Source: Nanobdellota archaeon | GTDB taxonomy: Archaea > Nanobdellota > Nanobdellia > Pacearchaeales > GW2011-AR1 | DNA length: 64,000 bases | Assembly: GCA_038045385.1 (NCBI GenBank) | Contig: JBBSYE010000002.1 | Coordinates: forward strand, 65,509-129,508 | Direction: 5' to 3' | Shown: positions 1 through 64,000 of the stretch, piece by piece | How the letters are laid out: each line of letters starts with the position of its first letter | How positions within the stretch are numbered: position 1 is the stretch's first letter | Notes under the pieces: model-generated | What the model saw: the letters and a program-made list of their open reading frames with translations, nothing else | Databases searched by the model: none | What the model was told of the DNA's origin: nothing | Program-made: the position numbers and the translations under genes

Positions 1-85
1 TTAAATTAAATTGTGGTGAAGTTTTATTGAGGGGATTCTTAGTACCGTTCTGGGCTTTCTGTTTTTTTATTTCTTTCTTGCAAAC

Positions 86-151
86 TATTTCAGCTCACTC
101 TTGTTCGATCCTTCTCATGGGCTCGAAGACTCACTGCGGTTCGCTGAAATG
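86..151 (-). repeat. Copy 1 of a ~65-nt conserved non-coding element (copy 2 at 7217-7279, directly downstream of tRNA-Ile)
   Basis: Plus-strand TATTTCAGCTCACTCTTGTTCG (22 nt) is identical in both copies. The rest is roughly 70 percent similar by hand alignment. No ORF. Confidence 0.6.
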
Positions 152-197
152 CCCATACCGTGCTTAAGACTAGTGTGGTAGAATGATGAGATATGGC
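149..197 (-). repeat. 49-nt element abutting the hepT stop codon; paralogous copy at 908-956
   Basis: 40 of 49 positions identical by hand alignment. A 5-bp stem (positions 7-11 with 29-33) carries an A:T to G:C compensatory change between copies. Confidence 0.65.
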
Positions 198-532
198 TAT
201 ATTAAAGAAACACTGTTAAGAGCTTCTTTTATTTTTGAAAGATCATCCTTAAAGACTTTCCATACTCTATTAATACTTACTTCAAAATAACCATGTACGG
301 TTAAATCTCTGAATTGGGACATATCGAACCAGGGAACGTGCTTGTTCTTTTCTTTTAGGGCTCGGGGGATATTCCTGCTTGCTTCACCCATTATCTCTAG
401 CCTCCGTATTACGGCGTCTTGGAGCAATTTGTTTCTCTTAAAATCTTCTTCAGAGACGCCACGCAGATAAATTTCTATTTGGCGTATGCTTTCTTTAATG
501 TCGCTTAGGTATAGCTTGTAATCTCTTTTCAT
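197..532 (-). CDS. hepT: HepT-type (DUF86/HEPN) toxin
   Basis: 111 aa. RDLTVHGY fits the Rx4HxY HEPN RNase motif. 4-nt overlap with the upstream MNT gene. Confidence 0.8.
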   Translation of the reverse strand: MKRDYKLYLSDIKESIRQIEIYLRGVSEEDFKRNKLLQDAVIRRLEIMGEASRNIPRALKEKNKHVPWFDMSQFRDLTVHGYFEVSINRVWKVFKDDLSKIKEALNSVSLI

Positions 533-825
533 CTAATTATTGCTATCTCCTCATTGAGGATTCTATTTCTTAATTCCTTTCTTATTAGAGAATATTCAAC
601 AAGGTCAATCTTTTTATTAATTTCGTCTTCTAAAATATTTTTGAGTCTTATAAAACCTAAAAGAGAGACTTTATTATCTAGCTCAATTAATATATCGACA
701 TCGCTTTTCTTGGTTTGATCTCCACGGGCATAGCTACCAAAGATGCCCGCTTTGGTTACGTTGTGCTTTTTTAGCAGCGGAATTAGTTTTTCTGTGATTT
801 CTTTTAGTTCGTTTCTTTTTGTCAT
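529..825 (-). CDS. mntA: MntA-type minimal nucleotidyltransferase antitoxin
   Basis: 98 aa. GIFGSYARGD...SDVDILIE is the Pol-beta NTase GS...DxD signature. Operonic with hepT. Confidence 0.8.
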   Translation of the reverse strand: MTKRNELKEITEKLIPLLKKHNVTKAGIFGSYARGDQTKKSDVDILIELDNKVSLLGFIRLKNILEDEINKKIDLVEYSLIRKELRNRILNEEIAIIR

Positions 826-907
826 ATTTTCTCTAGACTTCTTATGTTTTTAATCGTTGTGGATGATTGCTAGGAAGTAAAATCCCGTGAAAATGCCAAA
901 ATGGTTC

Positions 908-956
908 ATGCCCCTGCCGTGCCTAAGGCTCGGATGGCAGAATGATGGGATATGGC
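908..956 (-). repeat. Second copy of the 49-nt element, abutting the stop codon of the TrmB-like gene
   Basis: Aligns with 149-197. Perfect CTGCC/GGCAG stem. Followed on the minus strand by T-rich runs (ATTTTGGCATTTTCACGGGATTTT). Confidence 0.65.
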
Positions 957-1688
957 TTATGACTTGGCGCTCTTCCATAGCAGTTCGAAATGTTTCCTAT
1001 ACCCTGCAGCTGCTTCTTTGTCTTTGATAAGAATGCCGTAAGGGTTTTCAGTGAAGATGGCTATTCCAACATATTCTCCGATAATAACTGTTTCTGTAAG
1101 TTGCTCATATTCCTGTGGCAAAAAACGAATTAAAGTATAAGGGAGTTTGTTAAGAGATTCACCATAAGATTTTATAGTAATGTCGAATACTTGACGCGAG
1201 CGTATTTTAAGAGCGATACGCTTTACATGGAGGTTTCTCCACCATACCTCTCCCATTACTTCATAAGTAACCCTTTTTCCCCCGCCAAAGGTAAGGTATT
1301 CCTTCCCATTGGAATTAAGCAACTGCATATACATCTGAGTAATTCCTTTTTTACCTTGAAAAGTAACGGCCTCGCCTTTCTCTTTCGATTCTAGTTTTCT
1401 TTTTTCGAGCTCAGGAATAAATTCTTCAAATTTGCGTTTTTTATCTTCTAAATATCCAAGAAAATTACGGGGATCTGAAATTTGATATGTTTTTCCCCTA
1501 CCTTGAATACTAAAAGTGACAAGCCCTTTATTCATCAAGGCGTGAAGAGCTCGATGCACAACTGAATTTTGTAAGCCCGTTTTCTGAATAACGGGTCCAG
1601 CAACACTTGATCCAAGTTGTGAGAGAATAATATATACCTTTATTTCACCATTTGTTAATCCTAAGTCTTCTAAGATGGAAGTGTCCAT
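957..1688 (-). CDS. TrmB-family winged-helix transcriptional regulator
   Basis: N-terminal LGLTNGEIKVYIILSQLGSSVAGPVIQKTGLQNSVVHRALHALMNKGLV resembles the TrmB wHTH. Start moved to Met30 because a TATA box lies 20 nt upstream of it. Confidence 0.6.
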   Translation of the reverse strand: MDTSILEDLGLTNGEIKVYIILSQLGSSVAGPVIQKTGLQNSVVHRALHALMNKGLVTFSIQGRGKTYQISDPRNFLGYLEDKKRKFEEFIPELEKRKLESKEKGEAVTFQGKKGITQMYMQLLNSNGKEYLTFGGGKRVTYEVMGEVWWRNLHVKRIALKIRSRQVFDITIKSYGESLNKLPYTLIRFLPQEYEQLTETVIIGEYVGIAIFTENPYGILIKDKEAAAGYRKHFELLWKSAKS

Positions 1689-1708
1689 ACATATACAGAA
1701 GGTAACTT

Positions 1709-1716
1709 TATTTAAA
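1709..1716 (-). promoter_or_regulatory. TATA box (TTTAAATA) for the TrmB-like gene
   Basis: 20 nt upstream of the ATG at 1688. Confidence 0.55.
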
Positions 1717-1750
1717 TCTTCCCATGATAGTCTCTTTTGGGAGCGTAGAA

Positions 1751-1758
1751 ATTTATAA
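1751..1758 (+). promoter_or_regulatory. TATA-like box (ATTTATAA) for asnB
   Basis: 23 nt upstream of the ATG at 1782. Confidence 0.5.
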
Positions 1759-1781
1759 GCTCGATAATGGATCATTTTTAC

Positions 1782-4034
1782 ATGTGTGGTATAATGGCTA
1801 TCTTTGGTAAAAGCGAAGACCTTGAGAAAGACCTCAAACGAGGTTTAGAAAAGGTAAAACATCGCGGTAGTGATAGCTACGAATTTAAGGTTTTCGACAG
1901 TTGTGCCCTAGGTGCAAATAGGCTTGCTATTGTTGATCAGTTAAATGGAAGACAACCTCTTGCGAATGAAGAAGGAACCGTGTATGCGATACAAAATGGA
2001 GAAATCTTTAATCATAAGGAACTAAAAACCAATCTCGTTAACAAAGGGCACATTTTTAAGACTGATTGTGACACTGAAACCCTCGTTCATCTCTGGGAAG
2101 AACATGGACCAGAGATGATCAAAAAGATAGACTCTGAAATGTTTGCTTTTTGTATTTACGACGCATTGAGTAACAATTTCTTTATTGCACGTGATCCTCT
2201 GGGGGTAAAACCGCTCTATTATGCGAACGACAGAAAGGGCAGGCTTTTTATTGCTTCTGAAATAAAGCAGCTAGCACAATTCTCCGAGATTAGTGAGATT
2301 CATGAATTTCCCCCAGGACACTATTATTACAAAGGTGTTTTTAAGAGATACTTCACCTTTCCTACAGAGTTTATTCAAGCCTCCAAGAAGGAAATTAAAA
2401 CGCAACTAAGGGTTTTAATTGAAGAGGCTGTACGGAAGAGAGTGCAGACAGATTTACCAATAGGGGTTTTTCTGAGCGGAGGAGTTGACAGCAGTTTAAT
2501 TATGGCTCTAGCAACCCGCTACCACAAAGACGTTACAGCAATTATTTTGGGAACTGAAGATTCTCCCGATTTAATAGCAGCAGTTAAACTTTGTAGAGAG
2601 AAAGGATGGCATTATTGTACGATTAATCCTACTATAAACTATGAAGAACAAACAGCCGAAATTATCTATTTTCTCGAATCTTATGAGCCAACCGTTGTCA
2701 GGCACGCCTATGCTACTGACTTGGTCTCCAAAAAAGCAGCTGCTTTGGGATTAAAAATTGTGCTTGTGGGAGAAGGGGCTGACGAGCTATTTGCAGGGTA
2801 TAACGAATTTGCAGGACTATCTCGAGAGAAAATCCACTTAGGATGCGTTAGACTACTGGAATCTTTGTCGAAGGGACACCTCATGCGCCTTGATAAAATG
2901 GCTATGAAACACGCTATTGAAACAAGAAGTCCTTTTTTCGATAATTCGATAGTAAACTATGCTCTTAGCATACCTGGTTTTATGAAAGTATACCGAGAAA
3001 AAAAGCAAGTTATTGTTAAGAAAATTCTTCGTGAGATTGCTGAAGAATATGTACCGAGAGATATTGCCTTTAGATATAAGGCTCCATTCGCAAACGGAGC
3101 AGGGATGGATGTGGGAACCAATTTTCTTAGTAAAGATGGCATAATGGGTAAAATAGCAGAAAAGTACGTCAGCGACTCTACATTAAGCCAGCTTCAAGCA
3201 AAATTTCCGCATTATCATTTTAAAACAAAAGAAGAAGCTTATTATTTTAGCTTTTATAGACAACAAAAGTATACTAAGTTCAAGGATGGTCAAAAACGTC
3301 TTTTGGTCAAGGATAATTTAGTTTCTCTTAATCATGAGAAGAAAACGGCTGAGATGGTTTTCGAAGCAATTATCACAAGCCCTATGCTCGATCGGCGCGA
3401 AACTTCTAAATTTAATGGTTTTTCTTTATTAAAGACAAAGATCGGGGAAATTATTTCCAACGGCCTCCCTATTAGAATAGTAGGCTATTGGGGTGTTGAA
3501 AAGAAAAAGTATGATCGATCTGATAGTGATGCTTTGGACATACTTGAGTTTTTGCAGGAGAATATCAGAAAAAACTATCCGCTTGTTAATCTTAATCTGA
3601 TACTCACAGATGTTCATGGAAGTCTTAATCAGTTAAACCAGACCTCTATTAAAAAATATTATTCAGAAATAGAGCTAAACGCCATAGGGCGTAATTTACA
3701 AGTTCAATATCTAAGTAATCTTTGGAAAAAATATGGGTACAATTCAGAAAATGTTGGTAAGGGATCTAGGAGTCTTGCTCATTCTAAAATAGAATCCTTT
3801 CTGCTGATGGCTTCACAAAAACATTATCGAGGCAAGAATAAAAAACAGGGCGCAGGGTTTTACAAGACGACTTCTTTTTATGATAAAAAGATTATTAAAA
3901 AAGAATACGCAGATAGCATTTTCTTTACCTATAATAGTTCACAGTGGAAGTCTCTTCTTCCGAATCTTCTTATTCTCTCTTTTTATGGAAAAAAGAAGGG
4001 TTTCCATACCAAACCATGGCATATTTGTAGCTAA
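1782..4034 (+). CDS. asnB: Asparagine synthetase (glutamine-hydrolysing) core fused to a ~240-aa C-terminal domain of unknown function
   Basis: Met-Cys N-terminus (MCGIMAIFG, Ntn amidotransferase), SGGVDSS PP-loop and EGADELFAGY. The AsnB-like similarity ends near aa ~510 of 750. Confidence 0.8.
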   Translation: MCGIMAIFGKSEDLEKDLKRGLEKVKHRGSDSYEFKVFDSCALGANRLAIVDQLNGRQPLANEEGTVYAIQNGEIFNHKELKTNLVNKGHIFKTDCDTETLVHLWEEHGPEMIKKIDSEMFAFCIYDALSNNFFIARDPLGVKPLYYANDRKGRLFIASEIKQLAQFSEISEIHEFPPGHYYYKGVFKRYFTFPTEFIQASKKEIKTQLRVLIEEAVRKRVQTDLPIGVFLSGGVDSSLIMALATRYHKDVTAIILGTEDSPDLIAAVKLCREKGWHYCTINPTINYEEQTAEIIYFLESYEPTVVRHAYATDLVSKKAAALGLKIVLVGEGADELFAGYNEFAGLSREKIHLGCVRLLESLSKGHLMRLDKMAMKHAIETRSPFFDNSIVNYALSIPGFMKVYREKKQVIVKKILREIAEEYVPRDIAFRYKAPFANGAGMDVGTNFLSKDGIMGKIAEKYVSDSTLSQLQAKFPHYHFKTKEEAYYFSFYRQQKYTKFKDGQKRLLVKDNLVSLNHEKKTAEMVFEAIITSPMLDRRETSKFNGFSLLKTKIGEIISNGLPIRIVGYWGVEKKKYDRSDSDALDILEFLQENIRKNYPLVNLNLILTDVHGSLNQLNQTSIKKYYSEIELNAIGRNLQVQYLSNLWKKYGYNSENVGKGSRSLAHSKIESFLLMASQKHYRGKNKKQGAGFYKTTSFYDKKIIKKEYADSIFFTYNSSQWKSLLPNLLILSFYGKKKGFHTKPWHICS

Positions 4035-4046
4035 GTGAGAGCTAGA

Positions 4047-4119
4047 TGCCCCTGCCGGGATTCGAACCCGGGTTTACGCCGCGAAAGGGCATCGTCCTTG
4101 ACCACTAGACTACAAGGGC
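4047..4119 (-). tRNA. tRNA-Glu (anticodon UUC)
   Basis: Hand-folded cloverleaf. Acceptor GCCCTTG/CAGGGGC; D arm GTCT-AGTGGTCAA-GGAC; anticodon arm ATGCC-CTTTCGC-GGCGT; T arm CCGGG-TTCGAAT-CCCGG; discriminator A. CCA is not encoded. Confidence 0.9.
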
Positions 4120-4209
4120 ATATCTCAAGAAGTTTTAGATGGCTTTTAAAGGTTACTGGAAGGAATGTAAAAATCACAAGACATAAATACACTCAGTTTT
4201 TTCAGTATC

Positions 4210-5142
4210 ATGCTTAAAGAATCCATATTTAAGGAATTGATAAAGAAGGGATATTCAAAAGAAGGAAGTTCGAGAGTTTGGGATATTTCAAATCAGAGTT
4301 TACTTTTTTCTTCTCCTGAATTATCTCGCGCATTTTTGGAAGTTCGTAATGTTCCAATTTACAAGAAGAATATTGTGGATAGGGAGATTGAACTGATAAA
4401 AGAAAGTAAGGGTATTTTGAATGGGATGATAGGTAGTGGAAGCTTTAATTTGATTGATATGAGATGTGCAGAAGGAGAGAGGGCTTTAGCATTTCTTAAG
4501 ATTTTATCTAATGCTAAATTTAGATATTGTCCTGTGAGTGCTGATGAATCTCTAGCTACTCTTGCTGTAAATGGGGTTAAAAAATCTAAACTTAAGAATG
4601 TTATCTCTTATTCTCCGCAGAAGGCAGGCTTTGAAGATTTTGGAAATGTTTGTGTGATGTTAAGAAATGCCGAATTTCAAAGAAATGTTATTCTACTAAT
4701 GGGGAGCACTTTAGCTACTTTCGAAATAAATGATTTTCTTTTTAACTTGAGTAATGCGATGTTCAAAGGAGATATTTTGATAATTGGGAATGGTATTAGA
4801 ACAGGCAAGAGACTTGTGAATTTGGATGTTTACAATAATAAGTTTTTTGATAAGTGGTTTGTACACTTGATGAAATCTCTTGGTTTTAACGAGCGCGAGA
4901 TTTCTTATGGTGCTAGATTTGGAAATTCGAGGATAGAGTGCCTGTATACTTTATTGCAAGATAGAGAGATTGAGCATAATGGTAAGAAGATTAATTTTAA
5001 GAAAGGCGACCGAGTTGTTACAGTTGGAATTTACAAGTATTTTGCTAGAGAGTTAGAGAAGTTTTGTAAGATGTATTTTCCAGAAGGGCAGATTTTGAAA
5101 GATGAAGATAATGAGTATGCTTTGCTTGTTTGTAAAAAATAA
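4210..5142 (+). CDS. SAM-dependent methyltransferase, EgtD-like (histidine N-alpha-methyltransferase family layout)
   Basis: 310 aa. LMGSTLATFEINDFLFNLSNAMFKGDILIIGNGI, YNNKFFDKWFVHLMKSLG and the RIECLY...KGD...YKY tail follow the family pattern. Recognised by eye only. Confidence 0.5.
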   Translation: MLKESIFKELIKKGYSKEGSSRVWDISNQSLLFSSPELSRAFLEVRNVPIYKKNIVDREIELIKESKGILNGMIGSGSFNLIDMRCAEGERALAFLKILSNAKFRYCPVSADESLATLAVNGVKKSKLKNVISYSPQKAGFEDFGNVCVMLRNAEFQRNVILLMGSTLATFEINDFLFNLSNAMFKGDILIIGNGIRTGKRLVNLDVYNNKFFDKWFVHLMKSLGFNEREISYGARFGNSRIECLYTLLQDREIEHNGKKINFKKGDRVVTVGIYKYFARELEKFCKMYFPEGQILKDEDNEYALLVCKK

Positions 5143-5147
5143 TTAAT

Positions 5148-5600
5148 ATGAAATTACCAACTTACCTTTATCATGGTAGCGGTCGTAGAATTCTTGGAGC
5201 ATTAGTTCCGAAAAAGGCTAATGATTTGGACAAAGTTAAAGAGAATTCTCTAAATGGAGTTTACGCTTCTTCTGTAAAAGAACAAGCATTATCTATGGCC
5301 TTGCATTCTTGTAAGGGAGTTAGAGAAGGCAGTTTGGGAATGCATAAAGTTAATGATGAATTGAAGATACGGGATTCAGTTATTTATCGAGGGTGGCCTA
5401 AACAGAAATATATTTATCTTTACACTATTTTATCAAATAGTTTTGTTAATAGACCGAGGGGTAGTTCTCAATGGATATCTTTTCGAGCTGTTAGGCCCTT
5501 TAAAATTGAAAAGCTTCTTGTTAAGGATTATATTCATTTAGTTAGAAAAGCAACCAATAAAGAAAAAGCTATTTTTTTCAAAGAGCAATCTGAAGTTTAA
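5148..5600 (+). CDS. Hypothetical protein with YLYHGS / GVYAS motifs (possible ADP-ribosyltransferase-like fold, speculative)
   Basis: 150 aa, 5 nt after the methyltransferase gene. No family recognised with confidence. Confidence 0.55.
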   Translation: MKLPTYLYHGSGRRILGALVPKKANDLDKVKENSLNGVYASSVKEQALSMALHSCKGVREGSLGMHKVNDELKIRDSVIYRGWPKQKYIYLYTILSNSFVNRPRGSSQWISFRAVRPFKIEKLLVKDYIHLVRKATNKEKAIFFKEQSEV

Positions 5601-5606
5601 TTTATC

Positions 5607-5924
5607 TTAAAGATTAATTTTTTCTGCGAAGTGACTTACAACTGGAACGTATCTCTTTTCTCCTGAAAGTGCGTTTGTCCAAGACCAAACCCAGGCTACT
5701 AAAAAGACTATCCATAATGGGATTGTTAAAAAGTAGCCGAGGAACGCTATGCTAGTTATGAAACCAACTATTAATTGAAATATGAAGAGAACTAGGCCTT
5801 GCTTTGCATAATACATCACGTAGCTATCGTCACGTCTTGCGATAATGGCGATTACAAAGCCAACTATTGTTATGAATGTAGCAAGGAATGCAAATATCTT
5901 CGAATCTTTATCGTGATTTTTCAT
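5607..5924 (-). CDS. Small integral membrane protein (DUF4870-like, 3 TM)
   Basis: 105 aa. Hydrophobic segments plus a YYAKQGLVLF...WTNALSGEKRYVP pattern. Confidence 0.6.
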   Translation of the reverse strand: MKNHDKDSKIFAFLATFITIVGFVIAIIARRDDSYVMYYAKQGLVLFIFQLIVGFITSIAFLGYFLTIPLWIVFLVAWVWSWTNALSGEKRYVPVVSHFAEKINL

Positions 5925-5978
5925 TTTTTTATATGGTATGGGGAATTTTTAAAGATGTGGGTTGTAGATTCTTAGTAG

Positions 5979-6611
5979 TTATATGCAAACTAGATCTAAA
6001 TCTTTAACTTTCGCATTATTTTCTTTCCATTCAAGGTATGCAGGATAGTGTGGGGAATATTTTAACCATGGAAATTTATATTTTTAGCGACATAGACAAT
6101 TTTTAGGAACGACCATTTCTCCATAATAATCTGGAGAGAATTGGTCCTCGTAAGCTAGAAGAGTTGCGCTTATTACTCTTGCTTTAGGTTGAACTTCTTC
6201 AATAAGTTTCTTTGCAAGTTTAATGCTTTTTCCAGTTCAACAATCGTCATCAACAAGTAAAATTTTTTCTTCTTCAATTTCAGGTATTTTTCCAATAAGA
6301 TAAGGGTCTCTTTTTAGATATCCACTAATTTTTCCTGCAATTGCTATTTCGCTTAAATCTACCCCTAATAAAAGAGGCCTCTTTCTCCCTATATGTATCT
6401 TAACTTCTTTGATTCCTAAGTAATTTGCTATAATATTTGAAGTATATCTGCCACCATTAGCTATTCCGATTACTAAATCTGGTTTTTCTTTTGCTAGTTG
6501 TTCTGCTAAAGCATTACTTCTTTCACTTATATCTTCTAATGACAAGAAATTTATGAATGGTATTTTTTTAAAAATTTCTCTTTGCATAGAATGAACTAAT
6601 TCTTCTAACAT
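5979..6611 (-). pseudogene. Type I phosphoribosyltransferase interrupted by two in-frame stop codons (TGA 6237-6239, TAA 6084-6086)
   Basis: The same frame reads ...KILLVDDDC*TGKSIKLAKKLIEEV...PKNCLCR*KYKFPWLKY... The first stop sits inside the PRPP-binding loop (VDDxxxTG). 633 nt is 211 codons with no frameshift. Confidence 0.65.
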
Positions 6612-6629
6612 TTGTATCTTGCATTGTTT

Positions 6630-7202
6630 TTATTTAAAAAGATGTGCTTTTAGGATCCAGAGAGATACTGGAGTGTCCTCTGTGGCTTTATTCTCTTCAA
6701 CTATATCAAATAGGTGTTGTTCATAAAGGGCTTTTTCTGCACGTTTAATTTCTTTCATTTTTTGATCATATTCTCTTTGTGAAAAATCGGGATCTCTCTT
6801 GATAAATTTTGCACTTCCCCATACTTTTACTTTATCTGAAGGTTCGAGAATTGCGACAATTCCGCCTTTTTTCAGCACTCGCTTAGTTTCTTTTAACGCA
6901 ATATCAAAGTCGTTAACAAAGTGCCAGGAAAAAGTGTAGAAAATAATATCAAATTTTTCTTCAAAAGGTATTTGTTCTGCTCTTCCTAATTCATACTTAA
7001 TTGCAGAATTAGCGTTTTTTCTTGCTTGAGCGATAAGCCTTTTTTCAGGATCAATTCCACAATATCCTTTTACTACTGTTGGTGTAAGAATGGGGCCAAG
7101 TCTCCCGTTTCCACAACCAATTTCTAGTAGCCTTGCTTTTTTCACATCGACGTATTTTCCAAATTCAGCTTTCCAAAATTCTTGTACTTGTTTATTTTCC
7201 AT
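6630..7202 (-). CDS. Class I SAM-dependent methyltransferase
   Basis: 190 aa. LEIGCGNGRL motif I, followed by a GGIVAILEP post-motif. Confidence 0.75.
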   Translation of the reverse strand: MENKQVQEFWKAEFGKYVDVKKARLLEIGCGNGRLGPILTPTVVKGYCGIDPEKRLIAQARKNANSAIKYELGRAEQIPFEEKFDIIFYTFSWHFVNDFDIALKETKRVLKKGGIVAILEPSDKVKVWGSAKFIKRDPDFSQREYDQKMKEIKRAEKALYEQHLFDIVEENKATEDTPVSLWILKAHLFK

Positions 7203-7216
7203 TTTCTTATTTGCTA

Positions 7217-7279
7217 TATTTCAGCTCACTCTTGTTCGTTCTACTTGAAGGCTCGGAGATTCGCTACGGCTCATTGAGA
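7217..7279 (-). repeat. Copy 2 of the ~65-nt conserved element, immediately 3' of tRNA-Ile
   Basis: Aligns with 86-151. Begins one nucleotide after the tRNA discriminator base. Confidence 0.6.
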
Positions 7280-7400
7280 TGAGCCCGCCAGGATTTGAAC
7301 CTGGGACCTCCGCCTCTCTTAGATTTCTCTATGAGAGTTTCGCCCTAACGGACAATTATCCTATAAGAGCGGCGCACTAACCGGGCTGTGCTACGGGCTC
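7280..7400 (-). tRNA. tRNA-Ile (anticodon UAU) with a 46-nt intron (7316-7361) at canonical position 37/38
   Basis: Acceptor GAGCCCG/CGGGCTC; D arm GCAC-AGCCCGGTTA-GTGC; anticodon stem CCGCT/GGCGG; loop CTTATA|intron|A; T arm CCAGG-TTCAAAT-CCTGG. The junctions fold as bulge(TAG)-4 bp helix(CTTA/TAAG)-bulge(AGA). Confidence 0.75.
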
Positions 7401-7414
7401 GCTACACTAGAGGT

Positions 7415-7732
7415 TTAAATGCTCTTTTTAATGTTTCGCATTTGACATTTTATAGACAATTGATAGAGGACTAATATCACGTAGGTGACGACTATAATAA
7501 AAAAATAATCCTCGAGAGGCATGTTTCCGATAGTTATTTTTATTAAATAATCTGAATTGTAAGTCCAATGTGTTCGTGCGATTGCAAAAGTGTCCCATAT
7601 TATTCCGAAAGCTAAAATTATTAACCAGAATACTATGAATTGTTTTTTGCTGTGAAATAGTTTTAATTTGTAATTCTTGTGGACTAAAAAGGTTGCAAGG
7701 AAAAAAAAGACTAGTAACAGAAAGTATTCCAT
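7415..7732 (-). CDS. Lycopene cyclase domain-containing membrane protein
   Basis: 105 aa, 3 TM. Contains WDTFAI...W.Y and MPLEDYFFIIV, characteristic of the CrtYc/d-type domain. Confidence 0.65.
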   Translation of the reverse strand: MEYFLLLVFFFLATFLVHKNYKLKLFHSKKQFIVFWLIILAFGIIWDTFAIARTHWTYNSDYLIKITIGNMPLEDYFFIIVVTYVILVLYQLSIKCQMRNIKKSI

Positions 7733-7764
7733 ATAATTTGTTATTTTTTTGCTTTATAATATTA

Positions 7765-7772
7765 TTTATATA
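7765..7772 (+). promoter_or_regulatory. TATA box (TTTATATA)
   Basis: 21 nt upstream of the ATG at 7794. Confidence 0.55.
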
Positions 7773-7793
7773 ATGTATCTTTCTTTGGCTGTG

Positions 7794-8354
7794 ATGATTA
7801 TTGGGGTGGTTGGACCTTTATGTGCTGGGAAGGATAGTTTTGCTTTTCTTTTGCAAAATAAGGGTTTTGCATTGTTTTCTTTTGGAGATGTTATTCGTAA
7901 AGAGATGCATGAAAAAGGACTTGTACTTGAACGAACTGAGATTCAAAAATATGGAAACTTCATTCGTTCTAGTGAAGGAGCAGGGGCTATTGCTCGTAGG
8001 ATTTTGCAGTTAATTGGGATAGAGAAAGGGAATTATATTGTTCAGGGATTTAGGAATCCGGCTGAAGTTGAAGCATTTATGGCGCAAAAAGATTTCATTC
8101 TTGTTGCCTTAAGTGCTTCACAAGAAGCAAGATTTGAAAGAATGAAACAAAGAAAGCGAGAGAAAGATCCAACTACTTTTGAGGCCTTTAAGAAAATTGA
8201 TGATATGGAACTTTTAGGTGTTGGGCAGAATGAGGATGGATTTAATATCGGAGAGTGTATGAAAATGGCGAATTTTAAAATTAATAACGATGGAAGTATT
8301 TTGGATTTAGAAGAAAAGATAAATATTTTAGTTCAAGAGATTAAAGGAGATTAG
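7794..8354 (+). CDS. P-loop nucleoside/nucleotide kinase-like protein (dephospho-CoA kinase / CMP kinase-like)
   Basis: VVGPLCAGKDS Walker A at the N-terminus. Start moved to Met16 by TATA spacing. Confidence 0.6.
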   Translation: MIIGVVGPLCAGKDSFAFLLQNKGFALFSFGDVIRKEMHEKGLVLERTEIQKYGNFIRSSEGAGAIARRILQLIGIEKGNYIVQGFRNPAEVEAFMAQKDFILVALSASQEARFERMKQRKREKDPTTFEAFKKIDDMELLGVGQNEDGFNIGECMKMANFKINNDGSILDLEEKINILVQEIKGD

Positions 8355-8355
8355 T

Positions 8356-8363
8356 TTTATATA
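8356..8363 (+). promoter_or_regulatory. TATA box (TTTATATA)
   Basis: 21 nt upstream of the ATG at 8385. Confidence 0.55.
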
Positions 8364-8384
8364 TCTTAATAATTGGTTGGATGT

Positions 8385-9557
8385 ATGTTAATCGGTCTTG
8401 TAGGACGTCCAAATACGGGGAAATCAACTTTCTTTAAAGCGGCGACTTTGATGGATGTACTCATTGCAAATTACCCGTTTGCGACGATTAAAGCAAATCA
8501 CGCGATGGCTTATGTTAAAATTCGCGATTTGGCTCTAGAGTTTGGTAAGGTTTCAAATCCTAGAGAGGGTTATGTTAAGAAAGGTTCTCGATTTATTCCG
8601 TTTGAATTGATGGATGTTGCTGGACTTGTTGAGGGAGCTTCAGAAGGCAAGGGTTTGGGGAATGCTTTCTTGAATGATTTGAGTGCTGCAGACGCGTTTA
8701 TTCATGTTGTTGATATGTCTGGGGAAACAAATGAAGAGGGTAAGCCTAGTGAGGGATATTATCCTGGAAAAGATATTGCGATTATAGAACGAGAGTTAGA
8801 TTTGTGGTATCTGGGCATTTTAAAGAAAATTTGGGTGATCTTTGCCCGAAAGGCTGAAATGGAACATGCTGAACTTGCGAAAGCTTTGGCGAAGCAATTT
8901 TCTGGGCTAAAAGTAACTGAAGGAGATGTTGAGTATGTTCTTAGGGGAATGAAGATTCAAACTGAAAAGCCTTCTCTTTGGAGCGAGAAAGAGTTGTTTG
9001 ATTTTTCTCGTGCGCTACGACGTCACACAAAGAAGATGATTATTGCTGCAAATAAAATTGATAGGCCTAGGGGAAAGGAAAATTTTGAACGGATAAAGAG
9101 AGAATTTGATTATCCGATTGTTCCTTGTTTTGCAGATGGAGAGCTTGCTTTAAGAGAGGCGGATAAACATGGATTGATTAGTTATGTTCCTGGAGAAAAT
9201 AATTTTGAGATGATTAAAGTTAGTGATAAGCAAAGAGAGGCTCTTGAAACAATCCAGGGCGTTTTAAAGGAATATGGATCAACTGGAGTGCAGGAAGTTT
9301 TGAATAAAATTGTTTTTGATTTACTTGGATATGTTGCTATTTATCCTGCAGGGGCAAAACTTTCGGATAGTAAGGGTAATGTTTTGCCGGATTGTTTTTT
9401 AATGCCTCCACACTCTACAGCTTTAGATTTTGCTTATCGTTTACATAGTGATATAGGGAGAGATTTTGTTAAAGCTATCGATATTAGAACAAAGAAGGCT
9501 GTTGGAAAAGATTACATTTTGAAGAGCGGGGACGGATTGGAGATATTGACTAGTTAA
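8385..9557 (+). CDS. OBG-type GTPase with C-terminal TGS domain (archaeal YchF/DRG-related family)
   Basis: GRPNTGKST (G1), DVAGLV (G3), NKID (G4) and a TGS-like tail, KDYILKSGDGLEILT. Confidence 0.85.
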   Translation: MLIGLVGRPNTGKSTFFKAATLMDVLIANYPFATIKANHAMAYVKIRDLALEFGKVSNPREGYVKKGSRFIPFELMDVAGLVEGASEGKGLGNAFLNDLSAADAFIHVVDMSGETNEEGKPSEGYYPGKDIAIIERELDLWYLGILKKIWVIFARKAEMEHAELAKALAKQFSGLKVTEGDVEYVLRGMKIQTEKPSLWSEKELFDFSRALRRHTKKMIIAANKIDRPRGKENFERIKREFDYPIVPCFADGELALREADKHGLISYVPGENNFEMIKVSDKQREALETIQGVLKEYGSTGVQEVLNKIVFDLLGYVAIYPAGAKLSDSKGNVLPDCFLMPPHSTALDFAYRLHSDIGRDFVKAIDIRTKKAVGKDYILKSGDGLEILTS

Positions 9558-9951
9558 TTTTTCTTCTCTTTAGCCCTTTGATTTTGTCAAAATCAGGGTC
9601 GTCTGAAACTATTTCGGAACAATTGTTAATCATTGCAGTTGCAGCGTGGATAGCATCTCTAGGGGCTATTCCGTATTCTTCAGTTATTGTTTGAGCTTTT
9701 TGTATAACTTGCAGGTCTGTTTTGAAAAAAGTAAGGTTTGGGGAGTTGATAAGAATTGCTCCGGAGGCAATTGCATTTTCTTTACCAATCACTTTTTTTA
9801 GAGCATATTGGAATTCATCCCAGGTTAAACAAGAAGTTCCTGCCTTTTCTTCTCCCTTGAATACTTTGTCTAATATTGCTCCGCAGGTAGCAGATTTTAC
9901 ATCAGTACCACTGATTGGATAAATAAATATATTAGTGTCAAGGTAAATCAT
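9550..9951 (-). CDS. vapC: PIN-domain toxin VapC
   Basis: MIYLDTNIFIY N-terminus. Conserved acidic residues include the C-terminal SDDPDF. Overlaps the upstream antitoxin gene. Confidence 0.8.
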   Translation of the reverse strand: MIYLDTNIFIYPISGTDVKSATCGAILDKVFKGEEKAGTSCLTWDEFQYALKKVIGKENAIASGAILINSPNLTFFKTDLQVIQKAQTITEEYGIAPRDAIHAATAMINNCSEIVSDDPDFDKIKGLKRRKIN

Positions 9952-10180
9952 AACTTTCTTCCTCTATTTTTTTTAGTTCCTTAAGTGTTAAACTTTTTCC
10001 TTTTTTTTGATATCTTAGAAACTGCTTTAGCCAGTTTTCTTCTTTCTTTGATTTTATTTTGACTTCATTACCTTTAACTTCAAAAACTACCTTACTTTTA
10101 TTTTTAAGTCCGAGAAGAATACGGATGTCTATTGGGATGACTACTTGTCCTTTTTCTCCGACATCTCTTATGATTTCCAT
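9938..10180 (-). CDS. vapB: AbrB/SpoVT-family antitoxin VapB
   Basis: 80 aa. GQVVIPIDIRILLGL is a swapped-hairpin motif. 14-nt overlap with vapC. Confidence 0.75.
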   Translation of the reverse strand: MEIIRDVGEKGQVVIPIDIRILLGLKNKSKVVFEVKGNEVKIKSKKEENWLKQFLRYQKKGKSLTLKELKKIEEESYDLP

Positions 10181-10235
10181 ACTTCTCTAAGTAGGAGCTT
10201 GTATTTAAACTTTTTCATACTTAGAGGTAGGAATT

Positions 10236-11150
10236 TTAATGTTTTCTTTTTTGTTTATTTATTTTATTTTTATATTCAATAACACAGATTGAAATCATCA
10301 TGGAGGTTATTGTCATTGCTCCGATGTAAATTTGGAGGATTATCAGAGAGCCATTTATTGCGGGAACATCGAATATGCTTAATTTCATTATTGTTCCGTA
10401 TATTGCGATTATAGAGGTGATAAAGGTGGCAATTGCTGTGAATCTCAAACATGAACGAAAGGCTATCCATAAAATTGGTAGAAAACATAAGAAAGCTAAA
10501 TGAAAGGTTCTATTTATTTCAATAGGCCAGCCTGTGAAAATTATTAGAGATAGAGATATTAAAATTACGAAGGATATTGTAAGTTCTAAATATCTTTTTT
10601 TCTTTATATGTACGGGGACTTTATGATATAGGGCCAATATTAATGTGAATAATATTATTATTCCCATTACATCTCCAATCCACCAAGTCAAACCGACTGA
10701 GAATGCTTGATTTTTATCTAGATAATTTCCATAGATTAAACTGGATATTCCGATTAAGGCACTTATAATTGGAGCTACTATTGCAATAAAGAAAAATTTC
10801 CAGGCAGTTTTAGTTTTTATAAAGACCTCTTTTCCACCTGCAAATCTGTTTATTAAATATCCTGCGATTCCAGCTTCAAGAGTATTTCCTATAGCAATTC
10901 CTATTGAGACTGGAATTGAAGGAGTAGTTGTGAAATTAACTAAAAATGCGCCGATAAATATTGAAGGGAGAAACCTATATCCAAACAAGACCATTACAAC
11001 GACTGCGATTCCAGAGGAGAACCATACAGGAGATGCGCTTTCGTTTAGATAGGCAAGGGATAGTCCTAATTTACCTGCGAAAAAATAAATTACTGCTATG
11101 GCTATTGAGCTTATTAGATAAATTAAAATATTGCTTGTTCTTTTGTTCAT
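10236..11150 (-). CDS. Stand-alone MASE1-like polytopic membrane protein (no output domain)
   Basis: AGKLGLSLAYLNESASPVWFSSGIAVVVMVLFGYRFLPSIFIGAFLVNF matches the MASE1 N-terminal pattern. About 8 TM. Confidence 0.65.
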   Translation of the reverse strand: MNKRTSNILIYLISSIAIAVIYFFAGKLGLSLAYLNESASPVWFSSGIAVVVMVLFGYRFLPSIFIGAFLVNFTTTPSIPVSIGIAIGNTLEAGIAGYLINRFAGGKEVFIKTKTAWKFFFIAIVAPIISALIGISSLIYGNYLDKNQAFSVGLTWWIGDVMGIIILFTLILALYHKVPVHIKKKRYLELTISFVILISLSLIIFTGWPIEINRTFHLAFLCFLPILWIAFRSCLRFTAIATFITSIIAIYGTIMKLSIFDVPAINGSLIILQIYIGAMTITSMMISICVIEYKNKINKQKRKH

Positions 11151-11737
11151 CTTGTGCCTCTTTTGTTTTGTCTATATGAATATTTAGACATTTCGTCGGA
11201 ATTTTTTTTATGGTCGATCATTATCATTAAAGTTATTAAAGTTATTATAATTCCTGCAATTATTAAAATTGCGATTATCCAGTTTTCTCCGAGTTTTATT
11301 TGATAGCCTTTTGAAATAAGTATTCTCTGACTAGTGAAGCCTAGTTGTTCGTTCGTTTCTGTGTCTGTGACGTCAACTTCAATTTCAAAGGATTTTGAAT
11401 CTAAATTTTCTGGAACTCTAAAATTGCTAACTAGGGATGCTCTGGTTTGTAAAGCGATGGTCTCCGAGGATACCTTGTACCGAACTCCATTTTCGTCTTT
11501 TATTGATAAGCTGATAAGAACGTCTCTTATTTCCCTTTCTTTTAATTGAATAAGTGTTATGCCGAGCAAGATATCTTTTCCGTTTTCTGTGTTTGCATAT
11601 TCAGGTTGAAGTTGAATATAAATTAGTACAGAATCCTTTAAGGCAAATCCGGATATGGCTGGATTTTGCTGAAAAAAGTATATCGAAAACATTAATAGGA
11701 GAATAATTAACGAGCTTACACCGATGAACCTCTTCAT
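11147..11737 (-). CDS. Secreted beta-sandwich protein with C-terminal TM anchor, paralogous to the domains in 23182-24426 and 24467-25642
   Basis: Signal peptide, an ~110-aa domain (..ILLGITLIQL..ISLSIKDENG..FEIEVDVTD..), a TM segment and a basic tail. Confidence 0.55.
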   Translation of the reverse strand: MKRFIGVSSLIILLLMFSIYFFQQNPAISGFALKDSVLIYIQLQPEYANTENGKDILLGITLIQLKEREIRDVLISLSIKDENGVRYKVSSETIALQTRASLVSNFRVPENLDSKSFEIEVDVTDTETNEQLGFTSQRILISKGYQIKLGENWIIAILIIAGIIITLITLMIMIDHKKNSDEMSKYSYRQNKRGTR

Positions 11738-11835
11738 TTTATCTTTTTAATTTATGTTTGAGTATTATTTAAATTGTTCTTTATTTTTCATAATCCTTAA
11801 AAAGCACCCGTTATTTTAGCTAGAAGGGAGAAGAG

Positions 11836-12234
11836 ATGAAATATATTGAGGCGAGCGACTTACAGCAGAGAATGGAGGAGATTGTGAAGCTTTTGGATAT
11901 GGGGCATGTTGATATTTCTAGAGTTAAATGTTTTAGAAGTCATGGTTCTAGCACAAAAAGGACTATTGCTCGTTGTCATACTATTGGTAAGTTAATGCAG
12001 AAAGCTATTGGAGTTAATGCACATTATGCAATTGAATTTTTAGAGAGATTTGAGAAAATGACTAGGGCTGAACAGGATAAGGTGATAATTCATGAGTTAA
12101 TGCATATTCCGAAAACTTTTGGAGGAGGATTTAGACAGCATGATTTTGTTTGTGAGCAAAACGTAGAGCTGATGCATAAACAATTTTTGTCATTAAAGGA
12201 AGGGAGTTCAGGACTGAGGCGTTTTTTTACTTAA
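11836..12234 (+). CDS. Predicted zinc metallopeptidase (HExxH; COG4900-like)
   Basis: 132 aa, with an IIHELMHIP motif. Confidence 0.6.
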   Translation: MKYIEASDLQQRMEEIVKLLDMGHVDISRVKCFRSHGSSTKRTIARCHTIGKLMQKAIGVNAHYAIEFLERFEKMTRAEQDKVIIHELMHIPKTFGGGFRQHDFVCEQNVELMHKQFLSLKEGSSGLRRFFT

Positions 12235-12274
12235 AATTGTGTAAGAGAAATTTTTTAGAAATGCTTATAAAGCT

Positions 12275-15200
12275 TTGAATGTTTGGAGTTTTGAATCCTT
12301 TGTGGTTCTCTTACAAAAAGTGGTGCACAAAAAGTATACTAGCAGGGACGGAAAGAAGTATGGGCCGTATTTTTATTCTACTCAACGCAAGGGCGGAAAA
12401 ATAATTACTAGTTATCTTGGTAAGGATGTTGTTGTTATGAAAAGGCCAGAGTGGAGATTTATGCTTGTTGTTGCGGGAATGGTTTTTGCTTTTCTTGTTT
12501 TGCTACTCTATCTTTCTTACGGCGATCTTTTGACAGGAAGGGTTTCTCTTGATATTGATAGTAGTTATGTTCCTGGAGAAGTCGTTGGAGGTTATTTACA
12601 TTTAAATTTGAAACATGGTGAGCTTATTCCTGCAGATTCATTAGTCATTGCTAATCTTGGCGAGGCTTCAGGAGTTTATACTCTTGGACAAATTCTTGGA
12701 TCTTCTAGTAGCTCTGGCGTTTTTTATTTAGAGGATCAGAACTTGCTTGGAGATGGATTGGGGTACGGGGTTCCTGGAACAGCAAGAGCATATCCTAATG
12801 TTAGCTTTATTTTAGAAGTTAGTTCTGAAGAATTTAAAGAGGTAGTTACTCCGGAAGTTGAAGTTGAAGATGAGAATGAAACTATTGGAGATGGAAATGA
12901 AACTTCTGAAGATGATGTTGAAGATGTTGCAGGAAATGAAACTCTTGAAGATTCAGAAGATAGTAGCGATTCAGCAGACTCTGGAGATTCTAGTGAAGAC
13001 TCAGCAGAAGAAAGCTCTTCTGATAGTGAAGATAATGATTCTGTTAGCGAAGACAGCGAAGAGGATTCAGCTGACGAACCTTCATCTGGAGAATCTGGCG
13101 ATGACGAGAGTTCTGATGGCTCTGGTGAAGAAAGTTCTTCTGACTCTGGAGATTCTAGTGATGATGAGAGTTCTGAGGATAGTGGCGATTCAGATTCTTC
13201 GGAAGGCTCTTCAGAAAGCTCAGGTGATTCAAGTTCAGATTCAGGTAGCGGAATAACTGGAGAGGCAATTTCAGAAGAGAGTTTTACTGTTGATGGTCTA
13301 GTTAGTAGAGATTCTGATTTTAGTTATGCTCTTGAATCCGGGCAGAGTGCAAGAATTGTGTCCGGAAGCGTTATGGTAAATGGAGAGAGCGTTCCTGATG
13401 CTGCTTTGGAGCTCGATATTTCATCAAATCTTGTTGTTATTTCTACAACTTATTCTATAGAAGTTGAGGGTTTTGGGGCGGAGTTTTTGGGAGATGAAAT
13501 TGAGACATTCGATATTCCTCTTTCTGGCTTTGGACTTGTCGCGCTAACTGACTCGAATCTTGGAGTAAATATTGAGTATAATGGAGAAAGTCTTGTTTCA
13601 GCAGAGAGAGACATTTCAACTGTTGCGCCTCCCGAAACAAATATCACTTTAGAGAATGTTACTATTGAGATAGTTAATGAAAGCGTGGGTGCTAATATAA
13701 GCTTAGTTCAGCAGGGTGCGAGACTTGGAGTCCCAGTTAAATGGACTAAAACTGTCTCTTTGGATAATCCTTCGGAAATCATTATTGAGCTTCCTGCTGA
13801 TGCGAGCAATGTTGGAGTTGTTTCTTTTGAATCTAGTGAAGAAGACTCGGGAGCTACAATAAGGGTTGATAATGAAGGTGAAGTTTCTGAAGAATTTTCT
13901 TTTGATGAAGAAACTCCGGAGGCGATTGATAATGAAACTAGCGAGGAAGTTGGGGAATCTTCAGAGGGTATTACAGAAGAAGATTTCACTCCTGAGCGTG
14001 AAACTACTTTAACAGGGAATGTTATTTCTGATCCTTCTATTAGCATTGTTGAATCTGCTTTAACTACTGAAGTGATTGTTGAGCAGCCAGTTTCAGAGGC
14101 AGTCATTGAATATGAGACTCCTGCGCCTTATTCGATTGAAAGAGAGATTGAGAATGGAAAGGAAATTCTTATTGTTGGGCATGATACTATTCATTATCTG
14201 AACGTTATTGCTTTTAGTACAATTCCTGAAGAATGGAATATTCGTTCGCAAGCTGGATTGAGCGTCTATTGGGTTGAATCTGGAATTATAGTTGCATCAA
14301 GTCTTGCTGATGGAGATGAAAATGGAATTTATGATTATATTGAATGGATTGCTCCAGAATTAAGCAATCAGACTTTTATTATTGAGATAACTAGAGCAAC
14401 TCACTTGAATAATTCTAGAGAATTTATTTCCGATATTTATGATGAAGTTTATCAGTTAGATGGAAATTGGAGTGAGACTATTGGAGATGGGGAATATGTT
14501 AGGGTTACTTTCGAGCGTAATCTTACAAGTGTAAATGATATTACTATTTATCCGAGAATAGTTTCTGGCGAGCCAAGCGTAGAAGTTTATGATTATAATG
14601 GAAGCGAGATTTTAGCTAGTTTTAACCCTCTTGTGGAGAATGAATACAATAAAGTTTATCTTTTGAGTTTAGGAAATAGAACGCAAGATACTTTTGATTT
14701 GAAAATACTAAATGGGGCTTTGGAGTTTGATCATATAATTGATCCTTCACCATCAGTTACTAACATAAGTAGTTGTAGTTTTGCAATTGTTAATAATAAT
14801 ACAGATTATCAGATAACTAATAGTTTTAGCTATTCTGGAGTGGATTATTGCCTTAATGTCTCGGCGTCTAATGTAACTATCTTTGGAAACGGATATACTC
14901 TTACTGGTAATCCTAACTCTCTCGGAGGAATAGCATCAATAGGGTCTTATAATGTCACAATTAATAATTTAATTTTGGATGCATGGGATCTTGGCGTTTA
15001 TCTTGAAAATACGAATAACTCTTATTTGAGTAATGTCACTATTAAAGGAGCAGGATCGGTAGGTTTTATTTTATCAAGTTCTTCTTTTAATAATATTAGT
15101 AATCTTGTAATATTTAATACTAGTAATGCGGGAGGTGATGCTGTTGACATTAGTGCTGGTTCGGCTTATAATAGATTTTTCAATATAAATCTTACTAACA

Positions 15201-18200
15201 CAACTGACGTTGCAATACAGGTGGTTACTCCAAGTAATGTTTTTGAGAACGTTAATGTTCATCAATCTTCAACAGCAGTTTCTCTTGCTACAGGAGCACA
15301 TAACACTAGTATTCTTGTAGGGAACTTCACAGATTCGTCTGTTAGTGGTTTTTCAATAGGTGTTGCCGCAAATGGAACTTTCTCAAATATTTATATGGCG
15401 AATCCATCTTTCATAGGCTCAAGAGGTATTTCTATTACAAGTAATGTAGCAAAGAATAATCAGTTCACTAATCTTACTATATTGAATTTCGCTTTGCAAT
15501 ACTTTAGAACTTCTCTTAATAGCGTTAACGGAACAGTTATTGATAATGCTTATATTCAGAATTATACTCTTACAGGCAATCCTGGAGCAATAACAACTTT
15601 TAGAAAACCATTATATGGCGAAGTTTATTTCTTCAGAGGAATAAATGGGACTGGGACAAATTTGAGCAATGATGTAAGGATAGGGAATAACTCAATTATA
15701 ATTAACTCCACTAAAACTGATCTAGGGACTAATAAGACTTCGAACATAACTTTCTATAATCTCCCTACAACTTTTACCTCTCCAGTTATACTTAGAGATG
15801 GAGTTACTTGTACTATTTGTTATAATTTTACTTCATTAAATGCTGGAACTGTTATATTTAATACAACTAGCGGAGGTAATTATACTATTTATGGCACTCT
15901 TCCTTCAGATACTATTTTACCTTTAGTCTCAATAACTTATCCGACTAATACAACTTATGCTTCAGCAATTACGGCGTTGAACTATTCTACTTCAGATACT
16001 AACTTGCAAGCTTGTTGGTACTCGCTTGATTTGGGCGTTACTAATAATACAATAACTTGCGGAACTAACGTGACTGGGCTAACTGCTACACAGGGAAGCA
16101 ATACTTGGAAAGTTTATGCAAATGATAGCAATGGAAATTTGAATACTTCTTCTGTGACTTTTGCTGTAACTCTTGATACAACTCCCCCTGATTTAATCAC
16201 GGTTTATCCGACTAACATTAGCTACACAAGTTTGGTTACAGCATTTAACTACAGTGTTGGAAGTGATGCTCAAGCTTGCTGGTATTCTCTTGATTTAGGC
16301 GTAACCAACGCAACAATAACTTGCGGAACTAATGTTACTAATTTGAATTCTGGGCAGGGCTCAAGCACTTGGAAAGTTTATGCAAATGATAGCAATAATA
16401 ATCTTAACAGTTCGAGCGTGACTTTTAGTGTTGATAGTATTATTCCTCTTGTTTCTATAGTTTATCCAACTAATACAACTTACACAAGCGTGACCGCTCT
16501 CAATTATAGCGTCTCAGATACTAACCTCCAAGCTTGTTGGTATTCCACTAATCTTGGCGTGACTAACACTACAATAATTTGCGGGACTAATGTTACTGGG
16601 CTTTCTTCAAGCGATGGAAGTAACACTTGGAAGGTATTTGCTAATGACTCTAGTGGGAATTTGAATAGTTCTAGCGTTACATTTAGCGTTGATTCGGGTT
16701 CGCCAAGTATAGACTTTGTTAGTCCGACTGAAACTAGCGGAATATTTTTGACAAGAGGAAATATTATGATTAATTTAACTGCTTCAGATAGTAGCTTAGC
16801 TAATATTACAATAGAGTTGTTTAATTCAACAAGTCTTGTGAATAGAACTACTACTCTCACAAGTCCAAATTATGTTAACATTTCTTCATTAACTAATGGA
16901 ACTTATTACTTTAATGCAACAGCTACAGATACTAGCAATAATGCAAATTCTACTTCTACTAGGATTGTTTATATTGATACGCAAAGTCCAGTTGTTAGCT
17001 TAATTGCTCCCGCGAATAATACTTTGGCCACCAGTGCTGGACATTCATTCAACGCTACATTTACAGATAACATTCAGCTAGCTAACGTGACATTCAATCT
17101 TTGGAATTCTTCGGGAGCCTTGGTTAATTCTACTTTCAGAGCTCTGAGTGGAACTAGCGGAAATGTTAATTTGAGCGTTACTTTGCCCGCACAGGGAAGA
17201 TTCTTTTGGAACTATCTTGCGGTTGATAATGCAAGCAATAAAGCATTTAATCATACTAACTTCACTATTTTATTTGATTCAGCAGTGCCTTTGATTACAG
17301 TTTCTTCCCCGACAAACACGACTTATTCTACTAATAGTATTTTAGTTTACTTTAACGCTTCTGATTCAAATGGAATTAGTTCTTATTGGTTTTATAATGG
17401 CAGTGCTAATGTAAGCTTTAGTTCTTCTAGTTCTGAAGCCAGACCGAGCGGAACTGTTGAGCTTAGAGCCCAGACTTGTGAGGCTTCCGATAGCGCGGCG
17501 ATAAATACTTATTCAGGAAGTTGTGATGGGAGTTATCCTTCAATTGATAATGCAGATAGACTTGCAGGAAGTAATGGAGTTTATGAAACTCAAACTTTCC
17601 AAATTGTAGGTGCCTCTATCAAATATGGTGGCGTTAGTATAAGTGTTTACAACAATTCAATAGCGAATTGCGGAGCAATTCAGAGAGTTAATCTTTGTAT
17701 GGAATGGTGGATGACTGGAGCCTTGGAGGATATGTCTGGCCCTGCTGTTGAAGTTGATGCGAATGGAGGTGCTAGTTTTACTGCTACTAGTCATGGTTCT
17801 CCAGGAGATACTGCTAATCCTGGAGTTGAGTGTATTGATGTTACTTCTCTTGAATCTTGGTCTTGTAATAGTTTCTTTGGTTCTAGCGGGACTAGAGCTC
17901 TGGCGAGGAATAAGATTTCTAGTTTTAACGAGATAGCTAGCGAAATTCATACTGACGCTTTGTTCTTCAATGTGACTTATTCTGCGGGAGTTAGCGCTAA
18001 TGCGGCAGAAGGGAGCAATAGCTGGATATTTTATGCGAATGATACAGTAAATAATTTTAATTCTAGTTCTGTGACATTCAGCGTTAATACTGATTCTAGT
18101 CCTCCAATTGTAACTATAAATTCACCGACTGGAAATCTCTCTGTATCACAAGTGACTTTTAATGTCACAACAAATGAGGCGAGTGATAGTGCTCTGTTCA

Positions 18201-21200
18201 GCTTGAATGGCGGGATAACAAATGTAACGATGCAGAAGAATGGGAATAGCGATTTTAATTATACTAATTCAAGTATTGCCGATGGGAATTATATTGTGAG
18301 GTTTTATGTTAATGATACCACAGGTAATGTCAATAGGACTGCTTCAAGAGCTTTTACAATTGATACGACAAAGCCGTTAGTTTCAATTGTTTATCCGACT
18401 AATACAACTTATGCAAGTGTGACTGCTTTGAATTATAGCGTCTCAGATACTAACCTCCAAGCTTGTTGGTATTCCACTAATCTTGGCGTGACTAACACTA
18501 CAATAATTTGCGGGACTAATGTTACTGGGCTTTCTTCAAGCGATGGAAGTAACACTTGGAAAGTTTATGCAAACGACACCACAAATAATTTGAATTCATC
18601 AAGTGTGACATTTAGCGTTGATTCTACTTATCCAACTTTCTCTAATTATCTTGAGAGTCCATCAAATAATTCTGCTTACTCTAGCGGGCAATTTTATGAG
18701 TTTAATGTGACTGTGACTGAAACGAATATTGGGACTGTGAGAATGGAATGGGACGGAACTAATTATTCCACTTATGGAAGTTATAGATTTAATAGGACGG
18801 ATTTGGGAGTTGGAACTTATAGTTATAGGTGGTGGGCGAATGATACTCAAGGCAATCTGAATAGTTCAGGATTGAGATATTATACTGTTGCTCAAGCAAC
18901 AGGAAATGTTACTCTTTACTTAAATCATAGTTTTGCTAATATTACAATAGCTCAAGGAACTTCAATTCGTCTTAATGCTACTTTAGTTGCTGGAACTGGA
19001 ACTATTTCTCTTTATAATAATGGGACTTTGATAAATTCTGGGTCGAGTCCGATTTCTAACTTGACAACCTTCACTAACATTGGAATTTATAATATTACTG
19101 CGATTTATTCTGGAAATAATAATTTTACTTCTGATTTTGAAACTCTGTATGTTAATGTGGTCGATGGTGTCGCGCCTGTCGTTACAATTAATCTTCCGAC
19201 TAATACTACCTATACAAATTCATCTTTGTTGTTTAATGTTAGCTTAAGCGAGAATGGTAGTGTTATTTATTCTTTGAATAATGGAATAACCAATTATACT
19301 CTGGCCGGAAATCAAGGATTATTTGGTACTAACTTTAATTCAAGCAATTCAAGTATTGCAGATGGAGCTTATACTTTTAGTGTTTATGCTAACGATACTT
19401 TCGGTAATAATAACAATACTATTCATGTTAATTTTAGCGTTGAGAATCTTAATCTTTTGGCTTGCGGAACCTTGGATAGAGCAAATACTGAATATACTCT
19501 GACACAAGGGATTACAACTAGTGGAACTTGCTTTAATATTGAAGCTGAAAATATAACCTTGAACGGCAGAGGTTATTCTATCTCTGGTGATGGCGGAGCT
19601 TCGGATTACGGAGTTTATTCAGAGAAATATAATACGAGTGTTAAGAATTTAGTTGTTAATAGTTTTGGAGCGGGAGGAGTCTATTATAATCATGCTCTTA
19701 ATTCTAGCGTTGATAATGTGAATTTTAGCTCTAATCTTTATGGGCTTAGGCTGATTGGAAGTAACGGAACGATAGTTTCTAATTTATTGTTAAACTCCAG
19801 TACACAATATGGTTTGATTATTACATTTTCTAGATTGGTTTCTGTTAGTCATGTGAATGTGTATGAACCGAGTGCCGTTGCGGGAATTTATCTTGGCGGA
19901 TCTCGTATTAACTTGATGGGAATAAATACAACTCTTGGTCAATCTGACAAAGTTATTTCAACGCAAACACTAATTAGTAATTTTGTTTTGAATGCCTCTA
20001 ATATATATGGGGCAGGGATATCGGATGATTTGAATCTTGGACTTGATAGCAATGGTACTTTGATTATAAACACGCCAATAAAGGAATATTCATTTGATGA
20101 TTCTGGTTCTGTATTGACGATATTGAATAGCACTTCAGGAGAGATTGCTTTCTTGTCTAGAGTAAATGGAAGCGGAGGTAATTTATATTCTGAAGTTTAT
20201 ACTCGATCGAATTTGGGTTTCATTAATGTTTCAAATTATGCTTTGAATAAATCAGCTAATATTACTCTCTATTCTATGCCTGCTAACTTTAGCGATCCTG
20301 TCGTTTTAAATAATGGGGCCCTTTGTAGTGTTTGTTATAACTTTACTTCTTTGAATGCTACTACGGTAATTTTCAATGTTTCATATGGGGGAAGCTATAG
20401 CGTTGGGGAAAGGCCTGATTCTATTGTTCCGAGTTTAGTCATTACGTATCCAACTAATACAACTTATACTAGTGTTATTACTGCTTTGAACTATTCTGCT
20501 TCAGATACTAATTTACAGGCTTGCTGGTATTCCACTAATCTTGGCGTGACTAACACTACAATAATTTGCGGGACTAACGTGACTGGACTGACTGCTAGCC
20601 AGGGAAGCAATACGTGGAAAGTTTATGCTAATGATAGCTTTGGACATTTAAACTCAAGTTCTATGACTTTCAACGTTGATAGTCTTGTTCCTTTGATTAG
20701 CTTTGGTCTTGGAACTGAAAATGATAGAGAATTCATGAGCAATTTGTCGCTTTATGTTAATATTTCCTTAACGGAGAGTAATCTTGCTAATGTGACTTTC
20801 TCTATTTATAATTCTTCAAGTGTTGTCAATAGAACTACATTTGATAGTGCTACCTATACATTCAACTTAACTAATGTTCCAGCTGGAATTTATACTTATG
20901 AGGCGAATGCGACTGATAGTTCAGGAAATGTTAATAGTACTGGCGTTTTGACTGCTAGACTTGTCAGTTCTTGTCTTGGACTTTGTTCAGAAGGGACAGG
21001 GTGTTCTATAACTGGAAATAGCTGTTACCTTTATTCTGATATTTGTACTGGTAACGTTTGCGATTTTACTAATTTGACTTTGCAGAATTCTACTATCTTT
21101 ACATTGTATAATGGTAGTGGAGATGGTAATTCTCTAGTGCTGAATATAACCTCAAATTCTTCTAGCTCAATTAGTTTCATTAAGGCAACTGGAGGATATA

Positions 21201-21703
21201 CTGGATTTGTATTTGGCGGGAAGAATGGGACTAATATTGGCTCTGGAAGTCGTGGAGGTCATGGGGGAGTTTTGAATATTACGACTTATGGGTTGTTTAA
21301 TAGAACGCAGGCTAACTTTACCGGTCGTGGCGGTTATGCTACTTCTGGAGTGGGCGGAAATGGTAGCGTTCTTCAGATTAATTATCATGGACTTATCGGC
21401 GGAGCTTATACGGCAGCTACTTGGAGTGGTCGTGTGAACGTGACTGGCGGAAAGTCTGCTGGAGGTACTGCAGGGAGTAACGGGCCGAATCCGATAATAG
21501 TTAAGGATAGTGTTTGCCCGTTGGATGCTGATATAAGTAATGATGGTTTAGTCTCTCAGATAGATTGGCAAACAATAGACGAAGTTTATAACAACTTAAC
21601 TGGAGATTCAACTTTCAGTTCAGCTTATGATATAAACTGCGATGGAAAACTGAATATTATTGATATTTCCAGAATCGGGTTTGTATACGAAAGGGGAAGC
21701 TAG
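12275..21703 (+). CDS. Giant membrane-anchored, sequon-rich surface protein (adhesin-like). Contains an acidic S/D/E tract, two PbH1-type beta-helix blocks, many Ig-like modules, a Gly-rich solenoid and a dockerin-like C-terminus.
   Basis: Single 9.4-kb ORF. The signal-anchor MKRPEWRFMLVVAGMVFAFLVLLLYL is at aa 55-80. The module ..PTNTTYTSVTALNYSVSDTNLQACWYS.NLGVTNTTIICGTNVTG...WKVYANDS..NLNSSSVTFSVD recurs at least 5 times. The true start is uncertain (TTG 12275, GTG 12302 or ATG 12437). Confidence 0.9.
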   Translation: MNVWSFESFVVLLQKVVHKKYTSRDGKKYGPYFYSTQRKGGKIITSYLGKDVVVMKRPEWRFMLVVAGMVFAFLVLLLYLSYGDLLTGRVSLDIDSSYVPGEVVGGYLHLNLKHGELIPADSLVIANLGEASGVYTLGQILGSSSSSGVFYLEDQNLLGDGLGYGVPGTARAYPNVSFILEVSSEEFKEVVTPEVEVEDENETIGDGNETSEDDVEDVAGNETLEDSEDSSDSADSGDSSEDSAEESSSDSEDNDSVSEDSEEDSADEPSSGESGDDESSDGSGEESSSDSGDSSDDESSEDSGDSDSSEGSSESSGDSSSDSGSGITGEAISEESFTVDGLVSRDSDFSYALESGQSARIVSGSVMVNGESVPDAALELDISSNLVVISTTYSIEVEGFGAEFLGDEIETFDIPLSGFGLVALTDSNLGVNIEYNGESLVSAERDISTVAPPETNITLENVTIEIVNESVGANISLVQQGARLGVPVKWTKTVSLDNPSEIIIELPADASNVGVVSFESSEEDSGATIRVDNEGEVSEEFSFDEETPEAIDNETSEEVGESSEGITEEDFTPERETTLTGNVISDPSISIVESALTTEVIVEQPVSEAVIEYETPAPYSIEREIENGKEILIVGHDTIHYLNVIAFSTIPEEWNIRSQAGLSVYWVESGIIVASSLADGDENGIYDYIEWIAPELSNQTFIIEITRATHLNNSREFISDIYDEVYQLDGNWSETIGDGEYVRVTFERNLTSVNDITIYPRIVSGEPSVEVYDYNGSEILASFNPLVENEYNKVYLLSLGNRTQDTFDLKILNGALEFDHIIDPSPSVTNISSCSFAIVNNNTDYQITNSFSYSGVDYCLNVSASNVTIFGNGYTLTGNPNSLGGIASIGSYNVTINNLILDAWDLGVYLENTNNSYLSNVTIKGAGSVGFILSSSSFNNISNLVIFNTSNAGGDAVDISAGSAYNRFFNINLTNTTDVAIQVVTPSNVFENVNVHQSSTAVSLATGAHNTSILVGNFTDSSVSGFSIGVAANGTFSNIYMANPSFIGSRGISITSNVAKNNQFTNLTILNFALQYFRTSLNSVNGTVIDNAYIQNYTLTGNPGAITTFRKPLYGEVYFFRGINGTGTNLSNDVRIGNNSIIINSTKTDLGTNKTSNITFYNLPTTFTSPVILRDGVTCTICYNFTSLNAGTVIFNTTSGGNYTIYGTLPSDTILPLVSITYPTNTTYASAITALNYSTSDTNLQACWYSLDLGVTNNTITCGTNVTGLTATQGSNTWKVYANDSNGNLNTSSVTFAVTLDTTPPDLITVYPTNISYTSLVTAFNYSVGSDAQACWYSLDLGVTNATITCGTNVTNLNSGQGSSTWKVYANDSNNNLNSSSVTFSVDSIIPLVSIVYPTNTTYTSVTALNYSVSDTNLQACWYSTNLGVTNTTIICGTNVTGLSSSDGSNTWKVFANDSSGNLNSSSVTFSVDSGSPSIDFVSPTETSGIFLTRGNIMINLTASDSSLANITIELFNSTSLVNRTTTLTSPNYVNISSLTNGTYYFNATATDTSNNANSTSTRIVYIDTQSPVVSLIAPANNTLATSAGHSFNATFTDNIQLANVTFNLWNSSGALVNSTFRALSGTSGNVNLSVTLPAQGRFFWNYLAVDNASNKAFNHTNFTILFDSAVPLITVSSPTNTTYSTNSILVYFNASDSNGISSYWFYNGSANVSFSSSSSEARPSGTVELRAQTCEASDSAAINTYSGSCDGSYPSIDNADRLAGSNGVYETQTFQIVGASIKYGGVSISVYNNSIANCGAIQRVNLCMEWWMTGALEDMSGPAVEVDANGGASFTATSHGSPGDTANPGVECIDVTSLESWSCNSFFGSSGTRALARNKISSFNEIASEIHTDALFFNVTYSAGVSANAAEGSNSWIFYANDTVNNFNSSSVTFSVNTDSSPPIVTINSPTGNLSVSQVTFNVTTNEASDSALFSLNGGITNVTMQKNGNSDFNYTNSSIADGNYIVRFYVNDTTGNVNRTASRAFTIDTTKPLVSIVYPTNTTYASVTALNYSVSDTNLQACWYSTNLGVTNTTIICGTNVTGLSSSDGSNTWKVYANDTTNNLNSSSVTFSVDSTYPTFSNYLESPSNNSAYSSGQFYEFNVTVTETNIGTVRMEWDGTNYSTYGSYRFNRTDLGVGTYSYRWWANDTQGNLNSSGLRYYTVAQATGNVTLYLNHSFANITIAQGTSIRLNATLVAGTGTISLYNNGTLINSGSSPISNLTTFTNIGIYNITAIYSGNNNFTSDFETLYVNVVDGVAPVVTINLPTNTTYTNSSLLFNVSLSENGSVIYSLNNGITNYTLAGNQGLFGTNFNSSNSSIADGAYTFSVYANDTFGNNNNTIHVNFSVENLNLLACGTLDRANTEYTLTQGITTSGTCFNIEAENITLNGRGYSISGDGGASDYGVYSEKYNTSVKNLVVNSFGAGGVYYNHALNSSVDNVNFSSNLYGLRLIGSNGTIVSNLLLNSSTQYGLIITFSRLVSVSHVNVYEPSAVAGIYLGGSRINLMGINTTLGQSDKVISTQTLISNFVLNASNIYGAGISDDLNLGLDSNGTLIINTPIKEYSFDDSGSVLTILNSTSGEIAFLSRVNGSGGNLYSEVYTRSNLGFINVSNYALNKSANITLYSMPANFSDPVVLNNGALCSVCYNFTSLNATTVIFNVSYGGSYSVGERPDSIVPSLVITYPTNTTYTSVITALNYSASDTNLQACWYSTNLGVTNTTIICGTNVTGLTASQGSNTWKVYANDSFGHLNSSSMTFNVDSLVPLISFGLGTENDREFMSNLSLYVNISLTESNLANVTFSIYNSSSVVNRTTFDSATYTFNLTNVPAGIYTYEANATDSSGNVNSTGVLTARLVSSCLGLCSEGTGCSITGNSCYLYSDICTGNVCDFTNLTLQNSTIFTLYNGSGDGNSLVLNITSNSSSSISFIKATGGYTGFVFGGKNGTNIGSGSRGGHGGVLNITTYGLFNRTQANFTGRGGYATSGVGGNGSVLQINYHGLIGGAYTAATWSGRVNVTGGKSAGGTAGSNGPNPIIVKDSVCPLDADISNDGLVSQIDWQTIDEVYNNLTGDSTFSSAYDINCDGKLNIIDISRIGFVYERGS
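12855..13250 (+). repeat. Low-complexity acidic Ser/Asp/Glu-rich tract within the giant ORF
   Basis: EDSEDSSDSADSGDSSEDSAEESSSDSEDNDS... for about 130 aa. It generates spurious alternative-frame ORFs. Confidence 0.9.
14770..15420 (+). other. Right-handed parallel beta-helix (PbH1/NosD-like) block 1 of the giant protein
   Basis: Periodic NVTIFGNGYTLTG / YNVTINNLILDAWDLGVYLENTNNSYLSNVTIKG / FNNISNLVIFN repeats. Confidence 0.6.
16502..16632 (+). repeat. 131-bp segment identical to 18431-18561 (intragenic direct repeat)
   Basis: Base-by-base comparison of the two stretches. A third copy shares about 52 identical bp at 20526-20577. Confidence 0.9.
18431..18561 (+). repeat. 131-bp segment identical to 16502-16632
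   Basis: See the partner repeat. Confidence 0.9.
19460..19930 (+). other. Beta-helix (PbH1-like) block 2 of the giant protein
   Basis: NITLNGRGYSISG / YNTSVKNLVVNSFGAGGVYY / NSSVDNVNFSSNLYGLRLIGSNGTIVSNLLLN. As with block 1, a CxxCYNFTSLNA segment follows. Confidence 0.6.
21524..21700 (+). other. Dockerin-like C-terminal module (two EF-hand-like Ca-binding loops)
   Basis: DADISNDGLVSQIDWQTI ... YDINCDGKLNIIDISRI is a duplicated DxNxDGxxxxxD pattern about 35 aa apart. Confidence 0.6.
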
Positions 21704-21733
21704 TTTTCTATCTAGTTAGTAGTAACAGAAACA

Positions 21734-21741
21734 TTTAAATA
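21734..21741 (+). promoter_or_regulatory. TATA box (TTTAAATA)
   Basis: 21 nt upstream of the ATG at 21763 (Met4 of the track ORF). Confidence 0.55.
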
Positions 21742-21762
21742 TTCCAATTATCTATGGCAGAT

Positions 21763-22401
21763 ATGAAAAATATCTTTAGTTTAGGTTTTGTTTTCGCTTT
21801 TTTAGCTGTTGCTTTATTGTCAGTCTCTTTTGTTAGTGCTGGTGCTATTGAAACTCCAATAATTACTAAAACAACTCCTGAGATTACTTCTTGGATTGCT
21901 GATGGTCAGACATGGTACAGAGTTGATGTTCGTGCTGATGCAAGTATGTATAATTACCAAGTTAGCGGTTTTGATTGGAGAGTAAATTTCCCTTCATATT
22001 TACAACTTGTAAATTCGCAATGGCCATCTAGTGGTTTCTTTTATCAGGGTTTGCAATTGAATGCTATTTCGAACCCGGATAGAACGGTTACAAGCACCTC
22101 TGTACAGGGGAATGTTGGATTGGCTACGCCTTCGCAGGCCCCAATTGGTCAGAATGCAATAGTTGCTAGTTATTATTTTGTTGCTTCACCTTCAGCTCCA
22201 GTTGGACAAAACTCTTTTGATATACCCTTTGTTTCTATAGTTATAAGAGATGCTTCTCATGAAGTGTGCGGAGTTACAATATGTAGCGGTTTGCCTGGCG
22301 AAATAATCAACGACCCATTCATGATATTCCGAATGCCTGGAAATGGTCATGTTTCAAAGTTAACTTCTGTTAGAAATAGTTTTGCTCAGGCTTTTGAGTA
22401 A
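21763..22401 (+). CDS. Secreted protein with cohesin-like beta-sandwich pattern
   Basis: Signal peptide MKNIFSLGFVFAFLAVALLSVSFVSAG. YQVSGFDWRVNFPSYLQLVN and GQNAIVASYYFVASPSAPVGQNSFDIPFVSIVIRD resemble cohesin strand patterns (by eye). Confidence 0.45.
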   Translation: MKNIFSLGFVFAFLAVALLSVSFVSAGAIETPIITKTTPEITSWIADGQTWYRVDVRADASMYNYQVSGFDWRVNFPSYLQLVNSQWPSSGFFYQGLQLNAISNPDRTVTSTSVQGNVGLATPSQAPIGQNAIVASYYFVASPSAPVGQNSFDIPFVSIVIRDASHEVCGVTICSGLPGEIINDPFMIFRMPGNGHVSKLTSVRNSFAQAFE

Positions 22402-22453
22402 TTAGATTAGTTTACAAAGATAGTTTTTTAAACAAAAGGTCTTTGTTATTGTT

Positions 22454-22798
22454 ATGAACTATTTTTATTTTTTAGCGGGAGTTATTATTGCTGTTGCTCT
22501 TGTTTTTGGAATAGGAAATTATTATGCTGAAAAGGTATTGCTAAGTCCTGAAGAGAGTCTTGAGTTTTCTGGAGATTTGGAATTGAATGCGGTGACGTGT
22601 AGCTCTGCTGCTAATCCTTCTTATGAGAATCCTGATTTGCGTTCGAGATGTCTGAGATGTTCATTTGCGGCCTCTTCTGCTTGCACTCTTGCTTGTCTTG
22701 CTCAAGATGATTACTCTTATGATACTTGTTATAATGGCTTTTTTGGTGTAAATGGATGTCATGGGCGTTTGTTTAAGAGATGTATGAGTAATAGTTGA
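22454..22798 (+). CDS. Small N-terminally anchored Cys-rich extracellular protein
   Basis: 114 aa, one TM and 10 Cys in the last 70 aa. Confidence 0.55.
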   Translation: MNYFYFLAGVIIAVALVFGIGNYYAEKVLLSPEESLEFSGDLELNAVTCSSAANPSYENPDLRSRCLRCSFAASSACTLACLAQDDYSYDTCYNGFFGVNGCHGRLFKRCMSNS

Positions 22799-22820
22799 TA
22801 ATATTCAACTCTCGAGTTTG

Positions 22821-23081
22821 TTATTTTTTATTGTTGTATAGTGCGTTTCTTGATTCTATAAAAAATTCTCTTTGTTCTTCTGGAGATAGTTTTCCATCGT
22901 GGTTTTTATCATAACTCTTTAACATTTCTATACCAATTGTTTCTTTTTTATCTGGAGTGAAATCTTCAGTAAATTCCGGAATCGGGCCGTCTTTTTCAAG
23001 ATATTTGTCATATTCGCTTGTGTTTAAGCATCCTGCTAACACTAAAGGTGTTGCTATGAGTAAATTTCTTAGGTTTTTCAT
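22821..23081 (-). CDS. Small lipoprotein with one EF-hand
   Basis: Lipobox LVLAGC; DKNHDGKLSPEE calcium-binding loop. Confidence 0.6.
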   Translation of the reverse strand: MKNLRNLLIATPLVLAGCLNTSEYDKYLEKDGPIPEFTEDFTPDKKETIGIEMLKSYDKNHDGKLSPEEQREFFIESRNALYNNKK

Positions 23082-23181
23082 ATTTTTTTGAACTTTGGAG
23101 AGTATTTAATGGTTTGGACTATGCGGAGATTTATCGTATAAACGTTTATAAATAATCCTTGCTCTATTTTGTCGTTGAGAG

Positions 23182-24426
23182 ATGATGAGGAAATTTATTT
23201 TTAGTGCGCTTGCTTTTGGAATTTTTAGTTTATTATTCTTACCTGGAGTTTTTGCTATTGGCGCGAGTTTAAGCGATAGTGGAACTTTTGCAGAGACTTC
23301 TGTTTCTTCTGCGAGTAATCTTTATGCTTATGAAATTAATTTTGATTATTCTGGGAGTTATAGCTCGCCGACTTTTGCTGGTTTTTTAGGTTCCGGAACT
23401 AGTACTGGTTCAAGTGCAAGAAGCGGAATATTAAGTGTTTATGAGTCTAAGTTGGATAGCACACAAGCAGGCGTTTCAGGCTCGGGGTTGCTATTTAATA
23501 TGACTCATAGCGGAGATTTAGAATTGAGATATGCTTTGTTTGTTTATGCAAACGGAAATGAAGAATATGTTTATTACAATAATACTGGAGGAAGTAGCGG
23601 AAGTACGACTACCACAAGTGGCAGCGGTTCCAGCTCTACTAATGATGAAGTTATTGCGCCAAACACACTTGATGTTGAGCAGATTAGTTTGACTGCAGAT
23701 ACTGAAGAATTAAGTATAAACTCTATTGTTGGGCAAGAGAATGTGCGTTCTTTTAGAGTTCTTTTTGAAGGAGGCGAGGCGATAACATTGGAGATTAGTA
23801 CCGAAGGACTTGAAGATTATATTACAATTCCAAGCGTAATGACTTTTCAGCCAGGTCAAGAGAGACTTGTTGCGTTTGAGATAGCTCCTGTTTTTAATGG
23901 ATTGCTGACTGGAAAAATAATCTTTAGTTATAATGGTGAGTCTGTGCTTGAGGTGCCAGTTGTTTTAAATGTAAGAAGCGAGAATTTCCTTTTTGATACG
24001 ACCATCGCTTTATCTGATTTTGATAGGCAAGTGACTGCAGGTCAGAGGTTGATTGCACAGGTTGACTTGAAAGAGGTTAGCCAGGGCGATAAAGTTGATA
24101 TTATTGCAACTTATTACGTAAAAGATTATTCTGGAAATGTTTATTTTGAGGATAGCGAGACTTTTTTTGTCTTGGGAGAAAAGAGTTATACTAAGGAAAT
24201 AATTACTGATAATCTTCCTCCTGGGAAATATATCTTTGGTCTTGAAATAGTTTATCCTGGAGCTTTTGCAACTTCAAGTGCTTATTTTGAAGTTAAAGAA
24301 CCATTTAGTTTTATTAATAATCCCACTGCAGTAATTGTTCTTATTGTTGCAATTGGAGCGATTGCAGTATTAGTAGTACTATACTTTAGCATTTTGAGGA
24401 CTCCTAAGAGATATAGGCGAAGGTAG
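23182..24426 (+). CDS. Surface protein: signal peptide, cohesin-like N-domain, Ser/Gly/Thr linker, two beta-sandwich domains, C-terminal TM
   Basis: LYAYEINFDYSGS...GSGLLFNMTHSGDLELRYALFV (cohesin-like). VPVVLNVRSENFLFD... domain is paralogous to 24467-25642. TM plus RTPKRYRRR tail. Confidence 0.55.
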   Translation: MMRKFIFSALAFGIFSLLFLPGVFAIGASLSDSGTFAETSVSSASNLYAYEINFDYSGSYSSPTFAGFLGSGTSTGSSARSGILSVYESKLDSTQAGVSGSGLLFNMTHSGDLELRYALFVYANGNEEYVYYNNTGGSSGSTTTTSGSGSSSTNDEVIAPNTLDVEQISLTADTEELSINSIVGQENVRSFRVLFEGGEAITLEISTEGLEDYITIPSVMTFQPGQERLVAFEIAPVFNGLLTGKIIFSYNGESVLEVPVVLNVRSENFLFDTTIALSDFDRQVTAGQRLIAQVDLKEVSQGDKVDIIATYYVKDYSGNVYFEDSETFFVLGEKSYTKEIITDNLPPGKYIFGLEIVYPGAFATSSAYFEVKEPFSFINNPTAVIVLIVAIGAIAVLVVLYFSILRTPKRYRRR

Positions 24427-24437
24427 TGCGAGAAAGA

Positions 24438-24445
24438 TTTAAATG
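24438..24445 (+). promoter_or_regulatory. TATA box (TTTAAATG)
   Basis: 21 nt upstream of the ATG at 24467 (Met9 of the track ORF). Confidence 0.5.
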
Positions 24446-24466
24446 TCTCTTTTCACTCTTAGCTTG

Positions 24467-25642
24467 ATGAAAAGGTTGATGCTGTTTTTGTTGTTGCCTT
24501 TATTTTTTTCTTTTGCAGGAGCAATAGATAGTTTTGCAGTAAATAGCGTTATAGTTAAAATCTCATTACATCAGGGAGAAAAGGTTGTGAAGACTCTTTC
24601 AGTTACTGCAATTGAACAGGGTTCTTTTGAAGTCGGAGTTAATGAGTTAAAAGGAATAGTTCTTTCTGGAGAGAGTTTTACGCTTTCTAGTGGTGAAAAG
24701 AAAGATATTATCATCAGCGCCGATAGTGCTACTTTGGAATCTGGAGTTTACGTTGGGAATATTGTTGTTAAAAACGCTAAGGAAGAGATTGAAATACCCG
24801 TTGTTTTAGAAATTGAATCTGAAGATGTTTTTTTTGATTTGAATCTTGATATTCCTCCGCAGTATAATGAGATATCTCCTGGCGGGAAATTCATTGCCCA
24901 AGTAAAAGTTTTTGACTTGACGGGCTTTAAGGTCGCTGGGTCTTTAGGGCCTAGTCCGGTTACTTTGAATTACGAGCTTAGGGGTGTGGATGGTAGTGTT
25001 ATTTCCGTGGCCAGTGATAATGTCGTTGTAGATAAACAGACGCAAATTACAAAGACTTTTACAATTCCTTCAACTTTGAGGGAAGGAGATTATTTTTTTA
25101 CTGCAACTGCAAGGCATAAGACTTCTTTCGGAAGTGCAAGCTATTTCTTTTCTGTGCGTTCGCAACTCATAAAATCAGGTTCAATATTTACTCCGGAATT
25201 TATTGCCTTGCTTGTTGTTTTCGGATTTTTCTTTTTACTTATTTTAGCGCTTATAGTATATCTTGTCAGAGATAGGAATAAGTTATTTGCGGAGCTTTAT
25301 AGGCATAATAATTCTGAATTCAGAAGCCAAGAGTCTTTTCTTAGAGAACAGGCTCATGTTTTGGAAAAGAAAGGACTTGAAAAGAAAAAAATAGAGAAAG
25401 AAGTTAATTTTAGACTTGATAAACTAAAACAAAGTCAAGAAAAGCGTGTTTTGACTATGAAGAAACTTGGAGATAAGGGAAATGTTAAAGAAATGCAACG
25501 CAAATTATCTTTGTGGAAGAAACAAGGATATTCGACAACGGGATTGGAACATAAGATGCCTGGCCTTTCTGAAAGGGAAATGAAAGAAGTAATGAAATCT
25601 TGGAAGAAAAAATATAAAACCGAAGACTATAAAAATCGTTAA
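24467..25642 (+). CDS. Single-pass membrane protein: extracellular paralogous beta-sandwich domains, TM, ~140-aa K/E-rich cytoplasmic coiled-coil tail
   Basis: Signal peptide. IPVVLEIESEDVFFDLNLDIPP.. domain. TM FIALLVVFGFFFLLILALIVYLV. Charged tail. Confidence 0.6.
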   Translation: MKRLMLFLLLPLFFSFAGAIDSFAVNSVIVKISLHQGEKVVKTLSVTAIEQGSFEVGVNELKGIVLSGESFTLSSGEKKDIIISADSATLESGVYVGNIVVKNAKEEIEIPVVLEIESEDVFFDLNLDIPPQYNEISPGGKFIAQVKVFDLTGFKVAGSLGPSPVTLNYELRGVDGSVISVASDNVVVDKQTQITKTFTIPSTLREGDYFFTATARHKTSFGSASYFFSVRSQLIKSGSIFTPEFIALLVVFGFFFLLILALIVYLVRDRNKLFAELYRHNNSEFRSQESFLREQAHVLEKKGLEKKKIEKEVNFRLDKLKQSQEKRVLTMKKLGDKGNVKEMQRKLSLWKKQGYSTTGLEHKMPGLSEREMKEVMKSWKKKYKTEDYKNR

Positions 25643-25657
25643 TTCTTATAATGACTA

Positions 25658-28090
25658 ATGAGTGAAAAGAGTGTGAAGGTTGAGTTTGAAGCTTTAGCTT
25701 CAAAGATTTCTCGTCTTGAGGCTTTAAGAGATGAGCTTGATGCTTTGAATACAGAGGGCTTTGAATCTGAAGCAAGACTTATTAGAGCGAGATTGAAAGA
25801 TGTCAACGCCCTTGGGGAAATTGAAAGAGAGATGAATGAACTTAGAAGGAAGATAAAATCTTCTGAATCTAAGAAAGTTGAAGTTAAAGTGCATAAGGAT
25901 CAGGCTCTAAAAGAGTCTGGGGTTTTGAAGAGAAAAATTTCTGAACTTGAGAAATTGATAGTCAAGAAGAAAGTTCTTTCCAATAAACATTCTTTAAATA
26001 AAGAGCAGATGAATTTTGTTAAGGATATTCCTCAATTAGAAAAAGAACTTAATTCTTTGAAGGGTGCTTTTCATTCGCATTTGGAATCTGCTAAGGTCAA
26101 GATTGATTCTGGCGTTGGAGTGGTTGTTGATACAAAGTTTGATGATTTTATCGCTCAATTGAAGGCAGATCTTACGCAGAGAGTTAAGGAGAAAGAGATG
26201 TCTGTTGAGCAGACTTTGAAGCATGATTTGGCCTTACATGAGCAAGTTTTCTCGGATAGGTATAAACAACTTGTTGATGAATTTCATGAGAAGTATAAAG
26301 AGAAAGTTGAACATGAACTTAAAAAAGAAGTTGCGGGCAAGCTTGATGAAGAGGTTAAGAGACATTTAGCTATTGAAAGGCAAAAACTTTTGATGGCTCT
26401 TGCAAAAGAAAATATGGCTCGCTTGGAGACGGAAAGAGTAAAACTCACTCAAAGACTGGAGAGTGTTTATGGTGTTAAAAATAAGCAACTACAAGATAGA
26501 TTGAATGTAGTAAATGCTAAAGAAAGGAGAGTTAAAGGAGAGATGGAGAGATCTGCTAAGGAAATTGCAAAAGCTAAAGCTGAATTTGAAAAGATAAAGA
26601 GTGAACATGATAAAGAACTTGAGGGAAAGAAGAATTTGCTTAATTCTCAGCTTTCTTCTGTTGAATTGAGAGAAAGGAACGATAAGGCTAGATTGTCTGA
26701 AAGAATGAAGTCTTTGTCTGAAAAGATGCGGGTTTTGGGGAAAGAAAGAGATAATTTGCATTTAACTTTGGCTGGTTTGAATGAGATAAAAGAGAAAAAG
26801 AGCGAGGAATTTGATAAAGCTCATGAAAATATTGAAGCTATGAGAAAAAGACAGATTGAAAGGATTCGTAAATCTCAAGAGCATCTTCGTAAAATTCAGG
26901 AGATGCAGGATAAGGCTCTAAAGGGCAAAAGATCTTCTGAACTTGAGAAATTGCGTAAACTTCAGGAAAAGGCGCATAAGATGCAAGAAAAACAGCATAA
27001 GAAATTTGAGAGTAAAAGGCTAAGTCAGTTGGATAAGTTGAACAAGGCTGAAGAAGAATTGAGGAAGCTGAAAGAGAGACAGATTGTGCTTTTCGCAGAG
27101 AAGGAGAAAGCAGTTGAGTTTGCTAAAAAGCGCGAACTTGACGAATTTCATAAATCTTTAGAGGCTGAAAAGAATAGGGAAATTAGTATTAGAGAGCGCG
27201 GACTTGATGAATTTCATAAGTCTCTTGATGAAGAGAAGAGTAGAGAGATTAGTATAAGGGAGAGGGGGCTTGACGAATTTCATAAATCTCTTGAGGCTAA
27301 GAAGAGTAGAGAAATTGCTAAATTGAAAAAATCAAGAGATAAGCTGAAGATTCTAAGGGAAAAGGCGCAACGCGAATTTGAAATGATGAAGAAGAAGGAG
27401 AGTGATAAGTTACGTAGATTGCAGGAGAATTTGAGAAAGATGAAAGAAGCACAGACTAAAGAGTTGTCTGAGAAGTTTGCAGGTATTGAATCGAGAAAGA
27501 GAGAGGAATACGAGAAGAAACATAAAGAGCTGATATTGGGGATTCATGCTACACATAATGGTCAATTGAAAGTTGTTTCTGGTAAAATGGCTGAATTGAA
27601 GAAGAAATTTGATTCACTTAAGAGAGATGAGCATGTTCGTTTGGAAGAGTATGCCAAACATTCTAATGATTTGATGAAAAAATTTGAAGTTATGAAAGCA
27701 AAACAGAGAATGGGTATTTTGCGCAAGGAAAAGGTAATACACGAAAGACTTGCTAAAGCGAAGAAGGCTGAGCAAGGGCAGTTCGAGGCGCTAATGAAAG
27801 AGCGTAGAATGATTCATGATAAGTTGCAAAATGTTCAAAGATTTAAACAGGCTGAAAGCTTTAGACTTGCTAGTGAGGCCAAGGCGAAAGAATCAGCGCT
27901 GAAAACTAGACTTGAGAAAAGAATTGCTGGAATTGTAAAGGAAAGAGAGAATGGCTTAAGGAGAAGACTTGAACAGGAGTATTCAAGGAGATTGCATACA
28001 GAGCTTCAGAGAAGGACTGCTGAATTTGAGAAGAGAAAGACTGAACTTGAGGAGCATATAATTAATCAGGCAAAAAGATTCTTTAAGTAA
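25658..28090 (+). CDS. 810-aa K/E/R-rich coiled-coil protein (no NTPase motif seen)
   Basis: Heptad-like charged sequence throughout. No Walker A. Internal 22-aa tandem repeat. Confidence 0.7.
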   Translation: MSEKSVKVEFEALASKISRLEALRDELDALNTEGFESEARLIRARLKDVNALGEIEREMNELRRKIKSSESKKVEVKVHKDQALKESGVLKRKISELEKLIVKKKVLSNKHSLNKEQMNFVKDIPQLEKELNSLKGAFHSHLESAKVKIDSGVGVVVDTKFDDFIAQLKADLTQRVKEKEMSVEQTLKHDLALHEQVFSDRYKQLVDEFHEKYKEKVEHELKKEVAGKLDEEVKRHLAIERQKLLMALAKENMARLETERVKLTQRLESVYGVKNKQLQDRLNVVNAKERRVKGEMERSAKEIAKAKAEFEKIKSEHDKELEGKKNLLNSQLSSVELRERNDKARLSERMKSLSEKMRVLGKERDNLHLTLAGLNEIKEKKSEEFDKAHENIEAMRKRQIERIRKSQEHLRKIQEMQDKALKGKRSSELEKLRKLQEKAHKMQEKQHKKFESKRLSQLDKLNKAEEELRKLKERQIVLFAEKEKAVEFAKKRELDEFHKSLEAEKNREISIRERGLDEFHKSLDEEKSREISIRERGLDEFHKSLEAKKSREIAKLKKSRDKLKILREKAQREFEMMKKKESDKLRRLQENLRKMKEAQTKELSEKFAGIESRKREEYEKKHKELILGIHATHNGQLKVVSGKMAELKKKFDSLKRDEHVRLEEYAKHSNDLMKKFEVMKAKQRMGILRKEKVIHERLAKAKKAEQGQFEALMKERRMIHDKLQNVQRFKQAESFRLASEAKAKESALKTRLEKRIAGIVKERENGLRRRLEQEYSRRLHTELQRRTAEFEKRKTELEEHIINQAKRFFK
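27131..27322 (+). repeat. Three tandem 66-bp (22-aa) repeats inside the coiled-coil gene
   Basis: RE(R)GLDEFHKSLEAEKSREISI occurs three times; repeat units start at 27191 and 27257. Confidence 0.8.
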
Positions 28091-28091
28091 A

Positions 28092-28436
28092 ATGTTTTTT
28101 GATATTAAGAAGGGAAGAAGAAAAATTAGGGTCGATGCGAATAGAGTTGGCTTTCTTCGTAAAGGAATAGGACTGATGTTTCGTACCAGGAATACAAAAA
28201 GCTTGATTTTTGAATTTTCTCAAGGGAGTTTTATCCCATTTACCTCGCTTTTTGTTTTTTTTCCTTTTATTTTAGTTTGGATGGATAAATCTATGAATGT
28301 GATTTCCGTCGATAAAGTATTTCCTTTTAGATTGAATATTTTTCCCAAGAAGAGATATTATTATGTTCTAGAGGTTCCTATTAACGAGAAAAATAGGAAA
28401 ATTGTTGATTTTTTCGTCGGAAAGAGAAAGGTTTAA
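28092..28436 (+). CDS. DUF192-family protein
   Basis: 114 aa. GIGLMFR motif. Its start abuts the stop of the coiled-coil gene. Confidence 0.6.
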   Translation: MFFDIKKGRRKIRVDANRVGFLRKGIGLMFRTRNTKSLIFEFSQGSFIPFTSLFVFFPFILVWMDKSMNVISVDKVFPFRLNIFPKKRYYYVLEVPINEKNRKIVDFFVGKRKV

Positions 28437-28483
28437 ATATCTCCGACGCTAAAAATAAGTTAGAGGATAAAAGGAGGTGACTT

Positions 28484-28609
28484 ATGGGTAAAATAATTGC
28501 TAAGAATATTGTTAAGAGAAAGTCAGGATACCTTTATTATATTGACGGAAAAGGTAATGTCTGCGAAGCTATGATGGCTCGTGGCGGACGAAAGAAGAAA
28601 AAGAGATAA
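28484..28609 (+). CDS. 41-aa basic peptide (MGKIIAKNIVKRKSGYLYYIDGKGNVCEAMMARGGRKKKKR), absent from the ORF track
   Basis: AAAGGAGGTGA Shine-Dalgarno 4 nt upstream of the ATG. Open frame ends at TAA 28607-28609. Confidence 0.5.
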   Translation: MGKIIAKNIVKRKSGYLYYIDGKGNVCEAMMARGGRKKKKR

Positions 28610-28650
28610 TTTCTCTTGTTTTTCTTAATTTTTTATTTTTATTTTTAAGA

Positions 28651-28914
28651 TTATTTTTTATTTACTATTTTTTCTAGCCTTTCAGCTTCTCTTTCTCTGA
28701 CTTCTTTAGCATCTCTTGCGTATCTGTCTTCTCCTTTGTTTAGCCAATATGTTCCAATTTCTCCACTTCGAATTAATGGGATGATCGCTTTTGCGAAATC
28801 TCTTTCAAATTGTTCAAGAGAATATTTCTTTTTCATACTTTGAGGCATTTCTCTGTATACTGCTTCCACAACTCGTCGTTTGTCGTCGTAATTTGGATTT
28901 TGAGGTTCAGACAT
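28651..28914 (-). CDS. Hypothetical protein (87 aa, charged)
   Basis: ORF only. Confidence 0.5.
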   Translation of the reverse strand: MSEPQNPNYDDKRRVVEAVYREMPQSMKKKYSLEQFERDFAKAIIPLIRSGEIGTYWLNKGEDRYARDAKEVREREAERLEKIVNKK

Positions 28915-29021
28915 AGTTATTTGTTAGTTATTTTGTTTTTAAAGATTATTGTGATTTTGTTAAAATCTTTAATCAGAATGCGTCGTCGATAATTTTTTAT
29001 TTTTTTCTTTTACCCGCAAGA

Positions 29022-29029
29022 TTTAAATA
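29022..29029 (+). promoter_or_regulatory. TATA box (TTTAAATA)
   Basis: 21 nt upstream of the ATG at 29051. Confidence 0.55.
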
Positions 29030-29050
29030 CTCCCTGATTTTATTTACGTG

Positions 29051-30652
29051 ATGAGTTGGGGTGATACTATCAGGGGAAGGTCAGGATTGTTATTTTCTGT
29101 TGTAGTTTTGTCTGTTTTTGTTTTATCATTCTTCACCTTTGGATTTTTTGCTTCCGCGCTTCATTTAATTACTAATTCAGCTACAGGAAATAATCTTACT
29201 TTATCAATTCTTGAAAATAATCAAAGTAATACTAATTACTTCATATTTAATATAACTGTTAACAATACAGATCCAACTATTGCTGCAAATATATCTGGCG
29301 TTAACATAACAATTCCTAGTTCTTTTAATTTAGTCTCGTTTTCTAATACTACTGTTGCAGGTAACGCTACTGCTTTCGTAATTCAACATTCTTTTGTTAA
29401 TACTACTGATTCAACTGCAGGAACTATTACATTGAGTTGGCTTAATTCTTCTGGACTTGTCTTTAATTTTTCTGGATTCCAAGTAGTTCCTACTAGATTT
29501 ACTTTTAATGCAAGCGCAACTACTCCTGGATCTTATAATATTACAGTAACTACTTTGAACGTTACTGGAAGCTATTCTAGGAATTTGTCGGTTAATGTTA
29601 ATGATACTACTACTCCTGCTGGAGTTGAATATGACTCTTTGACACATGTAGCGGGTGCTAATATTTCTAGATCAAATATAACTGTTAATATTTCTGTTAC
29701 AGATAATGGAAATGTTGATAGAATTGCAGTATATCTTTATAATTCAACTGGACTTCTTAATACAACTTATTCTGATGTTGGGGCTAGAAGTTATTATGTT
29801 GCTTTCGTCAATCTTGGACAAGGAATTTATTCTTACAATGCAAGCGCTAACGATACTTTCTCCTTTGCTAATCAGACTAATGCTAATAGAACAGTAGTTG
29901 TTGATACAGCGGCTCCTAGTGGTACTTTATCCTGCACTCCTGAATCTGTTGACAGAAATGATGCAGTCACTTGCTCTTGTAGTTCATCTGATGTTACTTC
30001 TGGAGTTAATTCTACTTCATTCACTGCTAGCCCTTCTACTGTGAATACTGGTACTTTTACTTCAAGTTGTACTATTGTAGACTATGCTGGAAATGTAGGT
30101 ATTGTTACTGATACTTATACTGTTAGTGGTAGTGGATCTAATGCTGCATCTTCTTCTGGCGGTGGATCTGGTAGTGCTGCTGTAAGTTGGACTAAGACTG
30201 TTCCACAGGCAAGTATAGAATTAAGTCAAACCACCCCGGTTGCTCAAAACCTTGGCTCTCGTGAAAGAGTTGCCCTTAAAGTAGGTGGGCAGACTCATCA
30301 TGTTGGAGTTGTTTCTTTGACTACATCTAGCGTGATTGTTGAGGTTTCTAGTGATCCTCAAAGGGGTACCTTAAGTGTTGGCGAGGAAAAGATGTTTGAT
30401 GTCGATGGCGATGGGTATTATGATTTAGTAGTTAAGCTTATTTCGATTGTTAGCGGAAAAGCTAATGTTGAAATCAATGCAGTTCATGTTATGGTTGAAG
30501 AATCTGCAACTAGTGATGATACTGAAGAATCCCAAGGAGTTGCTGGAGCTATATCTTCAGTTGCCTCAAACTCTATGACTTGGATTTGGGTTGCTCTTGT
30601 CGTCGTTGTAGTCGTGGTGATTGCAGTAGTAATGATGAGAAGAAAGAGATAA
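29051..30652 (+). CDS. Sequon-rich surface protein with N-terminal signal anchor and C-terminal TM plus basic tail
   Basis: Ig-like modules related to those of the giant protein (..ISVTDNGNVDRIAVYLYNSTG..YSYNASANDTF..). Ends with WIWVALVVVVVVVIAVVMMRRKR. Confidence 0.7.
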   Translation: MSWGDTIRGRSGLLFSVVVLSVFVLSFFTFGFFASALHLITNSATGNNLTLSILENNQSNTNYFIFNITVNNTDPTIAANISGVNITIPSSFNLVSFSNTTVAGNATAFVIQHSFVNTTDSTAGTITLSWLNSSGLVFNFSGFQVVPTRFTFNASATTPGSYNITVTTLNVTGSYSRNLSVNVNDTTTPAGVEYDSLTHVAGANISRSNITVNISVTDNGNVDRIAVYLYNSTGLLNTTYSDVGARSYYVAFVNLGQGIYSYNASANDTFSFANQTNANRTVVVDTAAPSGTLSCTPESVDRNDAVTCSCSSSDVTSGVNSTSFTASPSTVNTGTFTSSCTIVDYAGNVGIVTDTYTVSGSGSNAASSSGGGSGSAAVSWTKTVPQASIELSQTTPVAQNLGSRERVALKVGGQTHHVGVVSLTTSSVIVEVSSDPQRGTLSVGEEKMFDVDGDGYYDLVVKLISIVSGKANVEINAVHVMVEESATSDDTEESQGVAGAISSVASNSMTWIWVALVVVVVVVIAVVMMRRKR

Positions 30653-30712
30653 TTTTTTCTTTTTAAGATTATTTTTTAGAATTCTTTTTATATTGTCTTT
30701 TCTTTATATTAT

Positions 30713-31684
30713 ATGATTGTTGGTATTGAATGTACGGCCCACACTTTTGGCATTGGTGTTGTAAATAGAGGAAAAATTTTAGCCAACGTTAAAGATATGT
30801 ATCGGCCTCTTAAAGGAGGAATTATACCGGTTGATAGTGCAAATCATCATCGCTCTCTCGCCTTGAGAATTTGGAATGAAGCTCTTGAGAAAGCAGGGTG
30901 TTCGGATTCTGATATAAAGGCTATTGCATTATCTAACGCTCCCGGATTAGCGCCTTGCTTGCTTGCTGGGTTGGAGTTTGCTCGTGTTAAAGCTCGCGAG
31001 TTGGGCGTGAAAATTATTGAGGTTAATCATTGTATTGCTCACCTCGAGATAGGGCAACATGAGGGCGCTAGTGATCCAGTTTTGCTTTATGCTTCTGGTG
31101 CTAACACACAGATTATTTCTTTTGTAGCGGGTAAGTATCGCGTATTTGGCGAAACTCTTGACATGGGTATTGGTAATTTTATTGATAACTTTGCTCGTTC
31201 TCTTGGAATTCCTTTTCCTGGAGGGCCCATAATCGAGCAGAAGGCCAAACAGGGTAATTATATCGAGTTGCCTTATTCTATTAAGGGAATGGATGTGAGT
31301 TTTTCTGGAATGCTTACTAAGCTAAAACAGTTGCATTCTAAAGGGGCAAGAGAAGAGGATTTAGCATTTTCTTTACAAGAGAATGCATTTGCTATGCTTG
31401 TTGAGAGTGCCGAAAGAGCTTTAGCACATACTGGGAAGATTGAACTTGTTCTTGGCGGAGGAGTTGCTTGTAATGCTCGATTGCAGGAAATGGCGCGAAT
31501 TATGTGCTTTGAAAGAGGGGCGAAGATGTTTTGTCCTGCTCGTGAGTTTCTTGTTGATAATGGAGCGATGATTGCTTTTACAGGAGAGTTAATGATGAAA
31601 AATAAGAAGTTGCTTCTTTCGGCGGGAGATGTGGATATTAAACCTAGGGAAAGAACGGATGATGTCAAAGTTAGTTGGCGTTAA
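30713..31684 (+). CDS. kae1: tRNA N6-adenosine threonylcarbamoyltransferase Kae1
   Basis: GIECTAHTFG, VNHCIAHLE, SGANTQ, GNFIDNFAR...FPGGP and GGGVACNARL motifs. Not fused to Bud32. Confidence 0.9.
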   Translation: MIVGIECTAHTFGIGVVNRGKILANVKDMYRPLKGGIIPVDSANHHRSLALRIWNEALEKAGCSDSDIKAIALSNAPGLAPCLLAGLEFARVKARELGVKIIEVNHCIAHLEIGQHEGASDPVLLYASGANTQIISFVAGKYRVFGETLDMGIGNFIDNFARSLGIPFPGGPIIEQKAKQGNYIELPYSIKGMDVSFSGMLTKLKQLHSKGAREEDLAFSLQENAFAMLVESAERALAHTGKIELVLGGGVACNARLQEMARIMCFERGAKMFCPAREFLVDNGAMIAFTGELMMKNKKLLLSAGDVDIKPRERTDDVKVSWR

Positions 31685-31701
31685 TTTAATAAAAATAAAT
31701 T

Positions 31702-31743
31702 GCCTCATTATTGGTGAGGCGCGAAGCGCCGAACGCGCTCGGC
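31702..31743 (+). terminator. GC-rich cluster of three mutually overlapping hairpins just after the kae1 stop
   Basis: GCCTCA-ttattgg-TGAGGC; GGCGC-gaa-GCGCC; GCCGA-acgcgc-TCGGC. Adjacent stems share 3 nt, so they are mutually exclusive. Confidence 0.4.
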
Positions 31744-31861
31744 ATTGTCTGCAAAATTGAGTTTTATCGACGACAAAAGTACTGTTAATGGTAATTAGAC
31801 GAATTAATTTTGTTCGTTATCTTATTAGAAAAATTTAAAAGTATCCGGAGGGGATAATTTT

Positions 31862-32368
31862 GTGGATGAAAAGGTCTTATATGCTTGGGAATTATTTGGG
31901 AAAGATGGGAAAGTTGAAAGAGTTCCTTGTTATCGTCCTGATGTTTTAGGAGATTTGTTAAGAACTCATGTAGTTGAAAAATCAACGGCTGAAGATTTAG
32001 AAGATTGCATCACAAAACTTGAGAAATTATTGCCCGATTTACCCCTCTTTACAAAAGAAGAAGGAGACTTTGCAAGAAACTTGCATGCTTTTGTTGTGAT
32101 TAATGATCCTGAAAGATTAGTTTGGACACATAGTTATCATCCACAGAGTTCAGGTAGTGATGAAACAGGGAGAAGAGCATTTTATAGAACAAACTCACGA
32201 GAATCTTTTGTTGGCGATGAGTGGATAATAAATGGAGCCAGTTGTATAAAACAAATAATAACTCTTATAACTGGAGTTTCTTTAGAAAAATATGAATATT
32301 TAACTGAATATAAAAGAGTTTTAGAGGGTTATGTTCCTAAAGAATTTCTTCCTAAGGGTTTTTGTTAG
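31862..32368 (+). CDS. Hypothetical protein (168 aa; GTG start in the track)
   Basis: ORF only. Confidence 0.5.
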   Translation: MDEKVLYAWELFGKDGKVERVPCYRPDVLGDLLRTHVVEKSTAEDLEDCITKLEKLLPDLPLFTKEEGDFARNLHAFVVINDPERLVWTHSYHPQSSGSDETGRRAFYRTNSRESFVGDEWIINGASCIKQIITLITGVSLEKYEYLTEYKRVLEGYVPKEFLPKGFC

Positions 32369-32370
32369 AA

Positions 32371-32772
32371 TTAATTTTTAAAGATTTTTGTTTGGAAGGT
32401 AATTTTTGAATTTAGAATATAACTTAAAGTTCCTACAAAAGGAGAGATAATAATTCTTGCTATAAATGGCTCGAGATTTGCTAATTCAACAAGGATAGCA
32501 AGAGATATTATTGTTAAAATTAGCCCAGTTAGATTTATTGCGAAAAAATAAAAGGCTCCTGTAGAAAATAATCTATGCTGATTTTTATAATTGAATATTC
32601 TATTAATTGTATAATGAAATAGAGTGGCTAAAGAGAATGCAATTGCTGCAAAGATAAGATATTGTGAGGAATTTATTAAAAGCAGAAACCATAGAATCGT
32701 GAAATCAATTAACGTTGCTAACGTTCCTATTATGGTGTATCTTATTAGTTGGGCTATTTTTAATCTTTTCAT
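32371..32772 (-). CDS. GtrA-family membrane protein
   Basis: 133 aa, 4 TM. IRYTIIGTLATLIDFTILWFLL start and NSKITFQ end. Confidence 0.7.
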   Translation of the reverse strand: MKRLKIAQLIRYTIIGTLATLIDFTILWFLLLINSSQYLIFAAIAFSLATLFHYTINRIFNYKNQHRLFSTGAFYFFAINLTGLILTIISLAILVELANLEPFIARIIISPFVGTLSYILNSKITFQTKIFKN

Positions 32773-32773
32773 G

Positions 32774-33325
32774 CTAAATGAAATCAGAGATTTTATGCTT
32801 TATTTCTAGATAAGCTAACCAGATTATTAGCAATATGCCGTCGAGAGTTGCTGCTATGAGAACATGGTCAAATGGTAAAATGCTGAAGATATTAATTCCA
32901 AAGTCTTTAGTTGATAATGGATAAAAGAAGTAAGCTTGGTCTCCGGCAATAGAATCAAGAAATATATGAATTAGGCTGCCTAGAGAGATCATTAGGGCTA
33001 TAAGATGAAGTCTTAAATTATGGCGTCCTATTGTACAGATTTTTGCTTTTTTATGGAATGGCTTTAGAATTAAGAATAGCATGAAGAAGATTAATGGGAA
33101 GAATAGAGAATGCGTGAAAGTTTTGTGAATCCACCAGCTTTGCTCGCCGACTAGCTTTAAAATCATAGAAAGCACTATATCTATGTCTGGAATTGTGCCT
33201 GCAATACCAGCTATTAATACATAATGTAATGGAAAGTGAGCTTTCTTGTTATTGGATAAAATATGATCACGTATAAATGAAAGGATGAGTATTGGAATGA
33301 GAATGTGGGCTACTGCTTGAGGCAT
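32774..33325 (-). CDS. Membrane-bound metal-dependent hydrolase (DUF457/YdjM-like)
   Basis: 183 aa. His-rich TM pattern AHILIP..., HKTFTHSLFFP. Confidence 0.6.
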   Translation of the reverse strand: MPQAVAHILIPILILSFIRDHILSNNKKAHFPLHYVLIAGIAGTIPDIDIVLSMILKLVGEQSWWIHKTFTHSLFFPLIFFMLFLILKPFHKKAKICTIGRHNLRLHLIALMISLGSLIHIFLDSIAGDQAYFFYPLSTKDFGINIFSILPFDHVLIAATLDGILLIIWLAYLEIKHKISDFI

Positions 33326-33346
33326 GAAGTTCTATGTTTTAGGGAT

Positions 33347-34222
33347 TTAAATTCTTATGTTTCCCAAAGTTATTTTTTCTATCATTGGTGCTAATTGTTC
33401 GTTTTCTTCGATTCCTAATTTGTTGGCGGCAATTAATATACCTAGATAAAAGGCATGTTGCATTGTTCCTAAAGTATTTGTTCTTTCTCTTCTATTCTCT
33501 TTTTGCATTTTTAAGCTTTTAAGCATATCATCATTGAGTCTTTCGGGGTCTCTTACATAGTTTGTATATGGTTCTCTAAGTTCTAGAGGAGTATAAGATA
33601 GGCCGATCTCTCGTAAGGAATGGCCATCACTAAATGCTACTTCAAATAACCCTTTCTTTGATGCATATTTTTCGTAAAATTCTTTAGCTCGTTTATTTGC
33701 TTCAGGGTATTTTCCAAAAGCTGCCCAAGAAGCTTCTGCATTCCAAGTTTCTACCCCGTCAAACCCTTCTATTAATCCAGGATTCTTTTCAAGATATTCT
33801 CTTGTTCCGCCTTTATGTGCAGGAGAAGTATTTATTGTAATTGCTTTGACTTCTTTGGCTCTATGAAGAGTTTCTTTTAGAGTTTGTCCATGACAAAGAT
33901 GGTCTTTTGGTCTATTGCCTAAAACTAAAACATCAAATCCTTCAGCTGTTTGAACTTCTTGTCCATGCCAGACAAATATCTTTTTTTCTGGAACATAAAC
34001 TCCATTTCCTATGTCTATTGTATCATAACAGACTCTTTTTCTGAAAAGTGACCAGCGTTTATCATGTTTTGTAGGGGAGGAATCATAGCCTATCAAACCA
34101 ACTATTCCATCTTCACCTAATACTCTTTGTGCTTTTTCTACTCCTTCTTTAGCGGTTCTTGCAGAAATATTGCTACTAGTGACCCAATGATTGTGAGCGT
34201 CCATAGAAACTATTTTTGACAT
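33347..34222 (-). CDS. PHP-like metal-dependent phosphoesterase (tentative)
   Basis: MDAHNHW N-terminal His cluster, ETWNAE and FSDGHS near the C-terminus. Confidence 0.45.
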   Translation of the reverse strand: MSKIVSMDAHNHWVTSSNISARTAKEGVEKAQRVLGEDGIVGLIGYDSSPTKHDKRWSLFRKRVCYDTIDIGNGVYVPEKKIFVWHGQEVQTAEGFDVLVLGNRPKDHLCHGQTLKETLHRAKEVKAITINTSPAHKGGTREYLEKNPGLIEGFDGVETWNAEASWAAFGKYPEANKRAKEFYEKYASKKGLFEVAFSDGHSLREIGLSYTPLELREPYTNYVRDPERLNDDMLKSLKMQKENRRERTNTLGTMQHAFYLGILIAANKLGIEENEQLAPMIEKITLGNIRI

Positions 34223-34268
34223 ATAATCTTTTCTATAAGTCTATTTTTAAAACTTCTGATTAATTACT

Positions 34269-34276
34269 TTTAAATA
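34269..34276 (+). promoter_or_regulatory. TATA box (TTTAAATA)
   Basis: 21 nt upstream of the ATG at 34298. Confidence 0.55.
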
Positions 34277-34297
34277 CCCTCTTTGCTCACAATATTT

Positions 34298-36076
34298 ATG
34301 GATGATAAAAAGCATTCAACTTTAGGAAGTCATATGACTCCTGGAGGAGATTATGTTCCATCTAGCCAATTGCCAGCTACCCAGACAGCGAGTGCTGATA
34401 TGGGCAAGCATTATGAATCATTAAAGAAGACAATTGTTAAAAAGTTTCCTTTTGTTGTTTCGCTTAGCGTTATACCTCCGCAGATGCAGAAATTATTTGA
34501 GGAAGATGAGGGATTGACTAAAGAGGAAATAGAGAGAAAGCCTGTGCATTTATTTATGGTTATCCCAGAAGAGGAATATGCAAATATTCCTAAGAAAATT
34601 AAGCCTGAGCTTTTGAAAATAATTCATGAAAGTAAAGAGAATGTTTGGGTTCATATCAAGACGCCAGTAGATGTTTGGAATTATGGGCTTGATAGCAAGT
34701 TTGACATGGTTGACGCTGTTGCGGCATCTTATCCTTTACATGATAAAGGTCTTCTTGGAGCTTTAAGAGTTGCAAATATTCATAAGACTCTTGTTTTGAG
34801 AAAATTTGAGAAATATGTTGCAAGTTACGTTGTTGGCGGTTCTTTAGTTAGAGGAACGGCAGATGCGGATAGCGATGTTGATACTTTTGTTATTATTGAT
34901 GATACGGATGTTAAAAAAATGCCTCGCTTGCAATTGAAGGAAAAACTTAGAGGATTTATTCAAGATTATATTCGCGAGGCCAACGCTTACGCGGGCGTTA
35001 AAAATATTTTGAATGTTCAAGTTTATTTGTTGACGGAATTTTGGGAATCCGTTAAAGATGCAAATCCGGTAATATTTACTTTTATTAGAGATGGGGTGCC
35101 TATGTACGACAGAGGGACTTTCTTGCCTTGGAAGCTTCTTTTGAAAATGGGTAAAATAAAGCCAAGTCCTGAAGCGGTTGATATGTTCATGAAATATGGG
35201 GACCAAAATGAGTCTTTGGTTAAGAGAAGAATGATTGATGGGATGATTGATATTTATTGGGGAGTTGTTACTCCAACTCAAGCGTTAATGATGCTTGCAG
35301 GAGAGGCTCCGCCTGCGCCAAAGACTCTAGTTGCCGACGTTAAAAGATTGTTTGTTGATAAAGAAAAGATTATGGCTATGCGAGAATTGAAGATTTTAGA
35401 GAAGGTTGTCAAGTATTACAAAGATCATGAACATGGAAAGCTTGAGAGCATGAAAGGCGCGGAGCTTGATATTCTTTTGAAAGAAGCTGGAGAGTACGAT
35501 AAGAAGCTAAAAGAGTTACGTAAGAAACTTGAAAAGAGAATTGTTGAGCATACTGCTGAGCGCATTTATGGAGAGGTTTTTGGAATTTTGAAAAATATGT
35601 TTGGAAATAAGAGCGATAATATTTTGATTAGTTCTTTTGAGAGAGAGCTAGTTAAATCTGGTAAGACGTCCGCTAGATTTATGCCGATTTTGAAAGCTCT
35701 TGCTAAACTCCCACAGAAAATTAAGAAGAGTGCTGTAACGCATAATGAGATTGAGCTTGTTAGACGTGAGGCGACTGAATTGTTGACTGCTATGATTGAA
35801 TTTAATCAACGTAAGGAGCTGGCTAGCTTTAGTGGAACTATAATGAAGATTGAAGGAGAGCGAGAGAAGGCTGAACTTGTTTCTACTATCGATGGAATCT
35901 TTTTACTTGCACATAAAGATGTTATGCATTTTAATGATAAGTCTTTCACTCCAAGTACTAGAGAGAAATTTGAGGTTGCTATGGAAAAAACTAAACAGCC
36001 AGTCAAGTTGATAATAAGCTCGGCTTTGACACATGCTTTGCAACAGAGATTCGGGAAATATAATTTGAGCTTTTGA
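34298..36076 (+). CDS. Large nucleotidyltransferase-domain protein with HEPN-like helical domain and a long C-terminal extension
   Basis: GGSLVRGTADADSDVDTFVIIDD NTase motif. The following region (IDIYWGVVTPTQALMMLAGEAPPAPKTL) is paralogous to 45000-45845. Confidence 0.7.
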   Translation: MDDKKHSTLGSHMTPGGDYVPSSQLPATQTASADMGKHYESLKKTIVKKFPFVVSLSVIPPQMQKLFEEDEGLTKEEIERKPVHLFMVIPEEEYANIPKKIKPELLKIIHESKENVWVHIKTPVDVWNYGLDSKFDMVDAVAASYPLHDKGLLGALRVANIHKTLVLRKFEKYVASYVVGGSLVRGTADADSDVDTFVIIDDTDVKKMPRLQLKEKLRGFIQDYIREANAYAGVKNILNVQVYLLTEFWESVKDANPVIFTFIRDGVPMYDRGTFLPWKLLLKMGKIKPSPEAVDMFMKYGDQNESLVKRRMIDGMIDIYWGVVTPTQALMMLAGEAPPAPKTLVADVKRLFVDKEKIMAMRELKILEKVVKYYKDHEHGKLESMKGAELDILLKEAGEYDKKLKELRKKLEKRIVEHTAERIYGEVFGILKNMFGNKSDNILISSFERELVKSGKTSARFMPILKALAKLPQKIKKSAVTHNEIELVRREATELLTAMIEFNQRKELASFSGTIMKIEGEREKAELVSTIDGIFLLAHKDVMHFNDKSFTPSTREKFEVAMEKTKQPVKLIISSALTHALQQRFGKYNLSF

Positions 36077-36129
36077 GTGCAACGATGAATAACAATAATA
36101 ATTAAAAAGAGTTATTTATCAATTATTTT

Positions 36130-36564
36130 ATGAGAATTGCGGTTTGTGGAAGTATGACTTTTTCTCCGGAAATGTTGAGTCTTGGTGTGAAATTAAAGGA
36201 GCTTGGGCATGAGGTTGTTCTTCCTGAATTTACAGAAGAGTATGCGAGATTAAATTCAAGAGATGAGATGCACAGCGAGTCTGCACATAATAAAGTTGAA
36301 CATGATTTGATAAGAGGGTATTTTGAGACTATTAAGGAAGTAGACGCGGTATTGATTTATAATCCTTCTAAGAGGGGAATTGAAAATTATGTTGGAGGCA
36401 ACACTTTCTTAGAAATGGGGTTTGCTCACATTTTGGAGAAGCCAATCTTTATGTGGAATCCTATTCCGGATTTAGGATATCGTGATGAGATGGAAGCAAT
36501 GCGACCGCGTATTATTAATGGGGATTTAAGCAGACTTGTTTATAATTTTGTTGTAACTATTTAG
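36130..36564 (+). CDS. Nucleoside 2-deoxyribosyltransferase-like protein (tentative)
   Basis: 144 aa. MRIAVCGSMTF..., NTFLEMGFAHILEKPIF pattern. Confidence 0.45.
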   Translation: MRIAVCGSMTFSPEMLSLGVKLKELGHEVVLPEFTEEYARLNSRDEMHSESAHNKVEHDLIRGYFETIKEVDAVLIYNPSKRGIENYVGGNTFLEMGFAHILEKPIFMWNPIPDLGYRDEMEAMRPRIINGDLSRLVYNFVVTI

Positions 36565-36580
36565 TAATATAAAAGAAAGG

Positions 36581-36588
36581 TTTAAATA
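36581..36588 (+). promoter_or_regulatory. TATA box (TTTAAATA)
   Basis: 21 nt upstream of the ATG at 36610. Confidence 0.55.
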
Positions 36589-36609
36589 CCTGCTTTTTGC
36601 TTTTAATTT

Positions 36610-36873
36610 ATGAATAGAAATAAAAGGATAAAAACTTTAGAAGGGATTGCTATATTCAAAGTCGATCTTTTTGGAGATAGGGGGGAAGAAAAAGGTCTTT
36701 TCTTTGCTTATCATGTAATTGCTCAAGACTCTGAGAATGCTGTTGCTACTGCAAGAGAAATAGCAAAAAGAAATGGGTATTCTTTTAGGCGGTTAGTAAT
36801 TGAACCACAAAAATTAGTTGAGGGCAATTTATATGTAGATACGGGCTATTTGGGAAGAGTACTCAAGAAGTAA
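36610..36873 (+). CDS. Hypothetical protein (87 aa)
   Basis: ORF with a correctly spaced TATA box. Confidence 0.55.
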   Translation: MNRNKRIKTLEGIAIFKVDLFGDRGEEKGLFFAYHVIAQDSENAVATAREIAKRNGYSFRRLVIEPQKLVEGNLYVDTGYLGRVLKK

Positions 36874-36949
36874 AACTCTTTAGTTTGCTATAGAATAAAA
36901 ATCTATCACAAGTCTTTAAGATATTATGTATCTTTAAAGCGTCGTCAGC

Positions 36950-36957
36950 TTTAAAAA
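36950..36957 (+). promoter_or_regulatory. TATA box (TTTAAAAA) of the eL33-X-uL16 operon
   Basis: 21 nt upstream of the ATG at 36979. Confidence 0.55.
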
Positions 36958-36978
36958 GCCTTATTTCTAAGCAAGAAG

Positions 36979-37248
36979 ATGAAAGGAATAATTATTCAAT
37001 TCAGACGAAGCAGACATAGAATTCATGAGAGACATTACTTGTTGGATTTTAATCTTACTAGTAGAGAGGAAGCAAAGAAATATGCTGGAAAACATGTAGA
37101 ATGGAAAAGTCCTTCTGGAAAAGTGATTAAGGGAGTTATTTCAGATGCTCATGGTAATAGTGGAGTTGTTAGAGCTATTTTTGAGAAAGGATTGCCTGGA
37201 CAGGCCATATCTGGAGAGATAGAGATTCATGATGGGGGAAAGAAGTAA
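36979..37248 (+). CDS. rpl35ae: Ribosomal protein eL33 (L35Ae)
   Basis: 89 aa. GIIIQFRRSRH..., GKHVEWKSPSGKVIKGVISDAHGNSGVVRAIFEKGLPGQA. Confidence 0.85.
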   Translation: MKGIIIQFRRSRHRIHERHYLLDFNLTSREEAKKYAGKHVEWKSPSGKVIKGVISDAHGNSGVVRAIFEKGLPGQAISGEIEIHDGGKK

Positions 37249-37249
37249 G

Positions 37250-37606
37250 ATGAGGCGCGGTAGTGATAATGCTCGTGCTAAGGATAGAATTCGTTATTTA
37301 GGTCCGAAGGTAAGGCCGGAACCAGATTCTAATATTTGGTTTGCGAAGAATTTTGAAAGAGCATATAATGCAACTCCTGTAAATTCAAGATCTTTAGATG
37401 GAATATATTTTGCTAGAGTTTATAATATTAACGATGAGGGGAATTTAATTGCAAATAATCATGATAGATATGGTCCTGGAAAGTTAAAGGATTTGAAAGA
37501 TTTTATTGGTAATCTTGGCGATTCGCAAGTGATGGTTTTAGTTGAAGCGAGATTATCTCGTAAGGTTCGTGGTAAAAAAATTCTTGATTACATGGAGAGA
37601 GAATAA
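37250..37606 (+). CDS. Hypothetical basic protein wedged between eL33 and uL16
   Basis: The ATG begins 2 nt after the eL33 stop. Its TAA overlaps the uL16 ATG (TAATG). Confidence 0.6.
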   Translation: MRRGSDNARAKDRIRYLGPKVRPEPDSNIWFAKNFERAYNATPVNSRSLDGIYFARVYNINDEGNLIANNHDRYGPGKLKDLKDFIGNLGDSQVMVLVEARLSRKVRGKKILDYMERE

Positions 37607-38139
37607 TGGCATTACGAAAAGCATTAGCATATTCAAAGAAATACGCTCGCCCATACACTCGTGTTTCGCGAAATAAAGCAAAAGCTTACATTAAAGTATC
37701 TCCGCAGAATAAAATTGCTAAATATAATTCTGGAGATTTTGCTTCTTTTAGAGATGGTAAGTTTCCATTTCAGCTTACTTTGATTAGTGTTGTTAGGGCT
37801 CAAATTAGAGATAACGCTTTAGAGGCGGCTCGTCAGTTTCTTGTTAAAATGCTTGATGAGAAAGCATTCGGGCAATATTATCTTGAGCTTAAGGTGCATC
37901 CGCATCATCTTTTAAGAAATAATAAAACTGCTGCTGGAGCTGGAGCAGATAGAATGTCATCTGGAATGAAGCATTCTTTTGGAATTATTGAAGGACGCGC
38001 AGCTATGGTTCCTCCTGGGAAATCAATTTATTTTATTGCTTGTGCAAATGATGCTTCAACTCGCGTTGCTCGCGAAGCACTTGGAATGATCAAGTCTAAA
38101 ATTCCTGGTAAGACTGCGATAAGATTTGTGAAGGTTTAA
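37606..38139 (+). CDS. rpl10e: Ribosomal protein uL16 (L10e)
   Basis: MALRKALAYSKKYARPYTRVSR... and the family-typical LELKVHPHHLLRNNK. Confidence 0.9.
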   Translation: MALRKALAYSKKYARPYTRVSRNKAKAYIKVSPQNKIAKYNSGDFASFRDGKFPFQLTLISVVRAQIRDNALEAARQFLVKMLDEKAFGQYYLELKVHPHHLLRNNKTAAGAGADRMSSGMKHSFGIIEGRAAMVPPGKSIYFIACANDASTRVAREALGMIKSKIPGKTAIRFVKV

Positions 38140-38163
38140 AAGGTAAGAGTTTTCTGTTTTATT

Positions 38164-38436
38164 ATGAGAACATATAACGAATCGGCAATTTTGCCTAAAG
38201 ATGCGAAGAGATTAAAAGACGTATTTAGAGATTATAGCGGAAAATTGACAAAAGGACAGAAAAGAATACTTGACGATTTTGGTGTTTCTTATTCTTTAAA
38301 TCAGCAAAATCATTTATGTTTTTTATATCAGGGAAGGCAGGTTCTTTGTTCTGGAACGTCTGGAGATTGGAGAAATGGGAGAAATATTGCTACAAAATTA
38401 GTTCAGCTTATTGAAGGGAAACCGATTTCAAGATAA
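38164..38436 (+). CDS. Hypothetical protein (90 aa)
   Basis: ORF only. Precedes the membrane-anchored RelE-like gene. Confidence 0.5.
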   Translation: MRTYNESAILPKDAKRLKDVFRDYSGKLTKGQKRILDDFGVSYSLNQQNHLCFLYQGRQVLCSGTSGDWRNGRNIATKLVQLIEGKPISR

Positions 38437-38483
38437 TTTTCTTAAAAGGTAAGATTTATTATCTCTGATTTAATGTATTTTCT

Positions 38484-39080
38484 ATGTTACGCTCAATTGC
38501 GAGGATATTTGGTCTGGTATTTTTTGCTTTAGGATTTTACATTTTGCTTTCTTCATTTTCTTCGGTTACTGGTTTTGCAGTAATTAATGCAGAAGATATT
38601 CCTTATTCTTCTATTTGGGGAGTTGCATTTCTTATTGTTGGAGCTTTTTTGCTTTCTATTGCTTCGCGAATTTCTGATATTGGTGGAATTGAAAGAAGAG
38701 TTATGTCTGGAAGTCCGAGTGTTGTTTGGTCGGTACAAGCAAGAGAGAGGATGAGAAAAGATAATTTTGTTAGAGGAAATAAGAAAAAATATGTAAAGGA
38801 AGTAGAGATGATTGCACAATCTCCAAAACAAAGAGGTCAGGAGAGAATAGGACAATTTTCAGTTTCTCCAAGAGGACATAATAATATAAGAGTTGCTTGG
38901 CATTATGATTCAAAGACTAATACTATTTATGTAGACGACTTGCTTTATCATAAAAATGGTCGCACTTATGTAGATAATTGGAACAATAGAGCTACCGATG
39001 GAGAGATTACGAAGGGTTCATATTCAGGATATGGGTCTATTGATGCTGAAGATGATGAAGAAACGAGAGAAGCTGCTTAA
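38484..39080 (+). CDS. Two-TM N-terminal anchor fused to a RelE/ParE-like domain (tentative)
   Basis: VVWSVQARERMRKD...ERIGQFSVSPRGHNNIRVAWHYDSKTNTIYVDDLLYH resembles the RelE/ParE layout. Confidence 0.4.
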   Translation: MLRSIARIFGLVFFALGFYILLSSFSSVTGFAVINAEDIPYSSIWGVAFLIVGAFLLSIASRISDIGGIERRVMSGSPSVVWSVQARERMRKDNFVRGNKKKYVKEVEMIAQSPKQRGQERIGQFSVSPRGHNNIRVAWHYDSKTNTIYVDDLLYHKNGRTYVDNWNNRATDGEITKGSYSGYGSIDAEDDEETREAA

Positions 39081-39097
39081 TTTTTCTTGAGATAATC

Positions 39098-39105
39098 TTT
39101 ATTAA
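39098..39105 (+). promoter_or_regulatory. TATA-like box (TTTATTAA)
   Basis: 21 nt upstream of the ATG at 39127. Confidence 0.5.
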
Positions 39106-39126
39106 CTCTGTTCTCTTTTATTTTTT

Positions 39127-42100
39127 ATGGTGATGAAAAAAGAGGTAAAATTAGATAGTGGTTTTATCAAATGGTTTTCAGAATTGAGGAACAAAGATGT
39201 TGCTATTGCTGGCGGAAAAGGCGCTAGTTTGGCGGAGATGTATGCGAATGGTTTTCCAGTTCCTCCGGGATTTATTGTTACGGCCCAGGCTTATACATAT
39301 TTCATAACTCAAGCGAATTTACAGGGAATGATACAAGGAATCTTGGAGCGTTTACAGACCGAAGATACTGCCGCCTTGAATAACGCTTCTAAAAAGATAA
39401 GGGCTTTGATTGAGGCTGCGCAATTGCCTCCTGAATTAGAGCAGGAACTTGTTGAGGCTTATGATATTCTTTCTGTTGATAAGCATGATGGCGGCGCGAG
39501 TGATTTATTGCGTGGAAAGAAAGAGGGAAGCTATGTAGCTGTTCGTTCTAGTGCGACTACTGAAGATTTAGCAGACGCTAGTTTTGCCGGGCAGCAGGAT
39601 TCTTTTCTTGGTGTTAAGGGACATGAGCTTTTAATAAAGAAAGTTAAAGAGTGTTTTTCTTCTCTCTTTACAGCTAGGGCTATTTATTATCGAGTGAAGA
39701 AGGGATTTACTAGGGCCGATTCACAACTTGCGGTAGTTGTTCAAAGAATGATTAATTCTGAAAAATCTGGAGTTATGTTTTCGCGTAACCCTCTTGTTAA
39801 CGATGATTCGGTTATTATCGAGGCTGTTTTTGGTTTGGGAGAGGGAATAGTTTCTGGGAGAATACTTCCGGATCATTATCTGATAAATCGTAATGAGGAA
39901 GTTATTGAGATGAAAGTTGCTGATAAGAAGATTGCGCTTGTTAGGGGGCAGAATGCTGAAGTTGATGAAGTCAAGTTAAAAGAGGAAGTTTCTAAGCAAC
40001 AAGTTTTAACGGGCTATGAGCTAAAAAGACTTGCTCAATATGGAATGCAGTTAGAGGAGCATTATAAAAAACCGCAGGATATCGAATTTGCTATTGAGAA
40101 TGGAGAGATATATATTGTTCAGAGCAGGCCGATAACGACTAAAGCTAAAGATACTGATAAAGAAATTCATGGAAATGTTTTGCTTTCTGGCCTTGGTGCA
40201 AGTCCGGGAATTTCTTCTGGAGTTGTTAGAATTGTTAGAAGTATGGATGATTTGGCTAAGGTAAAATCTGGAGAGGTGCTTGTTACTGTTATGACTAATC
40301 CGGATATGGTTGTTAGTATGCAGAAGGCAGCGGGAATTGTTACTGATGAAGGTGGAGTTACTTGTTTCGCTGAAGAGACAAAAGTTCTTACTTCAAGAGG
40401 TTTTGTTACTATTAAAGATGCAGTTGAACTTGTTGCATCTGGTCAGGAATTATGGCTTCTTTCTTATGATGCGCTAAATCTTAGACCAGCCTGGAAGCGT
40501 ATCCTTTCTGGAGCGGGTAGAAAAAGGCATGCGATACGAGTTTCTGTATCTCAAAAAGGAACAATGGATGATAATATTCTTGATGTCACTTCAGATCATA
40601 AAATGATTTTCTTTGAGAATCGTGTTTTGATTAAAGAACAGCTCTCATCTGTACTGGAACAGGAAAAATGCATTTCTGTTATCGATTCTCTTCCTGCAAC
40701 TATGGCTACAAATGATGAAAAGAAAGCTTATGTTCTTGGAGCTTTAGCATCAGATGGAAATATCAAAGTTGACTTGCATCATACAGGAAATCCACGTCGT
40801 GGAAGGATAACATTCACACAGAAGCAAACTGATGCTAAAGCTGCTTTTATCGAACGTGTTGGGTTGTATTTTACTGAATGTTTTGGTTCTTCTTTTAAGG
40901 AACCCAGATTAAAAGAAAGTTCAGGTTATTTAAGAGAAAGACTTGTTCAAGGATATGCTTCTGATTATATTTGCAATAATTTGGAAATTGCACTTAAACT
41001 TAAAAATATTATTCATAATCTTGACTCTTGGGTGCTAACTCTTGATGAGCCATCATGTCTTAATTTTTTAGCAGGTCTTATTGATGGGGATGGTTGTCTT
41101 TATGATAATCGCCTTCATATTTATGTTGGTAAGGAACATGTTTTACAAGGAGTAATTTTGGCTTGCCTTCGTCTTGGAATTTTTCCACAAATAACGCGTA
41201 ATAGAACAATTCATCATGTGCAAATTTTGGAGCGGATTGATGATATTATTCAGCACACTTCTCGTGTTAAAGGAGAAATACGTTTTAAACAACAAGGTAA
41301 TAAACTTTTTTCTGCAAGAGCTATTCTTTTAGATATTATCGATGAGGTTAATTATAAAGGGCATATCAAGCCTTATGTGCAGAATAATTGTCTAATTGAT
41401 AGCAGAAAGATTGCTTCTTTTGTTCTTCCTATGACCCAAGCTAAGGAGCGACAACAACTTCTTTCTGTTCTTTCTTCAGGTTTAAGAATGCAACGTGTTA
41501 AGAAAATTGCAGATATAGGCGAGATTGACGTCTTTAACCTTGAGGTTGAGGCAGATAACGAGCTTGATCATAATTTTGTAGTTTTTACAAGCAAATATAC
41601 TCCTATTTTAGTGTCTAATTCTCATGCCGCCATTGTTAGTAGGGAGATGGGAATCCCTGCAGTTGTTGGAACTAGAAATGCTACTCATAAATTGAAAGAT
41701 GGAGATATAGTGACGGTAGATGGTAATACTGGGAGAGTTATAGAGGGGAAGGGTATTGAGAGAAAGGTTGAAGTTAATCCAATTGTGCCTACTAGGATAA
41801 AGATAAAAGTTATTGTTGATTTGCCTGATTATGCTCCTCGTGCGGCACTTTCTGGAGCGCAGAGTGTTGGTCTTGTCAGACTTGAGGGCATAATTGCTTC
41901 TCATGGGAAGCATCCTGTTTGGTATTTGAAAAATAATAAGATGAGAGATTACATTTCCGTTTTGTCTTCTGGTTTGAAGAAGATAGCTACGCCTTTCAAA
42001 GAGATTTGGGTGCGAACGAGTGATATAAGAAGTGACGAGTATGTTGGTCTTGAAGGAGCGCCACAAAAGAAAGAGGGCAATCCTATGCTCGGAAATCATG

Positions 42101-42951
42101 GTATAAGATTTAGCTTGATGAATGTTGATTTACTTGAAGCGGAACTTGAGGCAATAAAGGAGATTGCAGATGAATTTTCAGATAAGAAGTTTGGAGTTAT
42201 TATGCCTCAAGTTATCTCTGTTGATGAAGTTATTAAAACTAAGAAAATAGCTAACGAAGTTAAAATGCCTAAAAATATTGTGATGGGTGTGATGATAGAG
42301 ACACCTGCGGCTGTGCAGATTATTGAAGAGCTATGTAAGCAAGGAATAAAGTTTGCTTCTTTTGGAACGAATGATTTGACGCAATACACCCTCGCTTTAG
42401 ATAGGAATAATGAAGATATGCAAGGTTTGTATAATGAAATGCATCCTGCTGTTTTGGCTTCTATAAAGCAAGTTATTGCAACTTGTAAGCGTTATGGAGT
42501 GGAGACTTCAATTTGTGGCCAGGCGGGAAGCAGAGAGGAGATGGTTAGATTTCTTTTGAAAGAGGGAATTGATAGTATTTCTGTTAATGCTGATGCGGCT
42601 CAAATGGTTTCTAAGTTGGTCGCTGGATTGGAGGCTAAGAATATGCGAGTTGAAAATAATGAAGAAGTGAAACATAGAAAAAGAGAAACTAGGGAAGAAT
42701 ATGAAATTAATAGTTCTAATGTTAATAAAGAGATTGTGACTATGGCGATGAATGAGCAGTTTAATCAGAAAGCGCTTGATGAACTTTTTGGAATTGATAA
42801 GAATGTTGCTCAAGCGATGCCTGTGATGAAAGAAGAGGATTTAATTTTAAAGGCATTAGATGATGATTATTCGCCTAATTTGAAAGGTAAGTCGGACATT
42901 CCTTCGCTTAATGATGCTATTCCTGTGAATTCTGAATTTTTTGATAAATAA
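39127..42951 (+). CDS. ppsA: Phosphoenolpyruvate synthase (water dikinase) carrying an intein and a ~100-aa C-terminal tail
   Basis: GGKGASLAEM ATP-grasp region. The phosphohistidine motif GGVT|SHAAIVSREMGIPAVVG is split by the intein. PEP-utilising TIM barrel (GTNDLTQYTLA). Confidence 0.9.
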   Translation: MVMKKEVKLDSGFIKWFSELRNKDVAIAGGKGASLAEMYANGFPVPPGFIVTAQAYTYFITQANLQGMIQGILERLQTEDTAALNNASKKIRALIEAAQLPPELEQELVEAYDILSVDKHDGGASDLLRGKKEGSYVAVRSSATTEDLADASFAGQQDSFLGVKGHELLIKKVKECFSSLFTARAIYYRVKKGFTRADSQLAVVVQRMINSEKSGVMFSRNPLVNDDSVIIEAVFGLGEGIVSGRILPDHYLINRNEEVIEMKVADKKIALVRGQNAEVDEVKLKEEVSKQQVLTGYELKRLAQYGMQLEEHYKKPQDIEFAIENGEIYIVQSRPITTKAKDTDKEIHGNVLLSGLGASPGISSGVVRIVRSMDDLAKVKSGEVLVTVMTNPDMVVSMQKAAGIVTDEGGVTCFAEETKVLTSRGFVTIKDAVELVASGQELWLLSYDALNLRPAWKRILSGAGRKRHAIRVSVSQKGTMDDNILDVTSDHKMIFFENRVLIKEQLSSVLEQEKCISVIDSLPATMATNDEKKAYVLGALASDGNIKVDLHHTGNPRRGRITFTQKQTDAKAAFIERVGLYFTECFGSSFKEPRLKESSGYLRERLVQGYASDYICNNLEIALKLKNIIHNLDSWVLTLDEPSCLNFLAGLIDGDGCLYDNRLHIYVGKEHVLQGVILACLRLGIFPQITRNRTIHHVQILERIDDIIQHTSRVKGEIRFKQQGNKLFSARAILLDIIDEVNYKGHIKPYVQNNCLIDSRKIASFVLPMTQAKERQQLLSVLSSGLRMQRVKKIADIGEIDVFNLEVEADNELDHNFVVFTSKYTPILVSNSHAAIVSREMGIPAVVGTRNATHKLKDGDIVTVDGNTGRVIEGKGIERKVEVNPIVPTRIKIKVIVDLPDYAPRAALSGAQSVGLVRLEGIIASHGKHPVWYLKNNKMRDYISVLSSGLKKIATPFKEIWVRTSDIRSDEYVGLEGAPQKKEGNPMLGNHGIRFSLMNVDLLEAELEAIKEIADEFSDKKFGVIMPQVISVDEVIKTKKIANEVKMPKNIVMGVMIETPAAVQIIEELCKQGIKFASFGTNDLTQYTLALDRNNEDMQGLYNEMHPAVLASIKQVIATCKRYGVETSICGQAGSREEMVRFLLKEGIDSISVNADAAQMVSKLVAGLEAKNMRVENNEEVKHRKRETREEYEINSSNVNKEIVTMAMNEQFNQKALDELFGIDKNVAQAMPVMKEEDLILKALDDDYSPNLKGKSDIPSLNDAIPVNSEFFDK
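40363..41619 (+). mobile_element. 419-aa intein with LAGLIDADG homing endonuclease, inserted one residue before the catalytic His of PpsA
   Basis: Starts CFAEETKVL (Cys1), block B VTSDHKM, LGALASDGNI and LAGLIDGDGCL dodecapeptides. Ends ILVSN followed by +1 Ser. Confidence 0.85.
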
Positions 42952-42957
42952 TAGTCT

Positions 42958-43461
42958 TTAACCGAGATCCTCGTTTCTAACTTGCATGCCTGATTTTATC
43001 TTTTGTGCATGTTTTTTTATCTTTTGAAATCTTGGTGAGAATTTTGATCTATAGGTTAAGCATCCCATTCCCGTAAATGCTAACCCAATTAAACCTATTC
43101 CTACGATATAAGGAGGACAATTAAATTCTTTTGCGATACTTGGAACTATAATCCAGCTACCAATTATGGATGCTCCTACAAGAGTTTCAAAAAGTGAGAG
43201 TAAATCTTCTCTACTAGTACGATTAAATAGATAGTCTTGTGCGATTAATTCAGGAATTTCTTCTCTGCCGATGTTTGAAAGTCTGCAGGCGTCGGAAATT
43301 ACATTTTCTTTTTGTGCATATAATTCAGGGTTTGCAGAGCGATAGCTATCTAGCTTTCTTTGAAGCCTATTTTCTGGGTTGTATCTTTTAACTAATTCTG
43401 TTAAATCCATCTTCGTCTTTTTGATATTTCTTCTATATATCTTTAGTAGTTTTGTGTTCAT
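42958..43461 (-). CDS. Hypothetical membrane protein, paralogue of 43458-43892
   Basis: Shared N-terminus M.TKLLKIYRR and two predicted TM segments. 4-nt overlap with the upstream paralogue. Confidence 0.6.
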   Translation of the reverse strand: MNTKLLKIYRRNIKKTKMDLTELVKRYNPENRLQRKLDSYRSANPELYAQKENVISDACRLSNIGREEIPELIAQDYLFNRTSREDLLSLFETLVGASIIGSWIIVPSIAKEFNCPPYIVGIGLIGLAFTGMGCLTYRSKFSPRFQKIKKHAQKIKSGMQVRNEDLG

Positions 43462-43892
43462 TGACTAGACTCCACTTTTTCAATTAAACCTTGAGATTGT
43501 GAGGTTCTCTCTGCTTTTGTTTTTCTGTTCATTTCTGAATCAATAAGAAATCTTCCTTTCATTAAAACATAGTTGCTTATTTCTCTTAAGGTCATAGTTC
43601 CTGCGCAAAATCCCGCTAATACAGAGACGAGGTCACCTGCTGACTGGTAAAATGGAAATGTAGGAAATTTACTAGTAAAGTCGCGATAGATTATTGCTAA
43701 AGGAACGGCCACAACTACGGCTTTTGCATAATTTTTTCCTAAAATTTTTAAATTATCTATAGTTTCATTATCAATTCTATAAATTATTCTTGAGATTTCT
43801 TGTCTAGATATATCTGTGTCTTTTGCTTTTCCAATTAGTTCATTCACCTTTCCAGGATGTCTTCTGTATATCTTTAGTAGTTTTGTTTTCAT
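43458..43892 (-). CDS. Hypothetical membrane protein, paralogue of 42958-43461
   Basis: Start moved to Met8 (MKTKLLKIYRR) by TATA spacing. Confidence 0.6.
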   Translation of the reverse strand: MKTKLLKIYRRHPGKVNELIGKAKDTDISRQEISRIIYRIDNETIDNLKILGKNYAKAVVVAVPLAIIYRDFTSKFPTFPFYQSAGDLVSVLAGFCAGTMTLREISNYVLMKGRFLIDSEMNRKTKAERTSQSQGLIEKVESSQ

Positions 43893-43913
43893 ATTTATTG
43901 TTTGAATATTCAA

Positions 43914-43921
43914 TATTTAAA
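43914..43921 (-). promoter_or_regulatory. TATA box (TTTAAATA)
   Basis: 21 nt upstream of the ATG at 43892. Confidence 0.55.
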
Positions 43922-43954
43922 TGTTACCACTATATAGTTTATATAACCGAAAGC

Positions 43955-43962
43955 TTTAAATA
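43955..43962 (+). promoter_or_regulatory. TATA box (TTTAAATA)
   Basis: 21 nt upstream of the ATG at 43984 (Met5 of the track ORF). Confidence 0.55.
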
Positions 43963-43983
43963 CCTAATATTATGATAGGAAGT

Positions 43984-44829
43984 ATGACAGAAACAAGAGA
44001 AGTGGCGAAAATTGATACTTTTAGAGACAAATATGCTTCAGCAAAAGAGATTGAAGAGCTTATGAGGGGAAGCGATACAAGAGCAGAGCCTGAGCCTGAC
44101 AAAAGAAGGGCGAATTTACTTAGTCTTTTGAATGTTGGATACAATCATGGAATTAACGTTCCAGGTATGATTGATCCCGCGAGACATCCGAGGGTTTCTG
44201 ATTTAGACTTATCAGACAATGATAATCCTCATGTTCAATTATACCGAGTGGCTGCTGATAGTAAAAGGAACACTTCAGATGAAGATGCAAGCAAATACTT
44301 TTTTGCTAACTCTGGAGAGCTAATTGGGCAGATGAATGATGAATCTACTGGGAAGATTGTAGATAATCCTGAAATGCGAAAAAGATTGTCTGGAGAATTA
44401 CAAGCTTGGTATGCGGGTTATGAACAAGTAAATAAAAGCATTATGCAGGCGAAAGGGCTTGAAGCTACTGTTAAATCTGGAGGCAATGTTCCAAAGGAAT
44501 TGCGTGAGCCATTTATAGCAAAAGTTGCAGATGAGAATGCAAGAAAAACTATTGAACATTATAAAAGTAAAGGATTTAGCGAAGAATTACAAGCTGAAGC
44601 TGGAAAGATTGCGAAGATTGCCGCGTCTATTGCAACATATACTCCTGAAGATTTTGTTCCTGCTGCCGAAGCATTAGTAAAGGATAGAGAGAATGCTCTT
44701 GAAGAATTTACTAGAGAAACTATGAGTCCTAGAAATTATGTAATTGCAGGGCTTAATGAATTGGCTGGAAGTGAAGATGGAGTTACTAGGGCATTAGCTA
44801 GAGATTTAGTTTATGCGGCAACTGATTAA
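43984..44829 (+). CDS. Hypothetical protein (281 aa, helical, acidic)
   Basis: ORF with a correctly spaced promoter. No family recognised. Confidence 0.6.
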   Translation: MTETREVAKIDTFRDKYASAKEIEELMRGSDTRAEPEPDKRRANLLSLLNVGYNHGINVPGMIDPARHPRVSDLDLSDNDNPHVQLYRVAADSKRNTSDEDASKYFFANSGELIGQMNDESTGKIVDNPEMRKRLSGELQAWYAGYEQVNKSIMQAKGLEATVKSGGNVPKELREPFIAKVADENARKTIEHYKSKGFSEELQAEAGKIAKIAASIATYTPEDFVPAAEALVKDRENALEEFTRETMSPRNYVIAGLNELAGSEDGVTRALARDLVYAATD

Positions 44830-44999
44830 TACCAAGTTGTTAAGTAACAACGCATATTGAGAGGTGCTTGATTTTATTTTGATATTTATTCTTTCTTATT
44901 TCTGATAATTTTTATTGCAATAATTGTGTTAAAGAAGCCAATTGTAAGCCAAAGAGGTATGATTTTGGAGCATGGGCAAGATAATTATTCTGAATTCTA

Positions 45000-45845
45000 T
45001 TATTTCTTAACAATTAAAGAATCTATAACTTCAGTCATTTTTTTCACAAAATTTTCAGCGCGTTCTTGCCACAAGTCTATTTCAGCGCCGTGTATCTTTG
45101 TAATTTTGCCGTGAATTATGTCTTTGTGCATGGCGAAGACTTGGCGATACCAGTTTACGTAGTCTAACTTAAGCATGCCTTTATCGACGAAATGTTCTTT
45201 CATAAGTTCTGAAACGTGTTCTGGTGAGGGCGGAAGAAGATTGGCCATTATTAGTGCGGCTTGAGCGGAATCAACCATTGCCCAATAAATCCCTTCAATA
45301 GAACCGAGTTGAGCCATTCTGCTTCTTGCTAAATGAGTTGGCGCTCTTTGTAATGCTTCGTAGACTGCTTCTGGAGTTGGATTTATTCTGCCTTGAACTA
45401 ATAATGCTTTGAGGGGATTGAAGAATCCGTTATCAATTAGAGCTTCGCCATAACGAACTATATTTAGAACGACTGGATCGCCATGCATTAAATCTTGCCA
45501 CCAAGTTGTTAGCTTTATTGTATTGACGTGTAAATCTCTTGAATAGCTTTTAGTGCTTACTAGTCTTCCTAGTTCTTCGCGATACCATGCCGTTAACTCG
45601 AGATCCCAATTTATTGAGGCATCATCGATTATTATTATCACATCAATGTCTGACGCTGACGTAGCGGTGTTTTTTGCTTGAGAGCCGAATAGGACTGTTG
45701 CTTTTACTATATTATCGAATCTTTTATGAACTGATGAGGCAAAGTCTAGGGCTATATCGCGTTCTGAAGTGAGCTTAGGCTGGGAAAGTGGTTTTTTAGT
45801 TATTTTTACCTTCGGCTTGCTATGTCTTATTGAGCTAGAAATCAT
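45000..45845 (-). CDS. Nucleotidyltransferase-domain protein with HEPN-like C-terminal domain
   Basis: VLFGSQAKNTATSASDIDVIIIIDD. IEGIYWAMVDSAQAALIMANLLPPSPEHV is paralogous to 34298-36076. Confidence 0.7.
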   Translation of the reverse strand: MISSSIRHSKPKVKITKKPLSQPKLTSERDIALDFASSVHKRFDNIVKATVLFGSQAKNTATSASDIDVIIIIDDASINWDLELTAWYREELGRLVSTKSYSRDLHVNTIKLTTWWQDLMHGDPVVLNIVRYGEALIDNGFFNPLKALLVQGRINPTPEAVYEALQRAPTHLARSRMAQLGSIEGIYWAMVDSAQAALIMANLLPPSPEHVSELMKEHFVDKGMLKLDYVNWYRQVFAMHKDIIHGKITKIHGAEIDLWQERAENFVKKMTEVIDSLIVKK

Positions 45846-45890
45846 TTATCACCTCGTATATTGATTGGCTTTTTTCTTTTTAAATGTTCG

Positions 45891-46208
45891 CTACTCTTTT
45901 TCTTTGGAATGTATGAAATCAACTATCGCTTCTAGGGTTTGTCTTTCTTCCGCGTTTATTTTGACTTCACATCTATCTTCTGACTTGATTTCATGAGTAA
46001 TCTCAATCCCTGCGCCAGGATAGTTGTAAGTCACTATCATATCTGAGTCAACTTTCTTAACGCATGTATTTGTTCTTCTCATCTCTAGTAGTTTTCTTGG
46101 AATTTGGATTGTTGCAAAATCATCGAAGTTTCTTGCTTGATAAATTCCTCTCGGAGGACCATAGTAAAAAGGTTTTATTTCGGATCCTGTGCCCATTCCT
46201 CCGCCCAT
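45891..46208 (-). CDS. Hypothetical protein (105 aa; Gly-rich N-terminus MGGGMGTGSEIKPFYYGPPRG)
   Basis: ORF plus own TATA box. Confidence 0.6.
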   Translation of the reverse strand: MGGGMGTGSEIKPFYYGPPRGIYQARNFDDFATIQIPRKLLEMRRTNTCVKKVDSDMIVTYNYPGAGIEITHEIKSEDRCEVKINAEERQTLEAIVDFIHSKEKE

Positions 46209-46229
46209 ATAATTTTCTAATTTGACGGG

Positions 46230-46237
46230 TATTTAAT
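46230..46237 (-). promoter_or_regulatory. TATA box (ATTAAATA)
   Basis: 21 nt upstream of the ATG at 46208. Confidence 0.5.
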
Positions 46238-46254
46238 GTTTTATATTGTCTATT

Positions 46255-48126
46255 TTATTCTGTTGGCGTGCCTGATACGCGACTTCTGCCTTGCATTTCT
46301 CCGCCTAGGGATGTTGGAAGTCCTGAGAAGCCAGCACCATAAGTTTGGAAGTGAACATCTGGTAATGTAGCGCCATAACCAGAAAAGTAGCCGTGCGTTG
46401 GAGGAGTTTTCCAATAGGATGACATTTGCATTGGATAAAGTGAAGAGTTGAACGCACTAAGAGTTTCACGGAATGGAGTCGTTTTGAAATCTGCGAACCA
46501 TCCGCCAGTTTCTACTATTTGCTTTATTTTGTTTACTTTATCTCCAAATTGCTTTCTCAACACTTCTTCGTGTTCTTTTATTGGAACATTTCCCATTCCC
46601 ATTGGTAATTCTGTATGTGCAAGGCCGAAATTATCGGATAAGTGAACGTGTTTGATATAAGGAGCGATAGTTTGTGTTTCTTTGACTATGTCTTTATCAT
46701 CATATCCTGATTTGCGAATCATATTGATATGGCCAACGTCCCAAGTTACTCCGATTATCTCTTTTGCTTTTTTATCTGCTTCTTTTCTGGACATTCCGTC
46801 TTCTACTGCTTTATCTGAGAATTTTTTATGTGCTGCTTCAACTAGTTTCTTTATGTCTTCTGCTCTGCTTATTCCCATGCCCGCAGGGGGATTTTCAAGG
46901 CCTAATATTGGGGTTGATTTGCCGAACTCTTTATAGGCATCAAAAGCAGCGTTTGCGAAAGTTTCTGATGCCTTTTCGATTCCGAAATCTTCAAGAGCGC
47001 GATATTGTACAGGGACTCCCGCATGGTCTTTTATTGAATTAAGATTTCTTGTTGCTTTTGCTATTTCGTCTATGAAATCTTTTAGCTTTTCGGGATTTTT
47101 TTCATGTCCTTGAAGCTTTGGAACTATTTGTTCTCTAACTTCTTTCAAGGCAGTTTTTAATTTATTATTTCCTTGCTTTGTTGCGCTGTCATAGGCGTTA
47201 TTGTAGATTTCTTGTAGAGTGAGATAAGCATCTTGGGCATATTGTTTAGCGAAGCCTAATTCACTGACGGTTTGCTTTGCTAGATCTCTTTCTGTGTTAT
47301 TTGAAAATGTGTTTAGGAATTTTTCATATTCCTTTGGATCTTTTTCGGATAACTTGAAGAATTCGGGTATCTTTTCTGCAAATTCTGGATTTCTTTTTAG
47401 TCCTTCTTCATCGCGAAAACTTGTGCCTCTAACAAATGAAATTCTTGCTTGGTCAGCCAGTCTTGTTACTTGGCTTAAGGAATCAGTCCATTGTCTCTTG
47501 TTGAAATCATCTATCTGTGCTTTAGGATCAGTTATTTTATTTTGAAAATAATTTTCTTGTTGTCCCGGAATTGCGCTTAGTTTTCCCGTTTGTTCATTTA
47601 TTACTAAAAATCTTGAGCTTATTTCTTTCATTTTTCCATTTTCGTCTTTTACTTTCACTTTTGTATTGGGCTCTGGTAGGCCATTGCTAGTGTGGAAAGT
47701 TATTACGATATTGCCATTAGGGTCTAGCTGATGGCCTCTTTGAATTGAGCTTAAAACTTCGCGTTCTACTTGTTTTCTTTGAGCTTCATTCCAACCGCCT
47801 TCGCTCCAACCTGTTGCTTCAACTAGTGGAGCGTGGAATGTTAGTTCTGCCCCTGATAATTTTTTTAGTCTTTCTATTTCTTTGAAGTGCTGTTTTGGAA
47901 TGTAGTCAATTAAGCCCATCGGGCCTTCGCCTTTTGCTATGTTCACTCCGGATACTTCGATGACTTTTGCTCCAGTGTTTAGCTTTTTTGAAACTGCATC
48001 AATCTGGTTTGCAGTTCTTGGGTCTGAAGGAAATCCGAAAGAGCTTGCAGGTAAGGTATATCCAGTAAAGTTATCACCGTAACTGGAGATTTTTTTATCG
48101 TAAAAATTGTGTGAGTAATCAGCCAT
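46255..48126 (-). CDS. Endonuclease IV / xylose-isomerase-like TIM-barrel protein split by a ~270-aa helical insertion, with a G/Y/S-rich tail
   Basis: Motif series in EndoIV order: ELTFHAPLVE, ITFHTSNG, [insertion], LGLENPPAGMG, VTWDVGHINM, HVHLSDNFGLAHTELPMGMGNVP. Confidence 0.55.
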   Translation of the reverse strand: MADYSHNFYDKKISSYGDNFTGYTLPASSFGFPSDPRTANQIDAVSKKLNTGAKVIEVSGVNIAKGEGPMGLIDYIPKQHFKEIERLKKLSGAELTFHAPLVEATGWSEGGWNEAQRKQVEREVLSSIQRGHQLDPNGNIVITFHTSNGLPEPNTKVKVKDENGKMKEISSRFLVINEQTGKLSAIPGQQENYFQNKITDPKAQIDDFNKRQWTDSLSQVTRLADQARISFVRGTSFRDEEGLKRNPEFAEKIPEFFKLSEKDPKEYEKFLNTFSNNTERDLAKQTVSELGFAKQYAQDAYLTLQEIYNNAYDSATKQGNNKLKTALKEVREQIVPKLQGHEKNPEKLKDFIDEIAKATRNLNSIKDHAGVPVQYRALEDFGIEKASETFANAAFDAYKEFGKSTPILGLENPPAGMGISRAEDIKKLVEAAHKKFSDKAVEDGMSRKEADKKAKEIIGVTWDVGHINMIRKSGYDDKDIVKETQTIAPYIKHVHLSDNFGLAHTELPMGMGNVPIKEHEEVLRKQFGDKVNKIKQIVETGGWFADFKTTPFRETLSAFNSSLYPMQMSSYWKTPPTHGYFSGYGATLPDVHFQTYGAGFSGLPTSLGGEMQGRSRVSGTPTE

Positions 48127-48147
48127 ACTACTTCAGAGGGATGTATT

Positions 48148-48155
48148 TATTTAAA
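48148..48155 (-). promoter_or_regulatory. TATA box (TTTAAATA)
   Basis: 21 nt upstream of the ATG at 48126. Confidence 0.55.
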
Positions 48156-48158
48156 CCT

Positions 48159-48710
48159 TCACCAGAGGGATTTTTTCTTCTTTCTTTCGTCAGCTAAACT
48201 TGGGGTGTAAGTTTCTTTTCTTTCTGTTGAAAATTCGTGTTCTCTTGCTTTTTCGGCTTGTCTTTCTTCTCGAGTTCCTTGGGCTATAGTCGGCGCTTTA
48301 TTATCTTCTTGCTTTTTTGATTCATAAGTTAAGCCATCTTTTTTGCCTGTGGTTGGGCCATAGGTTGTTGCTCTTGCTCCATCATACGAATTTTTTCTTT
48401 CTTCTCTATCTTCTGATTTTTCTCTTCTTTCTTCGGAGAGTCTTGGAGTTTCTCTAGTAGTTACTTGCTCTAGATTTGAAGTTTTGCCTTCTTTTTTGAC
48501 ATTTATTTGCATTTGTTGTCTTTCTAGTGCGCCGGCTCGCATTCTTTTAATTATCTCAAGTTTTTGTTCTAGAGTTAATTCTTGTTCTTCTTCCTTTTCT
48601 GCTTCTTTCTCGATTATTTTAATTTTGCTTTGCTTTTCTCTAAGGATTATTTTATTTTCTTTTGTAAATTCTTTAGATTTATTTTGAATTTCTTTAATTA
48701 TTCTTTTCAT
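48159..48710 (-). CDS. K/E/R-rich low-complexity / coiled-coil protein (183 aa)
   Basis: ORF. Its start abuts the stop of the 503-aa gene (1-nt gap). Confidence 0.55.
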   Translation of the reverse strand: MKRIIKEIQNKSKEFTKENKIILREKQSKIKIIEKEAEKEEEQELTLEQKLEIIKRMRAGALERQQMQINVKKEGKTSNLEQVTTRETPRLSEERREKSEDREERKNSYDGARATTYGPTTGKKDGLTYESKKQEDNKAPTIAQGTREERQAEKAREHEFSTERKETYTPSLADERKKKKSLW

Positions 48711-48711
48711 T

Positions 48712-50223
48712 TTATGGCCAAGCGGGCATCATATGTGCTTTTTTATAAGTGTCAAATAGAGTTCTACATTTTTCTGAAGAGTCAATCACGACTTGGGAGC
48801 GAATTATTTTTTCAAATGCGTCATCTTTCCTTATTCCTCTTGATAAATCTTCTTTCTCAGGCTCTACTTTTTCAGTTTTAAAGAAAGAACCGAATCCAGA
48901 AAATAAGGCTGAAAATGGATTGCTATCATCTGCCTTTTCTTCTTTCTCGTTTTTTGTTTTTTTGTCTGCAATAAACATTTCAATATCTTCTCTTATCTGT
49001 CCTATGCTTTCGTTTGTTGAACCTTCAATTAAACTTAGAATATCCCCAAAGTTACTTTTTTTAGATTCCTCTTTAAAGATTTCAATCTCTTGTTCGTTTA
49101 GAGCGTAAGAAGTGAATACGATTTCAGTTCTTCCTCCATATGAGTAACCTTGCCCGACTCTTTGAGGGATTCCTCTAAAGTTCAAGTCTATAGCAACAAC
49201 AGAATAGTATTTTCTTGTTTTTACTTTTGAGAAACTTGAGGGGAGATTGCCTGCATCTACGTCATCATTTGGATCGTAGCCACTCTGACAAAGAAGAGAT
49301 AATTCTAGAATGATTGTATTGAAAGTATTTACAAGTGCAGCAGATGGCTCTATATTTTGTTCAAGGCGATTTGCTGATTTTAGATAGGGAGTAATCCATC
49401 TTGAGTATAATTGAATGTTATTATACTGACTTTTGAGATATTGCCTTTCGATTTCATATCTTTTTCTCATTTCTGTTTCTGATTCTCTTAACCAGCGATT
49501 AAACTCCTCTATTCTTTGTTTTACAATTCTTTTTACTCGGTCATTAAGATCTATTTTATCTACCGAATTTGCATCTTCTGCGACCATAAAAGCGTCAATT
49601 ATTGTGACATAGTCAAATTGGGCTACTAGGCCTTTGATACTTGTGTTCCCTCGCTTAATGTCTACGTTGTCCATCCAGATTTGTTTTAGAGAATAATAGG
49701 CGGCATCTTTTTTCCCCTTGTCTTTTGACTTTAGATCATCATAAAGCTCAAGTCTTATCTTGAATTCTTTTAAGTCGTATATTATATTTAGAATTGATTT
49801 TAGAACAGTGTTTACTGTTCCTAACATACTCATTGCTTTCTCTTGCATAGCCGTTGCTTTTTGACCCAGTTCGGAGAAATAGCTTGAACCTGGAGAGGCG
49901 ACGAAGTTGTCATTTATTTTATCTACTTTTTTGAACATCTTGTTTGTAAAATCAAGAATCCAGAAATATAATGGCTCAAGACTTTCGGTCATTGAATCGT
50001 AGATTATTTTGTGCTTTTCAATTGGAGTTTTGAGGGCTTTAGCGTCCATAGGGCTCATCATTGTTTTGTCTAAGTCTATCATTTCCCCTTCTACTGGCTC
50101 GGCGATTTTCATCGCCTCTTGATAACCTTTCTCTTTTATAATTGCTTTAACTTGCTCTCTAACTTTTGGGCTACAATAGACATCAGGACTGATAGTAGCT
50201 ATTAGTTTATGTATATCTGCCAT
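48712..50223 (-). CDS. Hypothetical 503-aa protein (helical N-domain, central coiled coil, beta-rich block, acidic linker)
   Basis: ORF plus TATA box. No family recognised. Confidence 0.7.
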   Translation of the reverse strand: MADIHKLIATISPDVYCSPKVREQVKAIIKEKGYQEAMKIAEPVEGEMIDLDKTMMSPMDAKALKTPIEKHKIIYDSMTESLEPLYFWILDFTNKMFKKVDKINDNFVASPGSSYFSELGQKATAMQEKAMSMLGTVNTVLKSILNIIYDLKEFKIRLELYDDLKSKDKGKKDAAYYSLKQIWMDNVDIKRGNTSIKGLVAQFDYVTIIDAFMVAEDANSVDKIDLNDRVKRIVKQRIEEFNRWLRESETEMRKRYEIERQYLKSQYNNIQLYSRWITPYLKSANRLEQNIEPSAALVNTFNTIILELSLLCQSGYDPNDDVDAGNLPSSFSKVKTRKYYSVVAIDLNFRGIPQRVGQGYSYGGRTEIVFTSYALNEQEIEIFKEESKKSNFGDILSLIEGSTNESIGQIREDIEMFIADKKTKNEKEEKADDSNPFSALFSGFGSFFKTEKVEPEKEDLSRGIRKDDAFEKIIRSQVVIDSSEKCRTLFDTYKKAHMMPAWP

Positions 50224-50247
50224 CTTTTTGCTAGGAGGTAGAGGGTT

Positions 50248-50255
50248 TATTTAAA
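50248..50255 (-). promoter_or_regulatory. TATA box (TTTAAATA)
   Basis: 24 nt upstream of the ATG at 50223. Confidence 0.5.
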
Positions 50256-50272
50256 CTATTCCTTGAGAATTA

Positions 50273-50839
50273 TTATTGTAAAATTATTCTATATTGTTCT
50301 CTTGGTTGCGAGGTAAGGGTCAGCTCACATGCTCTGCCTAAATCTTCTAGAATGCTTTTGGCTAGTCTCGATTTTGGCTTTTCTGGCTCTTGATATCTTG
50401 CATCTTTGTTTCTTTCTGTAATGTTAATTGAAATTTCGCCATCCCTTGCTTTTAATTTGCCCCAATGAGCAGGAGGATAGCTAGATGCTTTGACGTGGCT
50501 TTCAAATTCCCTATATAATCTGGACATTACTTCTTCGGAGTTTGATAGGCCATGAAACATGTAGCCTTCAAATCTAGCTTTTAGATAAGGATGAAATTTC
50601 CCTTCTTTCCCAATGTTTAATTCTTCTACTTTTGCTTCTTTTGCATCCCTTGCGTAAGTAATAAGAGTTCTCCAAAAGTTTGTTGTAAAGTCTTCCTTTA
50701 CTAGAGATATCCTTGTTCTCTTTTCTCTTTCTGATAATCTGTTGAATTTTGCTGAGTCTTCCTTAAATTGAGAACATAGACTTTGACTATAGAAAATCAT
50801 AAACCTTGTTGTTGGTTTGAATTCAGGGAATGAGGCCAT
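50273..50839 (-). CDS. Hypothetical protein (188 aa)
   Basis: ORF plus TATA box. No family recognised. Confidence 0.65.
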   Translation of the reverse strand: MASFPEFKPTTRFMIFYSQSLCSQFKEDSAKFNRLSEREKRTRISLVKEDFTTNFWRTLITYARDAKEAKVEELNIGKEGKFHPYLKARFEGYMFHGLSNSEEVMSRLYREFESHVKASSYPPAHWGKLKARDGEISINITERNKDARYQEPEKPKSRLAKSILEDLGRACELTLTSQPREQYRIILQ

Positions 50840-50860
50840 ATTTTTCTTATTTAGATTAGA

Positions 50861-50868
50861 TATTTAAA
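50861..50868 (-). promoter_or_regulatory. TATA box (TTTAAATA)
   Basis: 21 nt upstream of the ATG at 50839. Confidence 0.55.
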
Positions 50869-50886
50869 GATTCTTACAACGAACAT

Positions 50887-50894
50887 TTTATATA
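50887..50894 (+). promoter_or_regulatory. TATA box (TTTATATA)
   Basis: 21 nt upstream of the ATG at 50916. Divergent partner of the 50861 box. Confidence 0.55.
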
Positions 50895-50915
50895 TTTCTC
50901 GCTCTTAGGGTTAAT

Positions 50916-51278
50916 ATGGGTTTTTTTAAAAGAGGCGAGGTAGTTGACTTGACTGAATGGAAGCGCCGAGGTTTGTTAGAGATGCCTCCGGAAGAGCCTT
51001 CTTTGGGGAAGATTGACAAGAATGGAATGATTGACCTTACCGCCATTGGAGCTAGCGAACCTGCTTCTAACCCAAGTGTTTCTCCAAGTGCCGAATCTAA
51101 TGTTCCAAGTTTTGATTTTCTTGATAATCCTTCACAAACTCAATCTTCGCAACCGATTGTCCAGCAGTCGCCTTTGGAGTTAAATGAACTAAAATTAAAG
51201 CTGGATGATACAATGTTTAAGCTGGATTTGATGCTTGAAAAGATTAAGAATATTGAGAGCCGATTGGGGATAGGATGA
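50916..51278 (+). CDS. Hypothetical protein (120 aa): MGFFKRG N-terminus, S/P/Q-rich linker, C-terminal coiled coil
   Basis: ORF plus TATA box. Confidence 0.6.
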   Translation: MGFFKRGEVVDLTEWKRRGLLEMPPEEPSLGKIDKNGMIDLTAIGASEPASNPSVSPSAESNVPSFDFLDNPSQTQSSQPIVQQSPLELNELKLKLDDTMFKLDLMLEKIKNIESRLGIG

Positions 51279-51289
51279 TTAAGCTTCTT

Positions 51290-51694
51290 TTATTGATTTT
51301 TGAGTCCTGTTATTAGTTTTTTTAGCTCGTCAATAGTTTGAGAGCCATCAGCCAATGTAATACTCTGCCCGTAGTAATTTAATGAGTTCCTTAAAATTCT
51401 TAATCTGTCAAATAATTGTGATAGTTCTTCATTTTTGACTATTTCTTTGAGGAAACAAGTATAGCATTCATGATTGTATATTTTGAAATTTTTGCTGATT
51501 GCTATGGCTTCTAGCAATTCTCTAGCGGAATCATAGTATAGTGAAATCTTAGAAGTTATGGTTGTTTCATTTAACGGCAATATATCTGCACTCAGTTTTT
51601 TATTTTCAGATGTTTGTCTTAACGAGTTGATAAGCTCTAAATCTATATTTGAAGGACGAGCTATTTTTTTAGCAAGGCATTCTTTCCAGTCCAT
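51290..51694 (-). CDS. HEPN-domain protein (partner of the upstream wHTH-NTase)
   Basis: 134 aa. Helical, with an LRILRNSLNYYG motif region. 1-nt overlap with the NTase gene. Confidence 0.6.
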   Translation of the reverse strand: MDWKECLAKKIARPSNIDLELINSLRQTSENKKLSADILPLNETTITSKISLYYDSARELLEAIAISKNFKIYNHECYTCFLKEIVKNEELSQLFDRLRILRNSLNYYGQSITLADGSQTIDELKKLITGLKNQ

Positions 51695-52179
51695 TATTCA
51701 ATTACCCATCCTTTTTCTATAATGGATATGAAATTTTTATTTTTTAACACGTTCTTGTAATGAATTTGAATCTTTCGGTTCAATTTCTTTTCAATCTTTT
51801 CAAAATTTATATTGCGTTTTTCAATATCTACAAATATGTCAAGGTCAGATTCTGCAGTGTTTTCAACTTTCGCTATAGAGCCAAAAAGAATAGGTTTTTT
51901 AAAAAGAAAATCTTTGCCGAATTCTTTTAGAAGATATTTTAGAGTTAGTCTCCAGTAAGCTCTTGCAAGGTCTTTAAAGAGAGAAGATTCTTTATTTGCA
52001 CGATAATAAATATAGACTCTGTCTCTTCTAGATAATAATGACTCTTGTTTTTCAGCCTCTTTTAGGAAGGTTGATGCAGTAGGGGGGGACAACTTTGATA
52101 TTCTTGCATATTCTCTTACAGAATACTCTCTATGCGTATCTTCAAAAAATGGTTTAAGTCTGTTAAATATTTCTAACAT
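51694..52179 (-). CDS. Winged-helix plus minimal nucleotidyltransferase protein
   Basis: ILFGSIAKVENTAESDLDIFVD, with an N-terminal wHTH-like segment. Confidence 0.7.
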   Translation of the reverse strand: MLEIFNRLKPFFEDTHREYSVREYARISKLSPPTASTFLKEAEKQESLLSRRDRVYIYYRANKESSLFKDLARAYWRLTLKYLLKEFGKDFLFKKPILFGSIAKVENTAESDLDIFVDIEKRNINFEKIEKKLNRKIQIHYKNVLKNKNFISIIEKGWVIE

Positions 52180-52280
52180 GTGTTAAAAATAACTAACACT
52201 TGTATTTAAATGTTATCTAATAAACAGATCAGACTTTCTCGAATAGATTATTTTTTATACTGCTCCTTATATGGTCTGAT

Positions 52281-52862
52281 ATGGCGGAACGCGTTAATCA
52301 GCTTATTGACTTTTTGAAAGAGATTGAGCAGTTCAAGAGTGTGCAACGAGTGAACGTTATTTCTAAAGAATTGAGACGGGAGAGCGACGCGGAACATACG
52401 TGGCATCTTGCTATGTTCTTTTTGTTGTTTGAGAAAGAGTTGCCTGTAGGAATTGATTTAGTGAAGGTGTTGAAATTATGTTTAATACACGATTTGCCTG
52501 AGATTTATGCAGGAGATACTTTTGCCTTTGATACTATTGCAGTTAAGACTAAGAAGGAGCGAGAAGACAAAGCTGCAAGTAAGCTATTTTCTAATTTGCC
52601 TGATGACTTACGAACAGATTTTATGGCTTTATGGAAAGAATATGAATCATGTGTAACTAAAGAAGCACAATTTGTTAAATCCTTTGATAAAATGCAGCCT
52701 ATTTTACAACACCTTTGTACAGAGGGAAGGGTATGGAAGGAGCGCGGTATAAAATATGAACAAGTTGATGGTAATAAAAGAAATCATATGACTCACCATA
52801 GTCTAACAATGGATATTTATGAGCGATTGATGGAAGAGGCTAAAGAGCGAAGACTGCTCTAG
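52281..52862 (+). CDS. HD-domain 5'-deoxynucleotidase (YfbR-like)
   Basis: ESDAEHTWHLA...LIHDLPEIYAGD. Confidence 0.75.
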   Translation: MAERVNQLIDFLKEIEQFKSVQRVNVISKELRRESDAEHTWHLAMFFLLFEKELPVGIDLVKVLKLCLIHDLPEIYAGDTFAFDTIAVKTKKEREDKAASKLFSNLPDDLRTDFMALWKEYESCVTKEAQFVKSFDKMQPILQHLCTEGRVWKERGIKYEQVDGNKRNHMTHHSLTMDIYERLMEEAKERRLL

Positions 52863-52866
52863 TAGA

Positions 52867-52874
52867 TTTAAATA
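52867..52874 (+). promoter_or_regulatory. TATA box (TTTAAATA)
   Basis: 21 nt upstream of the ATG at 52896. Confidence 0.55.
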
Positions 52875-52895
52875 CTAATTCTCGCTTTAGTTTTT

Positions 52896-54563
52896 ATGAA
52901 TCTGGAAAAGTTCATTTGGGCTTATGCCTTACAGAATGCTATTGATTTTGGTAAAACTGATGCTTCCAAGATATTGCCTAAATTATTTCAACATGGGCTT
53001 GATAGAAAGGATATTGGGAAAATAATGCCTGAAATTCAGAAAGTTGTTGCGGAAGTGAATAAACTTTCTTCTGATAAAAAAGTTATTGATTTTAAGAATT
53101 ATGAGAAATTTGTTAAAGTGCATGAGCATAAAGATGGAGGGTTGCCGGAGCTTGAACATACGGGAAAAGTTGTTACTAGATTGCCTCCAGAGCCTTCAAA
53201 GTATAATCATATCGGTCACGCTCTAATTTTTATTATTCAATATCTTTATGCTAAAAAGTATAATGGAAAATGTATTTTGAGAATTGAAGATACAAATCCA
53301 GAGAAATCAAGCAAGGAGTTTTATGATGCTATGAAGGAAGACTTGAGTTGGCTTGGTATAAAATGGGATGAGGAAGTTATTGCTTCTAACGATTTGGTAA
53401 AGATGTATGGTCTTTGCGAGAAACTTTTGAATAATGGCGATGCTTTTGTTTGTTCTTGTTCGCAAGATAAAATTAAAGAGCTTCGAGAGCAGATGATTGC
53501 TTGTAGTTGCCGTTCACGCGATTCAAAAGTTAATTTAGCTGAATGGAAAATGATGCTTGATAAGAAATTTAAAGATGGAGAGAGAATTGTTCGGCTGAAA
53601 GGCGATATGGGCTCGAATAATGGCGTTATGCGAGATCCTGTTATCTTTAGAATTTCTTATGCTTCTCATTTTTTGCAAAAGAAGAAATATTGTGTTTGGC
53701 CGACTTATGATTTTGAAAATCCAGTTGAGGATTCGCTAAATGGGGTTAGCCATGTTATTAGGACCAATGAGTTTGAGTTGCGTGACGAGTTGCATAAATT
53801 CATTCAGGCTAAGTTGGGCTTGAAGAGCCCTATTGTTCGTGAGATTGGGAGATATAGAATAGCTGGCGCGGAAACACAGGGACGTGTAATTCGAGAGATG
53901 ATTGAGTCAGGTAAGATGATCGGATGGGATGATCCGCGTCTTGTGACTATTAGGGCGCTAAGAAGAAGGGGATTTTTGCCTGAAATGTTTTTTGAACTTG
54001 CGAAGGTTGTTGGATTATCAAAGTCAAGCGGACAGATTGATTTCGCTGTTTTAGAGTCTATTAATCGTAAGCTTGTTGATGCTAGCGCTAAAAGATATTT
54101 CTTTATTCAAAATCCTATTAAAATTTCGGTTGATGGCGCGCCTTCTTTAAAATGTAAAGCGCCCTTGCATCCGTCAGGAAATTTGGGATTTAGAGCCTTG
54201 AATACAAATGAGGATTTTTATATAACTAAGAAGGATTTTGATTCTTTGAATAAGAGCAAGAAGGGGAATGTAAGATTTATGCATCTACTTAATGCCTCTT
54301 TTTCTAAGGGGAAATTTGCTTTCCTTTCAGAGGAAGTTGATTCTAAATTGAAAGCGAGTTTTGTTCATTGGTTGCCTGCTTCTAAAGAGGAGAGTATTAA
54401 GACTAGGATAATGATGTCTAATGCTGAATTTATTGAGGGTTTTTTAGAGGCTGGAGCTAGTAAGCTGAAAATTGGGGAAATTGTGCAATTTGAGAGGTTT
54501 GGTTTTGTTAGGTTAGATAAGAAAAGCCATAAAGGTATGGAATTTTGGTTTACCTGTTCTTAA
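52896..54563 (+). CDS. gltX: Glutamyl-tRNA synthetase (archaeal type)
   Basis: PPEPSKYNHIGHA (HIGH), LRIEDTNPE and the archaeal N-terminal helical domain. Confidence 0.9.
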   Translation: MNLEKFIWAYALQNAIDFGKTDASKILPKLFQHGLDRKDIGKIMPEIQKVVAEVNKLSSDKKVIDFKNYEKFVKVHEHKDGGLPELEHTGKVVTRLPPEPSKYNHIGHALIFIIQYLYAKKYNGKCILRIEDTNPEKSSKEFYDAMKEDLSWLGIKWDEEVIASNDLVKMYGLCEKLLNNGDAFVCSCSQDKIKELREQMIACSCRSRDSKVNLAEWKMMLDKKFKDGERIVRLKGDMGSNNGVMRDPVIFRISYASHFLQKKKYCVWPTYDFENPVEDSLNGVSHVIRTNEFELRDELHKFIQAKLGLKSPIVREIGRYRIAGAETQGRVIREMIESGKMIGWDDPRLVTIRALRRRGFLPEMFFELAKVVGLSKSSGQIDFAVLESINRKLVDASAKRYFFIQNPIKISVDGAPSLKCKAPLHPSGNLGFRALNTNEDFYITKKDFDSLNKSKKGNVRFMHLLNASFSKGKFAFLSEEVDSKLKASFVHWLPASKEESIKTRIMMSNAEFIEGFLEAGASKLKIGEIVQFERFGFVRLDKKSHKGMEFWFTCS

Positions 54564-54938
54564 GGGATTTTGGTTTTTGCTGAAATAAGTGTAAAAATGG
54601 AATTAAGTGTTATCTGATAACTATTAGCTATGCTTTTTGTTTGACTTTAGGGATAAAATCGCAAAACTTCACGAACAAAGCGAATGCATCAGCACTCACT
54701 GACTAGAATTAATGTAACTTCATCTTTTTTGTGCAACTAATTGTGTATCCTAAATTTTTTCTTTAGCCGAATTATTATGTCTATTGATGTCGCAAAATCT
54801 TGCTTTATGGAGGTTTACTTAATATTTTAAAGTTTTTTTTAACAATTACCCTTTTGGATATTGACGATATTTAGCGAAATCTTTATAAACATCTTTTTCT
54901 AGTCTAAGAGATTACTAATAAGTAAAAGGAGGTTTATC

Positions 54939-55418
54939 ATGATAAATACAAAAAGAGGTCTTAGTGACATTATAACAAACGTCTTGATTATCCTTCTAGT
55001 GCTAGTTGCTGTTGGAATTATCTGGGCTTTTGTACGTCCCGCAATTCAAGGCGGAGCACAACAAGTTGCTGGAGCAAGTGATTGCTTAGCCGTTAATGTT
55101 GTTCCTACTGCTTGCTCGAATACAGTTACAGGAGCAACTACCGGAGCAGATTTATGGAATGTTACTGTTAGCATGGGCACTGGTTCAACTGCGAATATAG
55201 AAGAGTTGAAGTTCATATTTAGAGATTCAACTGGAGCAGTTAGGACGAATACTACTACTATAATACCGGAGGAGTTTGAATCAAGGACTTTTGATGTTCT
55301 TGGGTTAACTGGTTTTTCAGAGGATACTGTTGATATCGCAGTAGTTGTTTCTGCTAGTGGACAGTTAAAGACTTGTGAGCCTTCTGGCACACCTGTTACT
55401 TGCACGTCTCCGGCTTAA
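54939..55418 (+). CDS. Archaeal type IV pilin-like protein (class III signal peptide)
   Basis: MINTKRG|LSDIITNVLIILLVLVAVGIIW. GGAGGT Shine-Dalgarno at 54928-54933. TTTATAAA box at 54883-54890. Confidence 0.75.
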   Translation: MINTKRGLSDIITNVLIILLVLVAVGIIWAFVRPAIQGGAQQVAGASDCLAVNVVPTACSNTVTGATTGADLWNVTVSMGTGSTANIEELKFIFRDSTGAVRTNTTTIIPEEFESRTFDVLGLTGFSEDTVDIAVVVSASGQLKTCEPSGTPVTCTSPA

Positions 55419-55499
55419 GGAGATTTATTTTTTTCTTTTTCTTTATTTTTTTTAACTTGAGGGCGAGAGCTCTGTTAAAATGTAAGGAGTTTATGGGAC

Positions 55500-56006
55500 T
55501 TATTGCTCAATAATCACTTTAGCTTTTGACAGAATTTCTTTTGTGATTTCAAGGAGTTCTTCTTCAAGGTTTTCTTCAATTGATAATTTTGTGCCGTATT
55601 GATAGTGTTCTCTTATTTGCATTGTTGTAAGTTCGTCTTTTGTACTATCCAGAAGGGCGACTTTTTCTATTAGCTCTTTGTTTAGAGGAATTTGTTTATT
55701 TTCAATCAGACTATTTATTAATGCAAAAGTGCATTCTTGATTTCTTGAGTCATATCCAAATTTTATCGCGATTGCTAATAAAGATTGATAAATAGAATAG
55801 AAAAAAGCGCTTGCTGACCAATCGGAATATTCTGTTTTTGCGAAGTGAATTGCGGCTTTTAGATTATGTTCTGCTTTTTTTATATGTTCTAATGCTTTTT
55901 GTTTATCAGGGGTTATTTTGATTAGTCCTCTGTGTTTCTTTCCTAAGGCTAGTTCTTTTTGTGCTTTTTCAAGACACCAAGCTAATCTTTTTTCAGTGTT
56001 GTTCAT
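55500..56006 (-). CDS. HEPN-domain protein
   Basis: 168 aa. AEHNLKAAIHFA and QIREHYQYG regions. 4-nt overlap with the upstream NTase. Confidence 0.65.
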   Translation of the reverse strand: MNNTEKRLAWCLEKAQKELALGKKHRGLIKITPDKQKALEHIKKAEHNLKAAIHFAKTEYSDWSASAFFYSIYQSLLAIAIKFGYDSRNQECTFALINSLIENKQIPLNKELIEKVALLDSTKDELTTMQIREHYQYGTKLSIEENLEEELLEITKEILSKAKVIIEQ

Positions 56007-56584
56007 TGGTTTATTATTTCTATAAGGGCTTCTTCTCCAGAAACAAATATACCCTTTAAAGCGTTAAGGATAACCTTATTTTTTTCTTTTATCTGTTCTG
56101 TTAAGTCTTCTTTTGTTTGGAATAATGGGTGAATCTTTTTTTGATTTATTACGTTTATTGATTCAATTTCTTTTTTTATATTTTTTATATTATCTTTGTT
56201 GACTATTAGCAGAACATCAATATCATTGGCTTTTTCTTCATTTGTTAATATAGAACCAAATAATATTGAGGCAGTTGAATTTATTTTTTTTAGTTCTTTG
56301 AGCCACATTTTTATATAAGGGTTTGCTTGCTCTTTTTCTCTTTTAAGAAGAAAGATAACATAATCTTTTGAGTGTTCGTTTTTAAGATTTAAAGAGTATA
56401 TATTGGCCATACCAATCTTTTTTTTATTTAAAATTCCTTTTTCTTCTAACCTTCTTGCTATTTTTAGAGCACCCATTACGCTTATTTTTAGTTCTTTTGA
56501 AAGAGTGGTTGCTGAATGTTCTTTTTCAGGAGATTTCAGAATAGCCAAGATTAGTTTCATTTCGTTTTCAATTGGGTTTTTCAT
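56003..56584 (-). CDS. Winged-helix plus minimal nucleotidyltransferase protein
   Basis: ILFGSILTNEEKANDIDVLLIV, with an N-terminal wHTH (LSKELKISVMGALKIARRLEEKGIL). Confidence 0.7.
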   Translation of the reverse strand: MKNPIENEMKLILAILKSPEKEHSATTLSKELKISVMGALKIARRLEEKGILNKKKIGMANIYSLNLKNEHSKDYVIFLLKREKEQANPYIKMWLKELKKINSTASILFGSILTNEEKANDIDVLLIVNKDNIKNIKKEIESINVINQKKIHPLFQTKEDLTEQIKEKNKVILNALKGIFVSGEEALIEIINQ

Positions 56585-56670
56585 TTTAAACTTATAGTTT
56601 AAATAACTAAACTTATAGTTTAAATAGCTTTCGGTTTAATAATAGTCTGTGGGCAATTAGTTTCTTGCAA

Positions 56671-57366
56671 TTACTTAGATTTCTTTTTTACTGGCTTTGC
56701 TTTAGCTTCTTTTGCTTGTTGCTTTTGGATTTCTTCTTGTTCTTTCTTTAGAACTTCCTTTAGCTTGTCTAGTTGTTCAAGCTTTGCTTTTATAGCGTCG
56801 CTATCGGAGCTATTTCCTTGAATAACTTGAGGTTGGGCTTGAGTTTGTGCTGGAGAGCCTTGAGGTTGAAGTCCGGGCATTTTTTGAATATAGTCAAATA
56901 GTGATGATTTTTCTAGCTTTAGAACTGTTTGAGATTCATCTTCAATGTGTGCTTTAATTATGTCCATGCCGGATAGAATGCAACTCACACTCCAGACTTT
57001 CTTTCCTTTTACGTTTTGAATTACTGCAATCATTTTCTTGATATTTGAGGTGATATTGCGATTTCGCATTTCATCTTGTAAGATTCCATGTAGGGCCTCT
57101 AAGTCAATATTTATGCCGATATCTAAAGGTTCAGGAGTTTTCTTTTCAATCATATCAAATAATTGTAAGGCTACTTTTTTATCTAGAGTGAATGCTGCGA
57201 ATTTCTTTTTAGAAGGTACGAAATAGTCTATTTGATGGACGTTATTGCCTGACTCAAAGTCTATCACGAAGAATCCTGCTGTTAAGAAAGCGTCTTTATT
57301 TTTCTGTTGGAAGTCTTTGTAGGCGTCGGAGCCTTGAAGCTTGTGAAGATATGGTTTGATTTTCAT
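56671..57366 (-). CDS. Hypothetical protein (231 aa) with Q/P-rich linker and K/E-rich tail
   Basis: ORF only. Confidence 0.55.
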   Translation of the reverse strand: MKIKPYLHKLQGSDAYKDFQQKNKDAFLTAGFFVIDFESGNNVHQIDYFVPSKKKFAAFTLDKKVALQLFDMIEKKTPEPLDIGINIDLEALHGILQDEMRNRNITSNIKKMIAVIQNVKGKKVWSVSCILSGMDIIKAHIEDESQTVLKLEKSSLFDYIQKMPGLQPQGSPAQTQAQPQVIQGNSSDSDAIKAKLEQLDKLKEVLKKEQEEIQKQQAKEAKAKPVKKKSK

Positions 57367-57406
57367 CTCTTTATAACTTCTTGAGTATTGGGATGTTTAT
57401 AAAGAT

Positions 57407-57829
57407 TTAGCTGTTGCTTGATATTTCAGCATCTATAAGCTCTTTTGTGGTAATTATCCTAATTTTGTTTTGTTTTCTGAAATCTTTATCATCTGTCCAA
57501 ATAGGGCAGGAATTATGGGCAAGAGAGGTTGCAACTATTGGAACATCGTCTTTGTCAATATGGGCGATTATCTTTTCTGCTTCTTCAACAAATGGAAGAA
57601 TCTTGCTGTTTTTTATTGTGATAATATGTTTTGACAAGATAAATAGGGTATTTTCTAAGTCGTCTTCAGATAGCTTTGATTTTTGTAATAACTCTTCTTT
57701 ATGTTCTTCAATTTCTTTGTAGACTATTTCTGGTGAAATTAGAGTCTCATAGGTATGGGTTAGGAGTTTTCTTACCTCACTATCTTTTATTAATGCGGAT
57801 ATTATAATGTTAGTGTCCACGACTAGCAT
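57407..57829 (-). CDS. vapC: PIN-domain toxin VapC
   Basis: MLVVDTNIIISAL..., C-terminal WTDDKDF. Confidence 0.8.
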   Translation of the reverse strand: MLVVDTNIIISALIKDSEVRKLLTHTYETLISPEIVYKEIEEHKEELLQKSKLSEDDLENTLFILSKHIITIKNSKILPFVEEAEKIIAHIDKDDVPIVATSLAHNSCPIWTDDKDFRKQNKIRIITTKELIDAEISSNS

Positions 57830-58043
57830 ATAGTTTTTTAGTTGCAGAAGATTTTATACTTTTGCTTATTTTTTCAACATCCTCGTTAGTGAGTTTACTT
57901 TTTGAGGCAATTTCGTTAAGTATTTCAAGGTCGTTTACTCTCTGCTCAATTGCGCGCCGAGCTATTTCACTCCATTTTATTTCAGTGAACTTTTTCATTC
58001 TTATTGCTAGTTCTTCAGGAACAGAGAGGGTTATGTTTGTCAT
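57810..58043 (-). CDS. vapB: Ribbon-helix-helix-like antitoxin
   Basis: MTNITLSVPEELAIRMKKF; overlaps the PIN gene by 20 nt. Confidence 0.65.
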   Translation of the reverse strand: MTNITLSVPEELAIRMKKFTEIKWSEIARRAIEQRVNDLEILNEIASKSKLTNEDVEKISKSIKSSATKKLYASRGH

Positions 58044-58077
58044 AAATAGTTATGCGTTAGCACATATTTAAGGCTTT

Positions 58078-58446
58078 CTATGCATTGGCAAGACATTTCT
58101 TAATTGGTTCTATCACGTTTTTTTTAAAATCTTGGTCTTCAGGAAGTCCAGGTTTATCAAGCGCACCAGCAAGGTCTTTTAATAAAGAGCCATTTCTTCC
58201 AAGAGAAGGTCTACATCCAACTGTCCCTACAATCATCATATCTTCTGGAGAATTTTTTTCACCAATGTATGCCCAAAGTTGATAATCTATAATTAAGCTA
58301 CTTCTTACTCCAGAGCAATATTTTACACCCATTTCAAGATGAGCCTCACTTGGTCCTTCCAAATCTAAAAAGTATTTGTCTTCATCTCCAGGCTTTCGAG
58401 TAGTTTTGCCTTCCCATTTTGCTTTAACTGGAACTTTGTATTTCAT
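58078..58446 (-). CDS. Hypothetical protein (122 aa) translationally coupled to thrS
   Basis: 4-nt overlap with the thrS stop. Confidence 0.55.
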   Translation of the reverse strand: MKYKVPVKAKWEGKTTRKPGDEDKYFLDLEGPSEAHLEMGVKYCSGVRSSLIIDYQLWAYIGEKNSPEDMMIVGTVGCRPSLGRNGSLLKDLAGALDKPGLPEDQDFKKNVIEPIKKCLANA

Positions 58447-60155
58447 ACAATTAACTCTTCTTCAAGTTGCTTGATAAACTTATCTATCTTGATACCGAAT
58501 TCTGGCTTTTTGCCTCTTGGTCTTACTGCTAGTGTTTTGGAATTTTCTTCTTTATCGCCTACTACTAAAATGTAATTTACTTTCATTAGTTCTGCGTCTC
58601 TAATTTTAGCTTGAACTGTGTCGCCTCTTGAGTCTGTATCTATTTTTAATTCTGGAATTGCTTTTTTTAGCTCTTGAGCTATTTTTTCCGTAGCTTTTAT
58701 ATTTCTATCTGTAAAGCTGATGATGCGGACTTGTCTAGGTGATAGCCAGAGTGGAAGATTTCCATTTAGATGTTCTAGTAATATTCCGATAAATCTTTCT
58801 AGTGAACCGAAAATTGCGCGATGTATTACTAAAGGAGTATGCTCTTTATTATCTGCGCCAGTGTAGTTTAGCTCGAATCTTAGAGGAATTTGCATGTCTA
58901 GCTGAATTGTGCCACATTGCCAGCTTCTATTTAGAGAGTCTTTGATATGTAAATCTATTTTTGGTCCGTAGAATGCTCCGTCGCCTTTGTTTATAGTATA
59001 TTTTATTTTTGCTTTTTTTAGTTCTGCTTCAAGGGTTTTTTCTGCTTGGTTCCAGACTTCAATTTCTCCCATGAATTTTTCAGGACGTGTTGATAACGTT
59101 AACGAGTAATCGAAACCGAATGTTTTTTTGTAATAAAAGTCTATGAGTTTTAGCGCACTTGCTATTTCTGACCCTACTTGTTCGTTTGTACAGAATATAT
59201 GTGCATCGTCTTGCATGAAGCGAATCACACGGAAAAGTCCGGAAAGAACACCTGAAAGTTCCATTCTATGTAAATAGCCGAAATCTGAAAGTCTTAATGG
59301 TAAGTCTTTGTAACTTCTTGTTTTTGACTTGAATAACAACATAGCTCCTGGGCAGTTCATTGGCTTCACTCCAAAATCTCGATCTTCATATTTTGTTAGG
59401 AACATATTGTCTTTGTAATGAGTCCAATGGCCGGATACTTTCCATAATGCATTGGAGAAGATTTGAGGAGTGGCTATCTCTTGATAGTTTTCTTTTTCTT
59501 GGGCGTTTCTTGCGAATTGCATTAGTTTATTGTAAATATGCAATCCCGAGGGATACCAGAAGGTGCTTCCGGGCGCGACTTCGTTGAAATTGAATAGCTC
59601 AAGTCTTTGACCGAGAATACGATGATCGTTATCTTTTAGCTTTGAAGTGTCTAGCTTGGAAGTTGACATTTCTTTTAATAGTCTTTTTAGTTCTTCCGAA
59701 GTTATTTCTTTTTCTACGCTCTTTACTTCATTTTCTTTTGAACTTGAGAATGTTTTGCTTAGTTCTGATAGTGGATGGCCTTTTGTTTTTAATTCGAAGG
59801 TCTTATAGTAGCCGAATGGAGCTCTTGTTGTGTTGAATTTCTTCTTTAGCTCATGTTCGGCTTGCTCTAACATTTCTAACGCTATTTTAGGCGGGGCGAG
59901 ATTTGATGATAGATGGGCATAGGGATATAGAACTATATTTTTTGCTTTAACTTCCGAAGCATGTTTTTCAATTGAACTAAGTAATTGCTTTAATTCTTCT
60001 TGTGAATCGCCTTTTTCAACACTCGTGAGGACAACGAGACATTCTTTTACTTCTTGCTCTTTTTTTTCTTTATCATTAAGCTCGGGAGCGTCTTTTACAG
60101 CTTTTTTTTCAGCTTTGAATTTTATGTAATCGCAATGCAGGGATAGTGTTCGCAT
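58443..60155 (-). CDS. thrS: Threonyl-tRNA synthetase, archaeal type with N-terminal editing domain
   Basis: The N-terminal MRTLSLHCDYIKF...NIVLYPYAHLS editing domain is followed by a class II core (..FRVIRFMQDDAHIF.., GTIQLD). Confidence 0.9.
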   Translation of the reverse strand: MRTLSLHCDYIKFKAEKKAVKDAPELNDKEKKEQEVKECLVVLTSVEKGDSQEELKQLLSSIEKHASEVKAKNIVLYPYAHLSSNLAPPKIALEMLEQAEHELKKKFNTTRAPFGYYKTFELKTKGHPLSELSKTFSSSKENEVKSVEKEITSEELKRLLKEMSTSKLDTSKLKDNDHRILGQRLELFNFNEVAPGSTFWYPSGLHIYNKLMQFARNAQEKENYQEIATPQIFSNALWKVSGHWTHYKDNMFLTKYEDRDFGVKPMNCPGAMLLFKSKTRSYKDLPLRLSDFGYLHRMELSGVLSGLFRVIRFMQDDAHIFCTNEQVGSEIASALKLIDFYYKKTFGFDYSLTLSTRPEKFMGEIEVWNQAEKTLEAELKKAKIKYTINKGDGAFYGPKIDLHIKDSLNRSWQCGTIQLDMQIPLRFELNYTGADNKEHTPLVIHRAIFGSLERFIGILLEHLNGNLPLWLSPRQVRIISFTDRNIKATEKIAQELKKAIPELKIDTDSRGDTVQAKIRDAELMKVNYILVVGDKEENSKTLAVRPRGKKPEFGIKIDKFIKQLEEELIV

Positions 60156-60194
60156 GATTAAATCATGAGATTAAGGTATAAAAGGTTTTTTCTT

Positions 60195-60596
60195 TTATTT
60201 AGGAGCATACTTTCCAAGATATTCGACTAGACACAAGTCTTTTGTATTTTCAGAAGTTTCTAGAATAGTTATAAATCTGGCTCTATCTCTAGCATCTTTT
60301 GGAATATACCATATTTCATTATCTTTAGAGTCTTCATCATCTTGGGCTTTATCATACCCAATTGAATTCATATAATTTGTAACATGGTCTTTGAGTAATC
60401 CAAGAATAAAACTATTATTGGCAGAGATAGTCATGTCTTCTTGAGTCATAAAAGAATCTCTTGGAGATTGAGGTAGACCTTCTCTTTTTTTTGCTTTGTT
60501 TACAACTCTTAATATGTCGAATTCATCAGATATGTCTTTTGCTTTTACTTTTAGTCCTTCAATAGTTGAAAGATAGTCTGCGAGTGTTTCTGTCAT
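60195..60596 (-). CDS. Hypothetical protein (133 aa), weak paralogue of 60596-61042
   Basis: Both start MTE(Q)TL..YL. 1-nt overlap with the upstream gene. Confidence 0.55.
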   Translation of the reverse strand: MTETLADYLSTIEGLKVKAKDISDEFDILRVVNKAKKREGLPQSPRDSFMTQEDMTISANNSFILGLLKDHVTNYMNSIGYDKAQDDEDSKDNEIWYIPKDARDRARFITILETSENTKDLCLVEYLGKYAPK

Positions 60597-61042
60597 TATT
60601 TTTCCATTTCAAATAATTGAATTTTTAGAGCGTCCGCTTTTCCTGAATTAATCTGGAATAAGTATTCTACCCTTTTTCTTTCTTCTTGATCGTTAAAATA
60701 TTCATCCCATCTGCAATTGGGGCTAATTTCGCCAGCTATAGTCTCAAAAGTTTGATATCCTTGTTCATTCATATAATCATCAACTAATTCTGATATTTTT
60801 TTTGAAGTTTTATATTCTTTAATTACAGGAATTTCAAATATTTCCAAGGTTCTGCGTTTTTGTTCTTCCGAACCTATAATTAATGTAAGATTGCCCAAGT
60901 GTTTTGCACCAAGATGATTTCCAGCTTCTGATTCATTCTTACACATTCTTGAAAGCAGTTCACTTATTTTAGTTTCTTCTGCATCATTTGTTTTTACTTC
61001 TAATCTTTGTTCTAGGTAGTTACGGAGAGTTTGTTCTGTCAT
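60596..61042 (-). CDS. Hypothetical protein (148 aa)
   Basis: ORF. 1-nt gap after the upstream gene. Confidence 0.55.
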   Translation of the reverse strand: MTEQTLRNYLEQRLEVKTNDAEETKISELLSRMCKNESEAGNHLGAKHLGNLTLIIGSEEQKRRTLEIFEIPVIKEYKTSKKISELVDDYMNEQGYQTFETIAGEISPNCRWDEYFNDQEERKRVEYLFQINSGKADALKIQLFEMEK

Positions 61043-61043
61043 T

Positions 61044-61826
61044 TTATTCGATCGTTACCTCAACCTTTGGATTTTTTGTAGCCATAACTTCAGTTAGAAT
61101 TAATTTTGTTATTCTTCCGTCTCTTTCATAATTTATTTGTCTCCAGTTGCCTGTTGGGGAAACTTTTCGATCATTAAGTTCTGGACGAGTAGTGTATCCA
61201 TTATGTGTGTAAAATTCATTTATATTGAGCAGTATTGTGTCGAGTCCGCCAAGATTTTGAACCATCGGTATTCCAAATCCAGATTTACGGGCGGAATTTT
61301 CTTTCTCCAAAGATTTTGCAATTTTTGTCATATCTCTCTCTTCATCTGAAGTTAGCAAATTAAAAGCATAAAGTGATGCACGATTAGCGTCGCGTTTTGC
61401 TAAGTTTGCTTGGTGTACAATTATTTCGTCATTCTCGTTTTTTCTTAGCAATTTACCAAGAGATCCTATTTGTTCTTGATTAATCGGACCGCAATAATCT
61501 AGACTATTAACATCAAAGCTAAAACTATCTTGTTCTTTGACGAAATTTTCAATTGATTTATTAACTATTCGAATTCCGAGCTTTTTGTCTTCTAGTGCTT
61601 GGGCTACTCTTGGGTCTCTTTCTATTCCTGTAATGTTTTCTCTTGGAATGCTTAATGGGTCGTAGACTTGGTGAATCTCTGCGGCATCAATTCCGGGAAA
61701 ACATAAGACATATAGGTCGCTTGGCTTCTGAAAACGTAAGAGAGTGCGGTCAACCATGCCTCTAAGTAAGTCACGTGCTTTTGCTTTTGCAGGATCGTTT
61801 GCATAGTCTTTTTGGAGTTGAGTCAT
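61044..61826 (-). CDS. Rossmann-fold methyltransferase-like protein (tentative; degenerate SAM motif)
   Basis: VLCFPGIDAAE (motif I-like), GIERD (motif II-like), FDVNSLDYCGP (motif IV-like, Trm1-style D.D..G.P). Start set at Met3 by TATA spacing; the track start is 61832. Confidence 0.4.
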   Translation of the reverse strand: MTQLQKDYANDPAKAKARDLLRGMVDRTLLRFQKPSDLYVLCFPGIDAAEIHQVYDPLSIPRENITGIERDPRVAQALEDKKLGIRIVNKSIENFVKEQDSFSFDVNSLDYCGPINQEQIGSLGKLLRKNENDEIIVHQANLAKRDANRASLYAFNLLTSDEERDMTKIAKSLEKENSARKSGFGIPMVQNLGGLDTILLNINEFYTHNGYTTRPELNDRKVSPTGNWRQINYERDGRITKLILTEVMATKNPKVEVTIE

Positions 61827-61847
61827 TGCCATATTGCTTTAAATTGC

Positions 61848-61855
61848 TATTTAAA
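61848..61855 (-). promoter_or_regulatory. TATA box (TTTAAATA)
   Basis: 21 nt upstream of the ATG at 61826. Confidence 0.5.
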
Positions 61856-61899
61856 CCTTGCTATTGTGTTACTACTATCGAATAACATTAGAGGAAAGA

Positions 61900-61907
61900 T
61901 TTATATA
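61900..61907 (+). promoter_or_regulatory. TATA box (TTTATATA)
   Basis: 21 nt upstream of the ATG at 61929. Confidence 0.55.
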
Positions 61908-61928
61908 GGCCTTCACTCAAAAAAGGAG

Positions 61929-62345
61929 ATGATAAACAAACGAGGAATTAACATAAGAGTAAAGAAGCAGAGCTTTTTGGAAAGCTTAGGAATTGGCTTG
62001 GATAGAGAGAGCCATTTTACAATTTCGCCTAGTGGAGAGTATATTGTTGGAGATAAACTCGGACACGGAGGAGATGTTGAAGTTGTATTCTATGATTCTC
62101 CTAGGTCTTTGAGCGCTTTAGATAAGCATATTGCTGAAACTCAAGCAACCTTGAGGGGTAGCGATTATTCTGGAGCAGTTAGAGTTTCTAGCGATAACGA
62201 TTTGATTCAATCAAGATATCTCCCTGAACTTTTTTCAATTCAAAGCAGAGATGAAGAATATGCAAGACCTGAAGACTTTAAGGATGAAGTTGATAAGATC
62301 GTTGGTAATTCTCCTAGTAAATTATTTGTTAGAAAGGCTGCTTGA
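61929..62345 (+). CDS. Hypothetical protein (138 aa)
   Basis: Start moved to the internal Met (MINKRGINI) by TATA spacing. The track start at 61812 overlaps the divergent gene. Confidence 0.55.
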   Translation: MINKRGINIRVKKQSFLESLGIGLDRESHFTISPSGEYIVGDKLGHGGDVEVVFYDSPRSLSALDKHIAETQATLRGSDYSGAVRVSSDNDLIQSRYLPELFSIQSRDEEYARPEDFKDEVDKIVGNSPSKLFVRKAA

Positions 62346-63148
62346 GAATGATCGAGACAACCATTTTAAAGGTTAGACATGAGGGTGAGGAATATAAAAA
62401 ATTACTTCCTTTTATTCAGCGAGCGCATTGCTTTAGCTTTGAACAAGCTGCGAAAACTTATAATGAATGTGAAGATTTTGAAAGAAATTGGAAACTTGAC
62501 TTGGGGAAATCGAGTCGCACTAAAGTTCTCGGCGCTTTAGAAGAAGGTTTTGCACAATTACCTGGCGATCAGAAAAAATATGCAATCGGAGCATTTGATT
62601 ATTTATTTAGAAATAATGTTCCAGTATGGTTTTTAGAAAGGTTTAACGTAGATGAAAGCTTGAAGCTTAAGGAATTATTTGATAGACACCGTTCTGCTGG
62701 AAATTTTGCATTAGAAAGATTATTTAATCAGGATGTTGGCGCTTTTCTTAGCAATTATAAAAAATCTAGCGAGATTTTTGATGATATTATCGTTTTGCGG
62801 GATAGGCATATTGCTAAAAATTTGGATTGTGCTGAAAGAGATATCCGTGTAAGATATCCTGAAATTAAAGCGGATCCTTTAAATTTTTTTGTTCAAACTG
62901 GTGCATCGCATAACCCTGAACTTTACGCTCATGAGTCAGTTAAGGTTGTTGATTTAGTTTCGCAGAGTTCAGAGGGCCCAGAAGATTTATTCATTGAGGG
63001 TAGAAAACAAGGTAAATCTTATGATGAATTGCATAGAGAAATGCTTTTAGTTGGAATAAAAACTTTACTTCCGCAGAGATATGGTCCTTTACCAGAAGGA
63101 TTTATTTCAATGAGTTATCAAGAGCTCGTTAATTGGGTTAAGAGATAA
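62342..63148 (+). CDS. Hypothetical protein (268 aa)
   Basis: 4-nt overlap with the upstream gene. No family recognised. Confidence 0.6.
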   Translation: MRMIETTILKVRHEGEEYKKLLPFIQRAHCFSFEQAAKTYNECEDFERNWKLDLGKSSRTKVLGALEEGFAQLPGDQKKYAIGAFDYLFRNNVPVWFLERFNVDESLKLKELFDRHRSAGNFALERLFNQDVGAFLSNYKKSSEIFDDIIVLRDRHIAKNLDCAERDIRVRYPEIKADPLNFFVQTGASHNPELYAHESVKVVDLVSQSSEGPEDLFIEGRKQGKSYDELHREMLLVGIKTLLPQRYGPLPEGFISMSYQELVNWVKR

Positions 63149-64000
63149 ATTTACTTAATTGAACTTTAGAACGCTTTTGCTGATGATCTTTTAGAAATGA
63201 ATTAATTTTTTCTATCGCGATTGCTTTTAATTCGCCAGATAACAACTTGCCGGAGCGATAATCTTTCTCTATTTTTGCTAATTTTTTATCATCTTGCTCA
63301 AAGAGCATTTTTAGATAGATGAATGAGATGTCTATGTCAGGATTTCCTCCGTATTTTCTATGCTCTTCTAGCGTATCTTTACCGCCAGAGAAGGCATATT
63401 TATTTATTTTTCTTTTGACTTCTTCTGCGCTATCAGTTAGGGCGATGAATGAAGTTGGATCAGAAGATGACATTTTCCCGCCGCTTAAACCTGGAACGAA
63501 GAAATGATAGGTGGAGCTGATTTGGCCAAGAGGAATGTCTTTAACTCTTTGAGTTATGTCTCTTGCTAGCCTTATATGGGGGTCTTGGTCTAGTCCTACT
63601 GGAATTATCACTGGGCAAAGACTTTCAAATTCTTCTAATTGAGGGTGAATCATGTCCGAAGCTTGTAGTAAGGAGGAAAGCATTTTTCCTGGAGTTATGT
63701 CCCCATAGACTGCTTTGAATTCCGCAAATGTAACATGTCTGGAAAGTAGATTTTGCAAGCGATAATAAGCGTTGGACTTTTCCGCATTTTTACTTCTGTT
63801 GCTTTGAAAATAAATGTCGCAATGCTCTGGCTTTAAACCTAGGGCAGCGTAATTTGTTATGTATTCATCTATTGCTATTTGTTTGCTTTCTTCTAGACTT
63901 TGTGAGCGGGCGTTATAGGCTTCAAGGTCGGCAACAGTTATGTATAACCTTGCGCCTAATTTTTGATAGAAAATCATTTGTTGTGCCACTAGCAGATGTC
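63138..64000 (-). CDS. trpS: Tryptophanyl-tRNA synthetase (archaeal/eukaryotic type), N-terminus beyond the window edge
   Basis: GLDQDPHIRLARD, KMSSS, KYAFSGGKDTLEEHRKYGGNPDIDISF, LSGELK...FLKDHQQKR. The frame stays open to position 64000. Confidence 0.85.
   Translation of the reverse strand, partial: HLLVAQQMIFYQKLGARLYITVADLEAYNARSQSLEESKQIAIDEYITNYAALGLKPEHCDIYFQSNRSKNAEKSNAYYRLQNLLSRHVTFAEFKAVYGDITPGKMLSSLLQASDMIHPQLEEFESLCPVIIPVGLDQDPHIRLARDITQRVKDIPLGQISSTYHFFVPGLSGGKMSSSDPTSFIALTDSAEEVKRKINKYAFSGGKDTLEEHRKYGGNPDIDISFIYLKMLFEQDDKKLAKIEKDYRSGKLLSGELKAIAIEKINSFLKDHQQKRSKVQLSKFIS

What the first reader, a model, noticed from the sequence alone, without database searches (positions are those of the whole stretch)
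21524..24426. Dockerin-like tail of the giant adhesin followed immediately by secreted cohesin-like proteins
The last ~60 aa of the 3,142-aa protein carry a duplicated Ca-loop pattern (DISNDGLVSQID ... DINCDGKLNIID), typical of type I dockerins.

The next gene (21763-22401) encodes a signal-peptide protein. Its strand pattern (YQVSGFDWRVNFPSYLQLV ... GQNAIVASYYFVASPSAPVGQNSFDIPFVSIV) looks cohesin-like.

The membrane-anchored protein at 23182-24426 starts with a similar module (LYAYEINFDYSGS ... GSGLLFNMTHSGDLELRYALFV).

This suggests a self-contained cohesin-dockerin docking set that tethers or multimerises the giant adhesin on the cell surface. It would be a cellulosome-style assembly principle reused for attachment.
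Basis: partly seen in the sequence, partly recalled or inferred. Interest (0 to 1): 0.65.

Follow-up and report, generated by a model that had tools for sequence, protein, structure and literature searches.

The report
Archaeal giant protein's dockerin–cohesin docking set
A giant surface protein of a tiny DPANN archaeon ends in a true dockerin, and genes for two unannotated cohesin-shaped modules follow it, so the snap-together parts known from bacterial cellulosomes probably tether this protein to the cell.

Summary

- **Dockerin:** the last ~60 aa of the 3,142-aa protein match Pfam Dockerin_1 (28.6 bits, cut-off 22.9). Similar tails occur on 26 related giant proteins.
- **P2 (21754-22401):** it has no Cohesin profile hit. 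Its AlphaFold model (pLDDT 91) matches only cohesins in the top 44 PDB hits.
- **P4 N-module (gene 23182-24426):** this smaller β-sandwich (pLDDT 94) has cohesins as its ten best matches, but the margin over other folds is narrow.
- **P2 versus P4 N-module:** the two modules are not detectably related in sequence.
- **Gene neighbourhood:** in all 17 related loci with a dockerin tail and about 5 kb or more of downstream sequence (window included), at least one of the two modules follows.
- **Fused forms:** in 11 loci P4's anchor (two Ig-like domains plus a membrane helix, Ig-Ig-TM) has no cohesin-like module. In 9 it sits at the C-terminus of a protein homologous to the giant. None of the 11 has a dockerin or either module. 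The dockerin and cohesin-like pair therefore sits where other lineages have a peptide bond.

Binding itself, and which module is the partner, remain inferred. This is not a cellulosome, because no glycoside hydrolase is involved. I rate it a new variant of a known kind: non-cellulosomal cohesin-dockerin in Woesearchaeota/Pacearchaeota-type archaea.

The parts
12275..21703 (+). Giant surface protein, 3,142 aa. It has Ig-like repeats and β-helix-like regions, 166 N-x-S/T sequons and no glycoside hydrolase domain.
   Evidence: ORF. Pfam Big_13, Big_3_3 and Dockerin_1. Homologous to giants in L004, L008, L012, L015, L016, L018 and others. Sequon count.
12302..12529 (+). Conserved N-terminal cytoplasmic motif (KKYGPYFY...R..GK...YLGK) followed by a membrane helix. 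This is the giant's first membrane anchor.
   Evidence: Conserved in both split and fused giants. No family hit.
21101..21700 (+). C-terminal ~200-aa tail module: Gly-rich repeats (GGxGG...NIT) followed by the dockerin. It is found only in giants that lack a fused anchor.
   Evidence: Alignment A5. Loci found with it. Absent from the fused loci.
21530..21673 (+). Dockerin, aa 3086-3133. Ca loop 1 is at 21530-21565 and Ca loop 2 at 21629-21664, each followed by a helix. The second repeat (YDINCDxxxNVxDLxRIGF) is the more conserved.
   Evidence: Pfam Dockerin_1, 28.6 bits. PDB dockerin 5k39_B. Motif scan. Alignment of 27 tails.
21754..22401 (+). P2, a secreted single-module cohesin-fold protein. 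Signal peptide aa 1-29, cohesin-like β-sandwich aa ~35-193 (21856-22332), C-terminal helix aa 197-213 (22342-22392).
   Evidence: AlphaFold2 pLDDT 91.2. Foldseek top 44 hits all cohesins. 52 proteins matched at E<=0.001, the query's own entry included. 51-row family alignment A2, window P2 included. Immediately follows the dockerin gene in most related loci.
22454..22798 (+). 114-aa protein with an N-terminal membrane helix and a Cys-rich domain. It is present only in the closest relatives and its role is unknown.
   Evidence: ORF. 80% identical homologues in L001 and L003. Absent from L004.
22821..23081 (-). 86-aa lipobox protein with a single EF-hand Ca-binding loop. Whether it belongs to the system is uncertain.
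   Evidence: Pfam EF-hand_1, E=3e-4, below the cut-off. 80% identical homologue in L001.
23182..24426 (+). P4, a membrane-anchored receptor candidate. Signal peptide; minimal cohesin-like module aa 26-135 (23257-23586); Gly/Ser/Thr linker; two Ig-like (ASH/PapD-type) domains aa ~166-375 (23677-24306); membrane helix aa 382-405 (24325-24396); basic tail.
   Evidence: 74 homologues. Alignment A1 and AlphaFold2 pLDDT 93.7. Ten best Foldseek hits are cohesins. Ig-like Pfam hits in relatives. The same anchor is fused to giants in other lineages.
24443..25642 (+). P5, a paralogue of P4's Ig-Ig-TM part. It has no cohesin-like module and carries a ~130-aa K/E-rich cytoplasmic tail. It always follows P4 or the fused anchor.
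   Evidence: P4 vs P5 BLASTP E=7e-9. Conserved in the genome loci that reach that far.
25658..28090 (+). 810-aa cytoplasmic coiled-coil protein, conserved downstream of P5 in both split and fused loci.
   Evidence: ORF. Homologues in L001, L004, L006, L009, L012, L014-L017, L024 and L025.

Best explanation
This is a non-cellulosomal cohesin-dockerin docking set on the surface of a DPANN archaeon of the Woesearchaeota/Pacearchaeota type.

**Proposed mechanism.**
1. The giant glycoprotein is inserted in the membrane by an N-terminal helix and extends outward.
2. Its far, C-terminal end carries a two-loop, Ca-binding dockerin.
3. That dockerin is captured by a cohesin-fold module encoded directly downstream.
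4. One candidate partner is P4, which presents a minimal cohesin-like module on a flexible Gly/Ser linker above two Ig-like domains and a membrane helix. Docking to P4 would pin the giant's C-terminal end to the cell. That reproduces non-covalently the arrangement seen in sister lineages, where the same giant is translated as one chain with this Ig-Ig-TM anchor.
5. The other candidate is P2, a free secreted canonical-size cohesin-fold protein. It is the most constant neighbour of the dockerin and would bind the same dockerin as an adaptor, cap or cross-linker.

**Shown.**
- The tail is a dockerin.
- P2 has a cohesin fold.
- P4's N-module is a cohesin-like β-sandwich.
- The dockerin tail and at least one of the two cohesin-like modules occur together, and all three are absent together from the fused loci.
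- The covalently fused alternative exists.

**Inferred.**
- Physical binding and its dependence on Ca.
- Which cohesin-like module is the partner.
- That the giant acts in attachment to a host cell.
For: **Dockerin.**
- Dockerin_1 above the cut-off on the isolated tail.
- Above the cut-off on 5 of 6 orthologous tails (24.2-33.1 bits).
- The best PDB sequence hit is a dockerin.
- The two-loop architecture is conserved in 27 tails.

**P2.**
- The model has pLDDT 91.2.
- The top 44 Foldseek PDB hits are all cohesins, E down to 8.5e-8. They include the Archaeoglobus fulgidus cohesin 2xdh at target-normalised TM-score 0.72.
- The family profile's only two PDB sequence hits are a Clostridium acetobutylicum cohesin, E=0.036.
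- 11 of the 51 sequences in the family alignment carry their own Dockerin_1.

**P4 N-module.**
- The model has pLDDT 93.7.
- The ten best hits are cohesins, with query-normalised TM-score up to 0.66.
- Cohesin ties with PepSY for the most members matched (2 of 48 each) and has the best E-value, 0.0013.

**Gene neighbourhood** (17 non-redundant dockerin-tail loci with about 5 kb or more of downstream sequence, window included).
- 8 have both modules, 5 have the P2 type only and 4 have the P4 type only. None has neither.

**Fusion/fission.**
- In 11 loci (L013-L023) the Ig-Ig-TM anchor has no cohesin-like module.
- In 9 of them it sits at the C-terminus of a protein homologous to the window giant. 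In L015, L018 and L019 this protein also keeps the giant's N-terminal motif.
- None of the 11 loci has a dockerin or either cohesin-like module.

**Other.**
- In relatives the P2-type protein carries a PEP-CTERM-like anchor or its own dockerin, as anchoring and adaptor scaffoldins do.
- The P4-type module also sits at the N-terminus of other proteins: one with a membrane helix and two with a hydrophobic C-terminal tail.
Against: - Neither P2 nor P4 matches the Pfam Cohesin profile.
- hhalign of both families against a cohesin alignment found nothing. That alignment was very shallow (Neff 1.8), so the test has little power.
- For the P4 N-module, the cohesin hits (E 5e-4 to 2e-3) are barely separated from YcnI and CBM2 β-sandwiches. 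The module has only about 7 strands against 9 in cohesins.
- No interface prediction or binding data exist.
- There are two candidate receptors for one dockerin, and five dockerin loci have no P4-type module within 5-7 kb.
- P2 itself has no anchor, so its role is unclear.
- Co-occurrence and fusion patterns show a functional link, not direct contact.
Confidence: 0.65

Rival explanations
1. Only P2 is the dockerin's partner. P4's N-module is an unrelated small β-sandwich, for example a glycan- or host-binding tip. P4/P5/coiled-coil is a separate surface cassette that merely sits next to the giant gene.
For: P2-type genes directly follow the dockerin gene in about 20 of 28 metagenomic loci, including five loci with no P4-type module within 5-7 kb. 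P2's cohesin assignment is far stronger than P4's. The two modules are unrelated in sequence.
Against: Four loci with a dockerin tail have a P4-type module but no P2-type gene (L008/L033-35, L012, L047, L048). The P4 anchor is fused in one chain to homologous giants exactly where the dockerin and the module are missing. The P4-type module is found only in loci of the dockerin type.
Confidence: 0.2
2. The dockerin-like tail is not a cohesin ligand. It is a Ca-binding EF-hand pair that stabilises the giant's end or binds a host or glycan target. The cohesin-fold proteins have independent roles.
For: Many non-cellulosomal dockerins have no known cohesin partner (own knowledge of the field; Peer et al. 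2009 is cited for non-cellulosomal dockerins in PMC10066038). No binding evidence exists here. The Cohesin profile is negative.
Against: Presence and absence are strictly linked: all 17 dockerin loci have a cohesin-like neighbour and none of the 11 fused loci has a dockerin or either cohesin-like module. P2 relatives often carry dockerins themselves, as expected for components of a cohesin-dockerin network.
Confidence: 0.12
3. The docking acts between cells. The dockerin at the distal end of the N-terminally anchored giant engages cohesin-like modules on neighbouring cells of the same kind, or secreted P2 coats a host cell, giving cell-cell adhesion rather than attachment to the cell's own surface.
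For: The giant has its own N-terminal membrane helix, so it does not need the dockerin to stay on the cell. P2 is secreted without an anchor.
Against: The fused forms have both ends in the same membrane, which argues for attachment in cis. In relatives the P2-type proteins carry the cell's own anchors.
Confidence: 0.08

Closest known systems
Anchoring and adaptor scaffoldins of bacterial cellulosomes (e.g. Acetivibrio thermocellus SdbA/OlpB; Acetivibrio cellulolyticus ScaA/ScaB)
   Same: A C-terminal dockerin on a large extracellular protein sits next to genes for cohesin-fold modules. One module is on a cell-anchored protein behind a flexible linker. In relatives there are cohesin+dockerin 'adaptor' proteins.
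   Different: There are no glycoside hydrolases or CBMs. The anchor is a membrane helix or a PEP-CTERM-like signal, not SLH or sortase. The cargo is one giant Ig-repeat glycoprotein that also has an N-terminal membrane helix. The cohesin-like modules fall below the Pfam Cohesin threshold. The host is a DPANN archaeon.
Non-cellulosomal cohesin and dockerin modules of archaea (Archaeoglobus fulgidus cohesin, PDB 2xdh; survey by Peer et al. 2009)
   Same: Archaeal and not linked to cellulose. 2xdh is among the best structural matches for both P2 (target-normalised TM-score 0.72) and the P4 N-module.
   Different: The A. fulgidus modules are recognisable by sequence profiles (own knowledge). The modules here are two new, mutually unrelated sequence families, tied to a specific conserved gene cluster and to a fusion/fission partner.
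Autonomous single-cohesin proteins (Ruminococcus flavefaciens ScaG/CohG, PDB 4n2o and 4wkz)
   Same: P2 is a small secreted protein made of essentially one cohesin-fold module. 4n2o and 4wkz are among its structural matches.
   Different: CohG matches are lower-ranked (TM-scores 0.40-0.46). P2 has a C-terminal helix of unknown role and no sequence similarity to them.
Giant ORFs with non-cellulosomal dockerins in ultra-small symbionts (Omnitrophota, PMC10066038)
   Same: A giant surface protein with dockerin domains in a reduced-genome organism, proposed to act in adhesion.
   Different: That case is bacterial, has nine internal dockerins, and no cohesin partner or anchor was identified. Here there is one terminal dockerin with candidate receptors encoded next to it.

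Membership tests
Dockerin (Pfam PF00404, Dockerin_1) | Profile match above the curated cut-off | tested here: met
   Isolated tail: 28.6 bits against a cut-off of 22.9, E=1.7e-6. Within the full protein: 22.4 bits, marginally below. Above the cut-off in 5 of 6 orthologous tails.
Dockerin (Pfam PF00404, Dockerin_1) | Two tandem 12-residue EF-hand-like Ca loops (D-x-[NDS]-x-[DN]-G...D), each followed by a helix, about 33 residues apart | tested here: met
   DISNDGLVSQID (aa 3086) and DINCDGKLNIID (aa 3119). Conserved in 27 tails. The helices were not modelled.
Dockerin (Pfam PF00404, Dockerin_1) | Ca-dependent binding to a cohesin | not testable with these tools
   Needs biochemistry or multimer prediction. 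Only single-chain prediction was available.
Cohesin (Pfam PF00963): P2 | Profile match to Cohesin | tested here: not met
   No hit at E<=1 for P2. 2 of 51 sequences in the family alignment hit weakly, best E=0.026. The family profile's only PDB hits are a cohesin at a non-significant E=0.036. hhalign against a shallow CipA cohesin alignment was negative.
Cohesin (Pfam PF00963): P2 | Cohesin β-sandwich (jelly-roll) fold of about 140-170 aa | tested here: met
   AlphaFold2 pLDDT 91.2. Top 44 Foldseek PDB hits all cohesins, E 8.5e-8 to 3e-5, target-normalised TM-score up to 0.72. This is a predicted structure, not a solved one.
Cohesin (Pfam PF00963): P4 N-module | Profile match to Cohesin | tested here: not met
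   No hit for P4. 2 of 48 family members hit weakly, best E=0.0013. The family profile has no cohesin hit in the PDB.
Cohesin (Pfam PF00963): P4 N-module | Cohesin β-sandwich fold | tested here: inconclusive
   pLDDT 93.7. The ten best hits are cohesins (E 5e-4 to 2e-3, query-normalised TM-score 0.50-0.66), but YcnI and CBM2 follow closely. The module is about 110 aa with about 7 strands.
Cohesin-dockerin system (any) | Cohesin and dockerin modules encoded together in the same organism or locus | tested here: met
   All 17 dockerin-tail loci with enough downstream sequence have at least one of the two modules. None of the 11 fused-anchor loci has a dockerin or either module.
Cellulosome | Dockerin-borne carbohydrate-active enzymes assembled on a CBM-bearing scaffoldin | tested here: not met
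   The giant protein has only Ig-like and dockerin hits, with no GH or CBM. The neighbours have none either. It should not be filed as a cellulosome.

The most novel reading that the evidence does not exclude
DPANN archaea of the Woesearchaeota/Pacearchaeota type build a modular attachment organelle. A giant glycoprotein is held in the membrane at its N-terminus and is clipped at its C-terminus, through a dockerin, to one or both of two previously unrecognised cohesin-like families. One is a widespread P2-type family that is also found with dockerins or PEP-CTERM anchors elsewhere. The other is a minimal, ~110-aa cohesin-like module seen so far only in DPANN archaea. The receiving Ig-Ig-TM protein pairs with a paralogue whose cytoplasmic tail, together with a conserved 600-800-aa coiled-coil protein, would couple the surface fibre to an intracellular scaffold. 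The split and fused forms would then show a covalent link being exchanged in evolution for a reversible, Ca-gated one.
Probability: 0.35. Interest if true: 0.75.

Novelty: new variant of a known kind. Interest (0 to 1): 0.6.

Why it matters
**Biology of DPANN archaea.**
- DPANN archaea are thought to live attached to host cells, yet the parts of their attachment machinery are almost all unannotated 'hypothetical' giant proteins.
- This locus offers a concrete, testable parts list: a dockerin, two candidate receptors and a conserved transmembrane and coiled-coil cassette.
- It also offers a natural experiment, the fused and split forms, that predicts who binds whom.

**Reach of the cohesin-dockerin principle.**
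- It extends to two sequence families that the Pfam Cohesin model misses.
- The P2-type search gave 52 proteins at E<=0.001, the window's own entry included, against a library clustered at 50% identity. Some of these carry bacterial-type PEP-CTERM or dockerin tails, so non-cellulosomal cohesins may be undercounted.
- The ~110-aa module, if it binds, would be the smallest cohesin-like dockerin receptor and of interest for protein engineering.

**Prior literature.** I found no paper in the held library that links dockerins to these archaeal groups.

Tried and rejected
1. **Direct Cohesin profile hits.** There were none for P2 or P4 in Pfam or NCBIfam, and sequence searches of the PDB with the single proteins found nothing relevant.
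2. **P2 and the P4 N-module as homologues.** Rejected at the sequence level: hhalign probability 0.5% and negative cross HMM searches.
3. **hhalign of both families against real cohesins.**
   - I used the last homologue search to collect CipA-type cohesins, but it returned only 10 near-identical sequences.
   - The resulting profile had Neff 1.8 and detected nothing, including for P2, whose fold match is strong. The test is uninformative rather than negative.
4. **A Cys pair as a marker for P2-type partners.**
   - The pair is CP before loop 1 and NC in loop 2, and in the first seven tails it seemed to track presence of a P2-type neighbour.
   - Rejected after the metagenome loci: L036, L040, L043, L050 and L052 lack the Cys pair but have P2-type neighbours.
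5. **More dockerins or cohesin-like modules in the window.** None were found.
6. **The search for related loci with the 55-sequence P4 alignment.** It failed because no stretch was conserved enough. It worked with a 10-sequence alignment.
7. **Multimer prediction.** Not available.
Full report
**1. What is in the sequence**

The window has about 36% G+C. Homologues of its genes come from MAGs labelled Woesearchaeota, Pacearchaeota or Nanoarchaeota, so it is a DPANN archaeon. The finding covers the end of a 3,142-aa ORF (12275-21703, +) and the genes after it:

| Gene | Coordinates | Size | Features |
|---|---|---|---|
| P2 | 21754-22401 (+) | 215 aa | signal peptide |
| (unnamed) | 22454-22798 (+) | 114 aa | membrane helix, Cys-rich |
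| (unnamed) | 22821-23081 (−) | 86 aa | lipobox, one EF-hand |
| P4 | 23182-24426 (+) | 414 aa | see section 3 |
| P5 | 24443-25642 (+) | 399 aa | see section 5 |
| (unnamed) | 25658-28090 (+) | 810 aa | coiled coil |

**2. The dockerin is real**

- The two quoted Ca loops lie at 21530-21565 and 21629-21664. They are the only matches to a strict Ca-loop pattern in six frames of the window.
- The isolated tail matches Pfam Dockerin_1 at 28.6 bits (cut-off 22.9, E=1.7e-6). Inside the whole protein the score is 22.4 bits.
- Its best PDB sequence match is a solved dockerin, 5k39_B.
- Five of six tails from related giants also pass the Pfam cut-off.
- An alignment of 27 such tails conserves both loops. 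The second repeat (YDINCDxxxNVxDLxRIGF) is the more conserved.

**3. The two downstream modules**

*Sequence level.*
- Neither P2 nor P4 hits the Pfam Cohesin model.
- An exhaustive phmmer search with P2 gave 52 proteins at E<=0.001, the window's own entry included.
- I aligned 51 sequences (window P2 included) as A2. Eleven of the 51 carry their own Dockerin_1 domain, four a PEP-CTERM signal, and two a weak Cohesin hit.
- The A2 profile's only hits in the whole PDB are the C. acetobutylicum cohesin CaCohA2, at a non-significant E=0.036.

*P2 structure.*
- With alignment A2, AlphaFold2 gave a confident model (pLDDT 91.2).
- Its top 44 Foldseek matches in the PDB are all cohesins of types I, II and III. 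They include the archaeal A. fulgidus cohesin. E-values go down to 8.5e-8 and target-normalised TM-scores reach 0.72.
- P2 is therefore a cohesin-fold protein that the sequence model misses.

*P4 family.* P4 belongs to a family of 74 DPANN proteins, built as follows:
- a signal peptide;
- a ~110-aa N-module with the motif NLYAYEVNFDYxG...FLG...VYESKLDxTQTGVSGSGxLFNVTH;
- a Gly/Ser linker;
- two Ig-like domains, with sub-threshold to marginal ASH, Cep192 and HYDIN-type Pfam hits in relatives;
- a membrane helix and a basic tail.

*P4 N-module structure.*
- The model of the N-module (alignment A1, pLDDT 93.7) has cohesins as its ten best matches (E 5e-4 to 2e-3, query-normalised TM-score up to 0.66).
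- YcnI and CBM2 sandwiches follow closely.
- Cohesin ties with PepSY for the most members matched (2 of 48 each) and has the best E-value, 0.0013.
- I call it a minimal cohesin-like module, with less certainty than for P2.
- P2 and the P4 N-module are unrelated in sequence.

**4. Evidence from related loci**

*Closest relatives.* The order giant-with-dockerin, P2-type, P4, P5, coiled coil is kept in L001, L004 and L024, with P4 identity down to about 42%. L006 keeps it with an extra 176-aa ORF between P2 and P4. L011 is a fragment that begins in P2 and ends in P5.

*Metagenome scan.* A scan with the ~200-aa tail module returned 28 more loci.
- In about 20 of them a P2-type gene lies directly after the dockerin gene, or convergent to it.
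- I counted non-redundant loci with a dockerin tail and about 5 kb or more of downstream sequence, window included:

| Modules downstream | Loci |
|---|---|
| both P2-type and P4-type | 8 |
| P2-type only | 5 |
| P4-type only | 4 |
| neither | 0 |

*Fused loci.* Eleven genome loci (L013-L023) have the Ig-Ig-TM anchor without the cohesin-like N-module.
- In nine of them the anchor is joined through a Gly/Ser linker to the C-terminus of a protein homologous to the window giant, up to 3,036 aa long. In L017 and L020 the anchor protein showed no detectable similarity to the giant.
- In L015, L018 and L019 a fused protein also keeps the giant's conserved N-terminal motif and membrane helix.
- None of the 11 loci has a dockerin tail, a P2-type gene or a P4-type module.

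This is a classic fusion/fission (Rosetta-stone) pattern. The dockerin and the cohesin-like module occupy the place of a peptide bond between the giant and its anchor.

*Variants among relatives.*
- Some P2-type neighbours end in PEP-CTERM-like signals (VPEP, membrane helix, RRR) and some in their own dockerin. For example, L050 reads giant-dockerin, then cohesin-like plus dockerin, then P4. These mirror anchoring and adaptor scaffoldins.
- The P4-type module also heads other proteins: one with a membrane helix and two with a hydrophobic C-terminal tail.

**5. Mechanism**

*Most likely picture.*
- The giant glycoprotein has 166 N-x-S/T sequons and is held by an N-terminal membrane helix.
- Its C-terminal dockerin docks, probably with Ca, onto a cohesin-fold receptor.
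- The fusion pattern points to P4. Adjacency and fold quality point to P2. Both may bind, and the two dockerin repeats are not symmetric.

*Conserved downstream genes.*
- P5 is a paralogue of P4's anchor (E=7e-9) with a K/E-rich cytoplasmic tail.
- The coiled-coil protein is conserved in both split and fused loci. This hints at a link to the cell interior, which is speculation.

*Status of the claims.* Binding, partner choice and a role in host attachment are inferences.

**6. Comparison and novelty**

- Non-cellulosomal cohesins and dockerins in archaea are known: A. fulgidus 2xdh, and Peer et al. 2009, which is cited in PMC10066038.
- A giant dockerin-bearing ORF in Omnitrophota has been proposed as an adhesin.
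- I found no paper in the held library that connects dockerins with Woesearchaeota, Pacearchaeota, Nanoarchaeota or DPANN in this sense.
- The system is not a cellulosome, because it has no GH or CBM.
- I rate it a new variant of a known kind. It has two unrecognised cohesin-like families, a new cargo, and a fusion/fission relationship that makes the pairing testable.

**7. Limits**

- The structures are predictions made from my own alignments.
- The P4 module's assignment is not decisive.
- The cohesin hhalign test was underpowered.
- Locus counts include metagenome fragments, and I removed redundancy by eye.
- No multimer prediction could be run.

Noticed in passing
window 12302-12529 (giant protein aa ~10-85): The giant starts with a conserved ~45-aa cytoplasmic motif (HKKY..R.GKKYGPYxY...R..GK..T.YxGK) followed by a membrane helix. 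The motif is shared by split and fused giants in other DPANN loci and has no Pfam or NCBIfam match.
   Followed up: partly
window 24443-28090; also L001, L004, L006, L009, L012, L014-L017, L024, L025: P5 (Ig-Ig-TM with a K/E-rich cytoplasmic tail) and a 600-800-aa pure coiled-coil protein always follow the anchor gene, whether or not the giant is fused to it. This looks like a conserved transmembrane and cytoplasmic cassette of unknown function.
   Followed up: partly
window 22821-23081 (-): An 86-aa lipobox (LAGC) protein with a single EF-hand loop (DKNHDGKLSPEE; Pfam E=3e-4, below the cut-off) sits on the opposite strand between the cohesin-like genes. It is 80% identical in L001. A small Ca-binding protein next to a Ca-dependent docking module may not be a coincidence.
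   Followed up: partly
window 22454-22798 (+): A 114-aa protein with an N-terminal membrane helix and a Cys-rich ectodomain. It is conserved at 80% identity in L001 and L003 but absent from L004. No family match.
   Followed up: partly
L012 6243-6905; L040 1017-1829; L042 6334-7215; L051 3183-4184; L052 746-1417: Small secreted proteins next to dockerin-tailed giants in DPANN contigs end in PEP-CTERM-like sorting signals ([IV]PEP, a hydrophobic helix, then an Arg-rich tail). This suggests an exosortase/archaeosortase-type anchoring route in these archaea. Only one was scanned against Pfam, and its PEP-CTERM hit was weak (E=0.051).
   Followed up: no
P2-family proteins P0085, P0086, P0088, P0100, P0104, P0110, P0116, P0121; L006 3040-3681; L028 9520-10197; L049 4119-4736: Many P2-type cohesin-fold proteins end in a terminal C-x(3-10)-C motif at the very C-terminus (e.g. 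KCSWPNC, CRSSWSQAAAC). The window's P2 has a predicted helix there instead. The meaning is unknown.
   Followed up: no
L001 1985-2481; L008 ~4900-9900; L009 and L010 upstream of the P4 homologue: Toxin-antitoxin genes (a ParE toxin, PIN-like genes) and other small mobile-looking genes are inserted between the P2-type or giant gene and the P4-type gene in several relatives. This junction appears to be an insertion hotspot.
   Followed up: no
L045/L046 (contig Ga0210050_1000148): Two tandem copies of a [dockerin tail, then P2-type cohesin-fold gene] pair lie about 7 kb apart on one 94-kb contig, with no P4-type module in the stretch read.
   Followed up: no
window 12850-13260 (giant aa ~190-330): A long acidic Ser/Asp/Glu/Gly low-complexity stretch lies just outside the N-terminal membrane helix. 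The whole protein is 10.6% Asn with 166 N-x-S/T sequons, which suggests heavy N-glycosylation.
   Followed up: partly

Follow-up and report, generated by a model that had tools for sequence, protein, structure and literature searches.

A conserved gene block with a TIM-barrel protein and a nucleotidyltransferase in the chromosomal backbone of Pacearchaeota/Woesearchaeota-type archaea

In the stretch of 64,000 nucleotides analysed here (the window), from a Nanobdellota archaeon, a sequence-only reading had singled out six genes at 45891-51278 as an ORFan cluster, a candidate undescribed multi-protein system in an accessory, defence-island-like context. This raises the question whether these genes are an accessory defence system or part of the conserved chromosome, and what their products might do together. 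The features of the cluster and its flanks are as follows.

45000..45845, minus strand: nt281, a Pol-beta-type nucleotidyltransferase of 281 aa (PF01909, PF18765), outside the cluster as first drawn
45891..46208, minus strand: g105, 105 aa, a near-orphan between g623 and nt281 with one relative
46230-46237, minus strand: TATA box of g105, 21 nt before its ATG
46255..48126, minus strand: g623, 623 aa, a xylose-isomerase-like (AP_endonuc_2) TIM barrel (PF01261)
48148-48155, minus strand: TATA box TTTAAATA, 21 nt before the g623 ATG
48159..48710, minus strand: g183, 183 aa, member of a positional family
48712..50223, minus strand: g503, 503 aa, core member of the block
50248-50255, minus strand: TATA box TTTAAATA of g503, 24 nt before its ATG
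50273..50839, minus strand: g188, 188 aa, an orphan with its own TATA box in the variable g120-g503 gap
50861-50868, minus strand: TATA box of g188, 21 nt before its ATG
50887-50894, plus strand: TATA box TTTATATA of g120, 21 nt before its ATG
50916..51278, plus strand: g120, 120 aa, small and acidic, divergent from g503, with homologues in related loci
51290..52179, minus strand: a 134-aa HEPN-like gene and a 161-aa minimal NTase, between g120 and the GluRS gene

All six ORFs of the cluster were recovered at these positions, five on the minus strand and g120 on the plus strand. A codon model trained on the other window genes gave its top score in the annotated frame for each of them, including g188, which scored weakest, and five carry TATA boxes, in agreement with the view that all six are real coding genes. 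The boxes of g105, g623 and g188 are TTTAAATA or ATTAAATA at exactly 21 nt from the ATG, and the spacings first proposed (21 nt at four genes, 24 nt at g503, none at g183) were all reproduced. Such boxes lie 15-30 nt upstream of 12 of the 58 window genes, as against 0.4% of random positions. The same 21-nt distance precedes the g623 homologue at 30 of 62 related loci and the g120 homologue at 33 of 40. With a TATA box at leaderless spacing before g623, before g120 and in many cases before the gene of the disordered protein encoded between g503 and g623 (g183 in the window), these genes are frequently transcribed as units of their own and not as one operon.

We found that the region is conserved chromosomal backbone of a Pacearchaeota/Woesearchaeota-type archaeon (Nanoarchaeota, DPANN), a group of tiny symbiotic archaea. 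The backbone runs L16, PPDK, a 285-aa gene, nt281, g623, the disordered protein and g503, with g120 and GluRS divergent from g503 and ThrRS further on; it is the same in the window and in three related loci (L001, L002 and L084), and the GC content of the region is that of the rest of the window. With L16, PPDK, GluRS and ThrRS as its surroundings, the locus is a housekeeping neighbourhood and neither accessory nor defence-island-like. We identified a syntenic block of g503, g623, g183 and g120 with the flanking nt281, which was found in 82 related Pace-/Woesearchaeota-type loci. Downstream of g503, g623 is present at 64 of the 82 loci and nt281 at 54, many of the loci without them being short contigs, and an ORF for a disordered protein stands between g503 and g623 at 61 of those 64. 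In most related genomes nt281, g623, the gene of the disordered protein and g503 adjoin one another in the same direction. A relative of g503 occurs in at least 555 GTDB species genomes, and the 80 loci listed are labelled Nanoarchaeota, Pace-/Woesearchaeota or unnamed archaeon, with the exception of one "Parvarchaeota". The ORFan label therefore fails for g503 (>1793 homologues) and g623 (>1182), as well as for g183 and g120, which have positional or sequence homologues in most related loci, while it fits g188 and g105, which have none and one relative, respectively.

In the same 33 genomes, median identity was 49% for g503, 43% for g623 and 60% for nt281, compared with 39% for GluRS; purifying selection on g503, the disordered protein, g623 and nt281 is at least at the level of an aminoacyl-tRNA synthetase. 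On balance, we think it somewhat more likely than not that the locus as a whole is conserved backbone carrying a housekeeping module. With low confidence, we propose a module of scaffold, adaptor and enzyme in which the products of these four conserved genes would cooperate in the cytoplasm. Since the entire neighbourhood is syntenic, GluRS and PPDK included, the adjacency could be inherited order and not functional linkage. A distinctly less probable explanation is accordingly that the four genes and g120 are lineage-specific housekeeping genes with no functional relation to one another, standing side by side because these small genomes keep their gene order, as they do for the neighbouring GluRS, PPDK and L16. 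It is consistent with the similar retention of GluRS and g623 at the block (57 and 64 of the 82 loci) and with individual TATA boxes at leaderless distances in many genomes. Several loci also have g503 alone or with only the disordered protein (L023, L032, L033, L035, L009 and L042), and the locus tags of g503 and g623 are far apart in one MAG (AABX73_02415 and AABX73_04085). However, the co-directional arrangement of g503, the disordered protein and g623 with short gaps is kept down to 45% g503 identity. Moreover, these three genes remain together after local rearrangements in which nt281 and GluRS switch sides (L077 and L082), and g183 has no promoter of its own in the window, starting 1 nt past the g503 stop.

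We then considered the proteins themselves. Among the six proteins of the cluster, only g623 matched a curated family, and no membrane-span-type hydrophobic segment was present in any of them, in line with a cytoplasmic location; g503, g183 and g120 are accounted for by no well-characterised family, as the sequence-only reading had supposed. The full-length homologues of g503 share 45-92% identity. It gave no match in Pfam, NCBIfam, PHROG or PADLOC and no significant match to PDB sequences, PDB folds or BFVD. Its AF2 model (mean pLDDT 78.5) places a helical hairpin (119-164 and 228-288) in a five-stranded beta sheet. Predicted secondary structure agrees with the long coiled coil, beta-rich block and acidic linker proposed earlier: a long helix spans 228-288, beta strands lie at 339-376, and the acidic linker 421-456 is predicted to be disordered and bears an invariant NPF...LFS motif. 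g503 is a cytoplasmic protein, and the long coiled-coil hairpin, the beta-sheet domain and the flexible linker with its invariant NPF/LFS peptide suggest that it might serve as an oligomeric scaffold.

The g183 product is K/E/R-rich, with a pI of 9.4 and about 75% polar or charged residues, a composition in line with the disorder suspected before. By tblastn it matched only close relatives (L083, L084 and L003); at the level of the positional family, an N-terminal (K)IKEI-type motif was present at 55 of 62 loci and a C-terminal motif, a basic cluster followed by W or PWE, at 34 of 62. In L009 and L042, which have no g623 nearby, a g183-type ORF still adjoins g503; this retained pairing, the 1-nt gap and the missing TATA box in the window argue that g503 and g183 are coupled. 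We propose that the basic disordered protein is produced along with g503 and that the conserved motifs near its two ends might let it work as an adaptor.

The candidate catalytic subunit is g623, for which the TIM barrel already proposed was confirmed by the PF01261 match (E 1e-8, 35.6 bits, gathering cut-off 31.1) and by the fold of the AF2 model (mean pLDDT 78.7) in Foldseek. The best PDB sequence relative was MJ1311 (E 1.4e-3; PDB 3wqo, 'D-tagatose 3-epimerase-like protein'). In Foldseek, ketose 3-epimerases were matched with probability 1.0 and a target TM of about 0.6-0.67, the E-values being only about 1e-3; MJ1311 was also matched, while endonuclease IV (EndoIV) structures were weaker (probability 0.91-0.95) and ranked below the epimerases. 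g623 shares with MJ1311 and the ketose 3-epimerases (PF01261) the barrel fold, and with MJ1311 also the D-x-x-H, H-x-x-D and G-x-G-N motifs, but identity to these structures is only 8-13%, and g623 is twice as long. It differs from MJ1311 and the ketose 3-epimerases in an extra beta hairpin (154-187) and a helical domain of about 200 residues (201-404) past strand 4, inserted after the beta strand 141-145 on the active-site face, and in its two Y/G/F-rich tails (1-24 and 560-623), which are conserved although predicted to be disordered, the latter being the G/Y/S-rich tail noticed earlier. Ten residues are invariant (H98, H145, E411, D463, H466, H495, D498, H504, E506 and E539) and include metal-ligand candidates. 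D463, H466, H495 and D498 align with the D..H and H..D motifs of MJ1311; where MJ1311 has a D..H pair following strand 7, g623 has H504..E506. The fold and the invariant E411, D463, H466, H495, D498 and E539 make g623 a probable enzyme. We propose a metal-dependent enzyme of the EndoIV/ketose-epimerase superfamily, in which the helical insert would form a lid over the active-site face and the aromatic/glycine tails would dock onto partners. It may act on a sugar or sugar phosphate, whether this is free or forms part of a nucleotide or nucleic acid.

A nucleic-acid-directed role of the block is possible, but only through an EndoIV-like, as against a sugar-epimerase-like, character of g623. In this reading, g623 would be the endonuclease-IV-type AP endonuclease or 3'-repair diesterase of the lineage, with g503 and the basic disordered protein handling DNA and nt281 processing ends; we regard such a DNA-repair module as improbable. 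In its favour, g623 belongs to the same AP_endonuc_2 superfamily as E. coli EndoIV (Nfo, PDB 1qtw/1qum), EndoIV structures are among its Foldseek matches, and in a motif comparison its invariant ligand-capable residues at the ends of strands 3-8 follow the order of the nine metal ligands of Nfo. Judged by the strand order of the AF2 model, H98, H145, E411, D463/H466, H495, H504/E506 and E539 correspond to what we take to be these nine positions. However, g623 carries large inserts relative to Nfo, the hhalign comparison of the two was not significant and its N-terminal half was mis-registered, and g623 did not match the NCBIfam endonuclease IV model. Besides the Foldseek ranking, no clearly basic region was found in g623 and no other repair genes adjoin the block. 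MJ1311, the nearest solved sequence relative, is listed as a predicted EndoIV homologue of M. jannaschii, but PF1383, an EndoIV-like archaeal protein, was shown to lack AP endonuclease activity (PMC2770678).

In the housekeeping module that we prefer, nt281 might add or remove a nucleotidyl group on the substrate of g623 or on one of the proteins. It shows the strongest conservation in the block, lies immediately past g623 in most loci with 54-76% identity, and has an invariant G54 S55 ... D66 x D68. Like MntA-HepT type VII toxin-antitoxin or KNTase-like enzymes, it combines a Pol-beta NTase core (G-S ... D-x-D) with a helical C-terminal domain, HEPN-like or KNTase-C-like, and one homologue matches a HEPN model. 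Unlike MntA-HepT, nt281 is a single fused protein, and its score of 29.5 bits falls far short of the 60 bits required for the MntA family. Its fixed position in most related genomes and about 60% identity are not the behaviour of an accessory toxin-antitoxin system.

The block resembles Module 98 of Castelle et al. 2021 (PMC8204110), 51 protein families, mostly of unknown function, common to Pacearchaeota and Woesearchaeota. Both are conserved, lineage-specific and uncharacterised with the same taxonomic distribution, and the likeness is one of distribution and status only: a search of supplementary files gave no match for g503, g623, g120 or nt281, and the paper describes neither the block nor any structure.

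The first view of the locus, an accessory anti-virus defence or mobile multi-protein system of orphan genes, is very improbable and for the core genes is refuted by housekeeping position, breadth and conservation: these genes hold fixed positions in hundreds of species, are more strongly conserved than GluRS, have no relatives in phage and IMG/VR collections and match the window in GC content, and none of the six proteins gave a meaningful PADLOC match (best, Cas8a at 3.6e-4 on the g623 helical insert), set against two orphan-like genes in variable slots and an adjoining MNT/HEPN-like pair. That pair, which includes a PF01909 match in the 161-aa NTase, hits PADLOC candidate models (PDC-M05A, 9e-11; PDC-M05B, 6e-6) and has no counterpart in the closest relatives (L083, L084 and L003). 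It is accessory, toxin-antitoxin-like and outside the conserved block, so that of the NTase-HEPN genes taken as accessory on both sides, only this pair is, nt281 being part of the block.

Strain-level insertion accounts for g188, g105 and the HEPN/MNT pair, all of which lie in intergenic gaps whose contents vary between close relatives. A search of 1.84 billion representatives returned only g188 itself, and tblastn found no match in 84 related loci; its slot holds a methyltransferase in L083, a 214-aa protein with no assigned family in L084, His_Phos_1 in L002 and no gene in L003. The sole relative of g105 (67% identity) occupies the matching slot in a sister species whose g623 is 92% identical, and g105 is absent from the remaining related loci searched. 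The proposal of an undescribed multi-gene system stands as to a real conserved neighbourhood, but g188 and g105 fall outside it. Homologues of g120 were found in 43-48 related loci, mostly between g503 and GluRS. The g120 protein opens with a conserved stretch (MGxFKK..vIDLT.LQKRGlL) and closes with a coiled coil similar to trimeric coiled coils, and the part in between is disordered and contains an FDFL motif; its matches were weak and of coiled-coil type only.

The six ORFs that a sequence-only reading had grouped as an "ORFan" cluster, named here by their length in amino acids, were all recovered as described:

45891-46208, minus strand, g105
46255-48126, minus strand, g623
48159-48710, minus strand, g183
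48712-50223, minus strand, g503
50273-50839, minus strand, g188
50916-51278, plus strand, g120

We scored their frames with a codon log-odds model trained on 17 other long genes of the window, and found that the annotated frame was the best one for all six, with g188 giving the lowest codon score, about level with that of the neighbouring HEPN gene. The promoter boxes were also found as claimed, four genes having one at 21 nt, g503 at 24 nt and g183 none. ATTAAATA or TTTAAATA stands 21 nt ahead of the ATG in g105, g623 and g188, TTTATATA takes the same position in g120, and TTTAAATA precedes the g503 start by 24 nt; g183 carries no TATA box and starts 1 nt past the g503 stop (TAA-A-ATG). Strict-form boxes were located 15-30 nt upstream of 12 of the 58 window genes, as against 0.4% of random positions. 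Moreover, the 21-nt spacing was kept upstream of homologues of g623 (30 of 62 loci), g120 (33/40) and GluRS (33/58), and g623 homologues had a TATA box of their own in 40 of 62 loci. Altogether, the six ORFs are genuine genes, most of them served by a promoter of their own, and the archaeal promoter geometry suggests that their mRNAs are probably leaderless. Rfam and tRNA scans identified no RNA element within the cluster. As a separate observation, all five window genes with the exact 21-nt spacing fall within one 9-kb stretch. At 45.8-54.6 kb and in the related loci (L001-L084), a consensus TATA box lies exactly 21 nt from the ATG of g623, g120 and GluRS across dozens of genomes, and this conserved spacing implies leaderless mRNAs with a fixed geometry.

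Homologue searches did not bear out the view of the six genes as an ORFan set. The full-length homologues of g503 number more than 1793 and share 45-92% identity with it; all are unnamed or "hypothetical" and come from MAGs of Nanoarchaeota, Pacearchaeota or Woesearchaeota. When each GTDB species was represented by one genome, at least 555 genomes encoded a g503 relative. More than 1182 homologues were identified for g623, most of them carrying PF01261, homologues of g120 were present in 43-48 related loci, and g183 belongs to a positional family found in 61 of 64 loci. ORFan status thus holds fully for g188 and nearly so for g105, but not for g503, g623, g183 or g120. A tblastn search of 82 loci with the window proteins revealed a fixed order, GluRS (-), g120 (-), g503 (+), a gene of about 170 aa (+), g623 (+) and nt281 (+), the last being the Pol-beta-type NTase gene that lies at 45000-45845 on the minus strand of the window. 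In these loci g623 was detected 64 times, GluRS 57, nt281 54 and g120 43, many of the absences being contigs that end too early. A check of gene order in related genomes showed that the co-directional arrangement of g503, the disordered protein (g183 in the window) and g623, followed by nt281, is maintained down to 45% g503 identity. Within the same 33 genomes, the median identity was 60% for nt281, 49% for g503, 43% for g623 and 39% for GluRS. The gene at 45000-45845, which had been taken for an accessory flank, is therefore the most conserved gene of the block.

By comparison, g188 and g105 have been inserted into gaps of this block at the level of the strain or species. Among 1.84 billion representative proteins g188 matched itself only, and no counterpart was found in the related loci, including genomes with a g503 92%, 69% and 68% identical; in its slot, L083 has a methyltransferase, L084 an unrelated ORF of 214 aa and L002 a phosphatase, and L003 has no gene there. 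A single relative of g105, at 67% identity, sits in the equivalent slot of a sister species whose g623 is 92% identical.

The window shares its backbone with that of distant relatives, in which the block lies between the 285-aa gene and GluRS:

37606-38139, ribosomal L16, backbone gene
39127-42951, plus strand, PPDK, backbone gene with a LAGLIDADG insertion
43972-44829, plus strand, poorly conserved 285-aa gene, convergent with nt281
52896-54563, GluRS, backbone gene
58443-60155, ThrRS, backbone gene

Across the 82 loci the core genes are fixed within this housekeeping backbone, g188 and g105 alone being variable, and the GC content is flat across the cluster. These results speak against the defence-island context that had been proposed. 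The further suggestion of a nucleic-acid-directed defence system failed for the core genes, which have no meaningful PADLOC match and a distribution that is not accessory or patchy. In PADLOC-DB, the top match of the six proteins was Cas8a (E 3.6e-4), confined to the helical insert of g623, and all other matches had E>=0.04. We judged this Cas8a1/Csx13 similarity (NCBIfam E 1.3e-3, far under the 47-bit cut-off) to be compositional, the insert being helical and K/E-rich. A viral or mobile origin of g503 was rejected on the ground that no relative was found in a phage collection or in IMG/VR. The claim of accessory NTase-HEPN flanks survives for one side of the cluster: 45000-45845 is core, but the pair at 51290-52179 (minus strand) has no counterpart in the closest relatives. 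This pair consists of a 134-aa HEPN-like gene and a 161-aa minimal NTase that overlap by one base, and it matched the PADLOC candidate models PDC-M05B and PDC-M05A; it looks like an accessory toxin-antitoxin-type cassette inserted between g120 and GluRS. In short, the observation of the earlier reading was real, but its interpretation as an orphan or defence cluster was wrong.

We further studied the individual proteins. Scans of the six proteins and their neighbours against Pfam, NCBIfam, PHROGs and PADLOC identified only PF01261 in g623 and the flanking NTase domains, and no membrane-span-type hydrophobic segment was found in the six. The AlphaFold2 model of g503, for which 60 homologues were used, has reasonable confidence (mean pLDDT 78.5) and predicts the following architecture, to which the conserved loop and linker are added:

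N-terminal region, small and helical
69-109, beta-alpha-beta unit
110-119, conserved glycine-rich loop
119-164 and 228-288, long helical insertion of two helices (46 and 61 residues)
304-376, three further long strands with packing helices
421-456, acidic disordered linker with invariant N435-P436-F437 and nearly invariant L440-F441-S442
C-terminal helix

The g503 profile gave nothing significant against PDB sequences (top E 0.08), and Foldseek searches with the model returned no match at E <= 0.001 among PDB folds (top E 0.03, probability <=0.23) or in BFVD (top E 0.035). Weak Pfam matches across the 60 homologues (DUF5752 in 8/60, best E 0.004, then Ribosomal_S8, Med22 and F-BAR) were inconsistent and were set aside as noise. 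About 36 of the top 50 Foldseek matches belong to the helix-grip class (START/Bet v 1/CoxG), all with probability <=0.23 and target-normalised TM <=0.18, which gives a hint that the split beta-sheet/helix domain might be a helix-grip (SRPBCC/START-like) lipid binder. Pacearchaeota and Woesearchaeota are lipid-auxotrophic symbionts.

Between g503 and g623, an ORF of 155-250 aa with about 70% polar or charged residues was present in 61 of 64 loci, its complexity being too low for BLAST outside close relatives. An N-terminal "(M)PKIKKIKEIPSKIKEIKE"-type motif was identified in 55 of 62 of these disordered proteins, and a C-terminal basic cluster, often "KKRRYPWEA", in 34 of 62; g183 has both in diverged form ("IIKEI...SKIKIIEKE" and "ERKKKKSLW"). 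The pair of g503 and the disordered protein stays together when g623 sits elsewhere. The divergent g120 is conserved at its N-terminus, disordered in the middle and similar to trimeric coiled coils in its C-terminal segment, and its profile retrieved generic coiled-coil matches and no family from Pfam and PDB. A conserved N-terminal motif at residues 13-44 of g120 homologues (vIDLT.LQKRGlLK) matched the exosome-binding C-terminal region of yeast Rrp6 weakly on several occasions (E 0.035-0.4), a similarity that is probably due to chance. No described family includes g503, the disordered protein or g120.

The nt281 protein belongs to the Pol-beta type of NTase, with G54-S55 and D66-x-D68 as invariant residues and a helical C-terminal domain, and its profile matched only minimal NTases in the PDB (E ~1e-3). 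It has the NTase motif in common with the MntA/HepT (type VII) toxin-antitoxin. However, nt281 is a fusion, scores far under the MntA cut-off, shows no clear Rx4-6H among the invariant columns of its C-terminal domain and has a core-gene distribution, so we rejected this identity and place it in the Pol-beta NTase superfamily, outside the MntA family. A third NTase-type gene in the window (34283-36076, plus strand) encodes an uncharacterised protein of 597 aa whose only recognisable domain is a Pol-beta NTase domain at 173-223.

The TIM barrel proposed for g623 was confirmed. The protein passes the PF01261 (AP_endonuc_2) gathering score (35.6 bits, cut-off 31.1, E 1e-8, residues 443-525), and its AlphaFold2 model (mean pLDDT 78.7) is a (beta/alpha)8 barrel with eight barrel strands and the following additions:

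154-187, beta-hairpin insert
201-404, helical insert of about 200 residues after strand 4
1-24 and 560-623, tails, disordered yet strongly conserved (W572, G583, G585, P589, G597, P604, L607, G608, G619)

H98, H145, E411, D463, H466, H495, D498, H504, E506 and E539 are invariant, and E411, D463, H466, H495 and E539 were unchanged in 48 sequences. In the model, the set from H98 to E539 lies at the ends of successive barrel strands, indicating that the metal site is very likely intact. Foldseek matched the barrel to many ketose 3-epimerases and to MJ1311 (PDB 3wqo) with probability 1.0, target TM ~0.6-0.67 and E ~1e-3, and ranked endonuclease IV (EndoIV) below the epimerases at E 0.045. MJ1311 is also the closest sequence relative of solved structure (E 1.4e-3), the two sharing WDVGH / HVHLSDN / GxGN motifs with which D463, H466, H495 and D498 of g623 align. 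We then compared g623 with E. coli EndoIV (Nfo), whose trinuclear metal site has nine ligands, H69, H109, E145, D179, H182, H216, D229, H231 and E261. By strand order these would correspond to H98, H145, E411, D463, H466, H495, H504, E506 and E539, with D229 replaced by H and H231 by E; this is a motif comparison, supported by alignment in the C-terminal half only, with the Nfo sequence verified against PDB 1qtw. The NCBIfam endonuclease IV model (nfo) did not match g623 at E<=1, and hhalign against Nfo was non-significant (E 0.07, probability <1%), both for the whole alignment and with the insert removed; an EndoIV assignment was therefore not adopted. Taken together, g623 falls within the xylose-isomerase-like TIM-barrel superfamily and in no characterised family of it.

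Based on these results, it is highly probable that the locus is a block of genes for cytoplasmic proteins, kept under strong constraint throughout the lineage and with orphan genes inserted into its gaps, a conserved lineage-defining set centred on g503, a protein without recognisable fold relatives. As g503 has no recognisable relatives and its conservation across hundreds of species exceeds that of a tRNA synthetase, it must serve something central to the lineage. A more tentative proposal, to which we give somewhat better than one chance in four, is that the block proteins cooperate in a scaffold-adaptor-enzyme arrangement. In this model the coiled-coil hairpin would let g503 oligomerise, a bridge to partners would be formed by the basic disordered protein, g623 would use its metal site to act on a sugar or sugar-phosphate moiety beneath its helical lid, and nt281 would put on or take off a nucleotidyl group. 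The arrangement fits the close abutment of g503 and g183, the fact that g503 and the disordered protein remain paired when g623 lies elsewhere, the conserved terminal motifs on an otherwise freely evolving disordered protein, the conservation of the g623 tails despite their disorder, and the invariant linker peptide of g503. The main competing explanation is that these genes adjoin one another through inherited gene order alone, which would accord with g623 and g120 having their own promoters in many genomes, with g503 being solitary in some loci, with locus tags of g503 and g623 lying apart in one MAG, and with neighbours such as GluRS being equally conserved. Description and interaction model taken as one come out a little better than even.

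A role of g623 in DNA repair is possible. MJ1311 has been listed as a predicted EndoIV homologue of M. jannaschii (PMC2770678) and is D-tagatose 3-epimerase-like in its PDB entry, and the EndoIV-like Pyrococcus protein PF1383 is without AP endonuclease activity (PMC2770678). In the light of this double naming and of PF1383, g623 could catalyse either phosphodiester cleavage or sugar isomerisation or epimerisation.

We consider it very improbable that g503 either builds a compartment or condensate or acts as the helix-grip lipid binder. In the former case g503, with a new fold, would self-assemble into a shell or lattice, the basic disordered protein would serve as a scaffold in the manner of CsoS2, with an amphipathic KIKEI motif at its N-terminus to bind g503 and a KRRYPWE motif at its C-terminus to bind cargo, and g623 would be recruited via its conserved disordered aromatic/glycine tails. 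If this is true, Pace- and Woesearchaeota would have a protein compartment or condensate of their own, of a kind not known before.

Pacearchaeota and Woesearchaeota are abundant, uncultivated, ultra-small archaea, and to our knowledge almost nothing is known of their cell biology. With g503 adjoining a diverged metal enzyme and a nucleotidyltransferase, the block offers concrete, clonable targets for a lineage-defining function, and its definition corrects a tempting but wrong annotation as a defence island of orphan genes. It should be moderately interesting to DPANN specialists and a good experimental target, its mechanism being a proposed one. The block is new solely in the sense that every known family tested failed for it. 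Our literature search found no paper describing it. Castelle et al. 2021 reported a 51-family module common to Pace- and Woesearchaeota, mostly of unknown function (PMC8204110); the block matches this description, its membership is putative, and no term matching it was found in the supplements searched.

Several other features of the window were identified. PPDK (39127-42951, plus strand) has 1274 aa, as against ~830-900 aa in related genomes, and carries a LAGLIDADG-like domain (residues 645-703) between its PPDK_N and PEP-utilizers domains, which is probably an intein. A giant ORF (12275-21703, plus strand; 3142 aa) had bacterial Ig-like domains at about 1958-2045 as its sole Pfam matches, with no lytic transglycosylase domain detected; giant surface proteins have been reported as typical of Pace- and Woesearchaeota (PMC8204110). 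A tRNA at 7280-7400 (minus strand), detected by Rfam with a span of 121 nt and 55.7 bits and not called by ARAGORN, fits an intron-containing archaeal tRNA. The 285-aa gene at 43972-44829 (plus strand) had no family match. Its position is conserved, with counterparts at 13332-14186 in L084 (282 aa), 12999-13847 in L001 (248 aa) and 12803-13549 in L002 (284 aa), and it evolves fast, sharing 29% identity with the L084 counterpart as compared with 76% for the adjoining nt281.
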